NCBI GenBank assembly: GCA_964566795.1 | Contig: CAZMIU010000002.1 | Location: 7,965 to 71,964 of the forward strand | From: an uncultured Candidatus Saccharibacteria bacterium | GTDB taxonomy: Bacteria; Patescibacteriota; Minisyncoccia; Phycocordibacterales; SBAW01 | Direction: 5' to 3' | DNA: 64,000 nucleotides | Part shown: positions 1 to 64,000 of the stretch, in pieces | Numbering within the stretch: position 1 is the stretch's first letter | Layout: every line of letters begins with the position of its first letter | Translations under genes and position numbers: made by a program | The notes under the pieces: generated by a model | The model's database searches: none | What the model saw: only the letters and a program-made list of their open reading frames with translations | Told to the model about the DNA's origin: nothing

Positions 1-347
1 TAGCTACCGGCCACCACCAGTGTTTCTTTGTCCTGCGTGAGTTCCTCTAAAATGTCGGGGAATGATTTGACCGGTATGCCGGACTGGAGTGCGGCTTTAA
101 CCTCGTCGTTGCTCTCCGGTACCAGCTTGGCGTTTTTGCCTATGACTATAACGTCGGCGTCGCTTGGTATATTTTCTTTTTTGTAGCCGTGGGCAAACTC
201 GATATGCGCGTCTGCCAAGTAGTCGGAGACCGGCGGATAAAACCCCTCGTCGCTGCCCGAGATTTGGTAGCCCGCCTCGCGCAGGAGCAGTGCCACGGCG
301 CTCATGCCTTTGCCGGCGATACCTATAAAATGGGCTTTTTTGCTCAC
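1..347 (-). CDS. murC: Mur ligase N-terminal fragment (UDP-N-acetylmuramate--L-alanine ligase MurC/Mpl family), continuing beyond the window edge
   Basis: Reverse-strand translation from GTG at about 345-347 reads VSKKAHFIGIAGKGMSAVALLLREAGYQISGSDEGFYPP...IVIGKNAKL. This matches the Mur ligase N-terminal HFIGIxGxGMSxxA Rossmann motif. The gene is divergent from murI. It is absent from the ORF track because it has no ATG and is truncated. Confidence 0.5.
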   Translation of the reverse strand, partial: MSKKAHFIGIAGKGMSAVALLLREAGYQISGSDEGFYPPVSDYLADAHIEFAHGYKKENIPSDADVIVIGKNAKLVPESNDEVKAALQSGIPVKSFPDILEELTQDKETLVVAGS

Positions 348-365
348 ACTGCTATCATAACAGGC

Positions 366-1124
366 ATGGTTGGCGTTTTCGACTCGGGCTCGGGCGGGCT
401 CACGGTGCTCAGAGCCATACGCAATGAGCTGCCCAGCTGTGACGTGGTCTACTTTGGCGATATTGCGCACGCGCCGTACGGCTCGCGCAGCCAGGAGGAG
501 CTTGCGGGGTTTGTGGCGCAGGGGTTAGCGCTGCTGCGCGCCCGCGGGGCAGAGAGGATGGTGAGCGCGTGCAACACCGCCTCTGCCTCGCTCGCGCTCT
601 CTTTGTATGACGCGTTTGATATGGAGCCGGGCTCGATTATTGAGATGGTGGGACCCACGGTGTCCTACTTTAAGGAGTCAAAAAGGCGCATTGTGTTGTG
701 CGCCACGCCGGCCACGGTGCGCGCGGGCATATACCAGACAGCGTTTGCACTTGTGGGGCAAAGCATTACTGCAGTACCCATTGAGGGGCTTGCGGGCGCT
801 ATCGAGTTTGCAGAAGGGAAAGAAAGGCAACGCGAGGTGATTACAGAAGCGTTTAAAAATATAGAGTGGGCGCAGGTCGACACGCTTATTTTGGCGTGCA
901 CGCACTATCCATTGGCACTCGATGTGTTTAAAGAGTTGCTGCCCGCGCACGTGGAGATTTTTGACCCGGCTGTGGCCGTTGCAGCGAGGGCGATAAGGCA
1001 GTTTTGGCCGCAGGAGGTGCGCGACGGTAAGACTACATTCCTCATCAGCAAAGACTCTGTGCCATTTAGAGAGCTGGTGGCGAAATTATTTCCTGATACG
1101 CCCTACACTATAGAGGTGCTCTAG
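366..1124 (+). CDS. murI: glutamate racemase
   Basis: Internal Met of ORF 189..1124 gives MVGVFDSGSGGLTVL...CNTAS...ACTHYP. These are the two-Cys glutamate racemase motifs. The start at 366 avoids overlap with the divergent murC fragment. Confidence 0.8.
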   Translation: MVGVFDSGSGGLTVLRAIRNELPSCDVVYFGDIAHAPYGSRSQEELAGFVAQGLALLRARGAERMVSACNTASASLALSLYDAFDMEPGSIIEMVGPTVSYFKESKRRIVLCATPATVRAGIYQTAFALVGQSITAVPIEGLAGAIEFAEGKERQREVITEAFKNIEWAQVDTLILACTHYPLALDVFKELLPAHVEIFDPAVAVAARAIRQFWPQEVRDGKTTFLISKDSVPFRELVAKLFPDTPYTIEVL

Positions 1125-2398
1125 CGCGTGACGCGCTCTATTCTCATACCTACGGCGCTGAGGCGCTCGACTATATGCTCGTAGCCGCGCTCGATATGGT
1201 AGATGTTGCTTATCTCTGTCACTCCGCTCGCGATGGCACCGGCCACCAGGTAGGCGAGCCCAGCGCGTATGTCGGGGCTCTCTACACGCTTACCCACAAG
1301 CGTGCGCGGCCCGCGCACAAGCACGCGGTGCGGGTCCATGGTAACAATGTCGGCACCCATGACTCTGAGCACCTCTACAAATGCCAAGCGGTTGTCCCAG
1401 ATTGTCTCAAACACGCGAGACTCGCCCGGCACCTGGGTGAGGAGCGTTACCATGGGTGCCATGAGGTCGGTGGGGTAGCCCGGGTACTCGTGCGTTTTAA
1501 CGTACATGGGGCTAAGCGGGGAGGCGGCGCGCACGCGCAGATAATCTGTACCAGTCTCTATGTTGGCACCCGCCTGCTTAAGCAAATGTGTGAGTGCCTC
1601 GATGTGCTCGGGCACGCAGGCCTCGATGCGCAAATCTTCGGCCGCAAGCGCACCTAGTATCAAAAAGCTGCCAGCCTCGATGCGGTCGGGTATGACGGCC
1701 ACACTCTGCGGTGCGCGCAAAAGCTCACTCCCGCCCACAATGGTTATGGTGGTGGTGCCTGCGCCCTGTATATTGGCGCCCGAGGCGTTGAGCATGTCCG
1801 CGAGCCAGACAATCTCTGGCTCGAGTGCCGCGTTTTTAATGGTGGTGGTACCGTCGGCCAAGACTGCCGCAAGCATTGCGGCCTCTGTACCGGTTACCGA
1901 CTGGAGGCGAAAGAAGAGCTCAGCGCCGCGCAACCGCCCGCCCTGCACCTTAACCCCGTAACTGCCATTATTTTTGACTACCGTGGCGCCCATGGCGGCA
2001 AAGGTCTCCAAAAAGAGGTCGATGGGCCGCTCGCCGATAATGTCGCCGCCGGGGTGGCTGAATATCACCTCGCCAAAGCGCGCAAGCAGTGGGCCCGCGA
2101 GCACAATGGATGCCCTGAGGCTACTCATAAGGTTGGCGGGGATGCTCGAGTTCTTCATGGCGCTCGTGTCTATAGAGAGCGCGTGCTCTGTGTGCTCTGC
2201 CTTGGCGCCAAGCGCCTCTAGTATCTCGCACATGGCCTCTACATCTTTAATACCCGGCACGTTGGTGAGGGTCAGCGGTGTGCGGTATAAGACCGATGCT
2301 GCCATGGCTTTAAGGACGGCGTTTTTGGCACCCACTACCTGTATGGAGCCCTTGAGCGAGGGGGTTTTTTGGCCGGTAATCCTGAATATTTCTTGCAT
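1121..2398 (-). CDS. murA: UDP-N-acetylglucosamine 1-carboxyvinyltransferase
   Basis: 425 aa. Full-length EPSP-synthase-fold MurA similarity (KGSIQVVGAKNAVLKAMAAS...). Lies next to murB and murI. Confidence 0.9.
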   Translation of the reverse strand: MQEIFRITGQKTPSLKGSIQVVGAKNAVLKAMAASVLYRTPLTLTNVPGIKDVEAMCEILEALGAKAEHTEHALSIDTSAMKNSSIPANLMSSLRASIVLAGPLLARFGEVIFSHPGGDIIGERPIDLFLETFAAMGATVVKNNGSYGVKVQGGRLRGAELFFRLQSVTGTEAAMLAAVLADGTTTIKNAALEPEIVWLADMLNASGANIQGAGTTTITIVGGSELLRAPQSVAVIPDRIEAGSFLILGALAAEDLRIEACVPEHIEALTHLLKQAGANIETGTDYLRVRAASPLSPMYVKTHEYPGYPTDLMAPMVTLLTQVPGESRVFETIWDNRLAFVEVLRVMGADIVTMDPHRVLVRGPRTLVGKRVESPDIRAGLAYLVAGAIASGVTEISNIYHIERGYEHIVERLSAVGMRIERVTR

Positions 2399-2428
2399 GT
2401 AGGCGAAGTATAGCGCACTCTAGTATCA

Positions 2429-3346
2429 ATGCAGCTACAAGAAAATGTCTCTCTGGCGCCCCTTACTACCTTTGATATAGGGGGGCCGGCTTTGTACTTT
2501 GTACAGTCTGAGCGTGTAGAGGATATACAAGGAGCATATGCGTTTGCTAAAGAGAAAGCGCTCCCCGTGGTGGTGCTTGGCGGCGGGAGCAACGTGGTGG
2601 TGCCCGATGACGGACTTGATGCTGTAGTGATTAAGATTGCCAACAAGGGGATACGACAGGAGAGCACAACGCTCATTGTTGCCGCAGGTGAGACGCTTTT
2701 GGATGTTGTTAAGTTTGCTGCCTCAAAAGGTATGGGCGGGCTTGAGGGTTTGGCGGGTGTGCCAGGTACAGTGGGTGGGGCAGTGCGCGGCAATGCGGGA
2801 GCGTTTGGCGTGGAGATTAAAGATGTGCTGGTTTCTGCGACCGTGCTAGATGTGGCAACAGGCGAGACAAAAACTTTTGATGTTGTGGAGTGTGCGTTCC
2901 TGTACCGCACGAGCTACTTTAAAACACACGCAGGGTTTGTGGTGTTGGAGGCTACCTTTGCTTTGACGTCCACAGAGCCGCCTGCGAGCGAGGCCCGGAT
3001 TATGCACACGCTCGCCGAACGCCACAAGCGCCATATACAGGACATTAAATCTGCAGGCTCGTTTTTTAAAAACCCTGTGGTCTCGCCTGAGCTACAGCAG
3101 CTGTTTAAAGAAGAGAAGGGTGCAGAGTCCAAAGAGGGCAGGGTGCCCGCGGGCTGGCTTATGGACCGCGCGGGGCTGCGCGGAGCGCGCGTTGGTGATG
3201 CTGTAGCGAGCGAGCACCACACCAACTACTTTTTAAATGCCGGCAAGGCAACCGCGGCAGAGGTTAAAGAGTTGGCAGCCAAAGCCCGCGCCGCAGTTAA
3301 AAAAGAGTTTGGTGTAGAGCTTGAGGAAGAGGCCGTGGTGCTATAG
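2429..3346 (+). CDS. murB: UDP-N-acetylenolpyruvoylglucosamine reductase
   Basis: 305 aa. FAD-binding MurB N-terminus (TTFDIGGPA...VVLGGGSNVVV) and C-terminal MurB domain. Confidence 0.85.
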   Translation: MQLQENVSLAPLTTFDIGGPALYFVQSERVEDIQGAYAFAKEKALPVVVLGGGSNVVVPDDGLDAVVIKIANKGIRQESTTLIVAAGETLLDVVKFAASKGMGGLEGLAGVPGTVGGAVRGNAGAFGVEIKDVLVSATVLDVATGETKTFDVVECAFLYRTSYFKTHAGFVVLEATFALTSTEPPASEARIMHTLAERHKRHIQDIKSAGSFFKNPVVSPELQQLFKEEKGAESKEGRVPAGWLMDRAGLRGARVGDAVASEHHTNYFLNAGKATAAEVKELAAKARAAVKKEFGVELEEEAVVL

Positions 3347-3396
3347 ATAAAAAACTCCCCGCCGATTAGGCGGGGAGCGAGCCAAGTGCGAGTGGC

Positions 3397-4263
3397 TCAA
3401 GTATGCCGAACGACTGCGGCGAGGTAACGGCGTTTGTTGTCACCGTTGCGCGTATGCGGTAACTCGTCGCCAAGGAACGCATGTTCGAGACTGATATTTT
3501 CCTCAGGGACGCCTAAGCGCATGAACTGGGCCTTGATGATCGTGGGCACGTTGATGTAGATGCCCCTGTTCTTCTCGACCCAGCCACATGCGTCGCCGTA
3601 CTCCTCGGGTAGTATCTCTGCCGCAGGGATGTTGTATTTGAGGTGCTCAGGGTCCTCGTCCTTAATCTTGTGCAGGAAGTCCTGCGGTTTGATCGAGTAG
3701 AAGACGCCGACCTGTATCCGCTTGCGGAAGTAGTCAGACGAAGAAAGTGAGCTCACGATACTGTCGACGACACTCTCGTGATGACGGCCTTCTTCGCGGT
3801 TTTTGGTAACAATGCGCTTGCGGTCGATGACACAATCGCGGCCTGCGTGGGCCACGACCATCTCATTGCCCATGGTTGCAACAATCATGCTGCAGCCACC
3901 GGCACTAAACACAACGGCACTCCCGGGATCTGAGATGGGTACACCATCTGCAGGGACGTCCCGGTTGCGATGCAACGTGACACCGCGACTAAGCAGGATC
4001 TGCTCGGTGAGCATATCCCTCGTTACAATCCTCCCGTTGAACTTGGTGGGATTGGGCGCATATGCGTCTTTGGCGCCAAGATATTCCATGGCTGCGCCGA
4101 CGCGGTAGGCCAAGTCTTGAGCCTTGTGTTGGTCGCCTGCCACCTGAAGAGGTGCAAGCGACCAGGTGGTGCCCTCAAAGCAGGCGACGGTGTATGAGCA
4201 CCCGCGTGTGCGTATGGTGGTCTGTGCCGCCGGACGAACACGCTCCAGTGTCCCACTGTTCAT
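3397..4263 (-). CDS. hypothetical protein, weakly YfiH/PgeF-like (DUF152 Cys-His-His purine nucleoside phosphorylase / peptidoglycan editing factor family)
   Basis: Segment AVVFSAGGCSMIVATMGNEMVVAHAGRDC aligns by eye to E. coli YfiH AVMTADCLPVLF...AAAHAGWRG, and an upstream LHRNRDV aligns to QVHGKDV. The protein is longer than canonical YfiH. Confidence 0.35.
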   Translation of the reverse strand: MNSGTLERVRPAAQTTIRTRGCSYTVACFEGTTWSLAPLQVAGDQHKAQDLAYRVGAAMEYLGAKDAYAPNPTKFNGRIVTRDMLTEQILLSRGVTLHRNRDVPADGVPISDPGSAVVFSAGGCSMIVATMGNEMVVAHAGRDCVIDRKRIVTKNREEGRHHESVVDSIVSSLSSSDYFRKRIQVGVFYSIKPQDFLHKIKDEDPEHLKYNIPAAEILPEEYGDACGWVEKNRGIYINVPTIIKAQFMRLGVPEENISLEHAFLGDELPHTRNGDNKRRYLAAVVRHT

Positions 4264-4346
4264 GGGTAGTCCTCCTTGTTAGGTGAAGATCTGGGTTCCA
4301 AAAAATACTACCACATTTTTGGTAAATATGCTAGTGTAAGCCTCAT

Positions 4347-5000
4347 ATGGCAGCCAGATTATCGGTAGTCGCAACCCCTATAGGCAACCTCGAGGATATC
4401 TCCGCTCGCGCGTTGCGCATATTGCGCGAGGCCGATGTTATTGCCTGCGAGGATACGCGCGAGACGCGCAAACTCCTGGCGCATTTTGATATACACACAC
4501 CAACGAGCACGTTTATGCATGTACCCAAACTCATCGAGCAGGGCAAACATGTGGCGCTGGTGAGCGACGCGGGTACGCCCGGCGTGTCAGACCCGGGGCT
4601 TGAGCTGGTCTCTGTTGTGCGCGAGAAGTTCCCCGACACAAAGATTGAGGCAATTGCCGGGGCGTCATCGCTTACTGCGGCGCTGTCTGTTGCGGGTCTG
4701 CGTGTCCCGTCGTTTACCTTCTATGGATTTTTGCCGCAGAAGAAGGGGAGGGAGACCTTGTTTAAGGAGATTGGCTCCTGCGCACGCGCGAGCATATTTC
4801 TGGAGTCGCCGCACCGGATCACAAAAGCGCTCCAGTCGCTATACGCGGTGGTGCCAAAGCGCCGCGTGGGTCTGTACCGCGAGCTCACCAAACTGTATGA
4901 AGAGCACCTTATTGGCACGCCCCTTGAGCTGCTCGGTAAAATGGCAGAGGATCCCAACCATGGCAGAGGGGAATTTGTTGTAATCGTCGAGGCAGAGTAA
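4347..5000 (+). CDS. rsmI: 16S rRNA (cytidine1402-2'-O)-methyltransferase, tetrapyrrole-methylase fold
   Basis: LSVVATPIGNLEDIS.RAL..L...DVIACEDTR N-terminus and GEFVVIV C-terminus typical of RsmI. 217 aa, short but with intact motifs. Confidence 0.75.
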   Translation: MAARLSVVATPIGNLEDISARALRILREADVIACEDTRETRKLLAHFDIHTPTSTFMHVPKLIEQGKHVALVSDAGTPGVSDPGLELVSVVREKFPDTKIEAIAGASSLTAALSVAGLRVPSFTFYGFLPQKKGRETLFKEIGSCARASIFLESPHRITKALQSLYAVVPKRRVGLYRELTKLYEEHLIGTPLELLGKMAEDPNHGRGEFVVIVEAE

Positions 5001-5009
5001 GATTAGGGC

Positions 5010-5246
5010 ATGTCCAAAGAGATGACGGTGATTGTGCTCGGCCTTCTGGTGGCAGTCACGCCGTTTCTTGGTATTCCCGGCTCCTGGAAGACGGCCGTCT
5101 TTGTGCTCGCGGGCCTTGGCATGGCAATTGTGGGGTTTTTGCTGCGCGGCGAGGCGCTTGCGCGCGGGAACACACATAACCACTTTGTAGAAAACTCCGG
5201 CCCCGCAGCACCTCACCGTGACCATGGCATCGGATCGCTCAACTAA
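5010..5246 (+). CDS. small two-helix membrane protein, hypothetical
   Basis: 78 aa. Two hydrophobic stretches (IVLGLLVAVTPFLGI, VFVLAGLGMAIVGFLL). No known motif. Confidence 0.35.
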   Translation: MSKEMTVIVLGLLVAVTPFLGIPGSWKTAVFVLAGLGMAIVGFLLRGEALARGNTHNHFVENSGPAAPHRDHGIGSLN

Positions 5247-6372
5247 ACCTCAAGGCGGCGCAGGCCGCCTAGGGCTTCGCATACTCGTGTGCCTTGCGGC
5301 GCTTGTGGTGGTACTTGTGGCGTCATACTTTTTGCTCCCGACCGTGACCTCTGTCTCATATGGAGTAGACACCGGCACCTCTACACTTAAAAACTTGCTG
5401 CCCGATATACTGACGCCAGAGGCGGCGGCGCCAACCCTCGATGTAGAGGACTACCGCCTGCGCCTGCTTGCTCTGGCCCAGGTCGCTACCTCGTCTCCCT
5501 GGTACGATGCGATACTAACTGGCACGCCAGCCTCGACCACAATAAAGCGCCCGCTGTGGCCGGCACAGACCGTTGAGCCGCTGCCGGGCGCGATACTGCC
5601 GTTTAAGCGGATTGTGGCCTACTACGGCAACTTTTACTCCAAGCAGATGGGCATCTTGGGCGAGCACGACAAGGACACGGTGCTCAACATGCTACGCGCC
5701 GAGGTCAAAGCCTGGGAGGAAGCCGACCCCACAACTCCAGTGATGCCGGCTATTGAGTATATAGATGTAACCGCGCAGGGCTCTGCGGGCAAAGACGGCA
5801 AGTACCGCCTGCGCATGCCCGACAGCCAGGTTGACCGCGCACTTGAGTATGCGCGCGAGGTCAATGGCATTGTGATACTCGACATACAGGTGGGGCTTAG
5901 CTCCGTGCAGGAGGAGGTGCCTCTCTTGGACAAGTACTGGGCAATGCCCCAGGTGCACCTGGCTATAGACCCGGAGTTTGATATGGAGGGGAGCGATGCG
6001 CCGGGCGATGTTATAGGCACTACAGACGCGGCGACGGTCAACTGGGCTATCGAGTATCTGTCCAAGTTCGTGCGCGAGCACAACCTGCCGCCCAAGATTC
6101 TTTTGCTCCACCGCTTTACGCAAAACATGCTCACTGACACGCACCTGATAAAGCCCACGCCAGAGGTGCAGGTAGTGCTGCAGATGGACGGATGGGGTAG
6201 CCCCGCACGCAAGAAGAACACCTACTACCATACTGTGGCGCCCGAGCCGATACAGTTTACGGGGGTAAAGCTGTTCTACAAGAACGACCTTAAGGAGGAG
6301 CCGCCGCGCTTGCTCACCAAGCAGGAAGTCTTGGACCTCAAGCCCACGCCGATATTCATCCAGTATCAGTAA
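5218..6372 (+). CDS. N-terminally membrane-anchored exported hypothetical protein
   Basis: 384 aa. A single TM (LRILVCLAALVVVLVASYFLL) is followed by a large soluble domain (IVAYYGNFYS..., ILDIQVGLSS...). No confident family assignment. Confidence 0.45.
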   Translation: MTMASDRSTKPQGGAGRLGLRILVCLAALVVVLVASYFLLPTVTSVSYGVDTGTSTLKNLLPDILTPEAAAPTLDVEDYRLRLLALAQVATSSPWYDAILTGTPASTTIKRPLWPAQTVEPLPGAILPFKRIVAYYGNFYSKQMGILGEHDKDTVLNMLRAEVKAWEEADPTTPVMPAIEYIDVTAQGSAGKDGKYRLRMPDSQVDRALEYAREVNGIVILDIQVGLSSVQEEVPLLDKYWAMPQVHLAIDPEFDMEGSDAPGDVIGTTDAATVNWAIEYLSKFVREHNLPPKILLLHRFTQNMLTDTHLIKPTPEVQVVLQMDGWGSPARKKNTYYHTVAPEPIQFTGVKLFYKNDLKEEPPRLLTKQEVLDLKPTPIFIQYQ

Positions 6373-6858
6373 CTAGAGCGACTGCTTGAGAATCTCCAGT
6401 GAGACCCAGTGCCCGCCAAAGATGACAAGGTCGAGTGCTAGCGTGAGCAGCCCAAGAACCAAAAGGTTACACAGCGCCTTGAGCACATGGTTGAGCGAGA
6501 GGCGCCAGAGTGCGCGCTCGAGTATGCGGGTACCCCATATACCAACCCCAAGCGTAAGCGCGCCTGCAATCGCCAAGAGCGCGTAGGCATGTGACTGTAT
6601 GAGCGTGGCCACGACGGGGAAGGCGAGCATAACCGGTTTTAGGGCAAGCACTGTTATAAACGAGGCGTTGTTGGGATTAAGCGGCACAAACATCCCGAGC
6701 AGGTTGAACCACCATGCACTGTCGGGTGCTACCACGGCGGTGCATAGGGTGAGGCAGTCGAGTGTCCAGCCAAAGCCCATGAGAGAGAGCGTCCAATATA
6801 CGGTGCTGAGGATGAGCCACCATACGCCGAGCCTGAGCCCCAAAGATGATTCCTTCAT
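6373..6858 (-). CDS. polytopic integral membrane protein, hypothetical
   Basis: 161 aa, 4-5 predicted TM helices. Divergent from the ATPase gene at 6921. Confidence 0.45.
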   Translation of the reverse strand: MKESSLGLRLGVWWLILSTVYWTLSLMGFGWTLDCLTLCTAVVAPDSAWWFNLLGMFVPLNPNNASFITVLALKPVMLAFPVVATLIQSHAYALLAIAGALTLGVGIWGTRILERALWRLSLNHVLKALCNLLVLGLLTLALDLVIFGGHWVSLEILKQSL

Positions 6859-6870
6859 GGCAGCTAGTAT

Positions 6871-6912
6871 AGACGCTATATATAGAGTGTCTATATAGAC
6901 CAGAGTGTATAA
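6871..6912. promoter_or_regulatory. divergent promoter region with inverted repeat TATAGAC-N15-GTCTATA and a TATAAT box about 9 nt upstream of the 6921 start
   Basis: Sequence tagtatagacgctatatatagagtgtctatatagacc ... gtgtataattactgtaATG. This is a candidate operator plus a -10 element for a near-leaderless transcript. Confidence 0.3.
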
Positions 6913-6920
6913 TTACTGTA

Positions 6921-8777
6921 ATGGTTGAGGATCCAAACAAGATAACCTACTTTGCCAACACCAACTCGCGCGGCAAAGCGACCTCCTTTGGTATTAAGCG
7001 CAAGGATAGGGCGCGGCACATGTACATCATAGGCAAGACCGGCATGGGCAAGTCGACCATGCTTGAGAACATGGCCATACAGGACATCCGCAATGGCGAG
7101 GGCATGGCGTTTATAGACCCGCACGGCTCCACGGCCGAGCGCATTTTGGAGTATGTGCCGGCACACCGCGTGCACGATGTGGTGTACTTTGCGCCGTTTG
7201 ATATGGACTATCCTGTGGCATTTAACGTGATGGAGGATGTGGGTTACGACAAGCGCCACCTGGTGGTATCGGGGCTTTTGAGCGCATTTAGAAAGATCTG
7301 GGTGGATGCGTGGAGCGCCCGCATGGAGTACATCCTCTCCAACACCCTGCTTGCGCTCCTGGAGTACGAGGGTGCAACGCTTTTGGATGTTAACCGCATG
7401 CTTATCAACAAGCACTTTAGGAAAAAGGTGGTCGACAACGTGCAGGACCCTATCGTGAAGAGCTTTTGGGTAGACGAGTTTGCCAACTACACCGACCGCT
7501 ACACCCAGGACGCCACGCCGGCAATACAAAACAAGATAGGCCAGTTTACCTCCAACCCGCTTATTAGAAATATTGTGGGGCAGCCCAAGAGCTCGTTTGA
7601 TATCCGCGAGCTCATGGATCGTAAGAAGATCCTCATCATCAACCTCTCCAAAGGCAGGGTAGGCGAGGTCAACGCGACTCTGCTTGGCTCCATGCTTGTG
7701 ACCAAGATCTACTTGGCTGCGATGAGTCGCGCCGATGTGTCGGCCGAGACCATGAAGGCGCTCCCGTCGTTTTACTTTTACGTAGACGAGTTCCAGAACT
7801 TTGCCAATGAGTCGTTCTCGGACATTTTGTCTGAAGCGCGCAAGTACAAACTCAACCTTATCATCGCGCACCAATACGTGGAACAAATGGAGGAGGAGGT
7901 GCGCGACGCTGTGTTTGGCAACGTGGGCACCACGGTGGCGTTTAGGGTCGGGCCGTTTGATGCCGAGACACTGGAGACTGTGTTTAGCCCGCAGTTTACT
8001 GCCACCGATCTGGTTAACTTAGGCTTCGCCCAGATTTACTTGACGCTCATGATAGACGGCGTGGGTAGCCCGCCGTTTAGTGCCACGACCATGCCGCCGT
8101 TTGATAGCTCGCCGGAGGACAATACGTCAAAAGTGCTCGGGGCATCCCGCGCGCAGTTTGCCAAGCCCCGCGCCGAGATAGAGAAGATGATAGATGAATG
8201 GCAGAGGAGCGACCCGCCTGCGGAATTGTCCAAACCCGCAAACGAGTACAACCCCGATGGCTCGCGCCGCCCCAAGCCCAAGTATGGCGACACCTCCAAG
8301 GCTCGTCCTGCTGCCGCGCCTGCCACAGCGCGCCCCGTGCAACAGGTAGCGCCGGCAATAGTTGTGCCAGTGCCCGTGGCTGCGCCGCCTGCGGTAGTAC
8401 AGGCCATTAAGGTAGAGGTGCCAGAGCAGCCGGCACCGCAGGTGCATGTGCATAATCACACGCACGTGAAGCCTGTCCGCGAGCGGCGCCCACCCGCACC
8501 TAAGGTACATGTAGAAAATAAAATTACTGCGCCAGAGCGGCCCGAGCGCCCACACCTCGAGGGTTCAAGTAGTCTGCGCGACGCACTCGCCGCGCTGACC
8601 AAGCAAAAAGACGAGGCGCCCAAAGCACCCGGGCCTAAAGTCGAGCCGCACGCACACTCGACTGTGCAGCATGCGCCTGATTTAAAAGACACTCTCCAAA
8701 AAGTCTCTCACAAAGGCCCCAAACCCGTATCTCTCCCCAAAGAAAAGCTGGAAGAGATGCTCAAAGTAGAGGAGTAG
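6921..8777 (+). CDS. type IV secretion system coupling-protein-like P-loop ATPase (TraD/VirD4/TrwB-like DNA-binding domain protein) with a disordered C-terminal tail
   Basis: Walker A IIGKTGMGKST, a Walker B-like region (ILIINLSKG, FYFYVDEFQNF), and conserved IAHQY. The C-terminal roughly 200 aa are Pro/Ala/Val/Glu-rich low complexity with HVHNHTHV and repeated PAP/KP motifs. Confidence 0.65.
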   Translation: MVEDPNKITYFANTNSRGKATSFGIKRKDRARHMYIIGKTGMGKSTMLENMAIQDIRNGEGMAFIDPHGSTAERILEYVPAHRVHDVVYFAPFDMDYPVAFNVMEDVGYDKRHLVVSGLLSAFRKIWVDAWSARMEYILSNTLLALLEYEGATLLDVNRMLINKHFRKKVVDNVQDPIVKSFWVDEFANYTDRYTQDATPAIQNKIGQFTSNPLIRNIVGQPKSSFDIRELMDRKKILIINLSKGRVGEVNATLLGSMLVTKIYLAAMSRADVSAETMKALPSFYFYVDEFQNFANESFSDILSEARKYKLNLIIAHQYVEQMEEEVRDAVFGNVGTTVAFRVGPFDAETLETVFSPQFTATDLVNLGFAQIYLTLMIDGVGSPPFSATTMPPFDSSPEDNTSKVLGASRAQFAKPRAEIEKMIDEWQRSDPPAELSKPANEYNPDGSRRPKPKYGDTSKARPAAAPATARPVQQVAPAIVVPVPVAAPPAVVQAIKVEVPEQPAPQVHVHNHTHVKPVRERRPPAPKVHVENKITAPERPERPHLEGSSSLRDALAALTKQKDEAPKAPGPKVEPHAHSTVQHAPDLKDTLQKVSHKGPKPVSLPKEKLEEMLKVEE

Positions 8778-8806
8778 GTTAGAAAGGCTAGAGAGTAGTT
8801 ACACCA

Positions 8807-8850
8807 AAATATTAGACCACAAAAATTGGAAAATATCGGTGCTTAGCACC
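8807..8850. repeat. 44-bp repeat copy A (aaatattagaccacaaaaattggaaaatatcggtgcttagcacc), containing the perfect 13-bp palindrome GGTGCTtAGCACC
   Basis: Exact identity to the copy at 9482-9525. Lies immediately upstream of the RAYT gene. Confidence 0.7.
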
Positions 8851-8867
8851 CATTATTCGCCAAAAAT

Positions 8868-9482
8868 GTGGTCTTTTGGTATGCTCGCTGCGCTATGGCA
8901 AGACCACCCCGTATCGATGTTGGCGACTGCGTCTATCATGTTTTGAATCGTGCAAATAACCGTGCCAAGATATTCCATACTCAACAGGACTACAAAGATT
9001 TTGAACGCCTACTTTTGGATATGAAAGACATATTCGGCATGCGAATTCTGGCGTACGCACTCATGCCTAACCACTGGCATCTGTTATTGCATCCTCGAAG
9101 TGATAAAGATTTGTCAAAAGCCATGCATTGGCTGACAACTACACATGTGCGTCGGTACCACGCTCGCCGTGATACCGTGGGACATGGGCATATCTATCAA
9201 GGGACATATAAATCCTCTTTGATTCAGAAGGACAAGCATCTTTTAACGGTATTGAAGTACGTCGAGCGTAACGCGGCACGGGCAAAACTATGTAAAAGGG
9301 TCCAGGATTGGGAATGGGGGAGTGCGAGCAAGCGTTTACGCAACCATTCGATACTTGCTGAGCTTCCTGTTGGTCTGCCCAGTGGGTATTTGCAGTGGGT
9401 TAACCAACGCGACCAGGCGGAGGCCCTTAAAGATATACGAGAAAGTATCAATAAAAACTTGGTTCAGCGCAGAATTGGGTGA
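8868..9482 (+). CDS. REP-associated tyrosine transposase (RAYT) / IS200-like Y1 (HuH) transposase
   Basis: YHVLNRANNR...ILAYALMPNHWHLLLHP (HuH motif)...VRRYH...GHIYQGTYKS...VLKYVERNA are hallmarks of the TnpA_REP / Y1_Tnp family. The track start at 8868 is GTG. An in-frame ATG at 8895 (MARPPRIDV) is an alternative start. Confidence 0.75.
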   Translation: MVFWYARCAMARPPRIDVGDCVYHVLNRANNRAKIFHTQQDYKDFERLLLDMKDIFGMRILAYALMPNHWHLLLHPRSDKDLSKAMHWLTTTHVRRYHARRDTVGHGHIYQGTYKSSLIQKDKHLLTVLKYVERNAARAKLCKRVQDWEWGSASKRLRNHSILAELPVGLPSGYLQWVNQRDQAEALKDIRESINKNLVQRRIG

Positions 9483-9525
9483 AATATTAGACCACAAAAA
9501 TTGGAAAATATCGGTGCTTAGCACC
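9482..9525. repeat. 44-bp repeat copy B, identical to copy A and in direct orientation
   Basis: aaatattagaccacaaaaattggaaaatatcggtgcttagcacc starts at the RAYT stop codon. Confidence 0.7.
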
Positions 9526-9632
9526 GGGCTGGACAGAAGTACACATATGCTGTGGAGTGTGTTTTTGCTTTTCAAACATACGCAACCTGCTATGCTCTCC
9601 GCAACCCAAATTGAGACGGGTGAAATACACAT

Positions 9633-11057
9633 ATGCAAAACACCATACGCAGGGCACTTGGAATCTCTTTTATATTTGTCTGTTCGCTTGCTGTGCCTGC
9701 CATGGCCCACGCCTCGGTGGCAATTACTGAGGTGATGTACAACCCGCAGGGCACCGACTCGGGGCGCGAGTGGATAGAGCTGTACAACGATGGCACCGAG
9801 GATGTCACTGTTGTCGGTGGCTCGGGCAAGGACTCGTGGCGTGTTGTAGACTCGGCCAATCATACTATTGTTGACCCGGCAGGCGGCATAGGGCGCGGCA
9901 GCTTGGTTGTACCCGCGGGTGGCTACCTGGTTGTCTCAACTGACCCGTCGGTGTTTGTGGGGGAATACGCAGGCAGCTACTCGGTCGTAAAGTCGTCTCT
10001 CTCGCTTAACAACACCGGCACGACTGTCTCGCTTGTGGACGGCAGTGGTGCAACTATAAGCTCTGTCACGTACGCCTCAAGCCAGGGCGGCAATGACAAC
10101 GGTACGAGCCTGCAACATGCCTCCGGTGCCTGGATACAGGCGCTGCCTACGCCGGGTGCCGCAAACGCGGTGGAGTCTTACGAGCCTCCGAAAGAGGAGA
10201 CAAGCTCAAACACCACCTCGAGCAAGTCGAGTTCTACCTCAAACCCCGGCTATGTGTCGGCGCCACTGCCGCAGGTGTTTGCCAATGCCGGTGGTGATCG
10301 CACGGTTATCGTGGGTGCAGATACCAAGTTTGTGGCCACCGCCTATGACCGCGACAAGGATGTTATCTCGTACGCGAAGTTCTTTTGGAACTTTGGCGAC
10401 GGCACGACCGCGGAGGGCCCGTGGGTGATGCACCACTATAGCTACCCGGGCCGCTACGCTGTGGAGCTCACCATTACCAATACGAGCCTTAGAACCTCGA
10501 GCCGCATTACGGTTACCGCAGAGCCTGCCGCAGTGTCTGTAGAGCCTCTGGCACTCGGCGGTGTGTCTGTTAAGAACAACGCCGGGCACGATCTCGATCT
10601 CTCGTACTGGGTGGTTAAAGAGGGTGAGCATACCTTTGCGCTGCCTGAGTACTCGGTAGTGCTCAAGGGCTCCTCTATAAATATCTCTGCCAAGACTCTG
10701 GGCTTTGAGGCGCACGACCCCAAGCTCATGTATCCGGACGGCAGCGAGGTGCGCGGCTCTGACACCGCAGATACACCACAAGAAGCTGAGCGTTTGTCTG
10801 AGGCGGCCGAGGTTGATGTAGGCTATGCGCCGCTTATACCCGTACCGTTTATAGAGTCACCTCAGACTGAGCCGACAAGCAGCGACTCTACATCTACACC
10901 ACAGCTTGCCGCGGCAGTTATTGAAAGCGGAGTGGCTATGCCGTGGTGGCCGCTCGCAGGCCTTGGGAGCCTTATTGGCGTGGGTATCGCCAGCGTTGTT
11001 GCGGTGCGCCGTAAGCCTGTAACTACAGAGGCGGGGGCGGGGTTTACAATAGAGTAG
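9633..11057 (+). CDS. secreted, C-terminally membrane-anchored surface protein with lamin-tail domain and PKD domain
   Basis: Signal peptide (ISFIFVCSLAVPAMAHA). LTD motif ITEVMYNPQGTDSGREWIELYN. PKD motif FWNFGDGTTAEGPWVMHHYSYPGRYAVELTITN. Ser/Thr-rich linkers. C-terminal TM helix followed by RRKP. Confidence 0.65.
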   Translation: MQNTIRRALGISFIFVCSLAVPAMAHASVAITEVMYNPQGTDSGREWIELYNDGTEDVTVVGGSGKDSWRVVDSANHTIVDPAGGIGRGSLVVPAGGYLVVSTDPSVFVGEYAGSYSVVKSSLSLNNTGTTVSLVDGSGATISSVTYASSQGGNDNGTSLQHASGAWIQALPTPGAANAVESYEPPKEETSSNTTSSKSSSTSNPGYVSAPLPQVFANAGGDRTVIVGADTKFVATAYDRDKDVISYAKFFWNFGDGTTAEGPWVMHHYSYPGRYAVELTITNTSLRTSSRITVTAEPAAVSVEPLALGGVSVKNNAGHDLDLSYWVVKEGEHTFALPEYSVVLKGSSINISAKTLGFEAHDPKLMYPDGSEVRGSDTADTPQEAERLSEAAEVDVGYAPLIPVPFIESPQTEPTSSDSTSTPQLAAAVIESGVAMPWWPLAGLGSLIGVGIASVVAVRRKPVTTEAGAGFTIE

Positions 11058-11908
11058 TGGAAAAGAAACTGATAGTCGTGACCGGCGGAGCCGGCTTTGT
11101 GGGCTCGCATTTATGCGCGCGCCTTGTTGCTATGGGGCATAAGGTCATATCGCTCGACAACTACTTTACGGGTAGCAAAGACAATCATGTAGAGGGTGTG
11201 GAGTACCGTGAGGGCCATACCAAAGACATTGCCAAACACATACAAGAGACGCCCGACATCCTTTATCACCTGGGTGAGTACTCGCGCGTGGAGATAAGCC
11301 TGACTGAACCCGCGCTTGTGTGGGATCTAAACAAAGACGGCACGTTTGGAGTGCTGGAGTTTTGGCGGAGAAAGAAATGCAAGCTGGTGTACGCTGGCTC
11401 TTCGACCAAGTTTGGCGACGGGGGGTTGGCTCGCGTAAGTACTCCTTATGCATGGACAAAAGCAAGCAACACTGAGTTGGTGCAAAATTATGGTCGCTGG
11501 TACAGCTTGCCGTACGCGATTACATACTTTTATAACGTGTATGGGCCGGGCGAACGTGAGGGTAAATATGGCACCGTTATAGAAATTTTTAAACAAAAGA
11601 AGTTGCGCGGGGAGCCGCTGGGCGTGACAGCGCCGGGTACGCAAAAGCGCAACTTTACGCACGTTGATGATATTGTCGATGGGCTTGTGCTTGTAGGCGA
11701 GAGGGGAGAGGGAGACGAGTTTGGTTTGGGTAGTGAGCAGGCGTACTCGATACTTGAGGTGGCAGGGATGTTTGGGGGGGCCATAGAGATGCGCCCCGAG
11801 GCGCAGGGCAACCGCATGGAATCTGCACTTGATACGACAAAGTCCAGAGCACTTGGTTGGACGCCCAAGTGGAGCCTTACAGATTATATTAAGGGCAGTA
11901 CTCTCTAG
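11057..11908 (+). CDS. NAD-dependent epimerase/dehydratase (extended SDR; UDP-sugar epimerase or decarboxylase-like)
   Basis: TGGAGFVGSHL glycine-rich NAD motif and catalytic YAWTK (YxxxK). Confidence 0.8.
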   Translation: MEKKLIVVTGGAGFVGSHLCARLVAMGHKVISLDNYFTGSKDNHVEGVEYREGHTKDIAKHIQETPDILYHLGEYSRVEISLTEPALVWDLNKDGTFGVLEFWRRKKCKLVYAGSSTKFGDGGLARVSTPYAWTKASNTELVQNYGRWYSLPYAITYFYNVYGPGEREGKYGTVIEIFKQKKLRGEPLGVTAPGTQKRNFTHVDDIVDGLVLVGERGEGDEFGLGSEQAYSILEVAGMFGGAIEMRPEAQGNRMESALDTTKSRALGWTPKWSLTDYIKGSTL

Positions 11909-11910
11909 CC

Positions 11911-13110
11911 ATGAAGCGGGTCCTCATATTTTCTCTGGGGTATTTCCCCAAACATGTGGGCGGGGCAGAGGTCGCTATAAAGGAAAAGACCGACCGCATA
12001 CAGGACATTGAGTTCCACATGGTTACGCTGCGCTACGACTCGACTTTGCCTAAGGTGGAGAAGGTGGGCAATGTGCTTGTACACCGCATTGGGTTTGCCA
12101 AGTCCAACGCTACTATGGCGGACTTAAAGAAGTTCCCGCTCCACTACAACAAGTATCTTTTTCAGTTTATGGCGGCTTTCAAGGCTTTGTCTTTGCACCG
12201 CAAGTATACATACGACGCTATATGGGCGATGATGGCGCACTCGTGCGCAGTGCCAGCCGCGTTGTTTAAACTTTGTAAGCCCTCGGTTCCGTATATCTTG
12301 GAACTCCAGGAGGGCGACCCGCCTGAGTATATTGAAAGGCTTATGCGTCCGTTGTGGCCGCTATTTTCACGAGGGTTTACCAGCGCCCAGGTTGTTTCAG
12401 TCATTTCGACATTCCTCGGCAATTGGGCAAAACGCCGGGGCTTTAAAGGCCCTGTCGAGCTGGTGCCCAACGCGGTTAACACCAGGCATTTTTCACAGGA
12501 GTATCCGCAGTCTGAGCTCGATGAGCTTAAGAAAAATCTCGGCAAGAAGGACGGCGATGTGTTTGTGATTACGACCTCGCGCCTTGTGCACAAAAATGCG
12601 ATTGATGATGTGATACGTGCACTTAAGGAGTTGCCGGAGAATATTTATTTTCTTGTACTTGGTATTGGTCCTGACGAAGAGACGTTAAAAAAACTTGCGC
12701 AAAGCGAGGGCGTTGAGAACCGCGTAAAATGGATTGGCCAGGTTGACCATAAGGACATGCCCAAGTATCTCAAAATCTCGGATATCTTTACCCGCCCATC
12801 GAGGTCCGAGGGCATGGGCAACTCGTTTATCGAGGCCTTTGCAGCCGGGTTGCCGGTCATTGCTACGCAGGAAGGCGGCATCGCAGACTTTTTGTTTGAT
12901 AAGAAGCGTAACCCGGATAAACCAACAACTGGTTGGGCCGTGGACAAGGATTCGCCTACACAAATTGCCAGGGCAGTGGGCGAGATTTTAGGTAACCCGC
13001 AGGGGACTGCCGCAGTTGTAAAAACAGCCCAAGAATTGGCGCAAACCCGCTACGACTGGGACTTGATAGCCAAGGATATGCGAGAGTGCGTATTTTCTAA
13101 GGTTTTGTAA
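11911..13110 (+). CDS. glycosyltransferase family 4 (GT-B, retaining)
   Basis: C-terminal RSEGMGNSFIEAFAAGLPVIAT (E-x7-E motif). 399 aa. Confidence 0.8.
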   Translation: MKRVLIFSLGYFPKHVGGAEVAIKEKTDRIQDIEFHMVTLRYDSTLPKVEKVGNVLVHRIGFAKSNATMADLKKFPLHYNKYLFQFMAAFKALSLHRKYTYDAIWAMMAHSCAVPAALFKLCKPSVPYILELQEGDPPEYIERLMRPLWPLFSRGFTSAQVVSVISTFLGNWAKRRGFKGPVELVPNAVNTRHFSQEYPQSELDELKKNLGKKDGDVFVITTSRLVHKNAIDDVIRALKELPENIYFLVLGIGPDEETLKKLAQSEGVENRVKWIGQVDHKDMPKYLKISDIFTRPSRSEGMGNSFIEAFAAGLPVIATQEGGIADFLFDKKRNPDKPTTGWAVDKDSPTQIARAVGEILGNPQGTAAVVKTAQELAQTRYDWDLIAKDMRECVFSKVL

Positions 13111-13433
13111 AGCCGGGGGTAGGGTGTGGATAACTTTTGACAAGGCTAGGGGAGCGTGTTCTCGTACGACCGAGGTGTCGCAAAATCTCGGCAAGCTTCA
13201 GGTTCGACCTTCAGGTTGTGTGCTGCTGCGAGAATGCTGTTCAAAAGCCCTTAGCCCCACGTTTTATAGTCGCTCTGCTCCTTAAAACGCGGCGCGCCCC
13301 CGCCTGGGCTTTTGCACAACATTCGTCGCATCCGCTCAACCCGCATACCTGACTCCCCTGTTTTTTATTACTAAAATTCCCCTGCCCGACTTCCCTGTCT
13401 TGTACAATTAAGGAGTTAGGAAGGGCCACCGTC

Positions 13434-14432
13434 ATGACCATACTTATCGCTACAGGCCTGTTTCCCCCCGAGTCCGGGGGTCCTGCTACGTACTCCAAGC
13501 TCTTGCTCGACAAGCTGCCGGCGCTCGGGATTGAGGTTAAAGTTTTGCCGTTTAGTACGGTGAGGCACCTGCCAAAGGTAGTGCGGCATGCGGCCTACTT
13601 TGTTAAATGCCTGAGGCAGGCAAGAGGCGTGAGCATTATTTACGCCCAAGACCCGGTGTCGGTCGGATTTCCGGCGTACCTCGCTGCCCTACTTATGGGT
13701 AAAAAGTTTATGGTGCGGTTGGGAGGCGATTATGCCTGGGAGCAGGCACGCCAGCGCCACGGCATAACAGACGAGCTCGACGAGTTCCAAACTAAGCGCT
13801 ATGGCCTGCGTACCGAGGCCCTGCGTAGCGTGCAGCGCTTTGTCGTAAGGCGCGCCAGGGCGGTGGTGGTGCCCAGCGAGTATATGAAAGGGATTGTGGA
13901 CAAGTGGACTAAGCCTAAAAAAGTGCACCGTATCTACTCGAGCATTAACCTTACACCGCCTACACAGATGCCAGCTGATAGGCCGGATGGCTTTCTTGTG
14001 CTCTCATTTGGCCGCGACGTGCCTTGGAAAGGGTTTGAGGCACTCAAGCAGGTTGTGTCGCGCGAGCCTTCCTGGCATATAAAAATATTTAGCGAGCTCC
14101 CCTACCCACAAGCCATGGGCTGGCTTAAGTCGGCGGACGTGTACGTTAATAACTCGACCTACGAGGGGCTCTCACACCAGCTTGTGGAGGCGTTTGCGCT
14201 TGGCACACCGGTTGTTGCTACAAACGTAGGCGGCAACCCGGAGCTTGTGACACCTGAGACCGGGATACTTGTGCCGGCCAAAGATACTGACGCGCTCTAT
14301 AGGGCGCTTAAAAACATCCACGACAATAAAGAGGAGGCGCGGGCACGGGCCGCTAGGGCGCAGGAGCGGGCCCGTGACTTTTCCATGGGCAAAGCCATTA
14401 ACGATATTGCGGCACTGATCAAAACTGTATGA
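13434..14432 (+). CDS. glycosyltransferase family 4
   Basis: STYEGLSHQLVEAFALGTPVVATNVGGNPELV GT4 C-terminal motif. Confidence 0.8.
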   Translation: MTILIATGLFPPESGGPATYSKLLLDKLPALGIEVKVLPFSTVRHLPKVVRHAAYFVKCLRQARGVSIIYAQDPVSVGFPAYLAALLMGKKFMVRLGGDYAWEQARQRHGITDELDEFQTKRYGLRTEALRSVQRFVVRRARAVVVPSEYMKGIVDKWTKPKKVHRIYSSINLTPPTQMPADRPDGFLVLSFGRDVPWKGFEALKQVVSREPSWHIKIFSELPYPQAMGWLKSADVYVNNSTYEGLSHQLVEAFALGTPVVATNVGGNPELVTPETGILVPAKDTDALYRALKNIHDNKEEARARAARAQERARDFSMGKAINDIAALIKTV

Positions 14433-15385
14433 AAGTGCTCATGATAACCGGCGACAAACGCATGCTCGAGCCCGGTACCGAGGCTCATGAGCGCTACCTG
14501 CTCCAAAAAGGCCAGGTTGATGAGCTCAGGGTATTTGTCTGGGGCCCGCGCAACGTACTGAGCGCGTTTGGCATACTCACTGCGGCGCTCTCCAAAGACT
14601 ACGACGTTGTCTCCACACAGGACGCGCTGTGGCGCGGGCTCTTGGGGCTTGTGGTGGCAAGGCTTGCCGGCAGCACTCTGCAGGTACAGGTGCATGGCGA
14701 CCTCATGGCAGTGGGTCCTGTGGGGCATATGCTTATGCAGATTGTGTTGTGGCACGCCGACGTGGTGCGCGTTGTGTCCGCGCGCATCAAAGCCCAGGTA
14801 GAGGAGGTTGGTACGCGCGCCACAGTGCACATACTCCCCGTCTATATTGATGCCGATACCATACGCCGCGCCCCTGCCGCTGATATTAAAAAGGAGTTCC
14901 CCCAGTTTGGTAAAACAGTCCTGTTTGTCGGGCGCCTGGAGACCGAGAAGAACTGCGCCGACGCGATACGCGTCTTTGCCGACGTGGTGCGCGAGTTCCC
15001 GGGGGCCGGGCTTATTATTGCGGGCGACGGCTCTAAGCGCGCCTCGCTAGAGACTCTGGTTGGCAACTTTGGCTTGGGAGGCCACGTTATATTTGCCGGG
15101 TATCGCACAGATACCTATTCTTTATATAAGGCGGTCGATTGCATGCTCGTTACCTCTTTGTACGAGAGCTGGGGCGCGGCGATGGTTGAGGCGCTGGAGG
15201 CCGGCTGCCCCGTGGTGGCGCCGGATGTGGGCGCTGCTCTGGAGGCCGGCGCTACTGTTGTTAAACGCGAGGCGCTGGGGGACGCTGTCATCAACGTACT
15301 ACGCAGTGGTGCGCGCGGCCGGTTGCGGTTTATCTTACCGGGCAAGGAGGAGTGGGCGAGACGCTGGAAGGAGACACTGCAATGA
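14429..15385 (+). CDS. glycosyltransferase family 4
   Basis: SLYESWGAAMVEALEAGCPVVAPDVG motif. Start overlaps the previous stop (ATGA coupling). Confidence 0.75.
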   Translation: MKVLMITGDKRMLEPGTEAHERYLLQKGQVDELRVFVWGPRNVLSAFGILTAALSKDYDVVSTQDALWRGLLGLVVARLAGSTLQVQVHGDLMAVGPVGHMLMQIVLWHADVVRVVSARIKAQVEEVGTRATVHILPVYIDADTIRRAPAADIKKEFPQFGKTVLFVGRLETEKNCADAIRVFADVVREFPGAGLIIAGDGSKRASLETLVGNFGLGGHVIFAGYRTDTYSLYKAVDCMLVTSLYESWGAAMVEALEAGCPVVAPDVGAALEAGATVVKREALGDAVINVLRSGARGRLRFILPGKEEWARRWKETLQ

Positions 15386-16272
15386 AGCTACTGATAACAA
15401 CACAGGCTCTCGATACGAAAGACCCAATCCTTGGGTTTTTTGTCCGGTGGGTGGAGGAGTTTGCCAAACACTGCGAGCAGGTGACAGTCATTTGCCTTAG
15501 AAAAGGCGAGTACACACTGCCCCAAAATGTGCGCGTCTTTGCATTAGGCGGCGGCAACAAGATTACGCGCACATACAAACTCTTGCGCGGCGCGTACAAG
15601 TTCCGCCACAACTACGACGCCGTGTTTGTGCATATGAACCCGGAGTATTTGGTGGCCGCAGGCTTTCTCTGGCGACTACTCAAGAAGCGCACCGTGCTGT
15701 GGTACACGCACAAGAGCGTCGACTTTAAACTGCGCGTGGCCGCACACCATGTAAACGCCATACTCACCGCCTCCAAAGAAAGCTTTAGACTCCCCTCGCC
15801 TAAACTGCGCGTTGTGGGCCACGGCATAGACACCAGCTTCTTTTCTCCCGACCCGTCAGTCCCCCGCGGTACGCATGCTCTCTCAGTAGGCAGGCTTAAT
15901 CCTGCCAAGCGGCACGACCTTGCTGTACGCCAGGCCCATGAGGCCGGTGTGGAGCTTCGTATAGCGGGCGACGGACCGGAGCGCCCAAAGCTTGAGGCGC
16001 TGGCGCACGAGCTTAACGCAAAGGTAGTTTTTTTGGGTGCGCTCACACAAACTCAGTTGCGCGATGAGTATCGCCGCGCCGCGTACATGATACACACCAG
16101 CGAGACGGGCAGTTTAGACAAGGTGGTACTCGAGGCACTGGCATGCGGCTGCCCGGTGCGCACTAACGACCCGGCGCTGAAGTTTATGGAATCAAAGGGC
16201 CCCGAGTACGTACAAAAGGAGCACTCGCTTCCTACATTAATTACGCGCATACTAGGGGTACTTCATGGCTAA
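15382..16272 (+). CDS. glycosyltransferase group 1 (GT4-like)
   Basis: SETGSLDKVVLEALACGCPV motif. The ATG at 15382 overlaps the upstream TGA. The track ORF begins earlier at GTG 15352. Confidence 0.7.
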   Translation: MKLLITTQALDTKDPILGFFVRWVEEFAKHCEQVTVICLRKGEYTLPQNVRVFALGGGNKITRTYKLLRGAYKFRHNYDAVFVHMNPEYLVAAGFLWRLLKKRTVLWYTHKSVDFKLRVAAHHVNAILTASKESFRLPSPKLRVVGHGIDTSFFSPDPSVPRGTHALSVGRLNPAKRHDLAVRQAHEAGVELRIAGDGPERPKLEALAHELNAKVVFLGALTQTQLRDEYRRAAYMIHTSETGSLDKVVLEALACGCPVRTNDPALKFMESKGPEYVQKEHSLPTLITRILGVLHG

Positions 16273-16888
16273 CTACACACCCCAGGTAGATAAATCGCAT
16301 TACGGCGCCTCCTATCGCAGTTTGGATCGCTGGCTTTCCTACTATCACCAACTCGCCTTGGTGCGTGCGCAAAAACCCGCATCGGTCCTTGAGGTGGGCC
16401 CGGGCGAGGGTGTGGTTACAGACACGTTGCGCAAAGACGGGGTGAGGGTGGTTACCTGCGATATTGCAGAGGATCTTAAGCCGGATGTGGTTGGCTCTGT
16501 CACGGCACTGCCATGTAAAGACGGGGAGTTTGATCTGGCGTTGGCGGCGGAGATACTTGAGCATATTGAGTTTAGTGATGTGCCAAAGGCTTTAAGCGAG
16601 CTTGCACGCGTTGCAAGTAAACACGTTGTTATCTCGCTCCCGCATCCGGGCCTGGTATTTTCTTTGGCATTTAAACTGCCGCTTCTTAGACGTGTTGAGC
16701 TGTGGTTTCAAATCCCGCTGTTTTGGCAGACGCACCGCTTTAACGGCGAGCACTACTGGGAGCTTGGCAAGCGCGGCTACCCGGTGAGCCGGTTTGTTTT
16801 GTGTGCAAAAGAGGCGGGGCTCACGCTCCATAAGACAATTAAGCATGCAGACGACCCTGTGCATCGCCTCTTTGTGTTTACAAAATAA
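16265..16888 (+). CDS. class I SAM-dependent methyltransferase
   Basis: Motif I VLEVGPGEGVV, acidic motif II (CDIAED), motif III (LAAEILEHI). Confidence 0.7.
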   Translation: MANYTPQVDKSHYGASYRSLDRWLSYYHQLALVRAQKPASVLEVGPGEGVVTDTLRKDGVRVVTCDIAEDLKPDVVGSVTALPCKDGEFDLALAAEILEHIEFSDVPKALSELARVASKHVVISLPHPGLVFSLAFKLPLLRRVELWFQIPLFWQTHRFNGEHYWELGKRGYPVSRFVLCAKEAGLTLHKTIKHADDPVHRLFVFTK

Positions 16889-16890
16889 CC

Positions 16891-17661
16891 ATGAGCACGT
16901 TCCCCACACTCTTTAAACAAGCTCTCAAGCAGGCGTGCCTTTTTGTGCGCGACATACTCGCGCCCTTCTCCAGTGCGCCGGAGGTGGCCATATTGTGCTA
17001 TCACTCCGTGAGCGAGAGCGAGCACCCCACGGCCGTGCGCCCGAGCGCACTCGAGGCGCACCTGAGTTTTTTACAAAGGATGGGGCACAGCTTTGTGTCT
17101 TTGGAGGATATCGCGCAGTGGCAGGATGGCAGTAAGGCACTGCCGCAAAAGGCTGTAGCGCTTACCTTTGACGACGGGTACGCCGACTTTGAGACCACGG
17201 TAGTGCCGCTTCTGAAAAAGTTTAACGCGCCTGCCACTGTCTTTGTGATAGGCGAGGTGGGCGAGGCGCAGTACCGCGTGGACTCTGAGCCGTTTATGAC
17301 ACCGGAGGCACTCGCGCGCATTGCACAAGAGCCCTTGGTAGAGATTGGATATCACACGCGCACGCATCCTAATTTAGACGACATGGCAGAGTATCAATTG
17401 GCCGCCGAAGTGACTCCCCCGCCGGGTACCCGGTTTTTTGCCTACCCGGGCGGGCACCACTCGCACGATGCGGTGCGCGCAATAGAGCGGGCAGGGTATA
17501 CGGCCGCTTATACGATACGCCCCACGTTGGTACAAAAAGACAGCGACCGCTACCTTATGCCGCGCAGTGTTGTGCTTAGCGGTATGCGCCCATGGCAGCT
17601 GAGGTTTGCCGCCACCCGCGCCTGTGCTTGGTACATGGCGCTCAGAGGCAAACTTATATGA
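16891..17661 (+). CDS. polysaccharide deacetylase (CE4 / NodB-homology domain)
   Basis: LTFDDGY motif 1 and downstream His motifs (GYHTRTHP). Confidence 0.75.
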   Translation: MSTFPTLFKQALKQACLFVRDILAPFSSAPEVAILCYHSVSESEHPTAVRPSALEAHLSFLQRMGHSFVSLEDIAQWQDGSKALPQKAVALTFDDGYADFETTVVPLLKKFNAPATVFVIGEVGEAQYRVDSEPFMTPEALARIAQEPLVEIGYHTRTHPNLDDMAEYQLAAEVTPPPGTRFFAYPGGHHSHDAVRAIERAGYTAAYTIRPTLVQKDSDRYLMPRSVVLSGMRPWQLRFAATRACAWYMALRGKLI

Positions 17662-18470
17662 AGATACAGGCCTCGGTAGGGATACTGACATTTAACTCCG
17701 GGGAGACTTTGCGCCGCGCATTGGAGAGTGTGCGCGACTTTGACGACATTGTGCTGTGCGACGGCGGCTCCACCGACGACACGCTCGCTATTGCCGAGGA
17801 GTTTGGCGTGCGTGTGGTGCAGCAGGATGCGCGCTACAAACACGCAGACGGGAAGCTTAGGGATTATGGCGGCGTGCGCAATCAGTGCTTACATGCAGCC
17901 AGGCACGACTGGTTTTTATATATAGACTCCGACGAGACTGCCTCCCCCGGCCTGTGCGAGGAAATCCGCATGGCAGTGCAAAAACAGGAGCCGCTGGTGT
18001 ACCGCGTACCCATTGGCATCATGATGGACGGCCGCTATATAAAGTACTCGAGCAACTATCCGGGCTACCAGACCAGGTTTTTTAACAAACGCTCGGGTGC
18101 GCACTTTATACGCACGGTACACGAGCGCATAGAGTACTTGCCCCAAAGCATAGGGACCTTTAAGCAGCCTTGGTATGTGCACACCACGCGCGCCTACTGG
18201 CTTAACTACATTAAAGAGACAGCCGGGTACAGACCGCTTGAGGTTGAGCGCTCGTGCAAGGCTCCGTTGTGGCAATTTTTGCGCCATGGTGTGTTGCATG
18301 GGCTTAGGGTCTCGTTTGGTGTGGTCTTTAGGGCTTCATACTTGTACGGGCTCCACGGGTTTAAAGACACGCTGCCCTGGCAGGGTGAGTTTGGCCGTGC
18401 CATGGCTCCCCTGGTGCTTCTCTCTCAGGTTATACGGTGCAGGGCAAGACGCTTGCTTGCGCCCAAGTAG
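17658..18470 (+). CDS. glycosyltransferase family 2
   Basis: VGILTFNSGETL...DGGSTDDT...IDSDE (DxD) GT-A motifs. The ATG overlaps the upstream stop (ATGA). Confidence 0.7.
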   Translation: MKIQASVGILTFNSGETLRRALESVRDFDDIVLCDGGSTDDTLAIAEEFGVRVVQQDARYKHADGKLRDYGGVRNQCLHAARHDWFLYIDSDETASPGLCEEIRMAVQKQEPLVYRVPIGIMMDGRYIKYSSNYPGYQTRFFNKRSGAHFIRTVHERIEYLPQSIGTFKQPWYVHTTRAYWLNYIKETAGYRPLEVERSCKAPLWQFLRHGVLHGLRVSFGVVFRASYLYGLHGFKDTLPWQGEFGRAMAPLVLLSQVIRCRARRLLAPK

Positions 18471-18493
18471 GTGCTTTTGTAGGGTACAGGTGC

Positions 18494-19753
18494 ATGGACA
18501 TCCCATCACACTTAAGCGGACGCACGATCATTTTGGATATTGACGGTACGCTCGTGCCTGCGGGAGCTACTAAGGTATCCTCAACCATGGCGGCGCTCGT
18601 GGAGTGGCTTACCAAGCACAACGATGTGTACGTGTTTTCAAATAAAAACCTGCCACAGCGTAACCGCACGGTCGCAGAGAGCCTTGGTGTCCCCTTGCTC
18701 CAATCAAAGTTTAGAAAGCCGAGCCTGAGGGTACTGGACGGGGTGCCGCGCGAGAAGCCGCTTGTGGTGGTGGGCGACAAGGTGCTCACAGACGGGCTCT
18801 TGGCATGGCGCGCAGGTGCAGAGTTTATACATGTGGAGCGTCTCACACGCGGTGAGCCGTTCCTGGACCAGGTGCTAAACGCGATAGACGACGTGGCGGG
18901 GTATGCGTGGGCACTCCTGCGGCTCATGCGCCCCCTGCACTGGGTTAAGAACGTGCTTATTTTTGCGCCGGTGTTTTTTGCCAGAGAGGCGCTCCTCTCC
19001 GATGCGCTAGGCGCCGCGACAGCCGCGTTCTTTGCCTTTTCTTTCTTGGCGAGCGCGGGCTACATCATAAACGACCTCTCTGATATAGCGGCCGACCGCA
19101 CTCACCCTAAAAAGCGCACCCGCCCCCTTGCCTCGAAGCTTATACCAGTGCCCGCCGCACTATTGTGTTGTGCGGGTCTTGTCGCGGCGGCACTCGCGAC
19201 GCTCGCAGTGTTTGCTCCCGCAGCACTCACCATTGCGGTGGTGTATTTTGCGGTCTCACTCGTGTACAGCCTGTGGCTTAAATCGGTGCCCATTGTGGAG
19301 ATGCTTTTGTTTACGTGGTTTTACTACGCGCGCGTACTCATAGGCGGCATTGCCGCGGGTGTGACACTAACCGCGTGGCTTACGCTTGCGGTGGTGTTTT
19401 TGGCGCTGTTTTTGGTTATTGCCAAGCGGTATGTGCAGGTGCTCTCCGGTACTATCCGCGCTACGCTCGCCTACCCGGAGCCGTTTTTGCGCGGCATGCT
19501 CATCTTGAGTGGCACACTGGTTTTGGTGTTTTATGCGCTCTACACCGTGCTTGGCGCGGGCTCGAGCTTGGCGGCCTACTCGGTGGTGCCCGTCTTGGGC
19601 GGGATTATGCGCTACCTGCAGCTCGCGTTTACGGGTGCCGGAGTGGAGTATCCGGAGCGCGCCGTGTTTAGCGACCCGGGGCTTTTGCTCGCGGGTGTGG
19701 CCTGGGTTGGGGCGATACTCGTGATATTTTACGGACCCTCGGGTACGCTATAA
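18494..19753 (+). CDS. bifunctional fusion: HAD-family phosphatase domain + UbiA-family polyprenyl-phosphate 5-phosphoribosyltransferase (DPPR-synthase-like)
   Basis: N-terminal ILDIDGTL...VVVGDKVLTD (HAD motifs I and III, YqeG-like). The C-terminal domain has about 8 TM helices and INDLSDIAADRTHPKKRTRPLAS, which matches the NDxxDxxxDR...KRxRP signature of mycobacterial Rv3806c-type decaprenyl-phosphate phosphoribosyltransferase. Confidence 0.65.
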   Translation: MDIPSHLSGRTIILDIDGTLVPAGATKVSSTMAALVEWLTKHNDVYVFSNKNLPQRNRTVAESLGVPLLQSKFRKPSLRVLDGVPREKPLVVVGDKVLTDGLLAWRAGAEFIHVERLTRGEPFLDQVLNAIDDVAGYAWALLRLMRPLHWVKNVLIFAPVFFAREALLSDALGAATAAFFAFSFLASAGYIINDLSDIAADRTHPKKRTRPLASKLIPVPAALLCCAGLVAAALATLAVFAPAALTIAVVYFAVSLVYSLWLKSVPIVEMLLFTWFYYARVLIGGIAAGVTLTAWLTLAVVFLALFLVIAKRYVQVLSGTIRATLAYPEPFLRGMLILSGTLVLVFYALYTVLGAGSSLAAYSVVPVLGGIMRYLQLAFTGAGVEYPERAVFSDPGLLLAGVAWVGAILVIFYGPSGTL

Positions 19754-19760
19754 TCGCCGT

Positions 19761-20108
19761 ATGGGATACCTGCTCTTAGTACTGGCGCTCGTCTTTAACG
19801 CCTGCGCGAACGTGCTCATAAAGATTGGCTCGGTGCAGTTTGCCGGCATTGGAGACAACTTTATACGCGCCACGATAGGCAACGGGGCGTTTATGGCGGG
19901 GCTTGCACTCTTTGGACTCAATGTAGTGTTGTATGCACTGGCACTCTCGCGCATCCCGCTCTCAATCGGCTACCCCATCATGACCGTAGGTGGCCTGACA
20001 ATAATCACCATCGCGTCAGTCTTTTATCTGCACGAGTCCATCACATTTGTGCAGCTCATAGGGCTCCTCTTCCTGGCCCTGGGCATAGTGCTTGTGACCT
20101 ATAAATAA
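19761..20108 (+). CDS. small 4-TM SMR/DMT-family membrane protein (ArnE/ArnF- or GtrA-like candidate flippase for lipid-linked sugar)
   Basis: 115 aa, four hydrophobic helices. Its position immediately downstream of the UbiA-like gene mirrors the GtrA-like Rv3789 context. Confidence 0.55.
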   Translation: MGYLLLVLALVFNACANVLIKIGSVQFAGIGDNFIRATIGNGAFMAGLALFGLNVVLYALALSRIPLSIGYPIMTVGGLTIITIASVFYLHESITFVQLIGLLFLALGIVLVTYK

Positions 20109-20110
20109 GT

Positions 20111-21145
20111 ATGAAATTTTTTATAACGGGTGGGGCAGGGTTTTTGGGGATTAACCTGACGCGCTACCTGCTTGAGTGCGGGCACGAGGTTGTCTCCTAC
20201 GACCTCCTGCCTTTTGACTATCCGGAAAAAGATAAGGTGCACGCAGTAGTGGGCGATATACGAAACCTTGAGGCACTCAAGAGCGCCATGCAGGGCGCAG
20301 ATGTAGTGGTGCATACCGCAGCGGCGCTCCCGCTCTACAGCGCAGAGGATATCCGCTCGACAGATATCGAGGGCACTAAGAATGTGATGGAAGCTGCCAA
20401 AGCGCTCGGCATTACACGCGTAGTGCATGTGTCCTCCACGGCGGTGTATGGTATCCCCGACCACCACCCGCTTAAAGAAACCGACACACTAGATGGCGTA
20501 GGCGAGTATGGCAAGGCCAAGATTGCCGCAGAGGAGATTTGTGCCCGGTATCGCCAAGAGGGCATGTGTGTCTCCATTGTGCGGCCCAAGTCGTTTGTGG
20601 GGCCGGAGCGGTTGGGTGTGTTCGCATTGTTTTATGACTGGGCAGCAGACGGACACAACTTCCCCATGATTGGCTCGGGGTACAATCGCTACCAGCTTTT
20701 GGATGTAGAGGACCTGTGCGCGGCGCTCTACCTGTGCGCCACGATAGATAAAGAGCGCGCAAACGACACGTTTAATATCGGGGCCAAGGAGTTTACGACC
20801 ATGCGCGAGGATTATCAGGCGGTATTGACGCGCGCCGGGTTTGGTAAACGCATCGTGGGGCTGCCTGCCACGCCGGTTATCTGGACGCTGCGCTTTCTTG
20901 AGCTCCTCAAACTCTCGCCCTTGTACAAGTGGGTGTACGAGACTGCCTCCAAAGACAGCTTCGTCTCTATCGACAAAGCAGAGAGTAAGCTTAACTGGCA
21001 CCCGCGCTACTCCAACAAAGAGGCCTTGGTGCGCAACTATGAATGGTACCTCGCGCACCGCCACGAGTTTGTGGGACAGAGCGGTGTGTCGCACCGCGTA
21101 CCGTGGAAGCAGGGTGTTTTGTCGCTAGCTAAGCTGTTTTTCTGA
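20111..21145 (+). CDS. NAD-dependent epimerase/dehydratase (extended SDR)
   Basis: TGGAGFLGINL NAD motif and catalytic YGKAK. Confidence 0.8.
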   Translation: MKFFITGGAGFLGINLTRYLLECGHEVVSYDLLPFDYPEKDKVHAVVGDIRNLEALKSAMQGADVVVHTAAALPLYSAEDIRSTDIEGTKNVMEAAKALGITRVVHVSSTAVYGIPDHHPLKETDTLDGVGEYGKAKIAAEEICARYRQEGMCVSIVRPKSFVGPERLGVFALFYDWAADGHNFPMIGSGYNRYQLLDVEDLCAALYLCATIDKERANDTFNIGAKEFTTMREDYQAVLTRAGFGKRIVGLPATPVIWTLRFLELLKLSPLYKWVYETASKDSFVSIDKAESKLNWHPRYSNKEALVRNYEWYLAHRHEFVGQSGVSHRVPWKQGVLSLAKLFF

Positions 21146-22884
21146 TGCAGTATTTGCGCACTCATTGTCTGCTGCTCCTGGTGTGCGCCACGCTTGTGTT
21201 GGCGCTCGTGCCTCTTGTTGAGAGCCGCGTCTTACTAGGCAGTCAGTGGCAAGGCGTGGTGCCGGTGTACATGGATGAGTACATTTACTATGCCTATATC
21301 AGCGAGGCAGCGACAGGTAACTTATTTTTTGGTCACCCATATTTCTTGGAGCACCGCTTTGCCCCGCCACTGTTTTTGTCGGGCTCGGTGGCGCTTGGTG
21401 CGCTCCCTCTCTTGCTCGGGCTCCCTCTGCCCTGCGCAGTGCCGCTCGCCTTTGTGGTGTGGAGCGTAGTGTTTGTGCTCTTGTGCTACAGGCTACTGCG
21501 CGAGCTCTCGCTTGAGCCACTGTGGAGTGCTTGCGGGGCGCTCTTAGCGTACGCAGCGTGTTATGACCAGGTGTACCGCATTGGCGTGCGCCAGGAGGTG
21601 TATCCGTTCTTGCTCCTCTTCTATATCCTGCTTGTAAGGCTGGTGCACGAGCCCGGGAAACTGCGGGCCGCTTTGCTTGGCATAAGTGTGGGCGTCTCCT
21701 TTTATCTGTATGGGTTTTTGTGGCAAACAGTTGTAGTTACCCTTGCGCTCGCTTTTGCATACGCGGTCGTGTTTAGGCAGTGGGTGCTCCTGCGTGCACT
21801 GGCACTCACTGGCGTCGTTGCGGGTGCTGTGGCCACCCCGGCTCTTTTATATGCGTGGTGGGTGAGCGGGCAGCCCTACTTTTGGGAGAGCCTTAACCGC
21901 TACGGGCTGGTTGAAACCCACCTACCCGTGGCCGAAGTTATCTACTCTGGCGGGTGGGTGGGCATTGCGCTTGTGGTCTTGGGGACGCTGTACTGGCGTA
22001 TTAAAGTGCCTCGGGTGCGTACCGTCATATGTTTGATTGCCCTGATGGGTGCCGGCATATGGATAGTGCAGGGTAGCAATGTGCTCAGTGGCAAGCTCCT
22101 TGAGCAGGGTGACCATTTGCGCCGATTTATAACGCTATGGCTGCCGCTTGCCACTGCCGCATGTGCCTACATCTTTGTGCGTCACCAGGCACAGATGCCA
22201 AAGGCACTACGCGCAAGCTTTATGGCTGCGGGCGTTGTACTTGTGTGCGGGAGTTTAAACTTCGCGCTCCATCACACGCATCCGTTTACCAAACCGCTGG
22301 GCTCTGTACCACAGTGGCAGACACAGCAAACCTATGCGCCGGTATTGGAGTGGCTACAGATGCACGAGAGTGAGCCCGTGGTGGTGTGGAGTAATCCGCA
22401 CAGCTTTGCCACGGTGCATATACCGGTCTACACGCAGCACTATGTGCTCTACCTTGAGGCCGGGGAGTTGGCACTGATGTCGAGCAAAGAGATTGAGGAG
22501 CGCTACCTTGTCTCGAGCTACTTTGACCCGGTGGATGAGGTGTATCTTGAGAAAGACTTTGAGCAGTATGTGGGCCGTGCCAACGCCTATCACTTGCCGC
22601 AAACACTCGAGCGCGAGTCTTTGGTGTGCAGGTTGCTCCACTTGGGCAACAGCTCGTGTACCCCAGTACGCACACCGCAGGAACTCCTGGGTCATGAGTA
22701 CTTTGCTGCTTTGGCCGGAGAGTTTAAGGATGATATCAAACCAAACATCAAAGAGTATTTAAAGAAGTATCATGTATCGTATGTGCTAAAGGACCGCGTG
22801 CTCGACACGGCCTACCGCCCCGAGGCACTGGGCGCCACAGAAGTATATTCAGACGACCATTTCGGGTTATATAAACTGCCATGA
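21145..22884 (+). CDS. large polytopic membrane protein with C-terminal extracytoplasmic domain, GT-C-like glycosyltransferase candidate
   Basis: At least 10 predicted TM helices followed by a roughly 200-aa soluble domain. Translationally coupled (ATGA) to the upstream SDR. No specific motif was assigned by eye. Confidence 0.45.
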   Translation: MQYLRTHCLLLLVCATLVLALVPLVESRVLLGSQWQGVVPVYMDEYIYYAYISEAATGNLFFGHPYFLEHRFAPPLFLSGSVALGALPLLLGLPLPCAVPLAFVVWSVVFVLLCYRLLRELSLEPLWSACGALLAYAACYDQVYRIGVRQEVYPFLLLFYILLVRLVHEPGKLRAALLGISVGVSFYLYGFLWQTVVVTLALAFAYAVVFRQWVLLRALALTGVVAGAVATPALLYAWWVSGQPYFWESLNRYGLVETHLPVAEVIYSGGWVGIALVVLGTLYWRIKVPRVRTVICLIALMGAGIWIVQGSNVLSGKLLEQGDHLRRFITLWLPLATAACAYIFVRHQAQMPKALRASFMAAGVVLVCGSLNFALHHTHPFTKPLGSVPQWQTQQTYAPVLEWLQMHESEPVVVWSNPHSFATVHIPVYTQHYVLYLEAGELALMSSKEIEERYLVSSYFDPVDEVYLEKDFEQYVGRANAYHLPQTLERESLVCRLLHLGNSSCTPVRTPQELLGHEYFAALAGEFKDDIKPNIKEYLKKYHVSYVLKDRVLDTAYRPEALGATEVYSDDHFGLYKLP

Positions 22885-23933
22885 AGATGTATTTTGTAGC
22901 CAATGCCCGTATGCCTAGTGAGAAGGCGTATGGGATACATATCGCCCGGATGTGCGAGGCCTTTATAGAAGCCGGCCACGAGGTAAGGCTCGTGGTCCCT
23001 GCGCGTGCCCCGGGCTCTATGCGCGAGGCGTATGGGCTGCGTGTTGATGTGCCTATGGTCCGCCTACACTCGGTCTCGTTTGAGAAGTATGAAAGATTCG
23101 GCTTCTTTGTGATGGGTGTCTCGTTTGCGCTTGTGAGCTTGTGGTACCTGTGGCGCAAGAAAGTGGGCGGGGAGACGTTTGTTATCTACACGGTCGACAT
23201 GGACACCTTTAGCCACACGCTCCTGCCGCTTGTGGCCCCAGTGGTTGCAGAGTTCCACTCACCTAAAAAATCCACACTGCTTTCGCGCTTCTTCTTTAAA
23301 CGCGTGCAGATAGTTACCACAAACCCCCTCATTAAAGAGGAGCTGTCAAAGACATTTGCGCTTAAAGATATTCCTGTAGAGCCCAACGGCGTAGACGAGA
23401 GCTTTTTTGACCTGCCAGAGACTTCGGGCCGGAGCGCAATGTACCTAGGCCGGTTTTATAAGTGGAAGGGGCTCGAGGTACTGCCCAAAGCCGCCAAACT
23501 TATCCCTGATGTAGAGATGCGCGTGGTGGGCGGGAGCAAAGAGGAGTTTGAGAAGGTGTTTGGTGATGCGAGCGGTCTCCACTTTAGCGAGGTGCCGTAC
23601 GCACGCGTTAAAGATGAGTTGGCTCACGCCGATGTATTGCTCTTGACCGGCACTGCCCTAAACGAAGACTCCAACCGCTACACCGCACCCATGAAGGTGT
23701 TTGAGTACTTGGCGACAGGAAAGCCCATGGTGGTGAGCCGCACCGAGGCACTCAAGAGTCTTATACCCGAGAATTTGGCGCACTACTGCGAGCCGGATAA
23801 CCCGAAGGCATTGGCCAAGGCGATTGGGGAGGCTTTGAGCGACACGGGCGGCCGCGAGGCGCGCATTGCCTACGCGCGCGGGCACACATGGCGTGCCAGA
23901 GCAGAGCGTATTTCAAAACTCTTTACGAGCTAG
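22881..23933 (+). CDS. glycosyltransferase family 4
   Basis: [24 protein letters not shown]-terminal GT4 motif. 350 aa. Confidence 0.75.
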
Positions 23934-25803
23934 ATTTTGCTGTAAGGAGGTCGTCGACCACGTGTGGGTCTGCAAGGGTCGAGGTGTCGCCCAAGTTGGT
24001 GTCGCCTGACGCAATCTTTCGCAGTATTCGGCGCATGATTTTGCCGGAGCGTGTTTTGGGGAGTGCGGGTGCAAACTGTATGACGTCTGGCCGGGCTATG
24101 GGGCTTAGGTGCGAGGCGACGTACGCCTTGAGCTCTTGCATAAGTGTCTCGCCCACATCAACGCCAACTTTGGGAGTGACATAGGCGTAAATACCCTGAC
24201 CCTTAATGTCGTGCGGGTAGGAAACCACTGCGGCCTCGGCCACAGCCTCGTGCTCCACAAGCACGCTCTCTATCTCAGCACTGCCGAGGCGGTGCCCGGC
24301 GGTATTAATCACGTCGTCCACACGGCCTGTAATCCAGTAGTAGCCGTCCTCATCGCGCCTGACACCGTCACCGCTAAAGTACGCACCGGGGAAGGTGGAG
24401 AAGTATGTTTGTATAAAGCGCTCGTGGTCTTTGTAGAGCGTGCGCATCTGCCCGGGCCACGAGCCAGTGAATGCGAGCATGCCCTCTGCCGGGCCCTCGA
24501 GCTTTACTCCATCCTCGGAAAATATAGCGGCTTGTATGCCAAACAGCGGCAGTGTAGCGGAGCCTGGCTTTGTTTTAATAGCGTGCGGTATGGGCGAGAT
24601 TAGTATGCTGCCTGTCTCTGTCTGCCACCATGTATCTACCACCTCGCAGCGATTGTGCCCAACCTCCTCGTTGTACCAGCGCCACGCCTCCGGGTTTATC
24701 GGCTCGCCCACGCTGCCTAAAATGCGCAATGACTCGCGCGTGGTGCTCCGGAGCGGCTCCTCGCCCTCGCGCATAAGTGCGCGTATGGCGGTGGGTGCGG
24801 TGTAGAGGATGGTTACCTTGTGCTTGTCGACGACCTCCCACATGCGCGCGCTGGTGGGGTACTGCGGTGTGCCCTCAAACATGAGCGTGGTGGCACCATT
24901 ACACAGCGGGCCGTAGACAATGTAGCTGTGGCCGGTAACCCAGCCCACATCGGCGGTGCACCAGTAGATGTCGTTTGGCTTCAAATCAAACACGTACTCG
25001 TGCGAGAGTGACGCATGCACCAAGTAGCCGCCGGTGGTATGCAGCACGCCTTTGGGTTTGCCGGTAGAGCCGGAGGTGTAGAGGATAAACAGCGGGTCCT
25101 CCGCACCCATCTCCTCGGGTGCGCACTCGCTTGATACCGTTTGTGCCTCGTCGTTGTACCAGTAGTCGCGGCCGCCCTGCATCTGAGTCTCAGTATCGGT
25201 GCGCTTAACTACAAGCACGTGCTCGACACCCGGGCACTGCGTAAGTGCCTGGTCGACATTGCGCTTAAGCGGCACCACTTTGCCGCCGCGCAGGCCCTCG
25301 TTGGAGGTTATGACAACTTTACTCTCGGAGTCCTGGATGCGGCCGGCAAGCGCATCTGGAGAGAAGCCGCCAAAAACAACCGTGTGCACGGCGCCCACAC
25401 GCGCGCACGCGAGCATAGCAAACGCGGCCTCCGGGATCATGGGCAAGTAGATGGTGACGCGGTCGCCTTTTGTAACCCCGTGTTTTTTTAGCACGTTGGC
25501 AAAGCGGCCTACCTCCTCTTTAAGTTCTTGGTAGGTGATGGTGCGGGTCTCGCCGTTGTCGCCCTCCCAGATAATCGCCACCTTATTGCCCTCTGTATTA
25601 GCGTGCCTGTCTACACAGTTGTAGGAGGCGTTGAGCGTGCCGTCCTCAAACCAGCGTATGTGCACGTTGCCCGGCTCAAACGATACGTCTTTGACTTTGG
25701 TAAAGGGTTTAATCCACTCCACGCGCGCAGCCTCCGCCCGCCAGAACTCGTCCGGATTGGTGTTGGCGGCCCTGTGTTTCTGGTCGTACTCCTCGCGCGT
25801 CAT
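23923..25803 (-). CDS. acs: acetyl-CoA synthetase (AMP-forming)
   Basis: 626 aa. Full-length Acs similarity including [15 protein letters not shown]-binding motif and the WWQTETG and SGKIMRR motifs. Confidence 0.9.
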
Positions 25804-25875
25804 TGAGCGTATCCTATCACAGTGACCCTCAATTTTATCGACACAGAGGTGTCTTTTTAGTACTATTGGGCCGCT

Positions 25876-27861
25876 ATGAAAGCGGCCATATTAGAGACTA
25901 TTGACCAGCCCCTGGTTGTGGCCGAGGTCGGGTTAACCGAGCTCCAGTTTGGCCAGGTACTTATAAAGGTGCTCGTCTCGGGCATCTGCGGCTCGCAGCT
26001 TATGGAGATTGGCGGCCACAAGGGCAACGCCAAGTTTGTCCCGCATCTTATGGGCCACGAAGGCTGCGGCATTGTCGAGGAGGTGGGGCTCGGAGTCACC
26101 CGTGTTAAAAAGGGCGACAAAGTTATCATGCACTGGCGCAAGGGCGACGGTGTTGAGAGCGACTTCCCCGAGTACATTTACAACGGCAAGCGCATTAAGA
26201 GCGGCAAGGTCACCACCTTTAGCGAGTACTCTATCGTGTCAGAAAACCGTGTCACGCCCGTGCCGCATGACACACCCGAGGAGTTGTGTGCACTCTTGGG
26301 CTGCAGCCTCTCCACAGCGCTTGGCACTATTAATGACGAGGCAGAGGTAAAGTTTGGCGAGAGTGTGATGATTGTTGGCGCCGGCGGCTTGGGCATTAAC
26401 CTTATTAAGGCGGCCAAACTTGCCTCGGCGTACCCGGTCATCTCCCTAGACATACACGAGCACAAGCGCGCACTCGCGCTCTCGTTGGGTGCAGACCTTT
26501 TTATAAACGTGGCGACAGAGTCTCTGCAAGAGAAGCTGGCCGAGATCGGCCTTAAAGACGTAGATGTGATCATTGAGTGCTCGGGCTCTAAAAAGGCCAT
26601 AGAGGCCACACTCCCGTACCTCTCAGGCACCGGGCGCTACATAATGGTGGGCCACCCCAAACCCGGCGAGAGTGTTGAGATGCTCCACGCGGGGCACATG
26701 TTTGGCGGCGAGGGCAAGACTATCAAGGCCACGCAGGGTGGCGGCTTTAACCCCAGCAGGCATATCGCGCGCTATGTGCGTTTGGCGCGCGAGGGCAACC
26801 TCAATATCGACGGCATCATCACGCACCACACCACGCTCGACAATATCAACAAAGCGATTGATCAGGTTCGCGCCGGAGAGGCGAGCCGCATCCTCATTAA
26901 GATGCAGCACGACAAAGACCTCTGGCCCGCCTACCGCCGCATGATGAAGTTGCGCGTTGCGAGCGAGGAGCTGGTTAAGCACTATCTGGAGAAGAAGGTG
27001 TTTAGCATGGTGCACTTCTATGTTGGGCAGGAGGCCGTGGCTACTGGTGTGTGCGACGCACTCACGGACGGCGACCAGGTGATGAGCTCGCACAGGCCGC
27101 ACGGGCACTATCTGGCGCGCGGGGGCAGCTTCCGCTCCCTCGCGGCGGAGTTGTTTGGCCGCGCCGCTGGCACGGCACACGGCAAAGGTGGCTCGATGCA
27201 TCAGGTGGCGCGCGAGGCCGGCTTTGCGGGCTCCTCGCCGCTCTTGGGCAGTGCCGTGCCGCTTGCAGCGGGTTTGGCGTTTGCACAAAAATATCAAAAC
27301 AAAGACGGCGTCTCAGTGGTGTTTTATGGTGATGGCGCCTCGGAGGAGGGCGTGGTGTACGAGACCTACAACCTCGCCGCACTCTACAAACTTCCCATGC
27401 TCTTTGTGCTCGAGAACAACAGCTGGTCTATCAACTCGCCGCTTACAAACCGCCGCGCAGAGAACTATGATAGTAAAAAAGTGGCAGAGGGCTTGGGGCT
27501 CAGATACATAGAGGCCAACGGCAACGACTATGAAGATGTGGCGGCCAAAGCAAACAAGCTCATTAAAGATATCCGCGCCGGTGCGGGGCCGGCACTCCTG
27601 GAGTGCAAGGTGTATCGCCACATGGCACACTCGACGCCGCTTATGGATGAGAAGAACCGCCTTTTGGACACGCTCGAGGAGCGCCTTAAAGAGGACCCAC
27701 TCAAGAAATTGCGCACCAAACTTGTGGCCGCAGGTGTAAGTGAGGCAGAGCTTACACACGAGGAGGAGGCTATGCGCGAGGCGGCACGCGCAGACATTGT
27801 ATGGGCTACCGAGCAGCCGTATCCGCCCAAAGAGGATCTAACCAAAGATGTCTATGCGTGA
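25876..27861 (+). CDS. fusion protein: Zn-dependent medium-chain alcohol dehydrogenase domain + TPP-dependent 2-oxoacid/acetoin dehydrogenase E1 alpha subunit
   Basis: N-terminal [13 protein letters not shown]...GHEGCG...IVGAGGLG (MDR/Zn-ADH, butanediol/threonine-dehydrogenase-like). C-terminal [11 protein letters not shown]...[36 protein letters not shown] (E1-alpha TPP-binding). Confidence 0.8.
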
Positions 27862-28885
27862 TCCGATTAAATACAGCGAGGCAATAGCAGAGGCAACCAG
27901 GCAGCTCCTCGAGAGCGACCCGCGCGTGTTTGTGCTGGGGCTTGGTGTACCGCAGGGTACGGGCGCTGTGGGCTCGCTCGCGGGCGCATTCCCAACCCGC
28001 ATTATAGACACGCCGACAAGCGAGGCTGCACTTACCGGCATGGCAGTGGGTGCGTCTATCGCAGGGCTAAGGCCCATAGTATTTCATGACCGGGTGGAGT
28101 TTAGTTTGCTCGCATCGGATCAGATGTTTACGCAGGCCGCCAAGTGGCGCTACATGTTTGCTGGCGAGGGCGGCTCGGCACCCATTACATTGCGCATCAT
28201 GATAGGCCGGCAGTGGGGCAATGGGCCGCAGCACTCGCAGGCTCTCTATGGCATGTTTGGCTCGGTTACCGGTTTGCGCGTTGTTATCCCATCGTCTCCT
28301 TATATGATGAAGGGCCTATTGGCTGCTGCGGTAAAGGCAGATGACCCGGTGGTGGTGCTCGAACCCCGCTGGCTCTACAACATAAAGGAGGATGTGCCCG
28401 AGGAGTTGTACGAGCTGCCCTTAGATAAAGCGCGTGTGGTTAAAGAGGGTAGCGCGGTAACGGTTGTGGCCTATGGTGACGCTCTTTTGGCAGCGCGCGA
28501 GGCCCTGGCGCTTATGGGCGAGCACGCCGCTGGTGTAGAGCTTATTGATTTGGTGTCACTTAAACCTATTGACCACGCGACTATACACGCCTCTATAAAA
28601 AAGACAGGCAAGCTTATAACCGTGGACACCACCTCGGCTGCGTTTAGTATCGGCTCGGAGATTATTGGTATGGCGGCACAACATCGGGTTGGGTTTACGC
28701 ACGCACCACGCGCGGTGGCAGCACCCGATGTGCCGGTGCCTACAACACCCGCCTTGGCAGAGTATTGGTACCCGACCAAGGTAGATGTTGCCAACGCGAT
28801 ACTCGAGATGCTCGGGGCCCCAAAAATAGAGAAAGAGCTCACGTTTGAGGAGCTCCACATGGCCCCCACCATAACCCTGGAGTAA
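27848..28885 (+). CDS. TPP-dependent dehydrogenase E1 beta subunit (transketolase-like pyrimidine-binding and C-terminal domains)
   Basis: 345 aa. RVFVLGLGV...TPTSEAALTGMAVGASIAGLRPIV...VVLEPRWLY motifs typical of PDH/acetoin-DH E1-beta. Overlaps the alpha-fusion gene by 14 nt. Confidence 0.85.
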   Translation: MSMRDPIKYSEAIAEATRQLLESDPRVFVLGLGVPQGTGAVGSLAGAFPTRIIDTPTSEAALTGMAVGASIAGLRPIVFHDRVEFSLLASDQMFTQAAKWRYMFAGEGGSAPITLRIMIGRQWGNGPQHSQALYGMFGSVTGLRVVIPSSPYMMKGLLAAAVKADDPVVVLEPRWLYNIKEDVPEELYELPLDKARVVKEGSAVTVVAYGDALLAAREALALMGEHAAGVELIDLVSLKPIDHATIHASIKKTGKLITVDTTSAAFSIGSEIIGMAAQHRVGFTHAPRAVAAPDVPVPTTPALAEYWYPTKVDVANAILEMLGAPKIEKELTFEELHMAPTITLE

Positions 28886-28966
28886 TTGATTTTTAGTAAA
28901 TGTGTAGTATGGTATTTGCGGACGCGGCATAAGCCGCTTGTGTTGTTCTAACAAAGGAGGGGGGCC

Positions 28967-29758
28967 ATGGCTCTCACTATCATGTCGCTTAATGTTGGCC
29001 GGCTTTTGCAGGACCGCACAACTGCATATCTTGAGGCTCTCAATGACGAGAGAGATGCGCCTGACGTGATGTGCATCCAGGATCTGCCCTTTGATGGGTT
29101 GCCGCTTTTGGAGCGCTGGCCGCATGTGACCTTCGCTCCGATGACCAATCACTACATCAACGGTGAGCGTGCTGTGGTGGGTATCGCGATCGCGTCGCGG
29201 TACTTTATGACCGGCATCAAGCACTACACCACGTGGGGTGATGGCTTACTTAAGGATCTCCGTGGGATTAACGAGCATAATCAGCGACATCTCGGCGCTG
29301 AGAGCGACAAGCTCGTCGAGATGACCGAGGACAGAGTGCTTATCTGCGCCCGCGTCACCAAGGACAGAGAGTACGATATCGCCACGACTCACGGCATGTG
29401 GGTTCGCGATGGTGTCGTAAATGACGTGCAACGCAGCTCGACCGCCAAACTTGTGGGTTACTTACGGCACGAAGGGTACGCCCGCAACGGTCTTGTGTTT
29501 GCCGCGGACATGAATATGTCGCACGGCGGCGAGATCTACAACATGCTCACCGGCGTCATGAAAGACTGCATGCCGGCGGACATCGAGACCACGCTCGACC
29601 CTGACCATCCGTACTCCAAGCGCGGTGGCAAGGTTGTGACCGACTGCATCATGACTCACCCGGCGCCGCGCTCTGACCCGTATCGCGTAAGCGATGTGGG
29701 CCTGGTCGCCGGTGTCAGTGACCACCAAGCCCTTATTGCCACTGTCAGCAAGGACTGA
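28967..29758 (+). CDS. endonuclease/exonuclease/phosphatase (EEP) family protein
   Basis: N-terminal SLNVGRL and C-terminal SDHQAL catalytic His motif. Strong AGGAGG Shine-Dalgarno upstream, unlike most neighbours. Followed by an intrinsic terminator. Confidence 0.6.
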   Translation: MALTIMSLNVGRLLQDRTTAYLEALNDERDAPDVMCIQDLPFDGLPLLERWPHVTFAPMTNHYINGERAVVGIAIASRYFMTGIKHYTTWGDGLLKDLRGINEHNQRHLGAESDKLVEMTEDRVLICARVTKDREYDIATTHGMWVRDGVVNDVQRSSTAKLVGYLRHEGYARNGLVFAADMNMSHGGEIYNMLTGVMKDCMPADIETTLDPDHPYSKRGGKVVTDCIMTHPAPRSDPYRVSDVGLVAGVSDHQALIATVSKD

Positions 29759-29768
29759 ACACCTTAAC

Positions 29769-29800
29769 CTCTCCGGCACACGCCGGGGAGTTTTCTTTTT
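29769..29800 (+). terminator. rho-independent terminator (9-bp GC stem ctccggc-acac-gccgggag followed by ttttcttttt)
   Basis: Hairpin plus T-run immediately after the EEP gene stop. Confidence 0.6.
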
Positions 29801-29827
29801 ATATAGGGGCGGGGTAGACTGCCGTAT

Positions 29828-30832
29828 ATGCAGGAGCGCACAATACACAAAGCGGTTACGTTTCGCGCTTCATCAATTGGAGACGCTTTGATGGCTCTCT
29901 ACCTTTTTCAAAATATTAGGAAGGCTAATCCGGAGGCTAAGTGTGCGCTGGTGGTTGCGGGGCGCGGCGCGATGGTTAAAAACCTTTTGCTCGCATACCC
30001 GTGGCTTGAGGTGATTGAGGCCAATCGTAAACGCCCCAAAGCAGTCCTACATTTGCTCAATTCGTATTGGCTCGCAGACATAGTCACTACGCCCTACACT
30101 GCGGGCACGGTGGGGCTGTTTACCAAACTCATGGCGCGCTTTATCGGGCGCAGCCCAGGAGTGATTGGGTTTATCGACAAGTCATCCTGGTCAAAATATT
30201 TTTACGACCATTTAGTGCCCATCTGGGGCCGCGGTACTGCGCCCCGCTTGGCAGAGCAAGCCGCGCTTAAGGCCGCAGGTGTGCCAGTGGGCCAGGAATA
30301 TTTTGAGTATGAGTTTGTGCCGCAGCCGCAGGTGTTTGAGAGGTTGGGGGTAAAGGCGGGGGAGTATATAGTGGTGCACCTCTTTGCCGGCTCACAAACC
30401 CGTGGGTTAGACTCAGAGCACCAACAACAGTTGATTGATGCACTTGTACAAGAGTTCTCAGGCATACAACTCGTCTTTACCGGAACCGACCACGACCACG
30501 GGTTTATAAAAAAGTTAACGCTGCCGGAGCGCACGGTACTTGCCTCCACATCCGTGCAAGAGATGGCGCAGCTGCTTAAGTCGGCCAAAGGAGTGGTCTC
30601 GGTGGGCACGGGCCCGTCGCACATGGCCTCTATCATGCGGGTGCCCACGGTGGTGATCTGCGTGTGCCATGGTGTGCCTTGGTGTGATGAAACGCAGTAT
30701 GGCAACGCACCCGTCAAAGTATTTGCCCGCCCAGACCTGTGCCCGCAGGGCCACAACGCAGAAGGATACGCGCGCTGCATGAACGGGCTTGATATGCACG
30801 AAGTGGCCCGCACTGCAAAGTTCCTTTTTTAG
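29828..30832 (+). CDS. glycosyltransferase family 9 (heptosyltransferase-like)
   Basis: N-terminal FRASSIGDALMALYLFQNIRKANPEAK resembles the RfaC/RfaF/RfaQ ADP-heptose:LPS heptosyltransferase signature. GT-B architecture. 334 aa. Confidence 0.65.
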   Translation: MQERTIHKAVTFRASSIGDALMALYLFQNIRKANPEAKCALVVAGRGAMVKNLLLAYPWLEVIEANRKRPKAVLHLLNSYWLADIVTTPYTAGTVGLFTKLMARFIGRSPGVIGFIDKSSWSKYFYDHLVPIWGRGTAPRLAEQAALKAAGVPVGQEYFEYEFVPQPQVFERLGVKAGEYIVVHLFAGSQTRGLDSEHQQQLIDALVQEFSGIQLVFTGTDHDHGFIKKLTLPERTVLASTSVQEMAQLLKSAKGVVSVGTGPSHMASIMRVPTVVICVCHGVPWCDETQYGNAPVKVFARPDLCPQGHNAEGYARCMNGLDMHEVARTAKFLF

Positions 30833-30894
30833 GCGAAACCAAGGTGCAAAAAGGGTAGTTCTAGAGTATGATAGCCCGGTAAAGGGCTTTATTT

Positions 30895-32223
30895 ATGGCT
30901 AAAAACTCCAAGAACAAGGTTGCATACGTGGGCATGAGCGCCGACCTCGTGCACCCCGGACATCTCAACATTATTAAAGAGGCGGCAAAGCTCGGTGAGG
31001 TCGTGGTGGGCGTACTTACAGACGAGGCCATCGCGTCATACAAGCGCCTGCCGTACATGAGCTACGAGCAGCGCAAGGCGATCGTCGAGAACATTAAAGG
31101 TGTTTCGCGCGTCATCCCGCAAAAGACGCTCGACTACCGCCCCAACCTAAAGAGCCTCAAACCCGACTTTGTCGTACACGGCGACGACTGGAAGTATGGC
31201 GTACAGCAGGAGACGCGCCAACAGGTAATAGACACACTCGCCAAGTGGGGTGGCAAGCTTGTGGAGCCCGCTTACACCAAAAATATTTCCTCCACAGCGC
31301 TCCATAGCGCGCTTAAAGAGGTGGGTACCACGCCAGACCTGCGTCTTAAGCGCCTGCGCCGTTTGCTTGGCGCGAAGTCGCTGGTGCGCGGCATCGAGGT
31401 GCACAACGGCATCACCGGCCTCATTGTCGAGCACGTGTCTGTTAATCGCGAGAATAAAAAAGAGGAGTTTGATTTTATGTGGCTCTCGAGCCTCACCGAC
31501 TCCACCGCGCGCGGCAAGCCGGACACCGAGCTTGTAGACTCTACCACCCGCCTCACGACAATCCACGACGTGCTCGAGGTAAGTACCAAACCATTGGTAT
31601 ATGACGGCGACACCGGCGGGCAGACAGAGCACTTTCCGTATATGGTGCGCACTCTGGAGCGCCTTGGTGTCTCTGCAGTCATTATTGAGGACAAGCAGGG
31701 CCTCAAGAAAAACTCTCTCTTTGGCACTGCGGTAAAGCAGGAGATGGCCGACCCTAAAGCTTTTGCCGAGAAAATTAAGGCGGGCAAAAAAGCGCAGGTC
31801 ACCTCAGACTTTATGATCATTGCGCGTCTTGAGAGCATGATTGCGGGCAAGGGAGTTAAGGACGCACTCAAGCGCGCGCAGATGTATATAGACGCGGGTG
31901 CAGACGGCATCATGGTCCACAGCAAGGAGAAGGACCCCAAGGAGGTCTTGGAGTTCTGCCGCGAGTTTAAGAAGTTTAAAAAGAAGGTACCCCTGGTTGC
32001 CGTGCCCTCTACCTACCACACCATAACCGAGGAGGAGCTTGTTAAGGCCGGCGTCTCTATAGTCATTTACGCCAACCATCTCCTGCGCAGTGCCTATCCG
32101 GCTATGCTCAAGACTGCCGAGACTATCCTCAACCACGGCCGCGCCACCGAGGCACAGGAGCTGTGCATGCCAATCTCCGAGATTCTCACGCTCATAGACC
32201 GCAAAGGCAATGGTGCATCCTAA
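30895..32223 (+). CDS. ppm: bifunctional cytidylyltransferase (HxGH nucleotidyltransferase) + phosphoenolpyruvate mutase, Fom1-like
   Basis: N-terminal [19 protein letters not shown] (HxGH motif, CCT/TagD-like cytidylyltransferase). C-terminal [11 protein letters not shown] and the isocitrate-lyase/PEP-mutase fold (PEP mutase EDK motif). This architecture matches fosfomycin Fom1 (CyTase-PEP mutase). Confidence 0.8.
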
Positions 32224-33310
32224 AGCATTTATAGACTCGCTTAGTGCCGCGGGCGTCGACTACTTTGTGGGCGTGCCAGACTCGCTGCTTAAGGACGTAC
32301 TCTCCTACATTGATGAGGTGGTGCCGTGCGAGCGTCATATTATTGCGGCTAACGAGGGCAACGCGATAGGTATTGCCACAGGCTATAACCTTGCCACAGG
32401 TAAGGTGCCGTGCGTGTACCTGCAAAACTCAGGGCTGGGCAATGCAGTTAACCCGCTCGCCTCGCTCGCAGACCAAGAGGTGTACTCAATCCCGATGCTG
32501 CTTGTGATTGGCTGGCGCGGCGAGCCCGATACGCACGATGAGCCCCAGCACAAAAAGCAGGGTCGCATCACGCCGGCGCTCCTTGATACGCTCGAGATCC
32601 CGTACACCACCGACCTTGCCAAGGTGGGGGAGATGGTCGAGTTTGCGGTTAAGGATAGTTCGCCCGTGGCACTGTTGGTACAGGCCGGCAGCTTTGAGGC
32701 GTACAAGGGCAAGGTGCCGACCTCGCTCCTTAGTTGTACGCGCGAGGCCGCAATAGAGGAGATTGTCGCGGCTATAGAGCCCAGTGCCATTGTGGTGAGC
32801 ACCACCGGCAAGATATCGCGCGAGCTCTACGAGGTGCGCGGGCGCCGCGGCGAGAGTATGCGCGACTTTTTGACCGTGGGCTCGATGGGCCACGCCAACC
32901 AGATTGCGCTTGGCATTGCCACGCAAAAGCCAGACAGGCCGGTGTACTGCATAGACGGCGACGGCGCCACGCTCATGCACCTGGGCGGGCTCGCCACCGT
33001 AGGCTGGGTCGCACCCAAAAACTACAAGCACATTGTGCTTAACAACTTGGCGCACGAGTCGGTGGGCGGGCAACCCTCTGCCGCGGGTGTAGCCAACATC
33101 CCTGCTGCAGCCCAAGCACTTGGTTATGTGTCGGCCACAAGTGTCGACACCAAAGAGGCTATCGCGCCTGCCGTAAAGGCGATGGGCGAGGGCCCCGCAT
33201 TTTTGGAAATTAAGGTGAACCTGGAGTCGCGCAAAGATCTTGTGCGCCCCAAAGAGACACCGCTTGAGAATAAGCAGGCATTTAAGGAGTATCTCGATGG
33301 CACAAACTAG
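32210..33310 (+). CDS. ppd: phosphonopyruvate decarboxylase (TPP-dependent)
   Basis: 366 aa. Split TPP-enzyme layout with [19 protein letters not shown]-binding motif. Lies immediately downstream of the PEP mutase, as in all C-P biosynthetic clusters. Confidence 0.8.
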
Positions 33311-34286
33311 CTACATAGGAGAGGGTACATTGCACAAGATTACCGACATCGTGCGCGAGCTTGGTGTGCACAAAGTACTGCTTGTCGCGGGTGCGCACTC
33401 CTACGCGGCCTCCGGTGCTAAGGCATATCTTGATGAGGCGCTTAAGGATGTAGAGGTGAGGATGTACAGCGACTTCCATGCTGTCTTGGAGGACGAGGAT
33501 GTACAAAAGGGCATCGCGGTGCAAAACGAGTTCAAGCCCGACATTGTAGTGGCCGTTGGTGGCGGGCATGTGATGGACGCAGGCAAGGCTATTAACTACT
33601 ACGCAACGCGTGTGCCGGTTGTGGCGGTGCCCACTACCGCAGGCTCGGGGGCAGAGGCCACACCGTTTGCCGTCATTTATAAAAACGGCATTAAGACCTC
33701 GCTTGAGGGCCCTGAGGTGTTGCCCGCCTATGCTACTGTTGACCCTGCTTTAAACAATGCGCCGCGTGGTGTGATGCTCTCGGCTGGGCTTGATGCCTTG
33801 TGCCAGGCGATAGAGTCTTGTTGGGCGCGCGGCGGCAGTGATGAGTCACGCGAGTATGCCACGCAGGCGCTCAAGCTTGGTTGGCCCGCTTTAGAGAAGG
33901 CGCTCATTGGAGACAAAGACGCACGCGCCGACATGAGCATCGCTGCGCATCTGGCGGGCAAGGCTATAGCGATCTCTAAAACCACCGCATGCCACGCACT
34001 GTCCTACGGGCTTACCTACAAGTTTGGCGTGCCGCATGGTTTGGCGGTGGCACTTACAATGCCCGCTGTGATGCGCCACAATGCTGTAGCCTTGCCGCAG
34101 GGCATTACGCCCGAGGCGTTTGAGGATCTACTAAAACGCACAGAGGCACCAACCCTTAAGAGTTTTGGTGTAACACCCGAGGCTGTCGATGTGCTTGCAG
34201 GAGAGGTAGACCCGGAGCGCCTGAGCAACAACCCCAAGCCCCTGACGAAAGAGGATATTATTGCTATATATACGAGTGTTATCTAA
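33297..34286 (+). CDS. iron-containing alcohol dehydrogenase, candidate phosphonoacetaldehyde reductase (FomC/PhpC-like) producing 2-hydroxyethylphosphonate
   Basis: VAVGGGHVMDAGKA and downstream His motifs of the Fe-ADH family. Genomic context lies after ppm and ppd. Confidence 0.7.
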   Translation: MAQTSYIGEGTLHKITDIVRELGVHKVLLVAGAHSYAASGAKAYLDEALKDVEVRMYSDFHAVLEDEDVQKGIAVQNEFKPDIVVAVGGGHVMDAGKAINYYATRVPVVAVPTTAGSGAEATPFAVIYKNGIKTSLEGPEVLPAYATVDPALNNAPRGVMLSAGLDALCQAIESCWARGGSDESREYATQALKLGWPALEKALIGDKDARADMSIAAHLAGKAIAISKTTACHALSYGLTYKFGVPHGLAVALTMPAVMRHNAVALPQGITPEAFEDLLKRTEAPTLKSFGVTPEAVDVLAGEVDPERLSNNPKPLTKEDIIAIYTSVI

Positions 34287-34290
34287 CTGT

Positions 34291-35109
34291 ATGGAATCTA
34301 TTAAGGACCTGCGCGAGCGCCTCCAAAAAAACCAGCTGGGCCACCCCATATTGCAACGCGTGCTGTCTATCTATATAACGCGCGCCATCTTGGCTACTAG
34401 TATTACTGCCAACCAGGTAACGGCTGTGATGCTCCTGGTCGGTCTGGCGAGCGCCATCCCGCTCTTTATGGGCTATATCTGGACCGGCCTCGCGCTCTCG
34501 TACTTGTGCATCTTGCTCGACGCCTCTGACGGAGAGGTGGCACGCTACCGCAAGTCCTACTCGCTCAAGGGCATTTACCTAGACCTGATCAACCATCTGG
34601 CGATACAGGCATGGTTTTTCCTGGGGCTGGGCTACGCTATCGCGCAGTATCAGAGTGGGTACATGTACACCGTAGTACTTGTGGCCGCTATGGTGGGTGC
34701 GCTCTCGTTCCCGCTCAGGCGCGCCAACGGCGACCTGCACCGCGAGATATATGTGCACCACTACACCTCGCACCCCGAGCGCTTTACCTTGCCGCATATC
34801 CCACACAAAGAAGAGGGCAAGGAGGAGGCTAAACCGCGTCTGGGTCTTGTGGGGTTAATCAAAAAAGCAATCTACTACAGCGAGTACCATGCGATTATGC
34901 TTGTCATACTTGTACTGGCACTCCTTCTGGAGATGGCGCTCAACCTTGTAACGCACCCGATTGTGGCATGGCTCATTATTATCTACGCTGCCGTGTCCTG
35001 CCTCTACCTTATTAAAGAAATAGTCCAGGGCTATAAAGACATGGAGCGCCGCGTTGCAGACACTGATGCAAGGCTAAAGGCTACCTACCTCCATGGACCG
35101 CAAGGATAA
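34291..35109 (+). CDS. CDP-alcohol phosphatidyltransferase-family membrane enzyme
   Basis: DASDGEVARYRKSYSLKGIYLDLINH corresponds to DG-x2-AR-x8-G-x3-D-x3-(D to H). Multiple TM helices. Confidence 0.6.
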   Translation: MESIKDLRERLQKNQLGHPILQRVLSIYITRAILATSITANQVTAVMLLVGLASAIPLFMGYIWTGLALSYLCILLDASDGEVARYRKSYSLKGIYLDLINHLAIQAWFFLGLGYAIAQYQSGYMYTVVLVAAMVGALSFPLRRANGDLHREIYVHHYTSHPERFTLPHIPHKEEGKEEAKPRLGLVGLIKKAIYYSEYHAIMLVILVLALLLEMALNLVTHPIVAWLIIIYAAVSCLYLIKEIVQGYKDMERRVADTDARLKATYLHGPQG

Positions 35110-37486
35110 CTACCTGCTGTTTGTATACGAAGCGGCGCAGATACCCGCGCTCTTGGAGCGTATGGCGGGCGGGGAGTGTACGGTTGTGGCACTCGACCGC
35201 GAGGTGGAGCTCGACTTGGATAAGGCGGGCGTTGCCTACACCTCAATTACGACTATTGCCAAGGCTCCCATAGATAACCGCGAGGTTGTGGAGTGGACGC
35301 GCCGTCTGGCGCTCTGGTACAAAGCGCCGGAGGTTTCTTTTTTAAACCACGACGGCATTCTTTTAGGCGAGCAGTACGAGGTGGCAACGCTCTACTACCT
35401 GCAGGCCTGCGTGTACTACATGGCACTCATGCAGGGCGCGCTCGCGCATTTCTCCGACATTAAGAAGGTAGTGATACCTGCGACATATTTGCAGGTGCCA
35501 CCCACCGCCGACCCAACCGCGCGGCATAAAGAAAACTTGCCCGTGGATACGCTGAGGCTTGTGGCGGCACATATGGGGCGCGTGTGTGAGGTGTTAGAGG
35601 CACCGTTTGCTGAAGTGGCCAAGAGCCGTGCCGCTGCCATACGCCGCAGTATCAGCGCCGCGGTAGTGCATATAGTATTTGCGGTACTCAACAGTGTCAT
35701 GGCACAGAGAACGGGCCAGAAGCCCGTGCGCCTCTTTGCTACAGACCCATGGGCGCGCATCGAGCCTTTTGTTAAAGATATGAACGATATCGAGCTTGTG
35801 ATGAGCCGGCGCGCAGAGGCACGGCCTATGGGTGTGGGGGCTATATGGCGCACGCGTGCACGCTTCCACCACAGGCTCGACTTTGCCGACCGCACACTGG
35901 CAAAGAAAGTCGCAGAGGCACTTGCCACACGCTGGCAGGCAGTGCGCGAGGCGCCTGCACTCTCCAAAGAGTTTACGTATCAGGGTGTATCGTTTTGGCC
36001 TATCGCACGGGGGATGTTTGACGACATTGTGGCGCGTGCAGAGGACGATGTGGCGACTATAGAAAGTACTAAGCGTATGTTTACAAAGTACGCGATAAAC
36101 GCTGTGCTCTTGTTTGCCTCCACCAAGGGGTACAACCTGGTGCTCGCGCGCGTGGCCGAGCAGATGGGCATACCATCTGTAGAGAATGAGCACGCCCTGG
36201 TAAACGACGACAAAACGGTAGTGCACTGCCGGCTTAACAGCACGTATTTGGCCTCGTATGGCCCGCTTATTAACGGCATGTATGAGTCGTGGGGTGTTGA
36301 GCCGTGGCGGCTCGTGTCTGTAGGCTCCCCGCGCTTTGATGAGCATGCCCGACCGCCCAAAGAAGAGCAGGTTGAGGCACTGCGCAAGAAACTTAATCTG
36401 CCCCAGGATAAACCGGTGCTCTTGTACGGCATGCAGTTCCCGTATCTCTCGCTGGAGTACGGCAACTTTACGAGCAAGGAGGTGTGGGACATTATGCGTG
36501 ACACCGCGGCTGTGCAAAAAGACCTGGAGCTCCATATAATTCTGCGACCGCGCCCGGGGCAGTGGCGTTTTAATTTTTATAACCGTCCAGAGACTCTGGC
36601 TCTGTTTGAGGACTACTCCATGGCCCAGTTTGATAGTCTTAAAAACCTCTTTGCGCTCAGCGACATCGTGCTCACAGGAGGCTCTACGGTTATCCTTGAG
36701 GCGCTACTCATGCACAAACCTGTTGTGGTGTACCTGCCGCACATGCTCGATAATGACTGGCGCCGCTTTGAGGAAGCGGGCGCAGTGCGCATTGCCCGCA
36801 CACCGGGGGAGCTGCATCAGCACCTCAGCGAGCTTATAAGTGCGGATGCGCGCGTGGCTCAGGTGGAGCGTGCAGACGCATTTGTTGAGAAAGAGTTTTT
36901 AAACGACGGGCAGGCAGCCAGGCGTATGGCAGCGCTCCTTCGCCGTGTCACCATGGGCACACTGCGCGGTACCCAGGTAGACCTCGAGCCGCTCTCTGAG
37001 GCACACGCGAGCGAAAAGTACGCCTCGTGGTTTAACAACAAAGAGACCACCAAGCACACGCGTCATGGTGCCCGCACCATGACACTTAAAGACGTTAAAG
37101 AGTATGCGGCAGCCGCGCACACAAACCCGCACGACGCTGTGTTTGCCATGAAGGCCAAAGACGGCACGCATATCGGCAACATCAGCCTTTTGCATATCAA
37201 CTACACAAAGGGTGAGGCCGAGTACGCTATCATGCTTGGTGAGACGGGTTTTGGCGGCAAAGGTATAGCCACTGAAGCGAGCCGTCTTTTACTTTCGTTT
37301 GGGTTTAATAAGCTGGGGCTCAGGCGCATATACTGCGGCACATCTGTCGGCAATGTGCCCATGCAACGTCTGGCCGAACGTACTGGTTTTACACAGACGG
37401 GTACTAAGTCCGGGGTCGAGTTCCGCCCCGGGGAGTATCACGAGGTGTTGGAGTACTCGCTTGAGAGTGCCCACTTTATATCATGA
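35093..37486 (+). CDS. TagB/TagF-like CDP-alcohol glycerophosphotransferase-family domain fused to a C-terminal GNAT N-acetyltransferase domain
   Basis: LFALSDIVLTGGSTVILEALLMHKPVVVYL resembles the TagF C-terminal motif. The final roughly 170 aa, NISLLHINYTKGEAEYAIMLGETGFGGKGIATEASRLLLSFGFNKLGLRRIY, is a clear GNAT fold. Confidence 0.55.
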   Translation: MDRKDNYLLFVYEAAQIPALLERMAGGECTVVALDREVELDLDKAGVAYTSITTIAKAPIDNREVVEWTRRLALWYKAPEVSFLNHDGILLGEQYEVATLYYLQACVYYMALMQGALAHFSDIKKVVIPATYLQVPPTADPTARHKENLPVDTLRLVAAHMGRVCEVLEAPFAEVAKSRAAAIRRSISAAVVHIVFAVLNSVMAQRTGQKPVRLFATDPWARIEPFVKDMNDIELVMSRRAEARPMGVGAIWRTRARFHHRLDFADRTLAKKVAEALATRWQAVREAPALSKEFTYQGVSFWPIARGMFDDIVARAEDDVATIESTKRMFTKYAINAVLLFASTKGYNLVLARVAEQMGIPSVENEHALVNDDKTVVHCRLNSTYLASYGPLINGMYESWGVEPWRLVSVGSPRFDEHARPPKEEQVEALRKKLNLPQDKPVLLYGMQFPYLSLEYGNFTSKEVWDIMRDTAAVQKDLELHIILRPRPGQWRFNFYNRPETLALFEDYSMAQFDSLKNLFALSDIVLTGGSTVILEALLMHKPVVVYLPHMLDNDWRRFEEAGAVRIARTPGELHQHLSELISADARVAQVERADAFVEKEFLNDGQAARRMAALLRRVTMGTLRGTQVDLEPLSEAHASEKYASWFNNKETTKHTRHGARTMTLKDVKEYAAAAHTNPHDAVFAMKAKDGTHIGNISLLHINYTKGEAEYAIMLGETGFGGKGIATEASRLLLSFGFNKLGLRRIYCGTSVGNVPMQRLAERTGFTQTGTKSGVEFRPGEYHEVLEYSLESAHFIS

Positions 37487-38595
37487 ATTACTGCACACGC
37501 TGCGTACAACCGGACACCCGCCCCAACATCCGCTTTGACAAAGAGGGTGTGTGCCCTGCGTGCAGATATATGGAGGGCCTGCCCTCTGTAGACTGGGACG
37601 CGCGCCAGAAAGTATTGCGTGAGCTTGTAGAAAAGACACAGGTTAACAATCACTCGGGCTACGACTGCCTTATTGGTGTGTCGGGCGGCAAAGACAGCAC
37701 ACGCCAGGCTATGTATGCGCGCGATGTGCTGGGGCTTAAGCCTCTTTTGGTGTGCTGCACGTATCCGCCGGAGCAGTTAACCGAGCGGGGTGCACATAAC
37801 CTCTCCAACCTGATCTCTTTAGGCTTTGACACCATCGTGGTGCACCCGGATCCGCAGGTCTGGAAGAAGCTTATGCGCCGCGGATTTTTGGAGCATGGCA
37901 ACTGGGCCAAGTCGACAGAGACAGCGCTCTACGCCACGATCCCGCGCCTTGGCATTGCCTATCAGGTACCTCTGGCGTTTTTGGGTGAGAACCCGGCCAC
38001 GCACTTTGGCGAGCTGGGCACGGGCTCCTTAACGTGGGATGCCAACCAGTTTAAGAACACCAACACGATCAAGGGCGGGCACTCCATATGGGTAGACAAA
38101 GATGTGTCTCTCAAACAATTGGTGCCGTATCAGTTCCCGACAGATGAGGAGATGGAGATGGCAAACATCCAGGTGGCGTACCTGGGCTACTTTATGAGCG
38201 ACTTTACCAAGTTTGATAACGGCAAGTTTGCCGTAGAGCATGGGCTTGATGTGCGCACCGACACGCCCGAGGAGCGCGGGGCGCTGCACCCGTTTGAGTC
38301 TCTGGATGAGGACTTTGTAATCGTCAACCAGATGATCAAGTATTTTAAGTTTGGCTTTGGCAAAGTGACAGATGAGGTGTGCGAGCTTATACGCTGGGGC
38401 CACATGACACGCGAGGAGGGCTTTGAGCTGGTAAGAAAGTATGACGGTAAGTGCTCGCCGGGCTATATCAAGCGCTTTTGTGACTACATCGATATAAGCG
38501 AGGAAAAGTTCTGGGAGGTTGCGGAGTCGTACCGCAATAAAGACCTGTTTGAGAACGTGGGAGGGGAGTGGAAGCTGAAATCTCTGTATGCCTAA
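37483..38595 (+). CDS. N-acetyl sugar amidotransferase (PseA/WbuX family; zinc ribbon + PP-loop ATP pyrophosphatase)
   Basis: CTRCV...CPAC zinc ribbon and canonical PP-loop SGGKDS. Confidence 0.8.
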   Translation: MNYCTRCVQPDTRPNIRFDKEGVCPACRYMEGLPSVDWDARQKVLRELVEKTQVNNHSGYDCLIGVSGGKDSTRQAMYARDVLGLKPLLVCCTYPPEQLTERGAHNLSNLISLGFDTIVVHPDPQVWKKLMRRGFLEHGNWAKSTETALYATIPRLGIAYQVPLAFLGENPATHFGELGTGSLTWDANQFKNTNTIKGGHSIWVDKDVSLKQLVPYQFPTDEEMEMANIQVAYLGYFMSDFTKFDNGKFAVEHGLDVRTDTPEERGALHPFESLDEDFVIVNQMIKYFKFGFGKVTDEVCELIRWGHMTREEGFELVRKYDGKCSPGYIKRFCDYIDISEEKFWEVAESYRNKDLFENVGGEWKLKSLYA

Positions 38596-39205
38596 TATAG
38601 ATGTATTGGTTATAGATTATGGCGTTGGCAATGTGACCTCGGTTACTAATGCGCTTGAGCGCCTGGGGTACCGCTACGCGGTCTCCTCTGACCCCACGGC
38701 GATTGCGCAGGCGCCCCGCTTTGTACTCCCGGGTGTGGGGGCGTTTGCTGAGGCGATGAAGAACCTACAGAGCCGCGGGCTTGTAGAGCATTTGCGCCGC
38801 GAGGTACTAGACAACAAAAAGCCGCTGCTTGGGATTTGTCTTGGCATGCAGGTATTGGCAGAGTCATCAAATGAAGGGGGCGAACACAAAGGCCTCGGAT
38901 TTATCCCGGGCAGGGTCACAAAGATTGAGGGTAGCGTGCGCGTGCCGCACGTGGGCTGGGAGGCGCTCGAGGTTGGCACAAAAGAGCCGCTGTTTGCACG
39001 CGTACCGGAGGGTGCGGAGTTTTACTTTGACCACAGCTACCACTTTGAGACCGCGCCGGAGTTTGTGGCGGCCACTGCCCCCTATGGCACAGGAATTGTG
39101 GCAGCTGTACAGAGCAACCACATATACGGTGTGCAGTTCCATCCGGAAAAAAGCCATCTCAGTGGCCTAAGGCTCATTAAAGGGTTTATGGAGCATCACG
39201 TATGA
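38588..39205 (+). CDS. HisH-like class I glutamine amidotransferase (WbuY-like)
   Basis: LGICLGMQVL catalytic Cys and C-terminal HxE (VQFHPE). Confidence 0.85.
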   Translation: MPNIDVLVIDYGVGNVTSVTNALERLGYRYAVSSDPTAIAQAPRFVLPGVGAFAEAMKNLQSRGLVEHLRREVLDNKKPLLGICLGMQVLAESSNEGGEHKGLGFIPGRVTKIEGSVRVPHVGWEALEVGTKEPLFARVPEGAEFYFDHSYHFETAPEFVAATAPYGTGIVAAVQSNHIYGVQFHPEKSHLSGLRLIKGFMEHHV

Positions 39206-40008
39206 GCAAGCGCATTATCGGATCGTTAATACTCAAAGGTGGCCACGTGGTGCAGAGCATCGGGTTTTCTAAGTACTTGCCCGTGGGCAGCCCGGAGGTT
39301 GCGGTGGAGTTTTTAAACAGCTGGGGCGTGGATGAGATAGTTGTGCTTGAGATTGAGGGTGGCGTTGACCTGCCCCTTGTGGAGCGCCTGGCCAAAAAGA
39401 GCATGGTGCCGCTTACCATAGGCGGCGGTATCACCACTATTGATGAGATGCGCGCTCTTATACACGGCGGCGCAGATAAAATATCTATTAACCGCGCTGC
39501 ACTCAATACCCCGGCGCTTATTACCGAGGCCGCCAGTGTGTTTGGCAACCAGTGCGTGGTTGTCTCTATAGATGTACACGCGGGCGAGGAGGACAAGGCA
39601 CTTGAGCACGCGAGGGAGTGTGCGCGGCTTGGCGCAGGTGAGATACTGCTGCGCTGTGTGGAGCGCGATGGTATGCGGCAGGGCATGGATGTGGCGCTTA
39701 TCAAACGCGTGGCTGACGCAGTGGATATACCGGTTATTGCCGCGGGTGGGTACGGGAGCGCCACGCACGCCAAAGAGGCTTTTAGTGCCGGTGCCGAGGC
39801 GGTGGCGATAGGCAACACGCTTCACTTTAGTGAGCACAGCGTTATCACCGTTAAGCAGCAGCTTAAGGCTATTGGGTTGCCCGTGAGGCTTGACACCTAT
39901 GCGACCTACGAAGGCTTTGAGTTTGATGAGCTGGGCAGGCCAGAAAAGCTTGATGACGCGCGCCTGCAAAAATTGCGCTTTGAGTATCACCCCCCAGAAA
40001 CGATATGA
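39202..40008 (+). CDS. HisF-like cyclase subunit (WbuZ-like)
   Basis: TIGGGITTIDE and AAGGYGS (beta/alpha)8 HisA/HisF motifs. Confidence 0.85.
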   Translation: MSKRIIGSLILKGGHVVQSIGFSKYLPVGSPEVAVEFLNSWGVDEIVVLEIEGGVDLPLVERLAKKSMVPLTIGGGITTIDEMRALIHGGADKISINRAALNTPALITEAASVFGNQCVVVSIDVHAGEEDKALEHARECARLGAGEILLRCVERDGMRQGMDVALIKRVADAVDIPVIAAGGYGSATHAKEAFSAGAEAVAIGNTLHFSEHSVITVKQQLKAIGLPVRLDTYATYEGFEFDELGRPEKLDDARLQKLRFEYHPPETI

Positions 40009-41210
40009 TTTTTTGTAAACGCTGCGTATATCCAGACAACCATCCGCTCGGCCTTGTTATAGACAAGGAGGGTGTATGCAGTGGCTGCAGGGTGCATGAG
40101 GAAAAGGCCACCCTCAACTGGGACGAGCGCTACAAAAAACTGGAGCGTCTTGTCGCCCTGTTTAAAAACACCACCGGCTCAAACTACGACTGCGTGGTGC
40201 CTGTCTCTGGTGCGCGCGACTCCTACTTTATTGTCGACACGGTGCTTAAGCTGGGGCTCAGGCCGCTTTTGGTGACCTACAACAGGCACTACAACACAGA
40301 GGTTGGGATTAGAAACTTGGCTTACCTGCGCACGCTCGCTGGAGTAGACCTCATGACCCAGACAGTTGACCCCGCTACCGTAAAAAAGATTACTCGCGCG
40401 ACGCTTAGGAAAAACGCCAGCATGCACTGGCATGTGCTCGCGGGGCAGAGCGTGTATCCGGTGCAGGTTGCGGTGCGCTTTAAGATCCCTCTCATTATCT
40501 GGGGCGCGCACCAAGGCCTCGACCAAGTAGGCATGTTTTCTCACACAGACGAGGTGGAGATGACCCGTAAGTATAGAAAAGACCACGACCTGATGGGCTA
40601 CGAGGCCGAGGATCTTGTGGGCGAGGAGGGCCTCACTGAGCGCGACCTGGGGCCATACATGTACCCGCACGACAAAGAGATAGAGAAGGTGGGCGTGCGC
40701 GGGATATATTTGGGCAACTACATCCCATGGGACACCAAGGCACAGCACGAGGCGATGATACAAAAATATGGCTACGAGACACGCGAGCAGACACGCACGT
40801 TTGATACCTACAACGATGTGGACTGCTTCCACTACTCAGACATCCACGACTATATAAAGTTTGCCAAATGGGGTTATGGCAAGGCGAGCGACCACGCGAG
40901 CCGCGAGATACGCTGGGGCCGGCTCATAAGAGAAGAGGGCATAGAGCTTGTAAAAAAGTATGAGCATGTTGAGCCAAAAACTCTACAGCTGTTTTTGGAT
41001 TGGCTGGGCATGAGCCACGAGGAGTTTACTCTGCTCATAGATAAACACCGGGGTACGTACGACAGCGTGGTCAACCACGCGGATGATGCAGGGGTCGACG
41101 CCGTGCGGCTAGGCAAAAGACAGGACTGCGAGTTTGTCCTGACACCCTCGCGCGCTAAAGGCCCCGACAAACAAACCTATACCCTTATTGGTCGCGGTTG
41201 GGTAGATTAG
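40005..41210 (+). CDS. second N-acetyl sugar amidotransferase paralog (PseA/WbuX family) with a variant PP-loop
   Basis: CKRCV...CSGC zinc ribbon. PP-loop reads VPVSGARDS instead of SGGKDS. Confidence 0.7.
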   Translation: MIFCKRCVYPDNHPLGLVIDKEGVCSGCRVHEEKATLNWDERYKKLERLVALFKNTTGSNYDCVVPVSGARDSYFIVDTVLKLGLRPLLVTYNRHYNTEVGIRNLAYLRTLAGVDLMTQTVDPATVKKITRATLRKNASMHWHVLAGQSVYPVQVAVRFKIPLIIWGAHQGLDQVGMFSHTDEVEMTRKYRKDHDLMGYEAEDLVGEEGLTERDLGPYMYPHDKEIEKVGVRGIYLGNYIPWDTKAQHEAMIQKYGYETREQTRTFDTYNDVDCFHYSDIHDYIKFAKWGYGKASDHASREIRWGRLIREEGIELVKKYEHVEPKTLQLFLDWLGMSHEEFTLLIDKHRGTYDSVVNHADDAGVDAVRLGKRQDCEFVLTPSRAKGPDKQTYTLIGRGWVD

Positions 41211-41301
41211 TTCTCCCCAATTCATCCACAGAGTTATCCCATTGTTTTTTTTGTGCGATAAGCGGGACAATAGGTGTCTTATTAGTCATTTCATAAAAAC
41301 T

Positions 41302-42366
41302 ATGAAAAAGACACTTTATACAGCGCTGGTCTCCACTGTCGCGTTCTTCGCGTGGATGCCGGTAGTGTCGTTTGCGGCGAATTTCTTCACCGTAGACGAT
41401 GCGGGTAACGTGAGCATAGGAAATTCGTCTCCTCAACATGCGCTGGATGTGTCCGGTGCTATGTACAGCAGGTTGGCGACAACCTCCTCGTCGGTTAATT
41501 GGGATTCGGGCAATGTGCAGTCGATCACTCTAGCAAGTAGTCCGACTCTTGCTTTTTCCAATGCCCAGGCAGGCGGCGAATACACACTCATACTCGTACA
41601 AGATGGGACGGGAGGTAGGACAGTTATCTGGCCCGCATCAGTTGAGTGGTCGAATGGTTTGACGCCGACGTTGTCTACAGCGGCTGATGCAGTAGACATG
41701 GCACGCTTTACCTATGACGGGAGCAATTACATCGGGTCATTCGAAACGGAGTTTGGAGCAAGTGGGTTTGGATCCCAAGACTGGTTTGATGTTTATACCT
41801 CGGGCGATAGCTTGTCAGGGGGTGGTGCAGGATCCGGGTGGTCTTCAGATTGGAGTGGCGATTCGACGTTTGTACTTCAAACTACTACCACGGTTAATTC
41901 ATCTGGAAAAGCAGTAGGTCTAACTGGTGCCACTTCAGCAGAGGATGATGTAAGCCGCACATTTGCTGATGTAGAAAGCGGACACCTGTATTTTGCGATG
42001 CGCGCAAGTCAGGCGGTTGTAACAGATTACTGTAATGTAGAGTTATTTGATGGGTCGACATTTGGAACATATGTATCGTTTGGTCAAGGTCCAAATTCTA
42101 TTCGAGTTGCACACACAGGTGGGCCAACAACACTCTTGAATCCTTTCGTCGGTGGGACCTGGTATATATTCGACGTTAACTTCCTTTCGGCGACAACATT
42201 TAGAGTCCGTTACAAAGAAGCAGGCAGTTCGTGGAATGCGTACACTAGCCCCTTAACTTACTTAAATTCTGTCTCCTCGCCCAATAAAATAAACTTTGGG
42301 TGCAATACTGCGACAAATGGAACAGACTTCTATATTGATCAGTTGGGGATAACAAATATAGATTAA
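41302..42366 (+). CDS. secreted protein with phage-tail-fibre-like N-terminal motif and beta-sandwich (lectin-like) body, in a lower-GC island
   Basis: Signal peptide MKKTLYTALVSTVAFFAWMPVVSFA. DDAGNVSIGNSSPQHALDVSGAM matches the GNVGIGTxxPxxxLxVxG motif common in tail-fibre proteins. Gene GC is about 48% against about 60% in the flanks. Confidence 0.45.
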   Translation: MKKTLYTALVSTVAFFAWMPVVSFAANFFTVDDAGNVSIGNSSPQHALDVSGAMYSRLATTSSSVNWDSGNVQSITLASSPTLAFSNAQAGGEYTLILVQDGTGGRTVIWPASVEWSNGLTPTLSTAADAVDMARFTYDGSNYIGSFETEFGASGFGSQDWFDVYTSGDSLSGGGAGSGWSSDWSGDSTFVLQTTTTVNSSGKAVGLTGATSAEDDVSRTFADVESGHLYFAMRASQAVVTDYCNVELFDGSTFGTYVSFGQGPNSIRVAHTGGPTTLLNPFVGGTWYIFDVNFLSATTFRVRYKEAGSSWNAYTSPLTYLNSVSSPNKINFGCNTATNGTDFYIDQLGITNID

Positions 42367-42385
42367 GTAGCTCTTGTAAGCTAGA

Positions 42386-42420
42386 AGAAAAGAGCCTCGA
42401 AGGAGGCTCTTTTCTGTAAG
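42386..42420 (+). terminator. rho-independent terminator (13-bp stem agaaaagagcctc-gaag-gaggctcttttct)
   Basis: Near-perfect hairpin followed by T-rich tract directly after the 42366 stop. Confidence 0.6.
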
Positions 42421-42456
42421 TTTTAAAACATATGTTTAAGTGCTACAGTATTTCCG

Positions 42457-43281
42457 ATGGATAAAAGGTATCGCGCGGTGGTAATAGGGTGCGGGAATAT
42501 TGGTGCGCTGTGGGGTCTTGATCCTGCGCGCACGCAGCCTGCTTCGTGGGCGGGGGCGATACGTGCAAATTCGCGCATGGAGCTTGTGGGGCTTGTTGAT
42601 ACCAATGCCGAGGTCCTGGCCAAGGCTGCAGAGGCATATGGCGCACAAGGGTTTGCTGATGCGCAAGAGGCTGTTGCTGCGCTTAATCCCGATGTGGTTG
42701 TTATCGCGACACCACCAGAGAGTCATGAGGCTTTGTTGTCTACTATGATTGCGTGCAGGGTGCCTTTTATTGTGTGCGAAAAGCCCATGACCACCACTGT
42801 AGAGTCTGCTCAGCGGATGGTAGAGATGACAGAGGGCCGTCAGGTACTGCTAAATCATCAGCGCCGCTTCTTCCCGCTTTACAAAGCAGCGCGCAGGCGG
42901 ATTGCTGCGGGAGAGTTGGGTGATATCACAAAGGTGGTGGGTCATTACAGTAAAGGCCTCCTTAATAACGGGTCGCACCTGGTCGACATGGTCTTTTATC
43001 TAGTGCCGGAGAAAGAGTCGCTTTTGGAGCTTGTCGTGCACGATGATAGTGAGGAAATCCACGATCTGATTGTAGAGGGTACCAAAGGGACTCTCGTAAT
43101 CACCAATCTGGGGTATCGGTTCGAGTGGCCTGGGGGCGTTGAGGAGGACGTACGGTCGATGCTTGAGCCGTCGGTGGCTCATATAGTAGAGTGCTTAGAC
43201 GGTACAGCGATGCCACTTTGTACGCCCGGGGATGGTTTAAAGGTCGTACGTGCTATCAGTGCTTTATCGGCAAACCAGTAA
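42457..43281 (+). CDS. Gfo/Idh/MocA-family NAD(P)-dependent oxidoreductase (WbpB-like sugar dehydrogenase candidate)
   Basis: AVVIGCGNIGALW Rossmann motif and CEKP motif. Confidence 0.75.
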   Translation: MDKRYRAVVIGCGNIGALWGLDPARTQPASWAGAIRANSRMELVGLVDTNAEVLAKAAEAYGAQGFADAQEAVAALNPDVVVIATPPESHEALLSTMIACRVPFIVCEKPMTTTVESAQRMVEMTEGRQVLLNHQRRFFPLYKAARRRIAAGELGDITKVVGHYSKGLLNNGSHLVDMVFYLVPEKESLLELVVHDDSEEIHDLIVEGTKGTLVITNLGYRFEWPGGVEEDVRSMLEPSVAHIVECLDGTAMPLCTPGDGLKVVRAISALSANQ

Positions 43282-43285
43282 TTGT

Positions 43286-44569
43286 ATGAAAAAAAAGAGT
43301 ACACTCGCCATTAACGGAGGTAAAAAGCTGGTGGGGAAGCCCTGGGCGCCTATCCATGTATTTGATGCAAAAGAGATTGCTGCTGCAACGCGCGTTTTGA
43401 AAGAGGGTCCCATGTCGGGCTTTTTGGGTAATGTAGGCAAGGGCTTTTTGGGCGGTAAGGAGGTAAAGGCATTTGAGGCAGCAGTATCAAAGAAATTTAA
43501 AACCAAGCACGCTGTTGCTTTTAACTCAGCGACAACCGCACTCCATGCTGCAATTGTGGCTTTGGGTGTGGGGCCGGGCGACGAGGTGATAGTGTCGCCC
43601 TACACAATGTCTGCGTCTGCGATGGCAGTACTTCAAAACGGTGCGGTGCCTATTTTTGCTGATGTTGACGAGCAGACGTTTTGTATAGACGTCGAGTCGG
43701 TGCGCAAAAATATTACGCCGCGCACCAAAGCTATTTTGGTGACCGACCTTATGGGCCAGGGTCCTGACTTCGCAAAACTTCTGCCCCTCGCAAAAAAGCA
43801 CAAGCTCAAAATAATCGAAGACAACGCGCAATCCCCGGGTGGTAAGTGGCGCGACAAGTACCTGGGTACGGTGGGTGACATCGGTGTCTTTAGCCTTAAC
43901 ATCCACAAAACAATACAGACGGGCGAGGGCGGCATATTAGTTACAAACAATCCAAAATTTGCTCTGCGCGCACAACTTGCGCGCAACCACGGTGAGTCTG
44001 TCGTAGAGGATATGCCGGACTATGATGTTGGCCCAATATTTGGCAGCAACTACCGTATGACCGAGATAAATGCCGCACTCGCAATAATCCAGTTGTCTAA
44101 GCTCGACTTTTTGACCAAGAAGCGCCGAGAACTTGCGAAGTATCTGACAAAGCGCTTAGAGGAAATACCCGGCCTTATACCGCACTGGACACATCCGGAC
44201 AACTTTAACGTGTACTATCGCTACGCCATACGCGTTAAGGAAGATATACTGGGTCTTTCTATGCACAAACTGGTGGACGCCATGCGTGCAGAAGGGTTTG
44301 GTATGTCACGCGGTTATGTTAAGCCGATCTATCTTATGAAGTTGTTTAAGCAGCGTAAGGCCTTTAACCATACCGACTTCCCATTTGGGAAAAGTACCTA
44401 CTACAAAGGCAACCCGGTTTATAAAAAGGGCATGTGTCCGGTTGTAGAGCGCTTGCACGAAAAGGAGTTTATGTTTACCGATGTCTGCCAGTATCCATAC
44501 ACCACCCGGCACGTAGATCAGTTTATTGCAGGGCTTAAGAAAGTTCTTGCGCACAAGGATGAGCTCTAA
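43286..44569 (+). CDS. DegT/DnrJ/EryC1/StrS-family PLP-dependent sugar aminotransferase
   Basis: About 427 aa fold-type I aminotransferase. SLNIHKTIQTGEGG with the PLP lysine. Confidence 0.8.
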   Translation: MKKKSTLAINGGKKLVGKPWAPIHVFDAKEIAAATRVLKEGPMSGFLGNVGKGFLGGKEVKAFEAAVSKKFKTKHAVAFNSATTALHAAIVALGVGPGDEVIVSPYTMSASAMAVLQNGAVPIFADVDEQTFCIDVESVRKNITPRTKAILVTDLMGQGPDFAKLLPLAKKHKLKIIEDNAQSPGGKWRDKYLGTVGDIGVFSLNIHKTIQTGEGGILVTNNPKFALRAQLARNHGESVVEDMPDYDVGPIFGSNYRMTEINAALAIIQLSKLDFLTKKRRELAKYLTKRLEEIPGLIPHWTHPDNFNVYYRYAIRVKEDILGLSMHKLVDAMRAEGFGMSRGYVKPIYLMKLFKQRKAFNHTDFPFGKSTYYKGNPVYKKGMCPVVERLHEKEFMFTDVCQYPYTTRHVDQFIAGLKKVLAHKDEL

Positions 44570-45521
44570 TATACTCTGGAGTGCAAACGACCCTGGAGGC
44601 GCTAACGCCATAGCTCCTGTTATAGAAGCGCTTGTGGCGCGCGGCGACGAGGTGGCGGGTGTGGCTACCGGCCCGGCGCTCGATATTGCCAAGACAAAAG
44701 GCTTTGCCGTGTTTAGCGAGCCGCCTTTTGTGCCTGACCTCTTTCTGGCAGGCACGAGCATGGGCGACTCTGTGGACGAAAAAATATTTCGCACACTCGG
44801 CAGCGTGCCCTCGGTGTATGTTATGGACTTTTGGGGCAACTACAGAGGGCGCTTTTCTAAGGATGGGGTTGATATAAATTATTTGCCCACTAAAGTGTGC
44901 GTTATTGACGACTGGTCTAAAAAGGATGCCATAGCTGAAGGCGTGCCCCAAGAGCATATAGAGGTAACAGGCAACCCATACTTTGACCATTTTGCCGACA
45001 CCATAACCAGAGATCATGAGGACAAAAACGAGATTGTTTTTATATCTCAGCCTATCCGCGCCGATGTTGGAGATGCATATGGTTACGATGAGTTTGCCGC
45101 GCTCGACGACCTTGTCTCGTGCATACAGACTCTTCCACAATACCGACTTGTGCTAAGACTCCATCCGCGCGAAAAGTCCGATAAATACAACACATATCTG
45201 TCGGCACAGGTAAGCGTGACGCAGGGTAGTTTGGAGGAAGTGCTTTCGCGAGCCGGCTTGGTGGTAGGAGCATTTTCGCCCGTGCTTATGCAGGCTGCGG
45301 TCGCAGGGAAGGCGGTTATAAGCCACCAACCCAATTCGCGTGTCGACAATCTTATTACCAACGAGCTTGGTCTGACCCACAAAACGACCACACAGGAGGG
45401 TTTGGCGCGGGCGGTGGCGAGGTATGTTGCAGGCACGTACAGAAACCCGGGTGATGTTAAGAGTATCCTCCCCAAAGGTGCAACGGAGCGTGTTATCGGT
45501 GTTATAGATAGTCTGTTATAG
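44562..45521 (+). CDS. GT-B-fold protein, PseG/MurG-like UDP-sugar hydrolase or glycosyltransferase candidate
   Basis: N-terminal Gly-rich SANDPGGANAIAPVIEAL and two-Rossmann-domain layout. Context is a nonulosonic acid pathway. Assignment is weak. Confidence 0.3.
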   Translation, partial: SSNILWSANDPGGANAIAPVIEALVARGDEVAGVATGPALDIAKTKGFAVFSEPPFVPDLFLAGTSMGDSVDEKIFRTLGSVPSVYVMDFWGNYRGRFSKDGVDINYLPTKVCVIDDWSKKDAIAEGVPQEHIEVTGNPYFDHFADTITRDHEDKNEIVFISQPIRADVGDAYGYDEFAALDDLVSCIQTLPQYRLVLRLHPREKSDKYNTYLSAQVSVTQGSLEEVLSRAGLVVGAFSPVLMQAAVAGKAVISHQPNSRVDNLITNELGLTHKTTTQEGLARAVARYVAGTYRNPGDVKSILPKGATERVIGVIDSLL

Positions 45522-45528
45522 TGCCGGT

Positions 45529-46215
45529 ATGAATATTTGTCTTATTCCTGCGCGTGGGGGATCCAAGCGTATCCCCAAGAAGAACATTGTCGACTTCATG
45601 GGTAAGCCTCTTATTGCCTATACCATAGAGGCGGCCAAAGAGTCCGGGGTTTTTGGTGAGCATATTTATGTGAGTTCTGACTCTGACGAAATTCTGGAGG
45701 TTGCAAAGCAGTACGGCGCACAGGCTGTTAAGCGCCCGGAGGAACACGCCACCGATACTGCAGGTCTTGATGGTGTAACACTGCATCTTTTGGAAACAGT
45801 AGGAGCAGACAAGTTTGATAGCCTTTGCATGCTTATGCCCAATTGTCCTTTGCGCACAGCCGAGGATATAAAGAATTCTTTTAAGGAATTTTGCGACACA
45901 AAGGCCAAATCCATGATGAGCGTGTTGGACTATCAATGGCTCTACCCGTTTTGGGCACTTGTTGAGCGCAACAATACCCTCGAGTTCTTCTTTGGTAAAG
46001 AATATCTTACTGATTCTAAAAACTTACCCAAGGTATATTGTCCGTCAGGCGCAATCCGTTGGGTTAATGTGCCCAATTATCTTGTGGAAAAGGCTTACTA
46101 CGGTAAAGAAATATCCAAGTTCATCCTGCCTTTTGAGCACGGGATCGATATAGACACGTACGAGGACCTCGAGATGGCTAAAAAACTGTATCCCTTGGTG
46201 CTCGGCACTCATTGA
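45529..46215 (+). CDS. acylneuraminate cytidylyltransferase family (NeuA/PseF/LegF-like CMP-nonulosonate synthetase)
   Basis: ICLIPARGGSKRIPKKNI N-terminal signature. 228 aa. GC about 47%. Confidence 0.85.
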   Translation: MNICLIPARGGSKRIPKKNIVDFMGKPLIAYTIEAAKESGVFGEHIYVSSDSDEILEVAKQYGAQAVKRPEEHATDTAGLDGVTLHLLETVGADKFDSLCMLMPNCPLRTAEDIKNSFKEFCDTKAKSMMSVLDYQWLYPFWALVERNNTLEFFFGKEYLTDSKNLPKVYCPSGAIRWVNVPNYLVEKAYYGKEISKFILPFEHGIDIDTYEDLEMAKKLYPLVLGTH

Positions 46216-46256
46216 CAGAGAAGTTTTGTGTGGTAGTTTAGTGCCAGCAAGATTCT

Positions 46257-47312
46257 TTGTATAGAAAGGAGGCGCTCATGAGCGCAAACCTACACCTGGT
46301 GCTCTTGCCAGTGCTCATGAGTGCGGTGCTTGTGGCGGCCCTAGGGCTCGTCCAGCGTGCTGCATTAGTGGGCAAGTCTGTCGCGCTCTTTCAGGCGTGC
46401 GCCTACACCGCAACAACCATATGCTTCATCACTCTTTACCTTATGTGGTGGGGGCCGGTGTGGCCTGCGCATCTCAAAGATGGATTCTGGCGCGCAGCGT
46501 GCGCGGCGGGAGCCATTAATGTTGGCATCCAGTTTCTGCATGCCAAGTCGCTTACCTACAAGGCGGGGGAGGTGTCGCTCGTGACGCTGCTCTCGGCGAT
46601 GACACCGGGCCTGGTCACTCTGCTTGCGCTCACGCTCGGCGAAGTGCCGGGATGGGCGGGCATCCTCGGCATTGCGTGTATGGTTGCGGGCTCGTGGATC
46701 ATTCTGACAAAGGAGCAACCGGAACATTGGTGGGGCTACTTGCGCCCCTTCAAAATTCTCTCGCTCTACTTCCGCTACGACATGCTCTCGTCACAGGACC
46801 GCGACAGAGCGAAGGTGATCGGCTTTGCCTTTGGCTCGGCGCTCTTAAGCACCTTTGGGCTTCTGTTTGTCGGGCTCTATGTCCGCCGGGCAGGAGACTT
46901 TCAGGGTATCTGGATGGCGACGATTGTAAACTCGGCTATCGTGAGTGCGGCATTCCTGCTCTTAAACTTCCGCAACGCCCGCGCGCATGCGGGCGAGTGG
47001 AGCGGGCAGTGGAGAGTGTTTGCACTCGCTATCGCCGGATATGCGGCGCTTTTGGTTGGTGCCAACTACCTTGAGGTGCCCGCCTTTGGCGAGACGTTTG
47101 TTGCCTATGTGGGGACACTCAACCGCTCCCGCATACTCTTTAGCATCGTCATGGTGTGGGCGCTCTACAAGCTCGGGTTCAAACTCTTTGGAGAGGAGGA
47201 CCTTACAAAACGGTTTGTGGCGGCGCTCATAATTGTGGCCGGCGCAGCACTCATCGCAAGCGAGGGTCTGCCCGAGCGGCTCACCAGCAAACTCGCGTTC
47301 TTCGGCTTCTGA
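46257..47312 (+). CDS. DMT-superfamily (EamA-like) 10-TM membrane transporter
   Basis: Two repeated 5-TM halves. Possible alternative start MSANLH at about 46278. Confidence 0.5.
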   Translation: MYRKEALMSANLHLVLLPVLMSAVLVAALGLVQRAALVGKSVALFQACAYTATTICFITLYLMWWGPVWPAHLKDGFWRAACAAGAINVGIQFLHAKSLTYKAGEVSLVTLLSAMTPGLVTLLALTLGEVPGWAGILGIACMVAGSWIILTKEQPEHWWGYLRPFKILSLYFRYDMLSSQDRDRAKVIGFAFGSALLSTFGLLFVGLYVRRAGDFQGIWMATIVNSAIVSAAFLLLNFRNARAHAGEWSGQWRVFALAIAGYAALLVGANYLEVPAFGETFVAYVGTLNRSRILFSIVMVWALYKLGFKLFGEEDLTKRFVAALIIVAGAALIASEGLPERLTSKLAFFGF

Positions 47313-47322
47313 CCGAGTACTG

Positions 47323-47357
47323 CACCCTCCCCACTATCGGGGAGGGTGTTTCTTTTT
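47323..47357 (+). terminator. rho-independent terminator (caccctcccc-actatc-ggggagggtg followed by tttctttttg)
   Basis: 10-bp GC-rich stem plus T-run after the transporter gene. Confidence 0.65.
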
Positions 47358-47383
47358 GTACACTCGCGTGGTTATATGGACGC

Positions 47384-48439
47384 ATGAAGGTACAACTCAC
47401 CCCCACGCGCTCGGTAGAGAACTTTGCCGCGCCCTACATGATAGCCGAGCTCGGCTCCAACCACAACGGCGACATGGCCCTGGCGCAGAACCTCATCCGC
47501 GCCGCCAAGGCCGCAGGGGCCGATTGCGTCAAATTCCAGAGCTGGAGTAAGGACAGCATCTTTTCCAAAAAGGTATACGACGACAACTTCTTTCTTAAGG
47601 ACGACTACCGCGACCGCACCGACTACACACTCGAGAAGATTGTAGACGAGTTCTCGATCTCGGAGGACGAACTTGTGCAGATGAAAAAGATCGCCGACGA
47701 GGTGGGCATAGACATGATCTCGACCCCATTCTCCAAGCGCGAGGTGGACTTTTTGGTAGACACACTCAAGGCGCCGTTTATTAAGGTGGCGTCTATGGAC
47801 GTAAACAACTACCCACTCCTGCGCCATATCGCCAAAAAGGGTAAACCGATTGTTATGTCGACGGGCTTAAGCACCTTAAGCGAAGTAGACAAAGCGATAG
47901 CGACTATCGAGGCCGAGGGCAACACGCAGATTGTGATACTCCACTGCATCTCTATTTACCCGCCCGACGACGCGCAGGTAAACCTCAACAACATCAAAAC
48001 CTACCAGACCACCTACCCGTATCCTGTCGGCTTCTCGGACCACACACTGGGTACCTCAATACCGCTCGCCTCAGTCGCTTTGGGTGCATGTGTGATTGAA
48101 AAGCACTTTACGCTCGACAAGACCATGGTGGGCTGGGACCACAAGGTATCTGCCAACGAGGCAGAGATGGAGGTTATTTGTACTGAGAGCAAGCGCATCG
48201 CAGCAGCCATGGGCACCACCCGCGTGATGAGCCCGGAGAGCGAGGAGCGCAAAAACGCATTCCGCCGCAGTGTTGTCGCGGCACGCGACATTAAGGCAGG
48301 CGAGGTGATAGGCGCAGATGATATCGATGCCAAGCGCCCGGGCACAGGTCTGCCGCCCGAGGCGATAGAGTATATCGTGGGCAAGCCTGCCAAGCGCGAT
48401 ATACAAAAAGACGCCCTGCTCTCGCAAGACGATTTTTAA
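47384..48439 (+). CDS. N-acetylneuraminate synthase family (NeuB/PseI/LegI-like nonulosonic acid synthase) with C-terminal SAF domain
   Basis: Internal ATG of track ORF 47156..48439. APYMIAELGSNHNGD...CVKFQ...VGFSDHT...KRPG motifs of the sialic acid synthase TIM barrel plus antifreeze-like domain. Confidence 0.85.
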   Translation: MKVQLTPTRSVENFAAPYMIAELGSNHNGDMALAQNLIRAAKAAGADCVKFQSWSKDSIFSKKVYDDNFFLKDDYRDRTDYTLEKIVDEFSISEDELVQMKKIADEVGIDMISTPFSKREVDFLVDTLKAPFIKVASMDVNNYPLLRHIAKKGKPIVMSTGLSTLSEVDKAIATIEAEGNTQIVILHCISIYPPDDAQVNLNNIKTYQTTYPYPVGFSDHTLGTSIPLASVALGACVIEKHFTLDKTMVGWDHKVSANEAEMEVICTESKRIAAAMGTTRVMSPESEERKNAFRRSVVAARDIKAGEVIGADDIDAKRPGTGLPPEAIEYIVGKPAKRDIQKDALLSQDDF

Positions 48440-48445
48440 AAGAAG

Positions 48446-48472
48446 AGCCCCGGATGATAAGTCCGGGGCTTG
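48446..48472. terminator. bidirectional intrinsic terminator between convergent genes (gagccccgga-tgataag-tccggggct with A/T tracts on both sides)
   Basis: 8-10 bp perfect stem with a T-run on each strand. Confidence 0.6.
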
Positions 48473-48476
48473 AGTG

Positions 48477-48911
48477 TTAGAGCTTGCGCACAACTTTGGC
48501 AGGAACACCAAACGCCAAGTATCCCGCCGGCACATCCTCGAGCACAAGGCTGTGTGCGCCGACAATGGCTCCCTCGCCGATAGTGACGCCCGGCATCACC
48601 GTGGAGTGCGAGCCGATGCTCGCATTCTTCTTGATGACTACCTTGCCGGCCACTTCGCCGCGGCTTCCGATGGTCGAGAGCGAGTAGACGGAGCAGTGCG
48701 AGCCTATCTGCACGCCCTCCCCAACCTCGATCCCATGCTGGGCGTGGAAGGAGGTAAAGCAACCAATGTCGGTCTCGTCGCTGAGCTGTAGGTGTTGGGG
48801 GTGGTACACCACCCAGTGCCACTCGGTTGGTACCCCGTGCACAAGTGGGGGCAGGGGTGAGCGCCCCTTAAAACGGTCACTCATAGGTGTCTCCGTGGTT
48901 CGTGTCTGCAT
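48477..48911 (-). CDS. hexapeptide-repeat (left-handed beta-helix) acetyltransferase, sugar N-/O-acetyltransferase candidate (WbpD/NeuD/LegH-like)
   Basis: Repeated [LIV]-G-x-x-x-x-I hexapeptides (IGSHCSVY, IGSHSTVMPGVTIGEGAIVGAHS). Likely true start MSDRF at about 48884. Confidence 0.7.
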   Translation of the reverse strand: MQTRTTETPMSDRFKGRSPLPPLVHGVPTEWHWVVYHPQHLQLSDETDIGCFTSFHAQHGIEVGEGVQIGSHCSVYSLSTIGSRGEVAGKVVIKKNASIGSHSTVMPGVTIGEGAIVGAHSLVLEDVPAGYLAFGVPAKVVRKL

Positions 48912-48973
48912 ACAACTTGTAACAATCTTTGGGGGCTGTCAAGTTTCAGCCACCCAATGTATACTCTCTTTAT

Positions 48974-49663
48974 ATGAAGGATGAGGCGCTCAAAAAGACG
49001 GCGGGGCGGCTTAAAGCCGTATTTATATTTGGCGGGGACATTATCCCAGACGCGGGTGCGCCCTTGGGCTGGCGCTCCCTGCGCGGGTTAGAAAAGGACA
49101 AGAGTGGCGCCATGCCCTCCTATGAGCGCGTAGAGGCTGCCGCAGCACTCTATAAGATGAACCCGGCACTCATACTCGTGCCCTCGGGTGGCGCATCAAA
49201 CATTACGGGCCACACTGATGCGCCCACCATATCGGCTGTGATAAAAGCCGAGCTTATGGTGCTGGGCGTACCGGAGGCACACATTGTTGAGGAGCCCAAG
49301 TCTTTTACCACACGCGAGCATTTTGAGTATTGCCCCGCGATAGCAAAAGCACAGGGCTGGGCTGCGCACGAGATAGGCATACTCTCGATGTTCTTTCACT
49401 TTGGGCGCATCGGTGCCGGGCTCTCTAGCCTGGGTGCACAGGCTGAGCCATTTAAGCTTGGTGAGACCGCGTTTTTGTCTGCAGAGCGCATCCTCGCCGC
49501 AGAGGATGAGTCTGCTAACGCGCGCTTTGCCGCGCTGTATGCCTCGCCCGAGATGAAGAAGACTCTTTCCGGAGAGATGCTTGGCGTGGGCCAGCTCTGG
49601 AGCGGCCACTCACCGCTCTATCCCAACCCGTACAAAGGGTTTGATGACCCACTCAGTAAGTAG
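48974..49663 (+). CDS. DUF218 (YdcF/ElyC-like) family protein
   Basis: ILVPSGGAS...T..E core. Start taken at MKDEAL because the track start at 48929 would almost abut the divergent gene. Confidence 0.5.
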   Translation: MKDEALKKTAGRLKAVFIFGGDIIPDAGAPLGWRSLRGLEKDKSGAMPSYERVEAAAALYKMNPALILVPSGGASNITGHTDAPTISAVIKAELMVLGVPEAHIVEEPKSFTTREHFEYCPAIAKAQGWAAHEIGILSMFFHFGRIGAGLSSLGAQAEPFKLGETAFLSAERILAAEDESANARFAALYASPEMKKTLSGEMLGVGQLWSGHSPLYPNPYKGFDDPLSK

Positions 49664-49723
49664 CTAAGGCGCGTAACTATTGTCTTTGTGGCAACGTTAT
49701 ATCATAATCACCCCGCATTGAGC

Positions 49724-50845
49724 ATGAGCAAACCCAAGAAATTTATACCCATCACAAGGCCAACACTTGAGCCTTTTTCGGCATACGCGCCTCTGTTTAA
49801 AAAGACCTTCGCGAGGGGCATGCTGACCAACGGCGAGCACGTGCGCGAGTTTGAGGCGCGTGTCGCCAAGTACCTGGGGGTAAAGCACGTGGTTGCAGTA
49901 TCCTCATGCACCGCGGGCCTCACGCTCACACTCCAGAGCCTCAATATTAAGGGCGAGGTGATACTCCCGAGCTTTACCTTTGCCGCATCGGGCCAGCCCA
50001 TACTCTGGAATAATCTTACGCCGGTGTTTGCCGACGTGTCAGCAGACACGTATACACTCGACCCCAAGTCGGTAGAGAAGGCCATCACCAAAAAGACCTC
50101 GGCTATATTGGCCACACATGTATACGGTGTAGCCTGCGATGTGGAGGGTTTGGCCCGTGTTGCCAAAAAGCATAAGCTCAAACTTATATACGACGCGGCG
50201 CACGCGTTTGGCTCTACGGTGGGCAAGCGTCATGTGGGCAGCTTTGGCGACGCAGAGGTGTTTAGTCTGAGCCCCATCAAGCTCCTTACCGCAGCGGAGG
50301 GCGGCATTGTGGCAACAAACAATGACGAGATTGCAAACCATGTGCGCCTGGGCCGCAATTATGGCGACGATGGAACGAATAGCATGGGCTTTTTGGGATT
50401 GAGCGCACGCATGTCGGAGCTCCACGCCGCGGTTGCCCTGCGCTCGCTCGCTAAACTGCCCCAAAACCTCAGGAGCCGCCACGCACATGTTAAATACCTC
50501 AAGTCGGCACTCCAAAAGATTGAGCCGCGCCTTGAGTTCCAGGTCGTACCAAAAGGCACCGAGACCACGTACTACATCTTCTCCATAGCGATTGACCCCA
50601 AGGTGCTTGGATACACGCGCGACGACCTGCATGCGTACTTGGCTAAAGAGGGGATAGGCTCGCGCAAGTACTTCTTCCCGCCGCTACACAAGCAGCCCGT
50701 GTATAAAGGGTACAAGCCACGCGTGGCACTCAAAGAGACCGAGCGCATCACACATCAGGTGTTGGCGCTCCCGATGTTCTCGCATATAACAAAGGCAGAG
50801 CTCGACAGGATCATCGCCGCATTCAGGGCATTTAGCACAAAATAG
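49724..50845 (+). CDS. DegT-family PLP-dependent aminotransferase, PseC/LegC/PglE-like UDP-4-keto-6-deoxy-sugar aminotransferase
   Basis: FSLSPIKLLTAAEGG (PLP Lys) and conserved N-terminal ITRP fold-type I motifs. Confidence 0.8.
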   Translation: MSKPKKFIPITRPTLEPFSAYAPLFKKTFARGMLTNGEHVREFEARVAKYLGVKHVVAVSSCTAGLTLTLQSLNIKGEVILPSFTFAASGQPILWNNLTPVFADVSADTYTLDPKSVEKAITKKTSAILATHVYGVACDVEGLARVAKKHKLKLIYDAAHAFGSTVGKRHVGSFGDAEVFSLSPIKLLTAAEGGIVATNNDEIANHVRLGRNYGDDGTNSMGFLGLSARMSELHAAVALRSLAKLPQNLRSRHAHVKYLKSALQKIEPRLEFQVVPKGTETTYYIFSIAIDPKVLGYTRDDLHAYLAKEGIGSRKYFFPPLHKQPVYKGYKPRVALKETERITHQVLALPMFSHITKAELDRIIAAFRAFSTK

Positions 50846-50853
50846 GCACACGT

Positions 50854-51801
50854 ATGAACGAGTTTAAAAACAAAACAGTACTGGTAACCGGCGGCACAGG
50901 CTCCATAGGCTCTGAGATCGTGCGCCAGTTGCTTGAGAGCGGCGCCAAGCAGGTGCGGGTCTTTAGCCGCGACGAGCACAAACAGCACGAGCTCAAGATC
51001 GAGCTAAATGACAAGCGCCTGCGCTATCTCATAGGCGACGTACGCGACCGCGAGCGCCTCGACTTTGCCATGCGCGGTGTTGATGTCTGCTACCACGCGG
51101 CGGCGCTCAAGCATGTGCCTATCTGCGAGTACAACCCGTTTGAGGCGGTTAAGACAAACGTGGTCGGCACCCAAAACGTTATAGACGCAAGCATCCGCCA
51201 CAACCTCGAGCGCGTGGTGCTTATCTCGACAGACAAGGCGGTGTCGCCTGAGTCGGTCTTGGGCGCATCTAAGCTTATGGCCGAGCGCCTTATCACAGCG
51301 GCCAACCTGGTGACCGGCCCGTCGCGCACGATCTTCTCCTCGGTGCGCTTTGGCAATGTGCTTGGCTCGCGCGGCTCTGTCATACACGTGTGGCGCGGCC
51401 AGATAGACTCCGGCGGGCCTGTCACGGTCACCGACAAGCGCGCAGTGCGCTACTTTATGGAGATCCCGGAGGCCGTGCGCCTTATCTTTAGCGCCTCACG
51501 GCTTATGAAGGGGGGCGAGATATTTGTGCTCAAGATGAGCGAGCGCTCTATCGCTGAGTATGCAGAGGAGGTTATAGCAACCTATGCCAATGGCAAGAAG
51601 GTAAAAATTAAATTTACGGGTCTCAGGCCGGGAGAGAAGCTGCGCGAGGGCTTGCTTACAGCCGGCGAGGCAACACACACGCAAGAGACCAAAGACCTCC
51701 TTATCATTACGCCTGAGGACCCGCTGCATCTCACTAAAGTTAAGGCGTATACCTACGCAGGCGCGCGCCCGCTGAAGGATACCGAGTATATTTCCGGTTA
51801 A
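50854..51801 (+). CDS. UDP-N-acetylglucosamine 4,6-dehydratase, PseB/FlaA1/CapD-like
   Basis: VLVTGGTGSIGSE...FSRDE...IGDVRD...YHAAALKHVPICEYNP...ISTDKAV aligns closely with H. pylori FlaA1/PseB. Confidence 0.85.
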   Translation: MNEFKNKTVLVTGGTGSIGSEIVRQLLESGAKQVRVFSRDEHKQHELKIELNDKRLRYLIGDVRDRERLDFAMRGVDVCYHAAALKHVPICEYNPFEAVKTNVVGTQNVIDASIRHNLERVVLISTDKAVSPESVLGASKLMAERLITAANLVTGPSRTIFSSVRFGNVLGSRGSVIHVWRGQIDSGGPVTVTDKRAVRYFMEIPEAVRLIFSASRLMKGGEIFVLKMSERSIAEYAEEVIATYANGKKVKIKFTGLRPGEKLREGLLTAGEATHTQETKDLLIITPEDPLHLTKVKAYTYAGARPLKDTEYISG

Positions 51802-51811
51802 GGTTAGTACC

Positions 51812-53575
51812 ATGAGTCTCTCGACCATAACTATTATCTGGCGCACGTTTAAGAAGTACCGCCTGCACATGGCGGTGCTTGTGGTGCTGGGGTTTATGGG
51901 CGCCATACTGGAGGGTATCGGCATTAACGCCGCGGTGCCGCTCCTGTCATTCCTGCTCGACGCACAGTCGACACCGCTTGATGGCATCACACATATCCTG
52001 CGGGAGTTTTTTGAGATGATAGGGGTGCCGTTTACATTCCGCTTTCTCTTAGGGTTTATTGTTGTGCTCTTTTTGGGCCGTGCGGTGGCGCTCGCCATCT
52101 TTGGGTATCTTCGCGGCTGGATTATTGCCGACTTTCTCTACCACGAGACAGGCGCCATTATGCGCAAGCTGTTTGCGGCGTCGTGGCCGTTTTTGCTTAG
52201 GCAGAAGCTGGGGGTGGTGCACAGCACGATGGTGCGCGATTTGCAGCGCACCTCAACGCTCCTAGGCTCGGTGAGCCAGGCCATACAGTCGTTTACAGGC
52301 TTTTGTATCTACCTGCTGGTGGCACTCAACATATCGCCCATCATGACACTCTTTACGCTGGTGGGTGGCGGCGTGCTCTTGGTGGTAGTGCGCCCGTTTC
52401 TCTCGCGCACGCGCCGCGCCGGCGAGGACATGTCTAGCACCGAGAAGCATCTCTCGCAGTTTATAACCGAGCACACCATGGGCATGAAGTCGCTCAAGGC
52501 ATCGGGGCAAGAGGTCCGTGCCATGGGCGCAGGAGGCCGCCTGCTTGCCATGCTGCGCCGCCTGCAGATACGCCTGGCGCTTGTCAGCTCGCTCTCGGGC
52601 AGCCTGTTTCAGCCGTTCACAATCCTCTTTATCATCGGGCTCTTTGCGGTTACCTACCAGATGCCCGGGTTTAACCTTGTCTCGTTTGCCGCAACGCTCT
52701 ACCTGATACAAAAGATATTTACCTACCTGGAGTCCGGGCAGAGCGCGCTGCATATCATCAGCGAGCTGGTGCCGTATGCGCAGCAGACCATCACCTTTAA
52801 GCACGAGCTCTCGGTTAACAAAGAGGAGAAGCAGCCGGGCCAGAAGCCGTTTGAGTTTGAGCGGGCGATAGCGTTTAAGGATGTCTCGCTGGCATACCAG
52901 GCGGGAGAGAACACGCTCTCTAACCTCACGTTTAGTGTAGAGGCGGGCAAAACGACAGCGCTTATTGGGCCCTCGGGCGGCGGCAAGACGTCTATTGCAG
53001 ACCTGATGCTGCGCCTCTTTGAGCCCACAGAGGGCCAGATTACGCTTGATGGTGTGCCGGCCAAGGACGTGTCTCTTTCAGAGTGGCGCAACGCCTTTGG
53101 CTATGTGTCGCAGGACATATTCCTCTTTAACGGCACTATCGAGGACAACATCAGGTTTTATCGCCCGGAGCTTACTCAGGCAGACATCGAGGAGGCTGCA
53201 CGCCAGGCAAACATATATGACTTTATTATGTCCTTGCCCGATGGGTTTAAGACCTCTACCGGCGACAGGGGCGTCATGCTTAGCGGTGGCCAGCGCCAGC
53301 GCGTGGTGCTTGCGCGCGCTTTGGTGGGCAAGCCCAAAGTGCTGGTGCTTGATGAGGCCACCTCGGCGCTCGATCAGGAGTCCGAGTCCTTAATACAGTC
53401 GTCTATTAAAAACCTGCACGGGCAGGTAACGGTGCTTATCATTGCGCACCGCCTCAGCACAGTGGAGAACGCCGACCATATTATGGTGCTGGAGCGCGGG
53501 CGCATTGTGGAGCAGGGGAGCCCCGCAGAGCTGCGCGCCAAGCCCGACTCCTACTTTGCCAAACACACCGCATGA
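51812..53575 (+). CDS. ABC exporter, fused permease + ATPase (MsbA-like)
   Basis: Six N-terminal TM helices. Walker A GPSGGGKTS, signature LSGGQRQRVVLARAL, Walker B VLVLDEATSALD. Confidence 0.85.
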   Translation: MSLSTITIIWRTFKKYRLHMAVLVVLGFMGAILEGIGINAAVPLLSFLLDAQSTPLDGITHILREFFEMIGVPFTFRFLLGFIVVLFLGRAVALAIFGYLRGWIIADFLYHETGAIMRKLFAASWPFLLRQKLGVVHSTMVRDLQRTSTLLGSVSQAIQSFTGFCIYLLVALNISPIMTLFTLVGGGVLLVVVRPFLSRTRRAGEDMSSTEKHLSQFITEHTMGMKSLKASGQEVRAMGAGGRLLAMLRRLQIRLALVSSLSGSLFQPFTILFIIGLFAVTYQMPGFNLVSFAATLYLIQKIFTYLESGQSALHIISELVPYAQQTITFKHELSVNKEEKQPGQKPFEFERAIAFKDVSLAYQAGENTLSNLTFSVEAGKTTALIGPSGGGKTSIADLMLRLFEPTEGQITLDGVPAKDVSLSEWRNAFGYVSQDIFLFNGTIEDNIRFYRPELTQADIEEAARQANIYDFIMSLPDGFKTSTGDRGVMLSGGQRQRVVLARALVGKPKVLVLDEATSALDQESESLIQSSIKNLHGQVTVLIIAHRLSTVENADHIMVLERGRIVEQGSPAELRAKPDSYFAKHTA

Positions 53576-54486
53576 TTATTTTTGTTACAGAAGCTAAAGA
53601 GATAGAGCAGGAGGCGCTTACTCTCCTTACCCAAAGCGGCCACGAGCTTATTGTCGATGAAGCCGTGGCTAAAGCACGCGCCGCCGAGGTAGAGGCGCTG
53701 TTTATCCGCACCTACACACAAGCGACCGCGGAGTACTTGGCGGCATATCCAAACCTCAAATTTGTACTGCGCGCGGGTGTGGGGCTCGACAATGTCGATG
53801 TGGAGGAGTGCAAGCGCCGCGCAATCAAGGTTATTAACGCGCCGGGTGCCAACGCCAACGCGGTGGCCGAGTATGTGGTGGGCGCCATCATTGTGTCCTT
53901 GCGCCAGTTTGCTGCACAGGAGGCGTCTTTGCGCCGCGGAGAGTGGCGCACACCAACACATATGGGGCAAGAGCTTAAGGGCCGCACGCTGGGGCTGGTG
54001 GGCTGCGGCAACGTGGGCCGCGCTATCGCGCACAAACTATCGTCTTGGGAGCTTAAGGAGGTTATAGGGTACGACCCGTTTTTAACCGGAGAGCAGTTGG
54101 CAGCATCGGGGATACGCAAATGCGAGCTCGATGAGGTTATCGCCGGCTCAGACATACTTTCTTTGCATGTGCCGCTCATCCCCGAGACCAAGCATCTTAT
54201 AAACACCGAGAAACTTGCCCAGATGAAGGAGGGCGCACTGCTTATTAACGCCGCGCGCGGCGGGGTAGTAGATGAGGCGGCACTGCTTGCGGCTCTTACC
54301 TCGGGCCAACTTATGGGCGCCGTCTTGGATGTGCTCGAGACCGAGCCCACCGTGCACCCCGAGCTTGCAGCCGCCAAAAACCTGATACTCACGCCGCATA
54401 TTGCGGGCTATACCCACGAGGCAAACAAAGAGGTGTCTTTGGCCCCGGCGCGCGAGTTGTTGCGCCAACTCACCCAAACAAGCTAG
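53572..54486 (+). CDS. D-isomer-specific 2-hydroxyacid dehydrogenase (PGDH/GyaR-like)
   Basis: GLVGCGNVGRAIA NAD motif and catalytic R/E/H arrangement (INAARGGVVDE...HIAGYT). Confidence 0.8.
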   Translation: MIIFVTEAKEIEQEALTLLTQSGHELIVDEAVAKARAAEVEALFIRTYTQATAEYLAAYPNLKFVLRAGVGLDNVDVEECKRRAIKVINAPGANANAVAEYVVGAIIVSLRQFAAQEASLRRGEWRTPTHMGQELKGRTLGLVGCGNVGRAIAHKLSSWELKEVIGYDPFLTGEQLAASGIRKCELDEVIAGSDILSLHVPLIPETKHLINTEKLAQMKEGALLINAARGGVVDEAALLAALTSGQLMGAVLDVLETEPTVHPELAAAKNLILTPHIAGYTHEANKEVSLAPARELLRQLTQTS

Positions 54487-54519
54487 TATAGGCGCAGACC
54501 ACAGTTCTGGAGGTTCTTA

Positions 54520-54816
54520 GTGACGCACATAATTAACGGCAAGTCCTACGAGGCCCACGAGATTGTCCAGGCAATCCAGCGGCACCTTGGATGTCCTGAG
54601 AAGGACCTCGAGCTCATGGGCACGATCACCCATGCGTTTCGTACCTGCCTGCAGTGGCAGGCCACGCACAAGGGGATCCCGTACACCAACTGGAAGCAGC
54701 CTCACCTGGACTATGAGGCCTATATGGGAGGGGTCCTCCCCGACGCCGCCCGCGTCTACTTTATGGAGGTGCTTGAGTGCGACCTCCGCCTAAAAAAAGC
54801 AGTTACCACCACCTAA
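54520..54816 (+). CDS. small hypothetical protein (98 aa)
   Basis: GTG start after a GGAGG SD. No recognisable domain. Followed by a terminator. Confidence 0.3.
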   Translation: MTHIINGKSYEAHEIVQAIQRHLGCPEKDLELMGTITHAFRTCLQWQATHKGIPYTNWKQPHLDYEAYMGGVLPDAARVYFMEVLECDLRLKKAVTTT

Positions 54817-54850
54817 GCCGCCCGACCCAATCGAGCGGCTTTTCCTTTTC
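54815..54850 (+). terminator. rho-independent terminator (aagccgc-13 nt loop-gcggctt followed by tttccttttc)
   Basis: Hairpin begins at the stop codon of the small ORF. Confidence 0.5.
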
Positions 54851-54879
54851 ATCGCCAATTAATGTAGTATCGTTTCCTT

Positions 54880-55431
54880 ATGAAGACCCGTATCTGGCAT
54901 ATCGTCCGTTGGCCGCTCGCGGCACTTTTGGTTGGCTTTATCGCGCTTGTGGCGTGGCGCTACCAGGTCCTGGTAGAGCAAGACAAAACAGATGCGGCTG
55001 TGGCAGCGATACATGCTAACCGCTTAACCCAGGAGGATGTATTTGGTGACCTGCCAGATGAGCCCAACAAGGCAGAAAATGACGCCACCCTAGCCGGCAT
55101 AGATGCCAATGGCAACGGCATACGCGATGATGTGGAGCGTGCTATCTACTTTAAATATCAGGCGTCTGCCAAAGATGCGGCCCCGGCCTTCCAGTACGCC
55201 AAGGCTTTACAAATGGAGTTTACTAATGTATACAACTCGGCAACTCTTGTAGCTGTCATTCAGGAGCAGGGAAGGGCTTCTCTCTGCTTGTCTGACATTG
55301 GTAGGAAAGAGGAAATCCGAAAATGGTTTTACAATACCGACTCCCGAGTTCAGGCGAGGGACAAAATGCTGGAAAAATATATGACATCCTACACTCTGTT
55401 AAATACAGAGGAGTGCGATTTTTCCTTATAG
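54880..55431 (+). CDS. N-terminally membrane-anchored hypothetical protein
   Basis: Single TM (WPLAALLVGFIALVAW) followed by a soluble domain. The 3' half lies in a lower-GC patch. Confidence 0.4.
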   Translation: MKTRIWHIVRWPLAALLVGFIALVAWRYQVLVEQDKTDAAVAAIHANRLTQEDVFGDLPDEPNKAENDATLAGIDANGNGIRDDVERAIYFKYQASAKDAAPAFQYAKALQMEFTNVYNSATLVAVIQEQGRASLCLSDIGRKEEIRKWFYNTDSRVQARDKMLEKYMTSYTLLNTEECDFSL

Positions 55432-57254
55432 TTGGACTTTTGGTTTTTCCTACTCTTGCCAATGCAGCTTGTGTAAAAGAAGGAGCGACTGTTGTTTATA
55501 TAAACGGAGTTTTCACATCTTTAGATGGCGCTCGCCAGGATCTCGAAAACCTCCAAGGTTTGTATTTCAAGGCGACTAACAACAGAAGTATTAATTTCAT
55601 AAACGGCTATAACCCTTCTCACTTGGCGGGGCTCGGGGATATTACCCAGGCTGCTTCTCAGACCCTCAACTCTTCCATATCAAGCTTTGACCTCAATACG
55701 ATCCTGATGCAGGTGCATCCGCAGGTCACTACGCGCAAGCTCCTGCTTGTGGGCCACTCGCAGGGCTCCTTTTATGCCAACGACATCTACAGCTACCTGC
55801 TAGAGCACGGCAGCCCCAGGGCCGCGGTGGGCGTGTACCATGTGGGCTCGCCGGCTTCGTTTGTTGCGGGCGGTGGCAAATATCTGACCTCCTCCAACGA
55901 CTCAATCATTAACGCAGCGCGCCTCATAGCTTCCAACGCATCAGATGGTCTTATTCCACTCGCGGCAGCAACTACGGCCACAAAGCCAAAGCCCGTCATG
56001 CCCGCCAATATCTCTTTGTCGAGCAAAGACTACGGCCATCTCTTTAGCAGTGTGTACCTGGCCGAGGCACCCGAGCGCGTGGTGGGCGACATACACTCGG
56101 CACTTTCCAAACTCAAAGCCGAGGCAGCGAGCGATACAGGCGAGTGCTTTACCTCGCCAAACGCAGGGCTTGGCTACAAGGCAAGCAAAGCGGGCTATAT
56201 GGTGGCAGACACAGCCGCCTCCGGCATTAAGTCTGGCATTGGTGCGGCACAAGTGGCTGCAGTAACCATCGGCAACGCGGCTGCCTTGGTAGCGCAGGGC
56301 GCATACGGGGTGGCGGGCAAAGTTGTGTCAGACTTTGGCATCACGGTGGGTGGTGTTGCGGGCCTCTCGAAGGCGGCCGAGCCAGAAAAGAAACAGACCA
56401 ACTTTGACGTGCTCAAAAAGCTCTATGGCTCGAGCCTGACAAAGGAGGAGTATCAAGAGTTCTTTGGCGACCAGGGCAGCGCTGTAGCGCTTTCGCCAGT
56501 GCTTGCTGAGATGCCGAAAGAAAACGCATTAATCGCAATCAAAAAGATTATATATCTCTCAGGCAAGAGCGAGAAAAAAGCAAAGCCTGCAGACGAGGAG
56601 ATACCTCCCGATCCCGAGGTGGCTCCAGAGCCTGAGCCAGAACCTGCGCAACAGGACGACATAACCCCGCAGGTCATTGAGGAGCCACAGCCAGAGCCAG
56701 TAGAAGAGGCTGAGCCAGAGACGCCCCCTATACAACTTCAGATACTTGCATCACAAAGTGACAACTCGCATCTGTGCACTGACGCAGACGGTTTTGGATG
56801 GATACTTTGCTACTCCAACACTGATGGCGTATTTAGTACAGACTTGGGGACCGGCATTACCGGTTCGCTCGACAGCGTGACTATCGCCAAAGATCCAGAA
56901 TCGGCAGAGATTAATTCTAGTCACCCTTGGCTTATTACTATCTCGTGCTTTATAGACGCAGGCTACACCCAGCCGTGTGTAGATTGGGTGGCAGCAGGCC
57001 CTGCCACGGAGGGGACCAGTGCCGTAAAGCAAAAAGCGAACTGGAGTGTGGACGGCACGTTCTGGGCTGCCAACTTTGCCCTGGAGGAGGGCCGTGATGT
57101 GATCCTCAACTATCCGTCTATGAGCGACAACTCGATACCGGTGCGGTTCGACCCTGCACACTACTATCGCATGACTATTAATGACCTGGGATGGTCTACA
57201 GGCGCCTACGGCTCGCTCACTGAGCCGTATTGGGTATTGCGCGGCTACCGCTAG
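55323..57254 (+). CDS. secreted alpha/beta-hydrolase (lipase/esterase GHSQG nucleophile elbow) with Ala/Gly-rich region, acidic Pro/Glu-rich linker and Cys-containing C-terminal domain
   Basis: Signal-peptide-like RFFLIVGLLVFPTLANA, LLVGHSQGS lipase motif, PEPEPEPAQQ...EEPQPEPVEEAEPETP linker. The true start is uncertain: the ATG at 55323 overlaps the upstream gene, and a GTG at about 55413 is alternative. Confidence 0.45.
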   Translation: MVLQYRLPSSGEGQNAGKIYDILHSVKYRGVRFFLIVGLLVFPTLANAACVKEGATVVYINGVFTSLDGARQDLENLQGLYFKATNNRSINFINGYNPSHLAGLGDITQAASQTLNSSISSFDLNTILMQVHPQVTTRKLLLVGHSQGSFYANDIYSYLLEHGSPRAAVGVYHVGSPASFVAGGGKYLTSSNDSIINAARLIASNASDGLIPLAAATTATKPKPVMPANISLSSKDYGHLFSSVYLAEAPERVVGDIHSALSKLKAEAASDTGECFTSPNAGLGYKASKAGYMVADTAASGIKSGIGAAQVAAVTIGNAAALVAQGAYGVAGKVVSDFGITVGGVAGLSKAAEPEKKQTNFDVLKKLYGSSLTKEEYQEFFGDQGSAVALSPVLAEMPKENALIAIKKIIYLSGKSEKKAKPADEEIPPDPEVAPEPEPEPAQQDDITPQVIEEPQPEPVEEAEPETPPIQLQILASQSDNSHLCTDADGFGWILCYSNTDGVFSTDLGTGITGSLDSVTIAKDPESAEINSSHPWLITISCFIDAGYTQPCVDWVAAGPATEGTSAVKQKANWSVDGTFWAANFALEEGRDVILNYPSMSDNSIPVRFDPAHYYRMTINDLGWSTGAYGSLTEPYWVLRGYR

Positions 57255-57257
57255 CCA

Positions 57258-57335
57258 GAAATATTAGAAAAAATATTACACCATAAAAAATCAAAAATAT
57301 CGGTGCTTAGCACCCATATTTTGGGAAAAGTGTGG
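57258..57335. repeat. diverged third copy of the RAYT-associated repeat (aaatattag...aaaaatatcggtgcttagcaccc...) with similarity extending into the region corresponding to the RAYT 5' end
   Basis: Shares the aaatattag head, the 23-nt core with the GGTGCTtAGCACC palindrome, and about 65% identity over the following 40 nt to the start of the RAYT ORF. Confidence 0.5.
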
Positions 57336-57414
57336 TGTAGTGGTTTGCGGTGGTGCGTGGTGCCAGGCGGCTCTTTTTGCCCCTGGGGCAGGGGTGGGGT
57401 AGTATTACCTCATT

Positions 57415-59649
57415 ATGAATTACACGACGTACCTGCGCTGGGGGGTTATCAGCGGCCTGTTCTTTACTCTTTTTATACCGTTTATCGTCGCCGACGGCGC
57501 GATGATGCAAAACCTCTTCTTTCCGTACATTACGGGCAAGAACTTTATCTTCCGCATTGTCGTAGAGCTTATCGCAGCGCTCTACCTCGTGCTTGCCATA
57601 CGCGACCCCAAGTACCGCCCGCGCGCGAGCTGGATCATGTGGGCTGCGCTCGCGTTTGTCGCATGGATGGCTATAGCCACTGTCTTTAGCGCCGACCCGC
57701 TTAAGAGCTTCTGGAGCAACTTTGAGCGTATGGAGGGCTATGTCGGGCTCTTGCACGTGTTTGCCTTCTTTGTCATTGCGGGCGCCGTGCTTACGGCAGA
57801 GAACTTGTGGGAGCGCTTCTTTAACACCTCTATAGGCACCTCGATGGTAATGGGCTTCTATGCGCTGCTGCAGGGCCTGCAGCTGTTTGGCCTCCATCCG
57901 TCGTCGCAGTCGGGTGCGCGCGCAGACACCAGCTTTGGCAACGCGACCTACCTGGCGGTATACATGCTGATAAACATATTCCTGACGCTCTACATGCTTG
58001 TGCGCGGCAGGCAGGGTACGGGTATGCAGGTTACTTACGGTATTGCGCTCGTGCTCCAGTTTGCCGGCCTCTACCTTACCGAGACCCGCGGTGCGCTGCT
58101 TGGTCTTATTGGCGGTCTTATCGTGGCGATGATCTGGGTTGCGCTTATGGCCAGGCAGGCACAGTGGCGTCCGTGGCGCCGGTTGGCGATAGGCGGCATT
58201 GTGGGCGTCGTTGTGCTTGTGGGCGCCTTCTTGGCACTGCGCCAGGCGGATCTCCTGCCCAAGAGCGGTACGCTTGCCCGCCTCGCCTCTATATCGCTTG
58301 ACGACGCTACCACTAAAGCGCGCCTCTTTTCTATATGGCCTATGGCGTTTAAGGGTGCTGCCGAGCGCCCGCTTGTGGGCTGGGGCCAGGAAAACTTCTC
58401 GTATGTGTTTAACGCGCACTACACGCCCAGTATGTGGAATCAGGAGCAGTGGTTTGACCGCGCGCACAACCAGTTCCTCGACTGGCTTATTGCGGGCGGG
58501 TTCCCGGCGTTTGTGCTCTACACATCGCTGTACGCGCTCATCGTGATTGTCATTATCCGCTCCCGCGAGCTGTCGGTGCCGCAGCAGGCAGTACTGCTTG
58601 GCCTTGTTGCGGGCTTTGCGTTTAACAACCTGTTCGTGTTCGACAACCTGATGAGCTCGGTTTACTTCTTTGCGATCCTGGCGTTTGTGCACGGGCTCTC
58701 GCAGAGGGAGATGCCGCACGGATGGTATGCACGCCCGCTGAGCACGCACGGCGTGGCTATTGCCGCGCCTGTCGTGGTTATTGCTATTGCGGTTGGCGGG
58801 TGGGCGCTCAACGCGCCCGGCCTGGCACGGGCCAACACGCTTGTGCGCACGCTTGCATCGGCCCAGGACCAGAATGCCTCCTACACGGGCTACACGTGGT
58901 CGCTCGGCTCTGGCACGTGGCCAGGCACCTTCTTGGGGACACAGGAGACCGTGGAGCAGCTTGCAAACTATGCGGGCGGCACGGTTGCACAGTCTGGCGC
59001 CTCAAACGAGATTAAGCAGAAGTTCTTTGAGCTGTCGACGGGCTCGCTTAAGGATCTTATGGCTGTGCGCCGCGATGACGCGCGGCTAGAGCTTTTTGCC
59101 AGCGGGCTGTATGCGCAGTTTGGCCAGGTTACAGAGGCTATCGCGCATGCGCAGCGCGCCTTGGCACTGAGCCCCGGCAAACAGCAGATACTCTTCCAGT
59201 TGGGCCTGACCTACGTTAATGCCAATGACACTGAGAAGGCGCTTAAGGCCTTCAAGCAGGCGTACGATGAGGCTCCCGAGAACACGCAGGCGCTGGTGTA
59301 CTACGCCATGGGCCACTACTACGCCGGCGACAAAGCCGCGGGAGATAAGCTTATTACTGAGCGCTTTGGCTCGACGATTGTAGACAACGACCAGGTGCTT
59401 GGCGTGTATACCAACCTTAAGTACTACGACCGCGCTGTTGCCATATGGAAGCTGCGGGTCGAGAAAAACCCCAAGGACTTTAACACCAATCTCTCGCTTG
59501 CGAGCGCCTACTATGCCTCGGGCGACAGGGCGGCAACCATAGCGCAGCTCAAGAGCATGCAGCAGCTTGACCCGGCCAAGGCAGGGCAGCTCCAGGGGCT
59601 TATAGACCAGATATCGGCCATGCCCGCAAACGTCAAACTGGGGAATTAG
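57415..59649 (+). CDS. Wzy_C / O-antigen-ligase-family polytopic membrane protein with C-terminal TPR repeats (WaaL/PglL-like oligosaccharyltransferase or polymerase candidate)
   Basis: About 12 TM helices with the LTETRGALLGLIGG O-antigen-ligase loop motif. The C-terminal roughly 250 aa contain TPR-like repeats (AIAHAQRALALSPGKQQILFQLGLTY...). Confidence 0.65.
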   Translation: MNYTTYLRWGVISGLFFTLFIPFIVADGAMMQNLFFPYITGKNFIFRIVVELIAALYLVLAIRDPKYRPRASWIMWAALAFVAWMAIATVFSADPLKSFWSNFERMEGYVGLLHVFAFFVIAGAVLTAENLWERFFNTSIGTSMVMGFYALLQGLQLFGLHPSSQSGARADTSFGNATYLAVYMLINIFLTLYMLVRGRQGTGMQVTYGIALVLQFAGLYLTETRGALLGLIGGLIVAMIWVALMARQAQWRPWRRLAIGGIVGVVVLVGAFLALRQADLLPKSGTLARLASISLDDATTKARLFSIWPMAFKGAAERPLVGWGQENFSYVFNAHYTPSMWNQEQWFDRAHNQFLDWLIAGGFPAFVLYTSLYALIVIVIIRSRELSVPQQAVLLGLVAGFAFNNLFVFDNLMSSVYFFAILAFVHGLSQREMPHGWYARPLSTHGVAIAAPVVVIAIAVGGWALNAPGLARANTLVRTLASAQDQNASYTGYTWSLGSGTWPGTFLGTQETVEQLANYAGGTVAQSGASNEIKQKFFELSTGSLKDLMAVRRDDARLELFASGLYAQFGQVTEAIAHAQRALALSPGKQQILFQLGLTYVNANDTEKALKAFKQAYDEAPENTQALVYYAMGHYYAGDKAAGDKLITERFGSTIVDNDQVLGVYTNLKYYDRAVAIWKLRVEKNPKDFNTNLSLASAYYASGDRAATIAQLKSMQQLDPAKAGQLQGLIDQISAMPANVKLGN

Positions 59650-59710
59650 GTGTATACTATGGGTGTGAGTGCACTCAAGGTGAGATGTACCAAAACACAG
59701 TCCATGAAAA

Positions 59711-59740
59711 AGGCCCTCCTCGGGGGCCCTTTTCATTTGT
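59711..59740 (+). terminator. intrinsic terminator (aggccc-tcctcgg-gggccc followed by ttttcatttg)
   Basis: GC stem plus T-run about 60 nt downstream of the 59649 stop. Confidence 0.5.
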
Positions 59741-59880
59741 GGTCTATACTACGGTTATGTGCGTTTGGTGGGGAGCGGGGCACTCACATTAGGACAATGT
59801 TTTGGAGCTCGCCTTCCGCTTCCCACCGAGCGCACAATAAAAAAATCGCTTGAATCATCAAGCGATTTTTGTTTTTATTT
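59741..59880 (+). ncRNA. candidate structured small RNA: 12-14 bp stem (ggtggggagcgg...ccgcttcccacc, one G-U) enclosing a 37-nt loop, ending in its own strong terminator
   Basis: Seen directly in sequence and bracketed by two intrinsic terminators. No match to a known RNA family was recognised (not SRP, tmRNA, RNase P or 6S by eye). Confidence 0.2.
59845..59880. terminator. strong bidirectional intrinsic terminator (aaaatcgcttga-atca-tcaagcgatttt followed by tgtttttattttt)
   Basis: 9-bp perfect stem, 4-nt loop, A-tract upstream and long T-tract downstream. Confidence 0.7.
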
Positions 59881-59975
59881 TTAATAAAAATATTTAGTAA
59901 TAAGAAAAAGATATCCACAGTTTGAAAATAATTTTCATTGTATATGCAGTGTATATGTTCGATACTTACTGCAGA
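59881..59975 (+). promoter_or_regulatory. AT-rich (about 25% GC) putative promoter/UP region for the secA operon, with a 7-bp inverted repeat GATACTT-N17-AAGTATC just downstream
   Basis: Sharp compositional drop in a 60% GC genome. TTGAAA...TATATG-like hexamers. Palindrome at about 59952-59982. Confidence 0.3.
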
Positions 59976-60066
59976 GCATCGAACAAGTATCACTTGCGTC
60001 TCCTAGGACACCCAAGCCGATGCGGTCGAACGATGCGCAACCAATCACGACGAAAGTCGCAAACTT

Positions 60067-60123
60067 ATGGCTAAGAAAAAGAAAGCTGCTAAGAAGAAGA
60101 AGGCAAAGAAGTCTCGCCGCTAA
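60067..60123 (+). CDS. 18-codon micro-ORF encoding MAKKKKAAKKKKAKKSRR (very basic peptide)
   Basis: ATG...TAA read directly from sequence. Lies 140 nt upstream of secA and is followed by a 7-bp hairpin (cccgcac...gtgcggg). Below the ORF-track length cut-off. Confidence 0.3.
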   Translation: MAKKKKAAKKKKAKKSRR

Positions 60124-60261
60124 GGCCTGACTCCCGCACCATGTTTTTTAGTGCGGGCCATCCTCTCGGAAGAAAAGTCGCTCAGAAATGGGCGATTTTT
60201 CTGTTGCACAAAGAGCCCCAAAAAAGGCGACAAAACGGGTACAATTTGGTAAGCTACCTGC

Positions 60262-62799
60262 ATGATTTCCCTTAAGGGGCTCTTTGGAGAGCCAGGGCAA
60301 AAGCTGGTCAAAAACAGCCATAAAACGGTGGAGGCTATTAACGCGCTCGAGCCAAAATATAAGGCGTTTACAGACGATGAGCTGCGCCAGATGACCCACA
60401 CCTTGCGCAACCAGATAGCGGCAGGAGACACGCTTGAGCAGATTTTGCCGGATGCATTTGCCGCTGTGCGCGAGTCTGCGGGCCGCACGCTGGGGATGCG
60501 CCACTTTGATGTGCAGCTTATAGGCGGCATCGTGCTTAACTCGCGCGGTATAGCCGAGATGAAGACCGGCGAGGGCAAGACCCTTGTGGCCACCACCGCC
60601 GTATACCTTAATGCGCTTATGGCCAAGGGTGTGCACGTGGTAACGGTAAACGACTACCTGGCACGCCGCGACGCAGTGTGGATGGGGCAGGTATATGCTG
60701 CGCTTGGCATGTCGGTGGGCGTTATTGCAGGCGACGGCAGCTGGCGCTATGACACTGCGTTTGCCAAGGCTCCGGAGGGCCAGGACGCCGACAAAGAGGT
60801 TGACCAGACGGGCAGTTTTCATATTGTGCACGAGTTTTTGCGCCCAACCTCGCGCCGCGAGGCCTATGAAGCAGACATTACCTACGGCACCAACAGCGAG
60901 TTTGGCTTTGACTACCTGCGCGACAACATCTCCTACGAGCCCAAAGAATTGAGGCAGCGCGGCCACTACTTTGCGGTGGTAGACGAGATAGACTCTATCC
61001 TTATAGACGAGGCGCGCACCCCGCTCATTATCTCGGCACCCGCCCAAGACTCCGAGGATATTTACCGCCACATGGCCAAGGTGGCCCAGGGTCTGCAACA
61101 GGAGCGCGACTACACCGTAGACGAGAAGCGCCGCGCGATACACCTGACCGATGAGGGCATTACCCGCGCCGAGAAGGCCCTGGGAGTAGAGAACATATAT
61201 ACAGAGGGCGGCATTAAGTATGTGCATCACCTCGAGACCGCCGTGCGCGCGCAGGCACTCTTTAGAAAGGACAAGGAGTATGTGGTCAAAGACGGTGCTA
61301 TTGTCATTGTCGACGAGTTTACCGGCCGCATGCAACCCGGGCGCCGCTGGTCTGAGGGCCTGCACCAGGCTATAGAGGCCAAGGAGGGTGTTGCGGTACA
61401 GCGCGAGTCGCGCACGTACGCCTCCATTACGTACCAGAACTACTTTAAGCTGTACGAGAAGCTTGCCGGCATGACCGGTACTGCCAAGACCTCCTCGGAG
61501 GAGTTCTTTACTGTCTACCAGCTTGATGTGGTTGAGATCCCCACCAACAAGGCAGTAGTAAGAAAAGACCAAAACGACCTCATATTCCAGACTGAGCAAG
61601 GCAAGTTTAAGGCTATTGCACGCGCGATTAAGGAGCTGCACAGCAAGGGCCAGCCGGTCCTGGTGGGTACTGTTTCGATTGAAAAGAACGAGCTTCTCTC
61701 GGCGTTCCTTAAACAAGAGGGCGTGCCACACGAGATACTTAACGCCAAGAACCACGAGCGCGAGGGCGAGATTATAGCGGGTGCTGGACAGAAGGCTGCG
61801 GTAACTATCGCAACCAACATGGCAGGACGCGGCGTCGATATCAAGCTCGGCGGTGCGCAGGCGACTCCCGAGGAGGCTGAGGCCGTGCGCGCGCTTGGCG
61901 GGCTGTATGTCTTGGGTACCGAGCGCCACGAGGCGCGCCGCATCGACAACCAGCTGCGAGGCCGCTCCGGTCGCCAGGGGGATCCGGGTGAGACGCGCTT
62001 CTTTGTTTCGCTAGAGGACAGTCTTATGCGCGTGTTTGCCTCAGACACCATCAAGGGTCTTATGGGTCGCTTTGGTATCCCGGAGGATGAGGCTATTGAG
62101 AACAAGATGGTAACCCGCTCGCTTGAGAGCGCCCAGACAAAGATAGAGGGGTTTAACTTTGATGCGCGCAAGCACGTCTTGGAGTACGACAACGTTTTGG
62201 ACAAGCAGCGCCGCGCCGTGTATGAGCGCCGTCGCACCGCGCTTATGGGCCGCGGCGAGGCAATTGCCACACTCCTCTCTGAGCTTGCCGCGGACTCTGA
62301 GGAGGCACGCGCACTTTTGGAGAAGAAGGAGCGGGAGCTTGGGCTCGACGCGTTTTTAGCAGCAGCGCGCCAGATTATGCTACAGGTGCTCGACACGCTG
62401 TGGGTCGACCATCTGGAGTCCATGGAGTATCTGCGCGGCTCGGTAAACCTGCGCGCCTATGGTCAGCGCGACCCGCTTGTGGAGTACCGCAAGGAGGGTA
62501 CCCGTATGTATAAGGAGATGGAGACCGAGTTTAAGGGCCGCGTGTTTGATATGATCGACAAGCTTATGCCGGCACCCGCGGGGGCAGCACAGGGCTTGGC
62601 TGCTGCACCCGCGGGTGCCGCCCAGGTTATACCCGCCAGTGCCTCTGCCGGCCCCGCAGGGCAGGCACATGCGGGCACCGAGAACGAGATTGGCCGCAAC
62701 GACCGGGTGACCATAACCGACGGCACGCAGACCCAAGAGATGAAGTACAAAAAAGCCGAGCCTCTTATAAAGAGCGGCCAGTGGAGGATAGTCAACTAA
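60262..62799 (+). CDS. secA: preprotein translocase ATPase SecA (without C-terminal zinc-finger tail)
   Basis: 845 aa. DEAD-like motor motifs (MKTGEGKT Walker A, VDEIDSILIDEARTPLIIS, GTNSEFGFDYLRDN, TNMAGRGVDI). Ends ...KSGQWRIVN with no CxxC. Confidence 0.9.
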   Translation: MISLKGLFGEPGQKLVKNSHKTVEAINALEPKYKAFTDDELRQMTHTLRNQIAAGDTLEQILPDAFAAVRESAGRTLGMRHFDVQLIGGIVLNSRGIAEMKTGEGKTLVATTAVYLNALMAKGVHVVTVNDYLARRDAVWMGQVYAALGMSVGVIAGDGSWRYDTAFAKAPEGQDADKEVDQTGSFHIVHEFLRPTSRREAYEADITYGTNSEFGFDYLRDNISYEPKELRQRGHYFAVVDEIDSILIDEARTPLIISAPAQDSEDIYRHMAKVAQGLQQERDYTVDEKRRAIHLTDEGITRAEKALGVENIYTEGGIKYVHHLETAVRAQALFRKDKEYVVKDGAIVIVDEFTGRMQPGRRWSEGLHQAIEAKEGVAVQRESRTYASITYQNYFKLYEKLAGMTGTAKTSSEEFFTVYQLDVVEIPTNKAVVRKDQNDLIFQTEQGKFKAIARAIKELHSKGQPVLVGTVSIEKNELLSAFLKQEGVPHEILNAKNHEREGEIIAGAGQKAAVTIATNMAGRGVDIKLGGAQATPEEAEAVRALGGLYVLGTERHEARRIDNQLRGRSGRQGDPGETRFFVSLEDSLMRVFASDTIKGLMGRFGIPEDEAIENKMVTRSLESAQTKIEGFNFDARKHVLEYDNVLDKQRRAVYERRRTALMGRGEAIATLLSELAADSEEARALLEKKERELGLDAFLAAARQIMLQVLDTLWVDHLESMEYLRGSVNLRAYGQRDPLVEYRKEGTRMYKEMETEFKGRVFDMIDKLMPAPAGAAQGLAAAPAGAAQVIPASASAGPAGQAHAGTENEIGRNDRVTITDGTQTQEMKYKKAEPLIKSGQWRIVN

Positions 62800-63236
62800 T
62801 GCGTACTAACCAGGCGGCCGGCGGCGTTGTGGTGGGCGCCGATAAAAAGATTATTGTCGTCGAGCAGCACGGCAACTCGTGGGGTCTGCCCAAGGGCGGG
62901 GTAGAGGAAGGTGAGATGCTTATAGATGCGGCGCGGCGCGAGATTGGCGAGGAGACAGGCGTTATGACTCTTGAGTATGTGGGCGAACTTGGCTCCTATG
63001 AGCGCAAGTCTATAGGGTTAGATGGTAGGGGTGAGACAGACATGTTTGGCTCGCGGCTGCGCACCTTCTTTTTGTTTACTACGCAAGAAAGCGCTCTTGC
63101 CCCCAAAGACCCCGACCACGAGATAACACAGGTGCGTTTTGTGACCATAGACGAGGCGCTAGCCCTCCTGACCCACCCTAAAGACCGCGAGTTCCTCCTG
63201 AGCGTGCGCCCTAGAATTGAGGCCGCGTTACAATAG
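62799..63236 (+). CDS. NUDIX hydrolase
   Basis: Nudix box GLPKGGVEEGEMLIDAARREIGEETGV (Gx5Ex7REUxEExGU). The ATG overlaps the secA stop (TAATG). Confidence 0.75.
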   Translation: MRTNQAAGGVVVGADKKIIVVEQHGNSWGLPKGGVEEGEMLIDAARREIGEETGVMTLEYVGELGSYERKSIGLDGRGETDMFGSRLRTFFLFTTQESALAPKDPDHEITQVRFVTIDEALALLTHPKDREFLLSVRPRIEAALQ

Positions 63237-63240
63237 GGTT

Positions 63241-63978
63241 ATGGACCTGCCGCTTTTTGTCGGAGCTTTTGTTGCCGGAGTACTTATGTTTTTGGCACCC
63301 TGCACGCTGCCAATTGTGCCCGGCTACCTGGCCTTTATTGCGGGTGTGCCCGCAGGGCAGGCGGGGAGCAACAGGCGCCGCATCTTTATAAACGCGCTCG
63401 CGTTTGTCATAGGCTTTTCTGTCGTGTTTATTTTGCTCGGCACGTTTGCCGCCGCTCTGGGCAGCCTGCTTGGGCCGTGGCGCGAGACTATTGGGCGCGC
63501 AGCGGGCTTGCTCATTATCCTGTTCGGGCTCACCATGTTCGGGGTGTTTAACATCCCGCTCTTGTCGCGCGAGGGCCATATACGCCTGCCCCGCTGGCTC
63601 TCCTTGGGCTATCCGCACAGCTCGTTTTTAATTGGCGCGTTGTTTGCGCTCGGCTGGAGCCCCTGCATTGGACCCATACTGGGCACCATACTCTTTCTGG
63701 CTAGTGCCTCTGCCACCGCAGTTGTGGGCGCCACGCTCTTGGCCATATTCTCGCTGGGCTTGGCCCTGCCGTTTTTGGTATGTGCGTGGCTTATAGGCCA
63801 GGCCGATGGCCTTGTTGCGCGGCTGGGGAGCGCAACACGCATATTTTCGGTCATAGGGGGTCTGGTGCTTATCGCGCTTGGCGTGCTTATGCTCACCAAC
63901 ACCATGGGCCTTTTGGTAACCTGGGGCTTTGGGGCGCTCGAGGGCGCCGGCTATGAGAAGCTGTTGAGGTATTTGTAA
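63241..63978 (+). CDS. ccdA: cytochrome c-type biogenesis / thiol-disulfide transporter CcdA (DsbD transmembrane-domain family)
   Basis: Two conserved Cys in TM helices (APCTLPIVPGY and WSPCIGPILG). Six TM helices. Confidence 0.75.
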   Translation: MDLPLFVGAFVAGVLMFLAPCTLPIVPGYLAFIAGVPAGQAGSNRRRIFINALAFVIGFSVVFILLGTFAAALGSLLGPWRETIGRAAGLLIILFGLTMFGVFNIPLLSREGHIRLPRWLSLGYPHSSFLIGALFALGWSPCIGPILGTILFLASASATAVVGATLLAIFSLGLALPFLVCAWLIGQADGLVARLGSATRIFSVIGGLVLIALGVLMLTNTMGLLVTWGFGALEGAGYEKLLRYL

Positions 63979-64000
63979 AATAAGCCGCGTTGTGGGATAA

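Follow-up and report, generated by a model that had tools for sequence, protein, structure and literature searches.

Positions 18494-22884 of the window (the whole 64-kb stretch of DNA that was analysed) hold four tightly packed, co-directional genes, all on the plus strand, from a CPR (candidate phyla radiation) bacterium of Paceibacteria/Kaiserbacteria-like affiliation. Together with their immediate neighbours, these are the following:

17658..18470, + strand: GT2 glycosyltransferase (PF00535, 72.5 bits), context, directly upstream
18494..19753, + strand: HAD-UbiA fusion protein, 419 aa counted from the ATG
19761..20108, + strand: SMR-family 4-TM protein, 115 aa
20111..21145, + strand: extended SDR, GalE-like, 344 aa
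21145..22884, + strand: predicted GT-C-fold membrane glycosyltransferase, 579 aa
22881..23933, + strand: GT4 glycosyltransferase (PF13692 and PF00534), context, downstream

The fusion gene might alternatively start at a GTG at 18437, giving 438 aa, yet 17 homologues of the fusion begin at or near the ATG position, which supports the 419-aa form. The fusion and SMR genes are separated by 7 nt and the SMR and SDR genes by 2 nt, while the SDR and GT-C genes overlap by 1 nt (TGATG), with the GT-C start on the SDR stop codon, and the GT-C gene overlaps the downstream GT4 gene by 4 nt (ATGA). The earlier note had called all four genes translationally coupled, and with these gaps and overlaps this is therefore a fair description. 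The homologues of each protein number from tens to thousands, and the same genes were seen linked again in many unrelated contigs; on these two grounds, the cluster is more than a chance arrangement. The genes around it encode GT4, GT2, methyltransferase, and deacetylase proteins, and the locus is rich in GT4 genes.

The HAD-UbiA fusion protein

The C-terminal half of the fusion (residues ~135-419) is predicted to be a polyprenyl-phosphate 5-phosphoribosyltransferase. It matched the Pfam UbiA family (PF01040, 50 bits) and contains INDLSDIAADRTHPKKRTRPLAS at residues 192-214. In the NCBIfam search, the DPPR-synthase models scored 177, 151, and 122 bits, which is below their equivalog cut-offs (176.8 bits against 207 for the best one, NF008978), whereas the UbiA model scored 25 bits on the same protein, prenyltransferase models reached at most 40 bits, and the MenA model gave no match. 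A phmmer comparison with the PDB placed Rv3806c at the top (8j8j; E = 1.6e-32, residues 140-408), followed by DGGGP synthase (E = 2.4e-3). The AlphaFold (AF2) model of the fusion (pLDDT 87.6) was best superposed by Foldseek on 8j8j (E = 1.2e-12, TM 0.85, 33% identity), while other UbiA enzymes gave TM values of 0.67-0.72 with 16-20% identity. Of the 12 residues with which Rv3806c binds PRPP or lipid, ten are kept (R22, K28, Y70, N73, D77, K87, R90, Y138, K143, and Y157), including the 5-phosphate binders K28, Y70, and Y157, which are absent from ordinary UbiA prenyltransferases; the other two are changed (Q135 to S and K208 to A). The DPPR-synthase (Rv3806c) type that had been read from this domain is thus corroborated by profile, phmmer, and fold comparisons, and these data, together with the binding residues, speak against its grouping with MenA/UbiA prenyltransferases. 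In two loci (L005 and L049), a PRPP synthetase gene adjoins the fusion gene.

Residues 1 to ~125 are predicted to form a capless HAD phosphatase that removes the 5-phosphate. The HAD motifs lie at 15-19 (DxDxT) and 94-100 (GDKxLTD), and 18 homologues retain D15, D17, T19, K75, and G94-D95/D100 without exception. The best models were YqeG, HAD-IIIA, and PGP_phosphatase, each under its curated cut-off, and NF006088 (the PRK08238 fusion family) aligned to residues 103-318 only, leaving the HAD part unmatched. The domain seems to belong to another HAD subfamily, capless and HAD-IIIA-like, and this point is apparently new. Its proposed role in 5-phosphate removal is supported by the intact catalytic motifs and by the precedent of Citrobacter youngae ORF15, whose N-terminal HAD was experimentally shown to remove this phosphate (Kelly et al., PNAS 2024, PMC11127046).

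The SMR protein and the SDR

The 115-aa protein has four hydrophobic segments and falls within the SMR family (PF00893, 24.0 bits against a cut-off of 23.7). NCBIfam returned MdtJ, ArnE, and ArnF (E = 3e-6 to 2e-5, all far under the cut-offs), and the match to EmrE in the PDB was weak (E = 0.19). The protein is 31% identical to an SMR gene product of the UbiA/SDR cluster of NGR234, and of 79 related loci, 32 carry a homologue of it no more than 5 kb from the UbiA gene. We predict that this EmrE/ArnE/ArnF-like protein acts as a polyprenyl-P-pentose flippase. Of its previous description as SMR/GtrA-like and comparable to Rv3789, the first half stands, while the second does not, the protein being of the EmrE/ArnE type.

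The 344-aa protein is an extended SDR (PF01370, 137 bits; no match to PF00106 in Pfam) with intact GalE-type motifs (TGGAGFLG at 6, SSTAVYG at 108, and YGKAK at 133), in which no TM segment or signal peptide was found. The best solved relatives are dTDP-glucose 4,6-dehydratases and UDP-glucose 4-epimerases (E = 3e-20 and weaker), and the best NCBIfam matches include the lipid-substrate enzymes HpnA and OleD. In 44 of the 79 loci, an orthologue of the SDR (at least 450 bits) was present at a distance of 5 kb or less from the UbiA gene; its identity across CPR classes amounts to 74-79% (about 75%) against 32-55% for UbiA, and homologues from Streptomyces, Sinorhizobium NGR234, and a haloarchaeon are likewise encoded beside a DPPRS-like UbiA. 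The wide distribution of the SMR/HAD-UbiA/SDR cassette in CPR and the unusual conservation of its SDR appear to be new. The protein is predicted to be a cytoplasmic epimerase acting on polyprenyl-P-ribofuranose. The earlier note was right about the extended SDR and wrong about its likeness to DprE2, as the protein is GalE-like rather than classical; in the 64-kb window, we found neither a DprE1-like FAD oxidase nor a classical-SDR DprE2, the sole FAD_binding_4 protein being MurB (2429-3346). The precedent for the SDR is the single-enzyme epimerase ORF13, which turns the side chain from Ribf into Xylf in C. youngae O2 (PMC11127046), so that among the candidate pentoses (Xylf, Araf, or Ribf) Xylf would seem at least as likely as Araf.

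The GT-C protein and its genomic neighbours

No match to the 579-aa protein was obtained in Pfam, NCBIfam, and PDB sequence searches. It has about 11 TM helices and an extracytoplasmic C-terminal domain of ~180 aa, and Foldseek matches 1-31 of its AF2 model (pLDDT 93.6, pTM 0.91) in the PDB were all GT-C enzymes, in the order STT3/PglB (8.6e-6), AftA (4.4e-5), and then ArnT, Emb, AftD, and AftB. D44 is invariant, with E45/Y48, in the loop following TM1. Fold prediction therefore bears out the earlier assignment to GT-C, and the protein is predicted to be a GT-C-fold glycosyltransferase of an unclassified family that transfers pentose to a surface glycan. The gene position suggests that its donor would be the lipid-linked pentose.

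This GT-C family comprises 1171 representatives at E ≤ 1e-3. Elsewhere, its members are usually encoded downstream of, or fused to, a ~240-aa GtrB-like GT2 (the fusions having ~814 aa), often with a GtrA gene nearby. Among 80 metagenome loci with a GT-C homologue, 32 were scored as GT2 type, 2 as UbiA-cassette type, and 30 as 'neither', and all six upstream ~240-aa ORFs inspected in the last group had typical GT2 N-termini. Linkage of the GT-C to the UbiA cassette was found in only about five loci, which do not form one clade in an unbootstrapped NJ tree; the juxtaposition occurs again in L012, L015, L095, and L149, with differing gene orders. In many CPR loci, the gene following the SDR encodes another, PMT_2-type GT-C, and the true pentosyltransferase could therefore be encoded outside the window; in Saccharibacteria-type loci, the PMT_2 GT-C follows the SDR and the GTC579-related c6 follows a GT2. 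Within the 64 kb, no other GT-C-fold candidate was found beside the 579-aa protein, and no other GT2 (PF00535) beside that at 17658..18470. This GT2 clusters apart from the ~240-aa partners of the GT-C family, and its best PDB matches, which are GmaR, SunS, and chondroitin synthase and not GtrB or DPMS, led us to reject it as a GtrB/DPM1-type polyprenyl-phosphate glycosyltransferase. The PRPP cassette stands where a GtrB-like GT2 normally precedes the GT-C, an arrangement that appears new. In L001-L003 and many metagenome loci, the gene immediately after the GT-C homologue is an orthologue of the downstream GT4 (46% identity); this enzyme is a conserved partner of the GT-C and probably builds or extends the acceptor glycan.

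Discussion

The 'three-component' pentofuranose side-chain system of C. youngae O1/O2 consists of the PRP-PPPRS fusion ORF15, the EmrE/ArnE-like transporter ORF14, the SDR epimerase ORF13, and the GT-C/GT136 enzyme ORF12 (PMC11127046). We consider it probable that the four genes described here make up a glycosylation module of the C. youngae O2 type, with a lipid-linked pentofuranose as donor and PRPP as its source. At the cytoplasmic face, the UbiA half would move 5-phosphoribose from PRPP onto polyprenyl phosphate, and the fused capless HAD would strip the 5-phosphate to yield polyprenyl-P-ribofuranose, which the cytoplasmic GalE-like SDR would epimerise with bound NAD+, by precedent most likely at C3 to xylofuranose or, alternatively, at C2 to arabinofuranose. 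An SMR dimer would flip the pentose on its lipid carrier to the outer face, where the 579-aa GT-C would attach it to a cell-surface glycan; the GT4, GT2, methyltransferase, and deacetylase genes nearby would provide the backbone of this glycan. Direct support comes from the protein folds and families, the conserved residues for catalysis and PRPP binding, and the recurring linkage; we infer all the enzymatic activities, the pentose identity, the flippase role, and the use of a pentose donor by this GT-C.

A possible, though doubtful, variant is that the cassette works as proposed while the 579-aa GT-C uses a GT2-made polyprenyl-P-sugar, the pentose being used by a GT-C encoded outside the window. 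It would fit the usual position of GT-C homologues behind a ~240-aa GT2 (32 GT2-type against 2 UbiA-cassette loci among the 80) or in fusion with it, the separate PMT_2 and c6 placements in Saccharibacteria-type loci, and the GT2 gene three genes upstream in the window. However, this GT2 is not of the partner type, the 64 kb contain no second GT2 or GT-C-fold candidate, the cassette sits exactly in the usual place of the GT2 with the SDR and GT-C genes overlapping, the same arrangement was found in at least four other loci, and the GT-C of the known system takes more than one pentose donor (PMC11127046). In a published survey, DprE1/DprE2 homologues accompany glycans that contain Araf, and an ORF13-type SDR accompanies those that contain Xylf (PMC11127046). 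This pattern, together with the lack of both DprE enzymes in the window and of a PF00106 match in the SDR, makes a true mycobacterial-type DPA pathway, as proposed in the earlier note, unlikely. In such a pathway, the SDR would replace DprE1/DprE2 as a 2'-epimerase and give polyprenyl-P-arabinofuranose. In its favour, the UbiA half is nearest to Rv3806c, AftA ranks high among the structural matches of the GT-C, and by established SDR chemistry a GalE-type enzyme with one bound NAD+ might in principle carry out both oxidation and re-reduction at C2.

An ordinary role of the SDR in nucleotide-sugar metabolism, as an epimerase or dehydratase that feeds nearby Leloir glycosyltransferases and has no relation to lipid-linked pentose, is quite improbable. 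The best solved relatives of the SDR and the many GT4 genes of the locus would suit such a role, but its orthologue is tied to DPPRS-like UbiA in different CPR classes as well as in a haloarchaeon, an actinobacterium, and a rhizobium, separate SDRs of nucleotide-sugar type are encoded at 11057-11908 and 50854-51801, the lipid-substrate enzymes HpnA and OleD are among its best NCBIfam matches, and ORF13 is a direct precedent for a lipid-linked role (PMC11127046). Hardly conceivable is an aromatic or lipid prenyltransferase (of MenA, UbiA, or DGGGP-synthase type) in a cluster that makes quinone or lipid: membership of Pfam UbiA would fit it, and the general NDxxDxxxD motif is common to the entire superfamily, whereas profile scores, phmmer E-values, TM values, and the retained Rv3806c-specific phosphoribose-binding residues all contradict it, and the neighbouring genes are for glycan rather than quinone synthesis.

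Comparison with known systems

The predicted pentofuranose module shares with the mycobacterial DPA pathway a homologous first enzyme (33% identity, same fold and PRPP-binding residues) and the logic by which a pentose is lipid-linked in the cytoplasm, flipped, and used by a GT-C, and its GT-C has mycobacterial AftA, Emb, AftD, and AftB among its structural matches. It differs in that the phosphatase is a fused HAD rather than a PAP2 protein (Rv3807c), the epimerase is one extended SDR rather than an FAD oxidase with a classical SDR (DprE1/DprE2), and the transporter is of SMR rather than GtrA type (Rv3789). The Gtr serotype-conversion system (GtrA flippase, GtrB GT2, and GtrC GT-C) is the arrangement in which the GT-C family occurs in most other loci, whereas here the PRPP-dependent UbiA/SMR/SDR cassette takes the place of GT2 and GtrA. 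Likewise, the Arn lipid A pathway (ArnA SDR domain, ArnC GT2, ArnE/ArnF SMR, and ArnT GT-C) has an SMR-type flippase, ArnE/ArnF being among the best NCBIfam matches, a pentose donor on polyprenyl phosphate, and a GT-C transferase, but its donor is made by a GT2 from a UDP-sugar and its SDR acts on a nucleotide sugar, while the donor enzyme here is of the PRPP-dependent UbiA type. Homologues of the SDR beside an Rv3806c-like UbiA also occur in Sinorhizobium fredii NGR234 (pNGR234a, 35% identity), Streptomyces sp. SAT1 (44%), and Natronococcus sp. CG52 (52%), all three in records without a described function. In the NGR234 cluster, a HAD-UbiA fusion of 489 aa is accompanied by two SMR genes and, unlike in the window, by extra oxidoreductases (a GMC-family and a second NAD(P)-dependent one); that of Natronococcus has two GT-C genes and, unlike the window, a PHP-domain protein in place of the HAD.

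The nearest known system is that of C. youngae O2, rather than the mycobacterial pathway. The earlier proposal of a lipid-linked pentofuranose donor pathway outside Actinobacteria with a gene fusion is supported, but not as a novelty, such a pathway having been published in 2024 with its HAD-UbiA fusion. In both loci, the four functions are encoded by adjacent genes, a HAD is fused N-terminally to an Rv3806c-like phosphoribosyltransferase, and an EmrE/ArnE-like 4-TM transporter, a cytoplasmic GalE-like SDR in a matching genomic position, and a ~11-TM GT-C with an extra C-terminal domain are present; the NDxxDxxxD residues mutated in ORF15 (N247, D248, D251, and D255) correspond, by the shared motif, to N193, D194, D197, and D201. 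The ORF15 PRP carries an alpha-helical cap (PMC11127046), whereas the window HAD is short (~125 aa), capless, and matched by other (YqeG/HAD-IIIA/PGP-phosphatase) models, which suggests that the two fusions arose independently. ORF12 has ArnT as its nearest relative by sequence (PMC11127046), whereas no similarity in sequence to ArnT or any solved GT-C could be detected for the window GT-C. Finally, nothing points to LPS in the host here, a CPR bacterium, and the acceptor would therefore be a glycan other than an O antigen.

Gene content and setting of the module

The module comprises four genes.

18494-19753, + strand: HAD-UbiA fusion, 419 aa
19761-20108, + strand: SMR protein, 115 aa
20111-21145, + strand: extended SDR, 344 aa
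21145-22884, + strand: GT-C-fold protein, 579 aa

It is embedded in a long glycan locus whose genes are all co-directional; the first three genes are separated by gaps of 7 and 2 nt, the SDR and GT-C genes overlap by 1 nt, and the GT-C gene overlaps the downstream GT4 gene by 4 nt. Judged by the names of homologues, the source organism belongs to the bacteria of the candidate phyla radiation (CPR; Paceibacteria/Kaiserbacteria-like), and the whole locus is syntenic with other Paceibacteria loci (TrwB-like ATPase, LTD protein, epimerase and several GT4 genes). An IS200-like Y1 transposase gene (8868-9482) separates the gene of the TrwB-like ATPase (6921-8777) from that of the LTD/PKD surface protein (9633-11057); the latter two adjoin each other directly in two of the syntenic loci (L004 and L005).

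A predicted PRPP-dependent transferase fused to a HAD domain

The motif that the earlier note had quoted from the UbiA domain is present at residues 192-214 of the first protein, and the proposed relationship with mycobacterial Rv3806c, rather than with prenyltransferases, held up. A phmmer search of the PDB matched Rv3806c (8j8j) over the whole length of the UbiA half with an E value of 1.6e-32, whereas the next solved relative, DGGGP synthase, gave 2.4e-3. Likewise, when the AlphaFold model of the fusion (pLDDT 87.6) was compared with solved structures using Foldseek, the best superposition was that on 8j8j (TM 0.85, rmsd 3.0 Å, 33% identity), other UbiA structures giving TM values of 0.67-0.72 at 16-20% identity. 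The three DPPR-synthase models were the best or near-best NCBIfam matches of the fusion, with aromatic/lipid prenyltransferase models at or below 40 bits, and the scores of the UbiA half lie below all three equivalog cut-offs (NF008978, 176.8 bits, cut-off 207; NF008977, 150.9, cut-off 234; NF008976, 122.5, cut-off 474). Judged by its sequence, the fusion is a distant member of the DPPR-synthase family, and its reading as an aromatic prenyltransferase is ruled out by the NCBIfam scores, the phmmer search and Foldseek alike.

Twelve residues are listed in the Rv3806c structure paper as binding Mg, ribose, pyrophosphate or the 5-phosphate. Ten of them (R22, K28, Y70, N73, D77, K87, R90, Y138, K143 and Y157) are identical in the fusion according to a HMMER alignment, while Q135 and K208 are replaced by S255 and A323, respectively, the neighbouring R207 being retained as R322. 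In an 18-sequence alignment of fusion homologues, R322 and all ten of the identical residues are invariant. Since the 5-phosphate binders are not common to ordinary UbiA enzymes (Rv3806c structure paper), their retention speaks more strongly than any other sequence feature for PRPP as the donor. Sequence and modelled fold together point to a predicted PRPP-dependent polyprenyl-phosphate phosphoribosyltransferase (PPPRS). In two related loci, a divergent PRPP synthetase gene adjoins the HAD-UbiA gene (L005, 8917-9903, and L049, 8949-9896, both on the - strand), which fits PRPP as the source of the sugar; the window itself contains no PRPP synthetase gene.

The HAD motifs of the N-terminal half, DIDGT (15-19), K75 and GDKVLTD (94-100), are intact and all invariant in an 18-homologue alignment, and the AlphaFold model shows a capless domain with a four-stranded Rossmannoid core. 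A predicted phosphoribose phosphatase linked to PPPRS, as in the three-component pentofuranose glycosylation system (Kelly et al. 2024), is present in this form. The best profile matches of the HAD half were YqeG/HAD-IIIA/PGP-phosphatase models, all sub-threshold, and the PRK08238 model of HAD-UbiA fusions covers residues 103-318 only, that is, the UbiA part. The HAD subfamily thus appears to differ from that of PRK08238-type fusions, and we infer that it also differs from the capped PRP domain of Citrobacter youngae ORF15 and from the 489-aa fusion of Sinorhizobium fredii NGR234. Elsewhere in CPR, several lineages have the HAD gene after the UbiA gene or carry HAD and UbiA as split genes.

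The SMR protein and the extended SDR

The 115-aa protein has four hydrophobic segments and matches PF00893 (Multi_Drug_Res) with 24.0 bits, just over the Pfam cut-off; it also matches EamA models, and ArnE, ArnF and MdtJ are weak matches. Its gene, which would encode a small EmrE/ArnE-like transporter, adjoins the synthase gene as in the three-component system, the role in transport being a prediction. A GtrA-like reading of the protein had to be dropped, as it gave SMR and EamA matches and none to PF04138 (GtrA); the earlier comparison with Rv3789 may hold for the role only.

The next protein is an SDR of the extended type (PF01370, 137 bits) with the motifs TGGAGFLG, SSTAVYG and YGKAK. It is without a TM segment or signal peptide and carries the NAD-binding motif at its extreme N-terminus, indicating that it is cytoplasmic. 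The earlier note had compared it with DprE2, a reading ruled out by the absence of a match to PF00106, the classical-SDR model covering DprE2, in the Pfam scan.

Searching with the fusion protein gave 79 distinct loci, and 44 of these encode an SDR orthologue (at least 450 bits) within 5 kb of the fusion homologue; of the 46 loci in which the UbiA relative is closest, 37 do so. Where the fusion proteins of two loci share 52-53% identity and the SMR proteins 39%, the SDRs are 78-79% identical, and in a Zambryskibacteria locus the SDR is still about 74% identical, with the UbiA protein at 32%. A search for SDR homologues returned more than 8000 matches, the best 120 of which were 73-100% identical and, where named, nearly all from CPR bacteria. 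Beyond these, SDR homologues adjoin Rv3806c-like UbiA genes in Natronococcus (52% identity), Streptomyces (44%) and Sinorhizobium NGR234 (35%). This linkage to UbiA genes, the conservation across CPR and the recurrence outside it argue that the SDR is a dedicated partner of the Rv3806c-type transferase and not a general nucleotide-sugar enzyme. Being so conserved, it is a good candidate for an epimerase that would act alone on a polyprenyl-P-pentose, a type of enzyme of which we know only one example with genetic support so far.

Viewed across CPR classes (loci L004-L084), the SDR (20111-21145) keeps about 74-79% identity; the UbiA fusion, by comparison, has 32-55% and the SMR protein about 39%. 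In seven loci, a conserved soluble protein of about 200 aa without an assigned family (c15; e.g. L004, 11317-11928, and L012, 11323-11931) is encoded between the UbiA and SDR genes; its gene is absent from the window.

A GT-C protein and its probable donor

Neither the 579-aa protein nor a profile of 65 family sequences matched any Pfam, NCBIfam or PDB sequence, and its assignment therefore rests on the predicted fold. The AlphaFold model (pLDDT 93.6, pTM 0.91) has about 11 TM helices and a C-terminal domain, and its top 31 Foldseek matches in the PDB are all GT-C enzymes (STT3, PglB, AglB, AftA, DPY19, ArnT, ALG3, PimE, Emb, AftD and AftB), so that the GT-C fold suspected in the earlier note is supported by the model. 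Across the 65 sequences, D44 is invariant and E45 and Y48 are nearly so; these residues lie in the loop after TM1 (residues 8-34), where the catalytic acid of other GT-C enzymes is located (Kelly et al., PMC11127046). By analogy, D44 is a catalytic candidate. The family is large, with 1171 representatives at 50% clustering. As neither the protein nor its profile found ArnT or any other solved GT-C by sequence in the PDB, the searches argue against close kinship with C. youngae ORF12/GT136.

The donor of this protein could be the pentose made by the adjoining cassette (SMR, HAD-UbiA and SDR genes) or a sugar activated elsewhere. The latter arrangement is suggested by the family at large, whose members are nearly always preceded by a GT2 of about 240 aa, often with a GtrA protein, or are fused to it; linkage to the UbiA cassette was seen only in the window and in loci L012, L015, L095 and L149, and a rough NJ tree without bootstraps does not join these five members in one clade. 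Within the window, the cassette takes the position normally held by the GT2. Many loci of the Saccharibacteria type have the order GT2, c6, SMR, HAD-UbiA, SDR and then a PMT_2-type GT-C, c6 being distantly related to the 579-aa family (hhalign probability 85%). The window does carry a GT2 three genes upstream, but this is not of the partner type, and on its best PDB matches it was rejected as a GtrB-type donor synthase; no other GT2 (PF00535) protein or GT-C-fold candidate was identified within the 64 kb. Since, in addition, the SDR and GT-C genes overlap and ORF12 tolerates different pentoses, we consider it fairly probable that the pentose, and not a donor made elsewhere, is used by the 579-aa protein. 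It looks as if a PRPP-made donor has taken the place of a GT2-made one ahead of one GT-C family, which could show how bacteria diversify their surface glycans.

Other features of the window

Several further gene groups were noted, among them a phosphonate-type cluster (30895-37486), which suggests a phosphonate-decorated surface polymer.

30895-32223: PEP mutase fused to cytidylyltransferase
32210-33310: TPP-dependent decarboxylase
33240-34286: Fe-alcohol dehydrogenase
34261-35109: CDP-alcohol phosphatidyltransferase-like membrane protein
35093-37486: 797-aa glycerophosphotransferase-like protein with a GNAT domain

A nonulosonic-acid-type cluster (42457-51801) encodes a GFO/IDH/MocA oxidoreductase, a DegT aminotransferase, a CMP-sugar-type cytidylyltransferase, NeuB with a SAF domain, a second DegT protein and a Polysacc_synt_2 dehydratase; within it, at 46257-47312, lies the gene of a 351-aa polytopic protein that has 9 hydrophobic segments but gave no Pfam match. 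The region 25876-28885 encodes an unusual 661-aa fusion of an N-terminal zinc alcohol dehydrogenase with a TPP-dependent E1 alpha-type dehydrogenase component; the gene after it is a transketolase-like E1 beta gene. A protein of 643 aa encoded at 55323-57254 is predicted to be secreted and has an N-terminal hydrophobic segment, a Pro/Glu-rich linker and no Pfam match. The 744-aa polytopic protein at 57415-59649, which has C-terminal TPR repeats, is Wzy_C/O-antigen-ligase-like and was rejected as a GT-C. A polytopic protein of about 750 aa (c19), whose representative has a TPR-like C-terminal region, adjoins the UbiA/SDR cassette in L025, L026, L043 and L049; it resembles the 744-aa protein in size and build, a likeness by description only.

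Significance and comparison with known systems

This type of pathway, the HAD-UbiA fusion and the occurrence outside Actinobacteria have already been published. A literature search found no paper connecting the pathway with CPR, Patescibacteria or Saccharibacteria, and possibly new are its wide spread in CPR (a species-level genome scan gave 302 relatives), the unusual conservation of the SDR, the apparently independent fusion with a capless HAD and the exchange of a donor cassette ahead of an unclassified GT-C family. One may tentatively read the cassette as a hallmark of Patescibacteria surface-glycan loci, the SDR as a one-enzyme epimerase converting polyprenyl-P-ribose to the xylo- or arabinofuranose form (Xylf or Araf), and the Pfam-less GT-C as a new CAZy-level family that has repeatedly switched between GtrB-made and PRPP-made donors by cassette swapping; this combined reading is possible, though we would not call it probable. 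CPR bacteria are tiny, mostly uncultured and often attached to host cells, and, to our knowledge, almost nothing is known of their surface chemistry. If the cassette were such a hallmark, many CPR lineages would display a conserved surface pentofuranose. A PRPP-derived lipid-linked pentofuranose pathway that is wide in CPR predicts a specific envelope sugar, which could matter for attachment or recognition and is checkable in the few cultured Saccharibacteria.

The four functions of C. youngae ORF12-ORF15 are also found in adjacent genes of the window. In that system (Kelly et al., PNAS 2024, PMC11127046), PRPP is converted to polyprenyl-P-ribofuranose (Ribf) by ORF15, in which a HAD phosphatase is fused to the N-terminus of an Rv3806c-like enzyme; ORF14, a 4-TM protein of the EmrE/ArnE kind, is predicted to be the flippase; the cytoplasmic, GalE-like SDR ORF13 turns the Ribf side chain into Xylf; and the GT-C ORF12, which has 11 TM helices and a C-terminal domain, can transfer either of these sugars. 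The SDR of the window has the TGxxGxxG and YxxxK motifs, no signal peptide and the relative gene position of ORF13, of which it may be an orthologue. The mycobacterial DPA pathway, in contrast, uses a PAP2 phosphatase (Rv3807c) where the window has a HAD, a GtrA-type transporter (Rv3789) where it has an SMR-type one, and DprE1 (FAD oxidase) with DprE2 (classical SDR) where it has one extended SDR. The mycobacterial phosphatase, transporter and epimerase pair all lack a counterpart in the module; the closest known system is that of C. youngae, closer than the mycobacterial one.

An uncharacterised cluster near nodS on the Sinorhizobium fredii symbiotic plasmid (NGR234 pNGR234a, 299533-314534) encodes an SDR of this family, two SMR proteins, a GMC oxidoreductase, a 658-aa hypothetical protein, a second NAD(P) oxidoreductase and the 489-aa HAD-UbiA fusion, and has the appearance of a rhizobial pathway for a pentofuranose donor.

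In the published survey, ORF13 homologues go with Xylf glycans and DprE1/DprE2 with Araf glycans (PMC11127046). The Pfam scan revealed no DprE1- or DprE2-like protein among the major ORFs of the window, the only FAD_binding_4 protein being MurB (2429-3346), and by this analogy we rate Xylf somewhat above Araf as the probable sugar. The module extends a theme known since the 2024 publication rather than opening a new one.

Follow-up and report, generated by a model that had tools for sequence, protein, structure and literature searches.

A zinc alcohol dehydrogenase fused in frame to a thiamine-dependent E1-alpha subunit recurs in glycan loci of CPR bacteria and is a probable sugar-tailoring enzyme

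By architecture and context, the closest described systems are the alphaKADH2 enzymes AviB1/AviB2 (avilamycin), Pau11/Pau12 (paulomycin), AlmDI/DII (aldgamycin) and KbDH-alpha/beta (kibdelomycin), two-subunit E1 enzymes encoded without E2/E3 in sugar clusters. Together with split transketolases, these E2-less pairs are known or proposed to perform the C2 branching of keto-sugars, as shown in vitro with pyruvate for KbDH-alpha/beta, and the keto group in these systems comes from a separate oxidoreductase, or else the branch is reduced by a ketoreductase, the AKR Pau7 (PMC12247030; PMC4753412). Sugar branching by E2-independent E1-type enzymes and split transketolases has been viewed as a particular feature of antibiotic biosynthesis in actinomycetes (PMC12247030). 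The split-gene transketolases of miharamycin and amipurimycin biosynthesis in Streptomyces follow the same logic, an oxidoreductase making the carbonyl and the thiamine enzyme adding C2 to the sugar, with hydroxyacetyl as the transferred group in a reaction that is proposed and unproven in vitro. The same chemistry is proposed for YerE/YerF (yersiniose A) and YerE-like enzymes of LPS O-antigens, in which an acetyl branch from pyruvate is placed on a nucleotide keto-sugar and is then reduced to hydroxyethyl.

ORF calling in the window (the whole 64-kb stretch of DNA analysed here) returned exactly the two ORFs of the original prediction: a fusion ORF of 661 aa (25876-27861, + strand) joining a Zn-dependent alcohol dehydrogenase (ADH) and an E1-alpha in one frame, and an E1-beta ORF of 345 aa (27848-28885, +) that overlaps it by 14 nt and is translationally coupled to it through this overlap. 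Pfam placed ADH_N at residues 26-130, ADH_zinc_N at 171-290 and E1_dh at 354-649 (3.8e-60) of the fusion protein, and Transket_pyr and Transketolase_C (the Pyr and C-terminal domains) on E1-beta. The ADH domain (residues 1-343; 25876..26904, +) is separated from the E1-alpha (PP) domain (26920..27861, +) by a five-residue junction, QHDKD (26905..26919, +), where residues 345-347 had low pLDDT in an AF2 model. In the unfused relatives used to place the junction (L004, L007 and L010), this site holds either a stop codon followed by 1-7 nt or an overlap of the form ATGA.

The fusion is a real gene fusion that recurs in CPR bacteria. The identical 661-aa ORF was found on a 78.5-kb NCBI contig and in an independent, read-level Logan assembly of run SRR14271372. 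Ten sequences from NCBI, ENA, JGI and Logan make up its 90% cluster, and the full-length fusion is represented by ~18 cluster representatives at 58-91% identity, so that a frameshift or assembly artefact, which the original prediction had named as a way to refute it, does not account for the fusion. The claim that the architecture is undescribed also held as far as it was followed: no full-length representative was present among the best 150 matches in a search of 1.84 billion representatives, none of the public copies carries a name, and a literature search found no paper on an ADH-E1-alpha fusion. Two independent fusions tie thiamine enzymes to sugar oxidoreductases, namely P0192 (Transket_pyr, Transketolase_C and ADH) and P0257 (an NAD sugar epimerase/dehydratase of the SDR type with E1_dh). 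The latter lies in a cluster ordered GHMP kinase, fusion, E1-beta, DegT, radical-SAM and GT2, and supports the principle of a keto-sugar-generating oxidoreductase partnered with E1-alpha.

Judged by its sequence, the ADH domain belongs to a distinct subfamily of NAD-type, Zn-dependent MDR proteins. Its catalytic Zn ligands (C38, H61, E62 and C143) are invariant in alignments A1 and A2, as are the Rossmann GxGxxG motif (GAGGLG, 168-173) and D192 in alignment A1. D192 follows GxGxxG at the spacing of horse-liver ADH Asp223, which we take to favour NAD over NADP; motif and residue together indicate a probable preference for NAD, which fits an oxidising or redox-neutral role. Class-III-like ADHs were the best NCBIfam and PDB matches, but against the class III ADH, threonine dehydrogenase and butanediol dehydrogenase equivalogs the best scores were 136-176 bits for cut-offs of 440-544. 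The four-Cys structural-zinc lobe is absent (no Cys between residues 66 and 137), and matches to the class-III model HMM fall in two stretches on either side of the missing lobe.

The E1 pair carries the residues expected of a ThDP E1 alpha/beta enzyme: GDG(X)~26NN in alpha, where G485-D-G...E513-N-N is invariant in alignment A1, and in beta the cofactor-activating Glu (DTPTSE) and the catalytic His of GPQHSQ, both conserved in 24 family members. The alpha loop YRHMAHS is the equivalent of the YRYHGHS loop of PDH E1-alpha. By sequence and fold the closest proteins are PDH E1 and acetoin dehydrogenase E1 (Ao:DCPIP oxidoreductase, AcoA/AcoB), all of whose cofactor-binding and catalytic residues occur here too; the best PDB match of E1-alpha was human PDH E1-alpha (6.5e-49), and those of E1-beta were E1-beta subunits (about 1e-46 to 1e-51). 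The pair differs from these enzymes in its fused ADH, its glycan context, its substrate-pocket motif (ENN-S-W-S-I-N-S, against ENN-R-Y-G-M-G-T in PDH) and its scores, which were 282.8 bits for E1-alpha against PDH_E1_alph_y (TIGR03182, cut-off 393.85) and 221 bits for E1-beta against NF006667 (cut-off 321). It also differs in having no E2/E3 partners encoded nearby: Pfam scans found no Biotin_lipoyl, 2-oxoacid_dh or Pyr_redox protein in ~15 annotated related loci or among essentially all large ORFs of the 64-kb window, as had been predicted for the latter.

In the window and in all related loci, an E1-alpha/E1-beta pair without E2/E3 lies inside a sugar/glycosyltransferase cluster, which is the arrangement that marks alphaKADH2. 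The differences from the described alphaKADH2 enzymes are that those belong to actinomycete antibiotic clusters with deoxysugar (TDP-hexose) neighbours, whereas the present loci are CPR cell-surface glycan loci with relatives in phages and, in those relatives, heptose-type activation enzymes and GT9 genes, and that the redox partner is here a Zn-MDR ADH fused in frame to E1-alpha. The yersiniose precedent first put forward was less apt. YerE is a single-chain enzyme of another thiamine-enzyme superfamily, that of the decarboxylases (acetolactate-synthase-like), and hence a functional analogue, not a family member; in place of its TPP_enzyme_N/M/C architecture we found E1_dh and a separate Transket_pyr/Transketolase_C subunit.

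Upstream of the fusion lies Acs (23923-25803, - strand), a bona fide acetate-CoA ligase (996 bits, cut-off 725). It had been described as a convergent neighbour; it is in fact divergent from the fusion (73 bp lie between the two start codons) and convergent with the GT4 gene further upstream. The 72-bp divergent intergenic region common to Acs and the fusion contains a promoter-like site (TCGACA-17-TACTAT; 25838..25866, +), a consensus scan match only, 10 nt 5' of the fusion ATG. The GT4 glycosyltransferase and a 579-aa polytopic membrane protein with no family match (21145..23933, +; Pfam and tblastn) form a pair that is 44-46% identical to an adjacent pair in L003 (tblastn) and constitutes a conserved upstream partner in related loci, GT4 occurring also in L001 and L010. 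Downstream, a 263-aa EEP-like (endonuclease/exonuclease/phosphatase family) protein (28967..29758, +) is probably encoded by the final gene of the unit and may be a pathway phosphoesterase. It had no Pfam match and no PDB relative of its own, and was assigned by homology (34% identity) to a PF03372 protein located directly downstream of the module in L004-L006; it is found also in L040 and L044. A terminator-like hairpin (29769..29800, +; consensus scan; 9-bp stem with 7 GC pairs and a T-rich tail) lies 3' of this ORF and is followed by a GT9-like (heptosyltransferase-family) glycosyltransferase (29828..30832, +; Pfam Glyco_transf_9, 1.8e-7; NCBIfam heptosyltransferase I, 1e-9, below cut-off). 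Homologues of the latter adjoin the module in L001, L003, L010, L011, L036, L040 and L044 (7/15 E1a/b-type loci), and it is the module's most often conserved neighbour in CPR loci.

The kinase, small NTase, HAD and SDR found beside the module of most relatives are absent from the window, and the sugar substrate can therefore not be read from its own locus. The window holds no HldE-like kinase/NTase, GmhB or HldD beside the module; its only counterparts of the heptose-type genes are the GT9-like gene and an NTase domain that is fused to PEP mutase. It also encodes SDR 4,6-dehydratase/epimerase-like proteins (20111-21145 and 11057-11908); these, or the fused ADH itself, could supply a keto-sugar acceptor.

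Every relative examined shows a glycan-synthesis context (GT9, GT4, GT2, FkbM methyltransferases, PMT_2, Wzm/Wzt), as does the window, whose locus is of CPR (Paceibacterota-like) type. Acs adjacency is kept only in relatives of 86-91% identity (L036 and L205); no Acs gene lies next to the module in L001, L004 or L007-L011, and L003 has a weak Acs-like gene 8 kb away. For the pairing count, we used 101 loci chosen by ADH similarity alone and flanked on both sides by at least 3 kb. A thiamine enzyme was encoded at most 5 genes from the ADH in 99 of the 101 loci, as a compact single-chain E1ab (68), a split transketolase (16) or an E1a/E1b pair (15). In the ADH tree, fused forms are intermingled with unfused ones, and the unfused genes are 1-7 nt apart or overlap, which indicates that ADH and E1-alpha work as a unit; the partner types are also interleaved across the tree, and the thiamine partner has thus been replaced repeatedly around a constant ADH. 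The compact partners are ~400-aa single chains without the beta C-terminal domain. The split transketolases, whose C-half is truncated (160-179 aa) relative to those of miharamycin and amipurimycin, retain the canonical transketolase (TK) histidines and, on visual inspection, two basic residues for phosphate binding, which would fit a sugar-phosphate (aldehyde) acceptor better than a nucleotide keto-sugar.

Heptose-type kinases, nucleotidyltransferases and epimerases are the usual companions of this ADH subfamily. Most relatives have, on the flanks of the module, the counterparts of an ADP-heptose pathway (HldE-domain-I-like kinase, HldE-domain-II-like NTase, GmhB/HAD phosphatase, HldD-like SDR) and GT9-like transferases, an arrangement that recalls cyanophage LPS clusters. 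Such heptose-type genes were present beside the module in 11/15 E1a/b-type loci and 84/99 overall. Of the 99 loci with a thiamine partner, 84 have a PfkB kinase nearby and 50 have SDR 4,6-dehydratase/epimerase-like genes. The likeness to the ADP-heptose pathway is incomplete, since the relatives' genes all score below equivalog cut-offs and GmhA, the first enzyme of the canonical route, is almost always missing (found in just 6 of ~200 loci, with an approximate query sequence).

We consider it rather probable that the fusion and E1-beta form one E2-independent alphaKADH2-type ThDP enzyme that tailors a sugar of a cell-surface glycan. The E1 part would decarboxylate a small 2-oxo acid, with pyruvate as the likeliest donor, and so leave an activated C2 unit bound to the enzyme, and this unit would be joined to the carbonyl carbon of a sugar intermediate to give an acetyl (acyloin-type) branch or extension, much as in alphaKADH2, where a pyruvate-derived C2 unit goes to a sugar carbonyl and the branch ketone is often later reduced separately. 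The NAD-dependent ADH part would carry out the adjoining redox reaction on this intermediate, and either generate the carbonyl acceptor by oxidation of a sugar hydroxyl or reduce the newly added acetyl ketone so that the branch becomes 1-hydroxyethyl. The near-zero linker suggests that a reactive carbonyl intermediate is handed over inside one complex. Judged from relatives, the sugar is probably of the heptose type, phosphate- or nucleotide-activated, and then installed by a GT9-family transferase. What the sequences establish is a recurrent architecture with intact catalytic residues, an obligate pairing of ADH and thiamine enzyme, a glycan context and no E2/E3 in the vicinity; donor, acceptor, order of the two steps and product are what we infer for the fusion enzyme. 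The second of the two original readings, transfer of a TPP-bound C2 unit onto a sugar with a coupled ADH redox step, receives support in outline from context, co-occurrence, independent fusions and literature precedent.

The other original reading was a compact butanediol/acetoin cleavage unit, with a BDH-AcoA fusion, AcoB and Acs recycling acetate. We found it unsupported, given the glycan loci in which the module lies in every relative, an Acs adjacency limited to close relatives, sub-cut-off PDH scores and E2-incompatible partners. The related proposal of an acetoin/2,3-butanediol dehydrogenase or PDH E1 working with E2/E3 encoded elsewhere in the genome can point to the PDH E1 models and structures as best sequence matches, to the retained His and Glu of lipoyl transfer and to the beta C-terminal domain, which is the E2-binding site of known E1s. 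The scores under curated PDH cut-offs, the glycan context, the lack of E2/E3 in the window and ~15 related loci, and orthologous cassettes whose compact E1 or split transketolase cannot dock E2 leave it the slimmest likelihood of all, and to our knowledge CPR genomes generally lack E2/E3 complexes of the PDH/acetoin type. CPR bacteria are fermenters, and a fermentative unit in which the E1 pair releases acetaldehyde, the fused ADH converts it to ethanol and NAD+, and Acs handles acetate would suit this lifestyle, the NAD type of the ADH, the channelling of a toxic aldehyde by a fusion and the divergent Acs of the window, L036 and L205. Acetaldehyde release or ligation is indeed a side reaction of E1 enzymes (PMC12247030). 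We nevertheless regard this as quite improbable: the module always sits within glycan clusters, with a sugar kinase adjacent in >80% of loci, and also in cyanophage "LPS" clusters, Acs adjacency is lost beyond close relatives, the ADH subfamily is only remotely similar to ethanol dehydrogenases and has no structural-Zn lobe, and the E1 can be replaced by a split transketolase, which makes no acetaldehyde from pyruvate.

The original prediction had missed a phosphonate branch (NTase-PEP mutase, phosphonopyruvate decarboxylase and Fe-ADH) that is complete on the same strand 2 kb downstream. With CDP-alcohol-transferase-like and TagF-like genes, this set lies within 2-9 kb downstream and is syntenic in L036, and the module might tailor phosphonates, for example by carboligation onto phosphonoacetaldehyde, itself an aldehyde acceptor, and reduction, which would yield a novel head group; phosphonothrixin biosynthesis does include a thiamine-dependent ketol transfer. 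We give this little credence, as PEP mutase is absent from all more distant module loci (L001, L003, L004, L007-L011 and ~160 metagenome/viral loci), the terminator-like hairpin and the GT9 gene separate the two gene sets, and the phosphonate set is self-sufficient for 2-hydroxyethylphosphonate. Less easily set aside, though still on the unlikely side, is de novo sugar building, in which the thiamine enzyme would act like a transketolase or DXS on an aldehyde (an aldose phosphate or an ADH-oxidised primary alcohol) to give a ketose phosphate or a sugar longer by two carbons, followed by ADH/SDR redox steps and then by HldE-like kinase, phosphatase and nucleotidyltransferase. The module travels with such kinases, GmhB-like/HAD phosphatases, NTases and HldD-like SDRs in phages and CPR, GmhA is rare, the split-TK variants keep the TK histidines and apparent phosphate-binding residues, a putative phosphoesterase ends the window's unit, and interconversion of primary alcohols and aldehydes is typical of class-III-like Zn-ADHs. 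However, P-SSM2 and S-CAM3 carry the heptose-like five-gene core without ADH and TPP genes, so that the pair looks like an add-on and not an entry step, a pyruvate-using E1-type enzyme would yield a 1-deoxy-ketose that cannot be isomerised to an aldose, the SDR-E1a fusion P0257 points to nucleotide keto-sugars, and an E1a/b role of this kind is without precedent, whereas sugar C-branching has direct precedent.

Under the preferred reading of C2 transfer onto a glycan sugar, our data indicate that sugar-branching chemistry is common in CPR cell-surface glycan loci and phage genomes, locked to one conserved Zn-ADH partner. This gives a lead toward an unusual surface sugar in CPR, whose envelopes are almost unknown, and candidate biocatalysts for C-C bond formation on sugars (the ADH-E1 fusion, the compact 400-aa single-chain E1s and the truncated split transketolases). 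The unfused pair is found widely, among other places in the "LPS gene" clusters that ocean cyanophages carry, and offers a concrete hypothesis for the product of part of these clusters. More tentatively, the pair may define an unrecognised nucleotide-sugar pathway of CPR, other bacteria and abundant aquatic phages in which a heptose-type intermediate would become a nine-carbon sugar through C2 branching or C2 extension, the CPR fusion being a self-contained "oxidise, ligate, reduce" enzyme that would recycle its own NAD(H); if true, this would give the long-unexplained cyanophage genes a defined product. Their functionality was an open question in 2010, and the companion genes are the same as those recorded together in P-SSM2, S-SM2 and S-SSM7 as "LPS genes" without an assigned function (PMC3037559). 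Phage cassettes often hold an additional FabG-like SDR, which makes the exact ADH step ambiguous. The ADH and thiamine-enzyme cassette is carried by the cultured cyanophages S-SM2 and P-TIM68, and 272 relatives were found in IMG/VR.

The fusion is encoded on the forward strand at 25876-27861 (661 aa) and is followed on the same strand by the E1-beta ORF at 27848-28885 (345 aa), with a 14-nt overlap between the two, exactly as placed in the original prediction. Pfam searches located ADH_N at residues 26-130, ADH_zinc_N at 171-290 and E1_dh at 354-649 (E = 3.8e-60) of the fusion, and Transket_pyr and Transketolase_C in the product of 27848-28885. In alignments, the ADH half keeps the catalytic-zinc ligands (C38, H61, E62 and C143) and the GxGxxG motif, and its Asp192 is invariant; an Asp at this spacing gives NAD specificity in classical ADHs. 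The structural-zinc lobe is absent, since no Cys is found between residues 66 and 137, and curated models matched this half far under their cut-offs and in two pieces. In the E1-alpha half, GDG...ENN forms the ThDP motif and a loop reading YRHMAHS is the counterpart of the PDH YRYHGHS, whereas the PDH pocket motif ENN-RYGMGT reads ENN-SWSINS. In E1-beta, the Glu that activates the cofactor and the His of the active site are both kept. Because these residues are intact while both subunits score below the NCBIfam PDH cut-offs (283 against 394 for E1-alpha, 221 against 321 for E1-beta), the fusion and E1-beta together look catalytically competent, as an E1-fold ThDP decarboxylase/carboligase, and not like an ordinary PDH. 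As modelled by AlphaFold (pLDDT 75.9), the fusion forms two compact domains joined by a short stretch of low confidence; the N-terminal ADH catalytic lobe came out poorly.

The original prediction had raised the possibility of a frameshift or assembly artefact. This was ruled out by an identical 661-aa protein on a 78.5-kb NCBI contig and in an independent Logan read-level assembly of run SRR14271372, by a 90%-identity cluster of ten members from NCBI, ENA, JGI and Logan, and by about 18 cluster representatives of 644-669 aa sharing 58-91% identity across their full length. The representatives carrying the fusion came from Candidatus Paceibacterota MAGs and from MAGs labelled Saccharibacteria. 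Where relatives are unfused, 1-7 nt separate the ADH stop from the E1-alpha start, or the two overlap as ATGA; at the junction in the window there is no stop, and the end of the ADH is linked to the beginning of E1-alpha by five residues (QHDKD). A neighbour-joining tree built from the ADH parts placed the CPR sequences in a single clade with fused and unfused forms interleaved, so the two genes, which clearly function together, have evidently undergone fusion or fission on several occasions. The architecture is rare, and the claim that it was undescribed held: the best 150 matches among 1.84 billion 50%-identity representatives included none covering both halves, none of the public copies was named, and no paper on it was found.

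An exhaustive search also retrieved P0192, a protein encoded at 114-2090 of locus L204 that combines Transket_pyr, Transketolase_C and a Zn-ADH (the same partners in the opposite order), and P0257, encoded at 8001-9962 of locus L203, which combines an NAD-dependent sugar epimerase/dehydratase with E1-alpha within a cluster ordered GHMP sugar kinase, fusion, E1-beta, DegT aminotransferase, B12-radical-SAM protein and GT2. E1-type enzymes have thus been repeatedly joined to sugar oxidoreductases.

To compare neighbourhoods, we predicted ORFs in the retrieved loci by a simple greedy method and used BLAST to label them. ADH, E1-alpha and E1-beta are three genes in groundwater CPR contigs and fused in others, and glycan genes surround the module in every arrangement compared. 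Its conserved partners in CPR are a GT9-like transferase, a GT4/membrane-protein pair and an EEP-like protein. Orthologous ADHs outside CPR (43-62% identity) are paired with other thiamine enzymes, namely a split transketolase in a Syntrophobacteraceae MAG and, in single-cell genomes of Prochlorococcus and in many contigs from metagenomes, a compact single-chain E1. The compact E1 (~380-405 aa; 68 loci in all, for example L013 2630-3829, L037 3033-4250 and L200 10080-11225) consists of a shortened E1-alpha PP domain and an E1-beta Pyr domain with no Transketolase_C; this minimal thiamine-enzyme architecture may have biocatalytic interest. The split transketolases have TK-like N-halves and Pyr halves with equal scores for DXS and split TK, and their putative phosphate-binding residues were compared by eye only.

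For neighbourhood statistics, we retained loci picked by ADH similarity only and with a flank of at least 3 kb on each side (n=101). A thiamine enzyme was encoded within five genes of the ADH in 99 of the 101 loci (68 compact E1, 16 split transketolase, 15 E1-alpha/beta), and a PfkB-type kinase was nearby in 84 of these 99. The usual cassette order is SDR, ADH, thiamine enzyme, kinase, HldD-like SDR, small nucleotidyltransferase, cupin and small HAD phosphatase, and the best matches of the accessory enzymes were heptose-pathway models, below cut-off, in phages and CPR alike. A family of ~230-300 aa with an N-terminal HxGLGD motif (P0046N-like proteins) adjoins the ADH at L010 14453-15157, L003 9246-9917, L004 9062-9958, L037 1430-2020, L042 1530-2858 and some 40 further loci; the L037 member is fused to the ADH and the L042 member to a GmhB-like phosphatase, and neither single sequences nor a 22-sequence profile gave a Pfam or PDB match. 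In Prochlorococcus sp. AG-402-G19 (L013) and AG-409-B13 (L015), the cassette lies beside GmhB-, HldE- and HldD-like genes on single-cell contigs that may be a host island or co-sorted phage DNA.

A scan of IMG/VR yielded 272 relatives. The cassette is present under generic annotations in the cultured T4-like cyanophages S-SM2 (L199, NC_015279 147784-154116) and P-TIM68 (L200, NC_028955 166044-171530); about 80 viral loci were taken from IMG/VR (L119-L198), and hundreds of viral contigs carry it. The complete P-TIM68 cassette spans gp188-gp196, and that of S-SM2 comprises SSM2_196-203. In viruses it comprises an SDR, the Zn-ADH, a compact E1 or split TK, a PfkB kinase, an HldD-like SDR, a small NTase, a cupin and a small HAD, surrounded by GT9/GT10/GT11-like transferases and FkbM methyltransferases. 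The ADH/thiamine-enzyme pair behaves as an add-on, since P-SSM2 and S-CAM3 carry the five-gene activation core without it. Such cyanophage genes go by the name of "LPS genes" only, and could even be stuffer DNA (PMC3037559); our search of the literature on cyanophages, Campylobacter and O-antigens found no paper describing the cassette and no functional study of it.

Within the window, an acetate-CoA ligase (Acs; 996 bits, cut-off 725) is encoded on the reverse strand at 23923-25803. It had been described as convergent with the fusion; it is in fact divergent, with start codons 73 bp apart. A promoter-like site directly 5' of the fusion and the best terminator-like hairpin 3' of the 263-aa EEP-like ORF that follows E1-beta, both consensus matches only, suggest that the fusion, E1-beta and the EEP-like gene could form a three-gene unit. 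The window copy of the EEP-like ORF gave no Pfam or PDB match, and its label comes solely from a homologue in locus L004. The window lacks the kinase, SDR, HAD and cupin of the cassette, and the sole relative of the cassette NTase is a domain fused to PEP mutase. This last protein, a CTP_transf_like/NTase-PEP mutase fusion (388 bits, NCBIfam cut-off 320), belongs to a complete phosphonate branch that the original prediction had not mentioned, ~2 kb downstream of E1-beta on the same strand (30895-37486), together with a phosphonopyruvate decarboxylase (440 bits, cut-off 313), a PsrA-like Fe-ADH, a CDP-alcohol-phosphatidyltransferase-like protein and a 797-aa TagF-like + GNAT protein, all on the forward strand. 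Since the Fe-ADH is PsrA-like and no AEP transaminase was seen, its product is possibly 2-hydroxyethylphosphonate. The branch is syntenic in L036, and a phosphonate-decorated glycan in Paceibacterota would be notable in itself.

A 2025 review (PMC12247030) lists three classes of thiamine enzymes that attach carbon branches to keto-sugars: YerE-like enzymes, in LPS; the two-subunit E1-type alphaKADH2, acting without E2 in the aldgamycin, kosinostatin, avilamycin, paulomycin and trioxacarcin pathways, with pyruvate use shown in vitro for KbDH-alpha/beta; and split-gene transketolases, which act after a keto-forming oxidoreductase in the miharamycin/amipurimycin pathways. The last two are found mainly in specialised natural products, and viruses are unexplored (PMC12247030). 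Pau7, a separate reductase, turns the acetyl branch of paulomycin into a hydroxyethyl group (PMC4753412).

The thiamine enzymes alternating beside the ADH belong to the same two classes for which C2 transfer to sugar carbonyls is known or has been proposed. Because of this alternation, the glycan context throughout and the absence of E2/E3 from the window, we consider that the fusion and E1-beta are probably an E2-independent C2-transfer enzyme acting on a surface-glycan sugar, the ADH half carrying out the adjacent redox step. The ADH would either make the carbonyl acceptor, an option favoured by its NAD-type site and by analogy with P0257 and the miharamycin oxidoreductase, or act as a reductase on the new acetyl ketone, like Pau7 and YerF. 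The original prediction had offered such a C2 transfer coupled to ADH redox as one of two readings; the glycan context, alternating thiamine classes and independent fusions support it in outline. What we infer is the sugar (heptose-type, to go by the relatives and the adjacent GT9), the donor (pyruvate or hydroxypyruvate) and the order of steps. There are precedents for the chemistry; what appears undescribed is the fusion itself, the Zn-ADH as a dedicated partner, the interchangeability of the thiamine partners, the heptose-type setting and the presence in both CPR bacteria and abundant phages.

The pair might instead act on aldehydes or sugar phosphates to build or lengthen a sugar chain, feeding the heptose-like activation enzymes. 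The TK-like residues, the putative phosphoesterase in the unit and the near-absence of GmhA-like isomerases (SIS proteins; only 6 loci with an approximate probe sequence, a lead and not proof of absence) point this way, and we regard it as the main rival, though an unlikely one. Far less probable is a conventional acetoin/PDH role, including the other reading originally offered, a butanediol/acetoin cleavage unit working with Acs. The context is glycan-related, and a Pfam search covering nearly all large ORFs in the 64-kb window found no lipoyl-E2 or E3, bearing out what had been noticed from the sequence. Acs and the phosphonate genes are kept beside the module only in L036, its closest relative, and a functional link to Acs was rejected for this reason. 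An obligate link to the phosphonate genes was likewise rejected, though in close relatives the linkage is real, and phosphonate tailoring is very improbable. We give pyruvate-to-ethanol fermentation equally little credence.

The window is chromosomal (MurA, MurB and SecA are present) and holds one large glycan locus from about 9.6 kb to 59 kb, with many GT4 and GT2 genes, SDR dehydratase/epimerases, an ABC exporter and a Wzy_C/TPR protein. At 18437-21145 it encodes a UbiA-family protein with an N-terminal HAD, best matched by decaprenyl-phosphate phosphoribosyltransferase (177 bits, cut-off 207); next come an HpnA-like SDR and an unannotated membrane protein of 579 aa, an ensemble reminiscent of the mycobacterial lipid-linked arabinose route. 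A nonulosonic-acid gene set at 37483-51801 comprises NeuB+SAF, a CMP-transferase (CTP_transf_3), a PseB-like dehydratase, two DegT aminotransferases, a GFO_IDH protein and a HisH/HisF-like amidotransferase, and suggests an acetamidino-modified nonulosonic acid; the HisH/HisF-like genes lie between those of two paralogues (370 and 401 aa) that gave no Pfam match. Just upstream of the glycan locus are genes for a TrwB/TraG-like type-IV coupling protein (6921-8777) and a secreted protein with Lamin-tail and PKD domains (9633-11057).

Follow-up and report, generated by a model that had tools for sequence, protein, structure and literature searches.

The window analysed here, a 64,000-nt stretch of DNA, holds five consecutive genes (g1-g5, 30895-37486) that raise the question of which phosphonate they make and what that phosphonate is used for. 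An earlier note had described them, in order, as a cytidylyltransferase-PEP mutase fusion, a phosphonopyruvate decarboxylase, an Fe-alcohol dehydrogenase, a CDP-alcohol-type transferase and a TagF-like glycerophosphotransferase that carries a fused GNAT domain. Domain profile searches matched all five in this make-up and order, with scores far beyond chance. The open reading frames are co-directional on the + strand and mostly overlap: g1 and g2 share 14 nt, as do g2 and g3 (counting from the ATG at 33297), g4 and g5 have 17 nt in common, and g5 extends 4 nt into the gene that follows it; a gap of 4 nt separates g3 from g4 (counting from the ATG at 34291). The answer that we favour, with moderate confidence, is that g1-g4 make CMP-2-hydroxyethylphosphonate (CMP-HEP), that g4 uses it to decorate a glycan containing a Pse-like nonulosonic acid (NulO), and that g5 is a separate function.

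The first gene (g1, 30895-32223, + strand) codes for a fusion of a cytidylyltransferase (CyTase) and a PEP mutase (Ppm). Its N-terminal domain (30895..31338) matched PF01467 (residues 15-136, E 8e-17) and its C-terminal domain (31342..32223) PF13714 (residues 155-412, E 1.6e-54); the score against the PEP mutase model TIGR02320 was 387 bits (cutoff 320). The HxGH motif reads HPGH (residue 20), and a Ppm-specific ten-residue motif is found at residue 265. Aligned over 137 aa, the CyTase domain and the Fom1 CyTase structure 5X3D were 65.7% identical (E 6.8e-61, against 1.7e-14 for the cytidylyltransferase ranked second), and the Ppm domain matched the PEP mutases 5UNC (E 3e-47) and 1M1B (E 2e-39) in the PDB. 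According to work cited in PMC6697681, the Fom1 CyTase was demonstrated to produce CMP-HEP. The second gene (g2, 32210..33310, +) scored 440 bits against the phosphonopyruvate decarboxylase (Ppd) equivalog TIGR03297 (cutoff 312), and the N- and C-terminal TPP domains were both detected. The third (g3, 33297..34286, +) belongs to an ORF that opens at 33240, although the ATG at 33297, preceded by AAGGAG, is the likelier start. Its product matched PF00465 (Fe-ADH, E 2e-35) and the sulfoacetaldehyde reductase structures 6JKO/6JKP (E 1e-27); the best NCBIfam match was TIGR03405 (PhpC homolog), with a score under the cutoff. All g3 homologs with informative names were called 'phosphonoacetaldehyde reductase', and each cassette among the 48 reference-genome loci has g3 conserved in the position between Ppd and g4. 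PhpC-type genes that cluster with pepM and ppd are regarded as biosynthetic (PMC13576164). The CPR homologs of g3 already bear this reductase name at NCBI.

The Fom1/Fom2/FomC-like character claimed for this front end is thus borne out. In the early fosfomycin steps of Streptomyces wedmorensis (Fom1, Fom2 and FomC), a bifunctional CyTase-Ppm is likewise followed by a Ppd and a PhpC-type reductase; the enzyme set being the same, the same product, CMP-HEP, is to be expected. Strong homology to characterised enzymes makes it very probable that the four synthesis steps (Ppm, Ppd, reductase and CyTase) take place as predicted. No AEP transaminase was found in the window.

The surroundings are those of a surface glycan, as the earlier note had supposed. 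The slot occupied by the cassette is bordered on the left by a GT9-like glycosyltransferase gene (29828..30832, +; PF01075), just upstream of which lies a strong terminator-like hairpin (29769-29790). Downstream, a Pse-like NulO pathway recognised from profile matches (37483..51801, +) contains two WbuX amidotransferases (both above cutoff), HisH/HisF, a GFO oxidoreductase, two DegT proteins, a PseF-like CMP-NulO synthetase, and NeuB/PseI-like, DUF218 and PseB-like proteins; the Pse equivalog models gave the best matches here, yet under their cutoffs. There follow a flippase-like ABC exporter (51812..53575, +; ABC_membrane and ABC_tran) and a Wzy_C protein with TPR repeats, similar to O-antigen ligases and O-oligosaccharyltransferases (57415..59649, +; PF04932, E 4e-21).

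The candidate consumer of CMP-HEP is g4 (34291..35109, +), a His-variant CDP-alcohol phosphotransferase whose ORF opens at 34261 but more likely starts at the ATG at 34291. It barely passed the PF01066 threshold (23.1 bits, cutoff 22). Foldseek assigned its AF2 model (pLDDT 93.7) the fold of AF2299, PIPS and IPCT-DIPPS, the top matches (probability 1.0); in NCBIfam and the PDB, the highest-ranking matches belonged to the soluble-substrate DIPP synthase/AF2299 group. With these enzymes g4 shares the D1xxD2GxxARx8Gx3D3 signature; it differs from them in an invariant His for the fourth Asp, in the additional conserved residues E82 and Y86 (DGEVARY) and in lacking a fused cytidylyltransferase domain. 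The g4 motif, DASDGEVAR-YRKSYSLK-G-IYL-D-LIN-H, corresponds exactly to DG-x2-AR-x8-G-x3-D-x3-H; D77, D80, G81, A84, R85, G94, D98 and H102 are invariant. The earlier note had singled out this His as unusual. It is indeed present, aligned with D4 of AF2299, but g4 shares it with a large clade, of which it is the defining feature (115 of 130 representatives). His102 presumably acts as the general base in place of the Asp. The Ppm-linked g4 proteins fall in one subclade, while the sister clade has RtcB paralogs, not Ppm, as partners; the ancestral substrate of the family was therefore not a phosphonate. In a second arrangement (locus L094), a distant member of the His clade is divergently paired with CyTase-Ppm-Ppd. 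Of the species-level g5 loci in the reference genomes, 38 had 5 kb or more of upstream sequence; six of these contained Ppm and the same six contained g4, a perfect concordance, with g4 always lying between the Fe-ADH gene and g5. This gene context suggests that g4 probably receives CMP-HEP, as the earlier note proposed, and favours its being the HEP transferase, that is, a CMP-HEP:acceptor 2-hydroxyethylphosphonyl transferase.

The earlier note had also wired g5 (35093-37486, +; PF04464 and PF13302) to the phosphonate module, and here the comparison points elsewhere. Its family tracks the NulO genes: 32 g5 loci had 8 kb or more of downstream sequence, and every one of them carried NulO markers (26 of them NeuB); of the 38 loci above, 32 lack Ppm. 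The slot upstream of g5 is variable. In L012, a locus without Ppm, it holds LicD, an LicC/IspD-like CyTase, DUF711 and a methyltransferase, next to a g5 homolog that is 46% identical; in L065 it holds an RtcB/g4-like cassette; and in L007 and L019 the GT9 gene directly abuts the g5 homolog. Comparison of about 130 related loci indicates that g1-g4 are a self-contained four-gene HEP cassette in a variable slot, with g5 probably outside the HEP module and not phosphonate-specific. The GT-B domain of g5 (35093..36985, +) matched PF04464 (residues 371-614, E 3e-8, above the gathering threshold) and the TarL polymerase (E 4.5e-8), with whose GxPRxD and S…E motifs it aligns. It thus shares fold and family with the TagF/TarL wall teichoic acid polymerases; unlike these, the g5 family lacks neighbouring CDP-glycerol or CDP-ribitol synthesis genes and other teichoic acid machinery. 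The closest NCBIfam model to the C-terminal half of g5 was that of the BFO_1060 family (E 4e-10, 39 bits, far under the cutoff of 200). The Tannerella forsythia TagB-like Pse/Leg transferases of this family (Tanf_01245, TFUB4_00887 and BFO_1060) are a genetically validated precedent for a TagB/TagF-like GT-B enzyme encoded beside CMP-NulO biosynthesis genes (PMC5420450), although they measure ~445 aa against ~630 aa and lack the large N-terminal extension and fused GNAT of g5. The GNAT domain (36983..37486, +) matched PF13302 (residues 631-767, E 9e-22 to 5e-21) and, weakly, PseH (TIGR03585, E 3e-5), and may be the PseH-type N-acetyltransferase that serves the NulO pathway. In L008 it is a separate gene directly after the g5 homolog, and the scan of window ORFs brought up no second GNAT. 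Judging from this context, g5 is most likely a CMP-NulO transferase, the constant enzyme of the Patescibacteria Pse-like NulO glycan locus.

CDP-alcohol phosphotransferases are lipid makers in the classical view, PF01066 being the family of the classical phospholipid makers, and g4 might instead attach HEP, taken from CMP-HEP, to a lipid alcohol such as diacylglycerol. The commonest AEP neighbourhoods, predicted phosphonolipid producers, have CDP-OH genes in their core (PMC8942020), and a synthesis of this kind would parallel the CMP-AEP-dependent one predicted for the Burkholderiales_CDP-OH clusters; g4 is, moreover, an integral membrane protein with PIP synthases among its best structural matches. 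Such a product is nevertheless unlikely, given that g4 is translationally coupled inside a glycan operon with lipid-synthesis genes absent nearby, that its best NCBIfam and PDB matches lie in a soluble-substrate group, and that the slot is filled in L012 by a LicD glycan-decorating cassette. The earlier note's teichoic-acid-like polymer, or a heavily HEP-substituted glycan, would arise if g4 as primer and g5 as polymerase or decorator both used CMP-HEP. Enzymes of either family free CMP when they act on CMP-P(O)(O-)-R donors, g5 resembles TarL, and the two genes overlap. Because the cassette invariably lies directly 5' of g5, even in distant g5 clades such as that of L034 (just 27% identity to g5 of the window), g4 and g5 may be directly coupled in function, or g5 may itself use CMP-HEP. 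The polymer is quite unlikely, however, since most g5 loci lack Ppm and g4 alike, the 46% identical g5 homolog sits beside LicD, and no CDP-alcohol-making gene was found upstream of g5 in the 10 Ppm-free loci examined; TagD/TarIJ, TagO/TagA-type and LCP genes were not found among the scanned window ORFs, and its GNAT and APS-kinase fusions, like the NulO genes present throughout its neighbourhoods, link g5 to the sugar pathway.

That HEP is an acceptor for g4 (CDP-DAG and HEP giving phosphatidyl-HEP, for example), or that g4 has a non-phosphonate substrate while another enzyme consumes CMP-HEP, would suit the RtcB-linked sister clade and the free hydroxyl of HEP, which resembles that of glycerol-3-phosphate. 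We consider this highly improbable: the CyTase-Ppm fusion makes little sense unless CMP-HEP is a donor, the concordance of g4 with Ppm in g5 loci is perfect, the independent pairing in L094 suggests a direct functional link, and the window yielded no alternative phosphonyl transferase of the LicD or sulfatase/EptA type. A diffusible natural product, fosfomycin-like or otherwise derived from HEP, is barely credible despite the front end and a B12/radical-SAM gene ~4 kb upstream of the cassette in L003, the only PDB match of whose product was AprD4. In line with the earlier note, which had argued against an antibiotic, Fom3- and Fom4-like genes were not found among the scanned window ORFs; HEPD, MpnS, NRPS and ATP-grasp genes were likewise not found in the window, and the neighbourhood is wholly devoted to glycan assembly and export.

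The cassette differs from the S. wedmorensis pathway in its CPR host and in having neither the Fom3 methyltransferase nor the Fom4 epoxidase; CMP-HEP, a transient biosynthetic handle in fosfomycin synthesis, is proposed here to be the donor for surface decoration. In the Pnt pathways (Rice et al. 2019, PMC6697681) a nucleotidyltransferase-Ppm fusion also occurs and a phosphonate is also CMP-activated and then moved to a cell-surface glycan, although these involve AEP, a LicC-type PntC (PF12804) and LicD-type transferases where the cassette has HEP, a CyTase of PF01467 and a membrane transferase of the CDP-alcohol family. The Burkholderiales_CDP-OH neighbourhoods (predicted group 1 phosphonolipids; PMC8942020) similarly join a Ppm cluster to a CDP-alcohol phosphatidyltransferase-family gene, the presumed CMP-phosphonate consumer, but make AEP or 1-hydroxy-AEP, carry two PntCs and lie in a lipid-synthesis context. 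The phosphonoglycans of Stackebrandtia nassauensis and Glycomyces, as cited in PMC8942020, are extracellular glycans that carry HEP as an ester and are produced by a ppm-ppd-phpC core; they are actinobacterial exopolysaccharides, for which no nonulosonic acid link is known to have been reported. The earlier note's claim that no such system had been described in this lineage holds for the literature searched, but the CPR reductases were already named and the general logic of CMP-phosphonate tailoring is published (PMC6697681, PMC8942020).

Under the favoured reading, g1-g4 would be a co-transcribed HEP decoration cassette in a surface-glycan locus of Patescibacteria (Paceibacterota-type) that has a Pse-like NulO at its centre. 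The Ppm domain would convert PEP to phosphonopyruvate, which Ppd would decarboxylate to phosphonoacetaldehyde, pulling the pathway forward; the PhpC-type reductase would yield 2-HEP and the Fom1-type CyTase domain CMP-HEP. From this, g4 would move the hydroxyethylphosphonyl group onto a hydroxyl of a membrane-bound acceptor, releasing CMP; the acceptor would most likely be a lipid-linked NulO-containing oligosaccharide, prior to ABC export and Wzy_C transfer. Outside this module, g5 would most likely act as a TagF-like CMP-NulO transferase fused to a PseH-type acetyltransferase. The chemistry would be of a known kind; new for HEP decoration would be the family of its transferase and the lineage of its host, the ultra-small CPR/Patescibacteria.

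The five genes g1 to g5 are consecutive on the + strand and encode, in this order, a cytidylyltransferase (CyTase) fused to PEP mutase (Ppm), a phosphonopyruvate decarboxylase (Ppd), an Fe-alcohol dehydrogenase (Fe-ADH), a CDP-alcohol phosphotransferase and a TagF-like protein fused to a GNAT domain. The inspection of open reading frames, together with Pfam and NCBIfam profile searches, bore out their earlier description as overlapping genes with these domains. Functions were assigned throughout from homology and genomic setting. The g1 gene (30895-32223) contains PF01467 (residues 15-136) and PF13714 (residues 155-412), while g2 (32210-33310) matches the phosphonopyruvate decarboxylase equivalog. 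The g3 ORF, a PF00465 Fe-ADH, opens at 33240; its probable start is the ATG at 33297, which has AAGGAG in front of it and agrees with a 329-aa gene call on an identical metagenome contig. The g4 gene (PF01066; 272 aa) probably starts at ATG 34291. Finally, g5 (35093-37486) contains PF04464 (residues 371-614) and ends in the GNAT domain (36983-37486). With the probable starts, the junctions from g1 to g5 and on to the next gene are overlaps of 14, 14, 17 and 4 nt, plus a 4-nt gap between g3 and g4. A promoter and terminator scan of the window gave counts at background level, with no terminator-like signal seen between the genes of the run, including g4/g5; a strong hairpin was found upstream of the GT9 gene that precedes g1. 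The tRNA and Rfam scans of the window gave no matches. The GC content of g1-g4 (the cassette) was 0.55-0.58, the same as that of its surroundings, so composition gave no sign of a recent transfer.

The fusion encoded by g1 has the architecture of fosfomycin Fom1, as the earlier note had proposed. It passed the PEP mutase equivalog TIGR02320 (386.7 bits; cutoff 319.55) and, at residue 265, contains the EDKxxxxxNS motif that separates Ppm from its isocitrate-lyase relatives (PMC6697681). The N-terminal PF01467 domain bears its HxGH motif as HPGH at residue 20, and matched the crystal-structure sequence of the Fom1 CyTase (5X3D) over all 137 aligned residues (65.7% identity, E 6.8e-61). The runner-up CyTases, ethanolamine-phosphate CT and TagD, reached only 1e-14 to 1e-11. 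According to work cited in PMC6697681, the Fom1 CyTase converts CTP and 2-hydroxyethylphosphonate (HEP) into CMP-HEP. Fusions of PF01467 to Ppm make up 23.6% of Ppm enzymes (PMC6697681). The 66% identity of this CyTase domain (30895-31338) to Streptomyces wedmorensis Fom1 is strikingly high across phyla, which suggests either strong constraint or a horizontal spread of the CyTase-Ppm gene.

The g2 protein passed the phosphonopyruvate decarboxylase equivalog TIGR03297 (439.9 bits; cutoff 312.5). The g3 protein, proposed to be FomC/PhpC-like, matched PF00465 (E 2e-35), its gene is clustered with ppm and ppd, and in every cassette-bearing locus among 48 loci from reference genomes the Fe-ADH gene sits between ppd and g4. 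All informatively named homologs (from Nomurabacteria, Kaiserbacteria, Paceibacterota, Kiritimatiellia and Hodarchaeales) are called phosphonoacetaldehyde reductase. However, its best curated model, TIGR03405, which represents a PhpC homolog (PMC13576164), scored 146 bits against a cutoff of 424. PhpC-type enzymes are very divergent, and are counted as biosynthetic when clustered with pepM and ppd (PMC13576164).

Two other products were considered for this pathway. AEP was rejected since an AEP transaminase of the PF00266 type is missing from the window, and both DegT genes present belong to the sugar pathway. A fosfomycin or other antibiotic pathway was also rejected, as the tailoring genes are absent from the window: no scanned window ORF matched a radical-SAM protein (Fom3 is a B12 radical-SAM methyltransferase) or a cupin epoxidase (Fom4), in agreement with the previous reading of these genes as not antibiotic-related. 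Given the homology to Fom1 and the absence of AEP transaminase, Fom3 and Fom4 genes from the window, CMP-HEP is a well-supported predicted product of g1-g3. Elsewhere, B12-binding radical-SAM genes were seen in two related loci: one (L003, 1010-2842) lies about 4 kb upstream of a HEP cassette and encodes a protein, conceivably a Fom3-like methylase of CMP-HEP, whose sole PDB match was AprD4, and the other (L018, 8640-10013) lies directly upstream of g5 in a locus without Ppm. Fosfomycin acts on MurA, whose gene (minus strand) lies at the 5′ end of the window (189-3346) together with a glutamate racemase-like gene and murB; nothing ties these housekeeping genes to the cassette.

To which of these genes the phosphonate module extends was judged from the 48 loci, which came from species-representative genomes, were gathered with an alignment of the g5 family and were scored by tblastn with all window genes. 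These samples are the loci reachable by pattern-based scans; some contigs recur across collections (L002 = L011 = L061, L003 = L013, L008 = L016), and the g5-locus counts (38, 32 and 6) use the species-representative set only. Ppm was present in six of the 38 g5 loci with at least 5 kb of upstream sequence. The g4 gene was found in the same six g5 loci only, always directly between Fe-ADH and g5. In contrast, every one of the 32 g5 loci with at least 8 kb downstream had at least one marker of the nonulosonic acid (NulO) pathway, NeuB being present in 26 of them. Since g4 tracks Ppm (6/6) and NulO markers accompany g5 in 32/32 loci, g4 belongs with g1-g3, and g5 with the NulO locus. The idea that g4 and g5 both consume CMP-HEP was supported for g4, the probable consumer, but not for g5, which occurs without Ppm in 32 of the 38 loci.

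Loci without Ppm support this split of g1-g4 from g5. In L012 the g5 homolog is 46% identical, as close as those of cassette-bearing loci, yet Ppm is absent; the slot between GT9 and g5 (6216-9970) is occupied by genes for LicD, a LicC/IspD-like nucleotidyltransferase, DUF711 and a methyltransferase. This putative decoration cassette is a different one, bringing its own enzymes for activation and phosphotransfer, and looks like a candidate for an alternative CMP-activated decoration. In L065 the g5 homolog is preceded by a gene for a CyTase-cupin protein, a GT4 gene, a pair of RtcB paralogs and a g4-like gene. In a further ten loci without Ppm, the gene that immediately precedes g5 encodes a radical-SAM protein, a GT4, a sugar C-methyltransferase, a GDP-mannose dehydratase (GMD), an FkbM methyltransferase, a GT2 or a second TagF-like paralog; a CDP-alcohol-forming enzyme was found at this position in none of the ten.

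The g4 protein passed PF01066 marginally (23.1 bits; gathering threshold 22). Its AF2 model (pLDDT 93.7) matched only CDP-alcohol phosphotransferases in Foldseek (AF2299, PIP synthases, IPCT-DIPPS; probability 1.0). The family signature D1xxD2GxxARx8Gx3D3x3D4 is complete save for the last Asp, D4, which is His102 and lines up with D4 of AF2299. The unusual His noticed previously is thus real, but it is not peculiar to g4: it was present in about 100 of 110 motif-bearing homologs and in 115 of 130 motif-bearing representatives from a library of 1.84 billion proteins, and is common to a large clade. Residues D77, D80, G81, E82, A84, R85, Y86, G94, D98 and H102 were invariant in 37 aligned homologs, down to 22% identity. 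Of g4 relatives the library contained 2368 at E≤1e-3; at E≤1e-30 there were just 11 clusters, and the Ppm-linked subclade is therefore small. In a neighbor-joining tree of g4-like proteins from about 85 loci, built without support values, the co-directional Ppm-linked members formed one subclade, with the L065 protein nested inside; in this same tree, again without support values, their sister was a larger clade, in which RtcB paralogs precede the members. A distant member of the His clade (L094; FIDEIFH) is paired divergently with a CyTase-Ppm-Ppd operon. Two different arrangements, the co-directional cassette and this divergent pair, tie g4-type enzymes to Fom1-type CyTase-Ppm, and support the assignment of g4 as the consumer of CMP-HEP.

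The acceptor on which g4 might place HEP could be a glycan or a lipid. The main rival reading is that the acceptor is a lipid; CDP-OH genes also occur in AEP clusters (PMC8942020), and those of the Burkholderiales_CDP-OH AEP clusters are predicted to use a lipid acceptor (PMC8942020). Since g4 lies in a glycan operon, and a LicD cassette can take the same slot, a lipid-linked glycan is favoured as the candidate acceptor.

The g5 protein was read in the earlier note as part of a possible wall-teichoic-acid-like or phosphonoglycan system. Its PF04464 match, of GT-B fold, was above threshold, and its C-terminal half is TagF/TarL-like, the profile matching TarL 8VA1 (E 4.5e-8) with GSPRFD aligned to GVPRTD. 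However, a teichoic-acid system as such found no support. Apart from two, every non-nested window ORF of 150 aa or longer was scanned with Pfam (four scanned ORFs had no match), and the ORFs examined included no TagO/TagA/TagB-type priming enzyme, TagGH exporter or LCP ligase; instead, the window has one fused ABC exporter and one Wzy_C protein. Nor does a CDP-alcohol supply (TagD/TarIJ or equivalent) accompany the g5 family, 32 of its 38 loci having no CyTase or Ppm. The model of the Tannerella BFO_1060 family, NF046086, matched g5 slightly better (E 4e-10) than PF04464 (3e-8), although at 39.4 bits, against a cutoff of 200, g5 is related to that family rather than a member of it. The TagB-like proteins BFO_1060, Tanf_01245 and TFUB4_00887 have CMP-Pse/Leg genes as neighbours, and knock-out and complementation showed them to be needed for the attachment of the Pse or Leg derivative to the S-layer O-glycan (PMC5420450). 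NulO markers lay no more than 10 kb away in all 32 g5 loci with sufficient downstream sequence, and the window's own PseF-like and NeuB genes follow g5 at a distance of 8-10 kb. Because, across the g5-family loci, no CMP-linked donor other than CMP-NulO is consistently encoded, and no other candidate CMP-sugar transferase was found in the window, we favour g5 as a putative CMP-nonulosonate transferase, an assignment drawn from context. The HEP cassette always adjoins g5, including in L034, whose g5 has just 27% identity to that of the window. A functional hand-off linking g4 with g5 is thus possible, for example with HEP placed on or next to the NulO residue.

The domains fused to the g5 C-terminus vary. 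The GNAT domain, present in the window and in close relatives, is encoded by a gene of its own immediately behind g5 in L008, while an APS-kinase-like domain (PF01583) is found in P0156 and P0162 (L009, 1225-3519). This variation hints that acetylation, or phosphorylation or sulfation, of the transferred sugar may be coupled to its transfer. In L042 (7461-11839; also L049), a Ppm-free NulO locus, two tandem 630-aa TagF-like paralogs are separated by an FkbM methyltransferase gene.

A single long glycan locus spans about 11 to 59 kb of the window, with epimerases, five GT4s, a GT2, a GT9, a methyltransferase, a deacetylase, a UbiA-family protein, the ABC exporter and the Wzy_C protein, the latter with TPRs. 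A Pse-like NulO pathway is represented by PseB-, PseC-, PseF- and PseI/NeuB-like best matches, below the equivalog cutoffs. Two paralogous WbuX-type N-acetyl sugar amidotransferases (37483-38595 and 40005-41210), above the cutoff, flank HisH/HisF, suggesting two acetamidino groups or two different amidated sugars. Five ORFs of 331-643 aa (21145-22884, 41242-42366, 44526-45521, 46257-47312 and 55323-57254) had no Pfam match, and 41242-42366, 44526-45521 and 46257-47312 had no NCBIfam match either; one or more of the five may be the missing PseG-type hydrolase or further transferases. Between 23923 and 28885, an acetyl-CoA-synthetase-like gene (minus strand) precedes a fusion of a Zn-alcohol-dehydrogenase domain with a TPP E1-alpha, and a separate E1-beta. 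This acyl- or keto-acid-processing set is unusual in a glycan locus, and possibly supplies an N-acyl group for the NulO. A 263-aa protein without a Pfam match is encoded at 28967-29758. Its 33%-identical homolog in L003 (5674-6375), directly upstream of CyTase-Ppm, is annotated Exo_endo_phos, and another lies in L025 (around 8315); the protein is possibly a phosphodiesterase that goes with these loci. The glycan locus is closely preceded, at 6921-9482, by genes for a TrwB/TraG-like coupling protein and an IS200-like Y1 transposase, after which comes an LTD and PKD surface protein (9633-11057).

In some 20 independent loci from CPR metagenomes or genomes (L005/L006 5279-10849; L065 4592-8355; L067, L068, L071-L073, L075-L080, L084-L086, L095, L096, L111 and L130), the gene for a His-clade CDP-alcohol phosphotransferase has one or two RtcB paralogs immediately upstream. 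In the L065 paralog, RtcB's GMP-accepting HGAG histidine and its metal-binding His motifs are retained. The chemistry of RtcB yields a GDP-linked phosphate, the kind of donor used by the CDP-alcohol phosphotransferase family; we know of no function that explains this pairing. A broader reading, speculative and rather unlikely on present evidence, is that the His-variant enzymes would be a general family that decorates surface glycans with phosphate or phosphonate in CPR and other uncultivated bacteria, using nucleotide-activated donors made by interchangeable partners. The partner here would be a Fom1-type CyTase, giving a CPR glycan that bears phosphonate and nonulosonate; in the sister clade it would be RtcB paralogs, whose original RNA 3′-phosphate guanylylation would have been turned to glycan modification, supplying a GMP-activated phosphate donor.

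Published work treats nucleotidyl activation as the paradigm of phosphonate tailoring (PMC6697681), HEP-type neighbourhoods make up 8.5% of a complete-genome inventory and HEP glycans are known from Stackebrandtia, as cited in that inventory (PMC8942020). Literature searches for phosphonate or NulO together with Patescibacteria returned nothing relevant, and no description was found of a HEP cassette in CPR bacteria, of its insertion in a NulO glycan locus, of the His-variant clade as a dedicated HEP partner or of an interchangeable-cassette slot. How a CMP-activated phosphonate is transferred to a molecule on the cell surface is still considered enigmatic (PMC6697681). The g4 clade, small, well delimited and tied to Fom1-type CyTase-Ppm in two independent arrangements, provides a concrete candidate for the transferase. 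Homologs of g3, g4 and g5 were almost all from Patescibacteria/CPR (Paceibacterota, Kaiserbacteria, Adlerbacteria, Yonathbacteria and Nomurabacteria). Nearly all knowledge of these bacteria, which live attached to host cells, comes from their genomes. The slot upstream of g5, which by genome holds a HEP, LicD or RtcB-type cassette, is a natural experiment in surface-glycan diversification. The findings suggest that some CPR/Patescibacteria display a glycan with a Pse-like NulO and a hydrolysis-resistant phosphonate; such a glycan, if real, would bear on host attachment, on phage and immune evasion and on environmental phosphonate pools.
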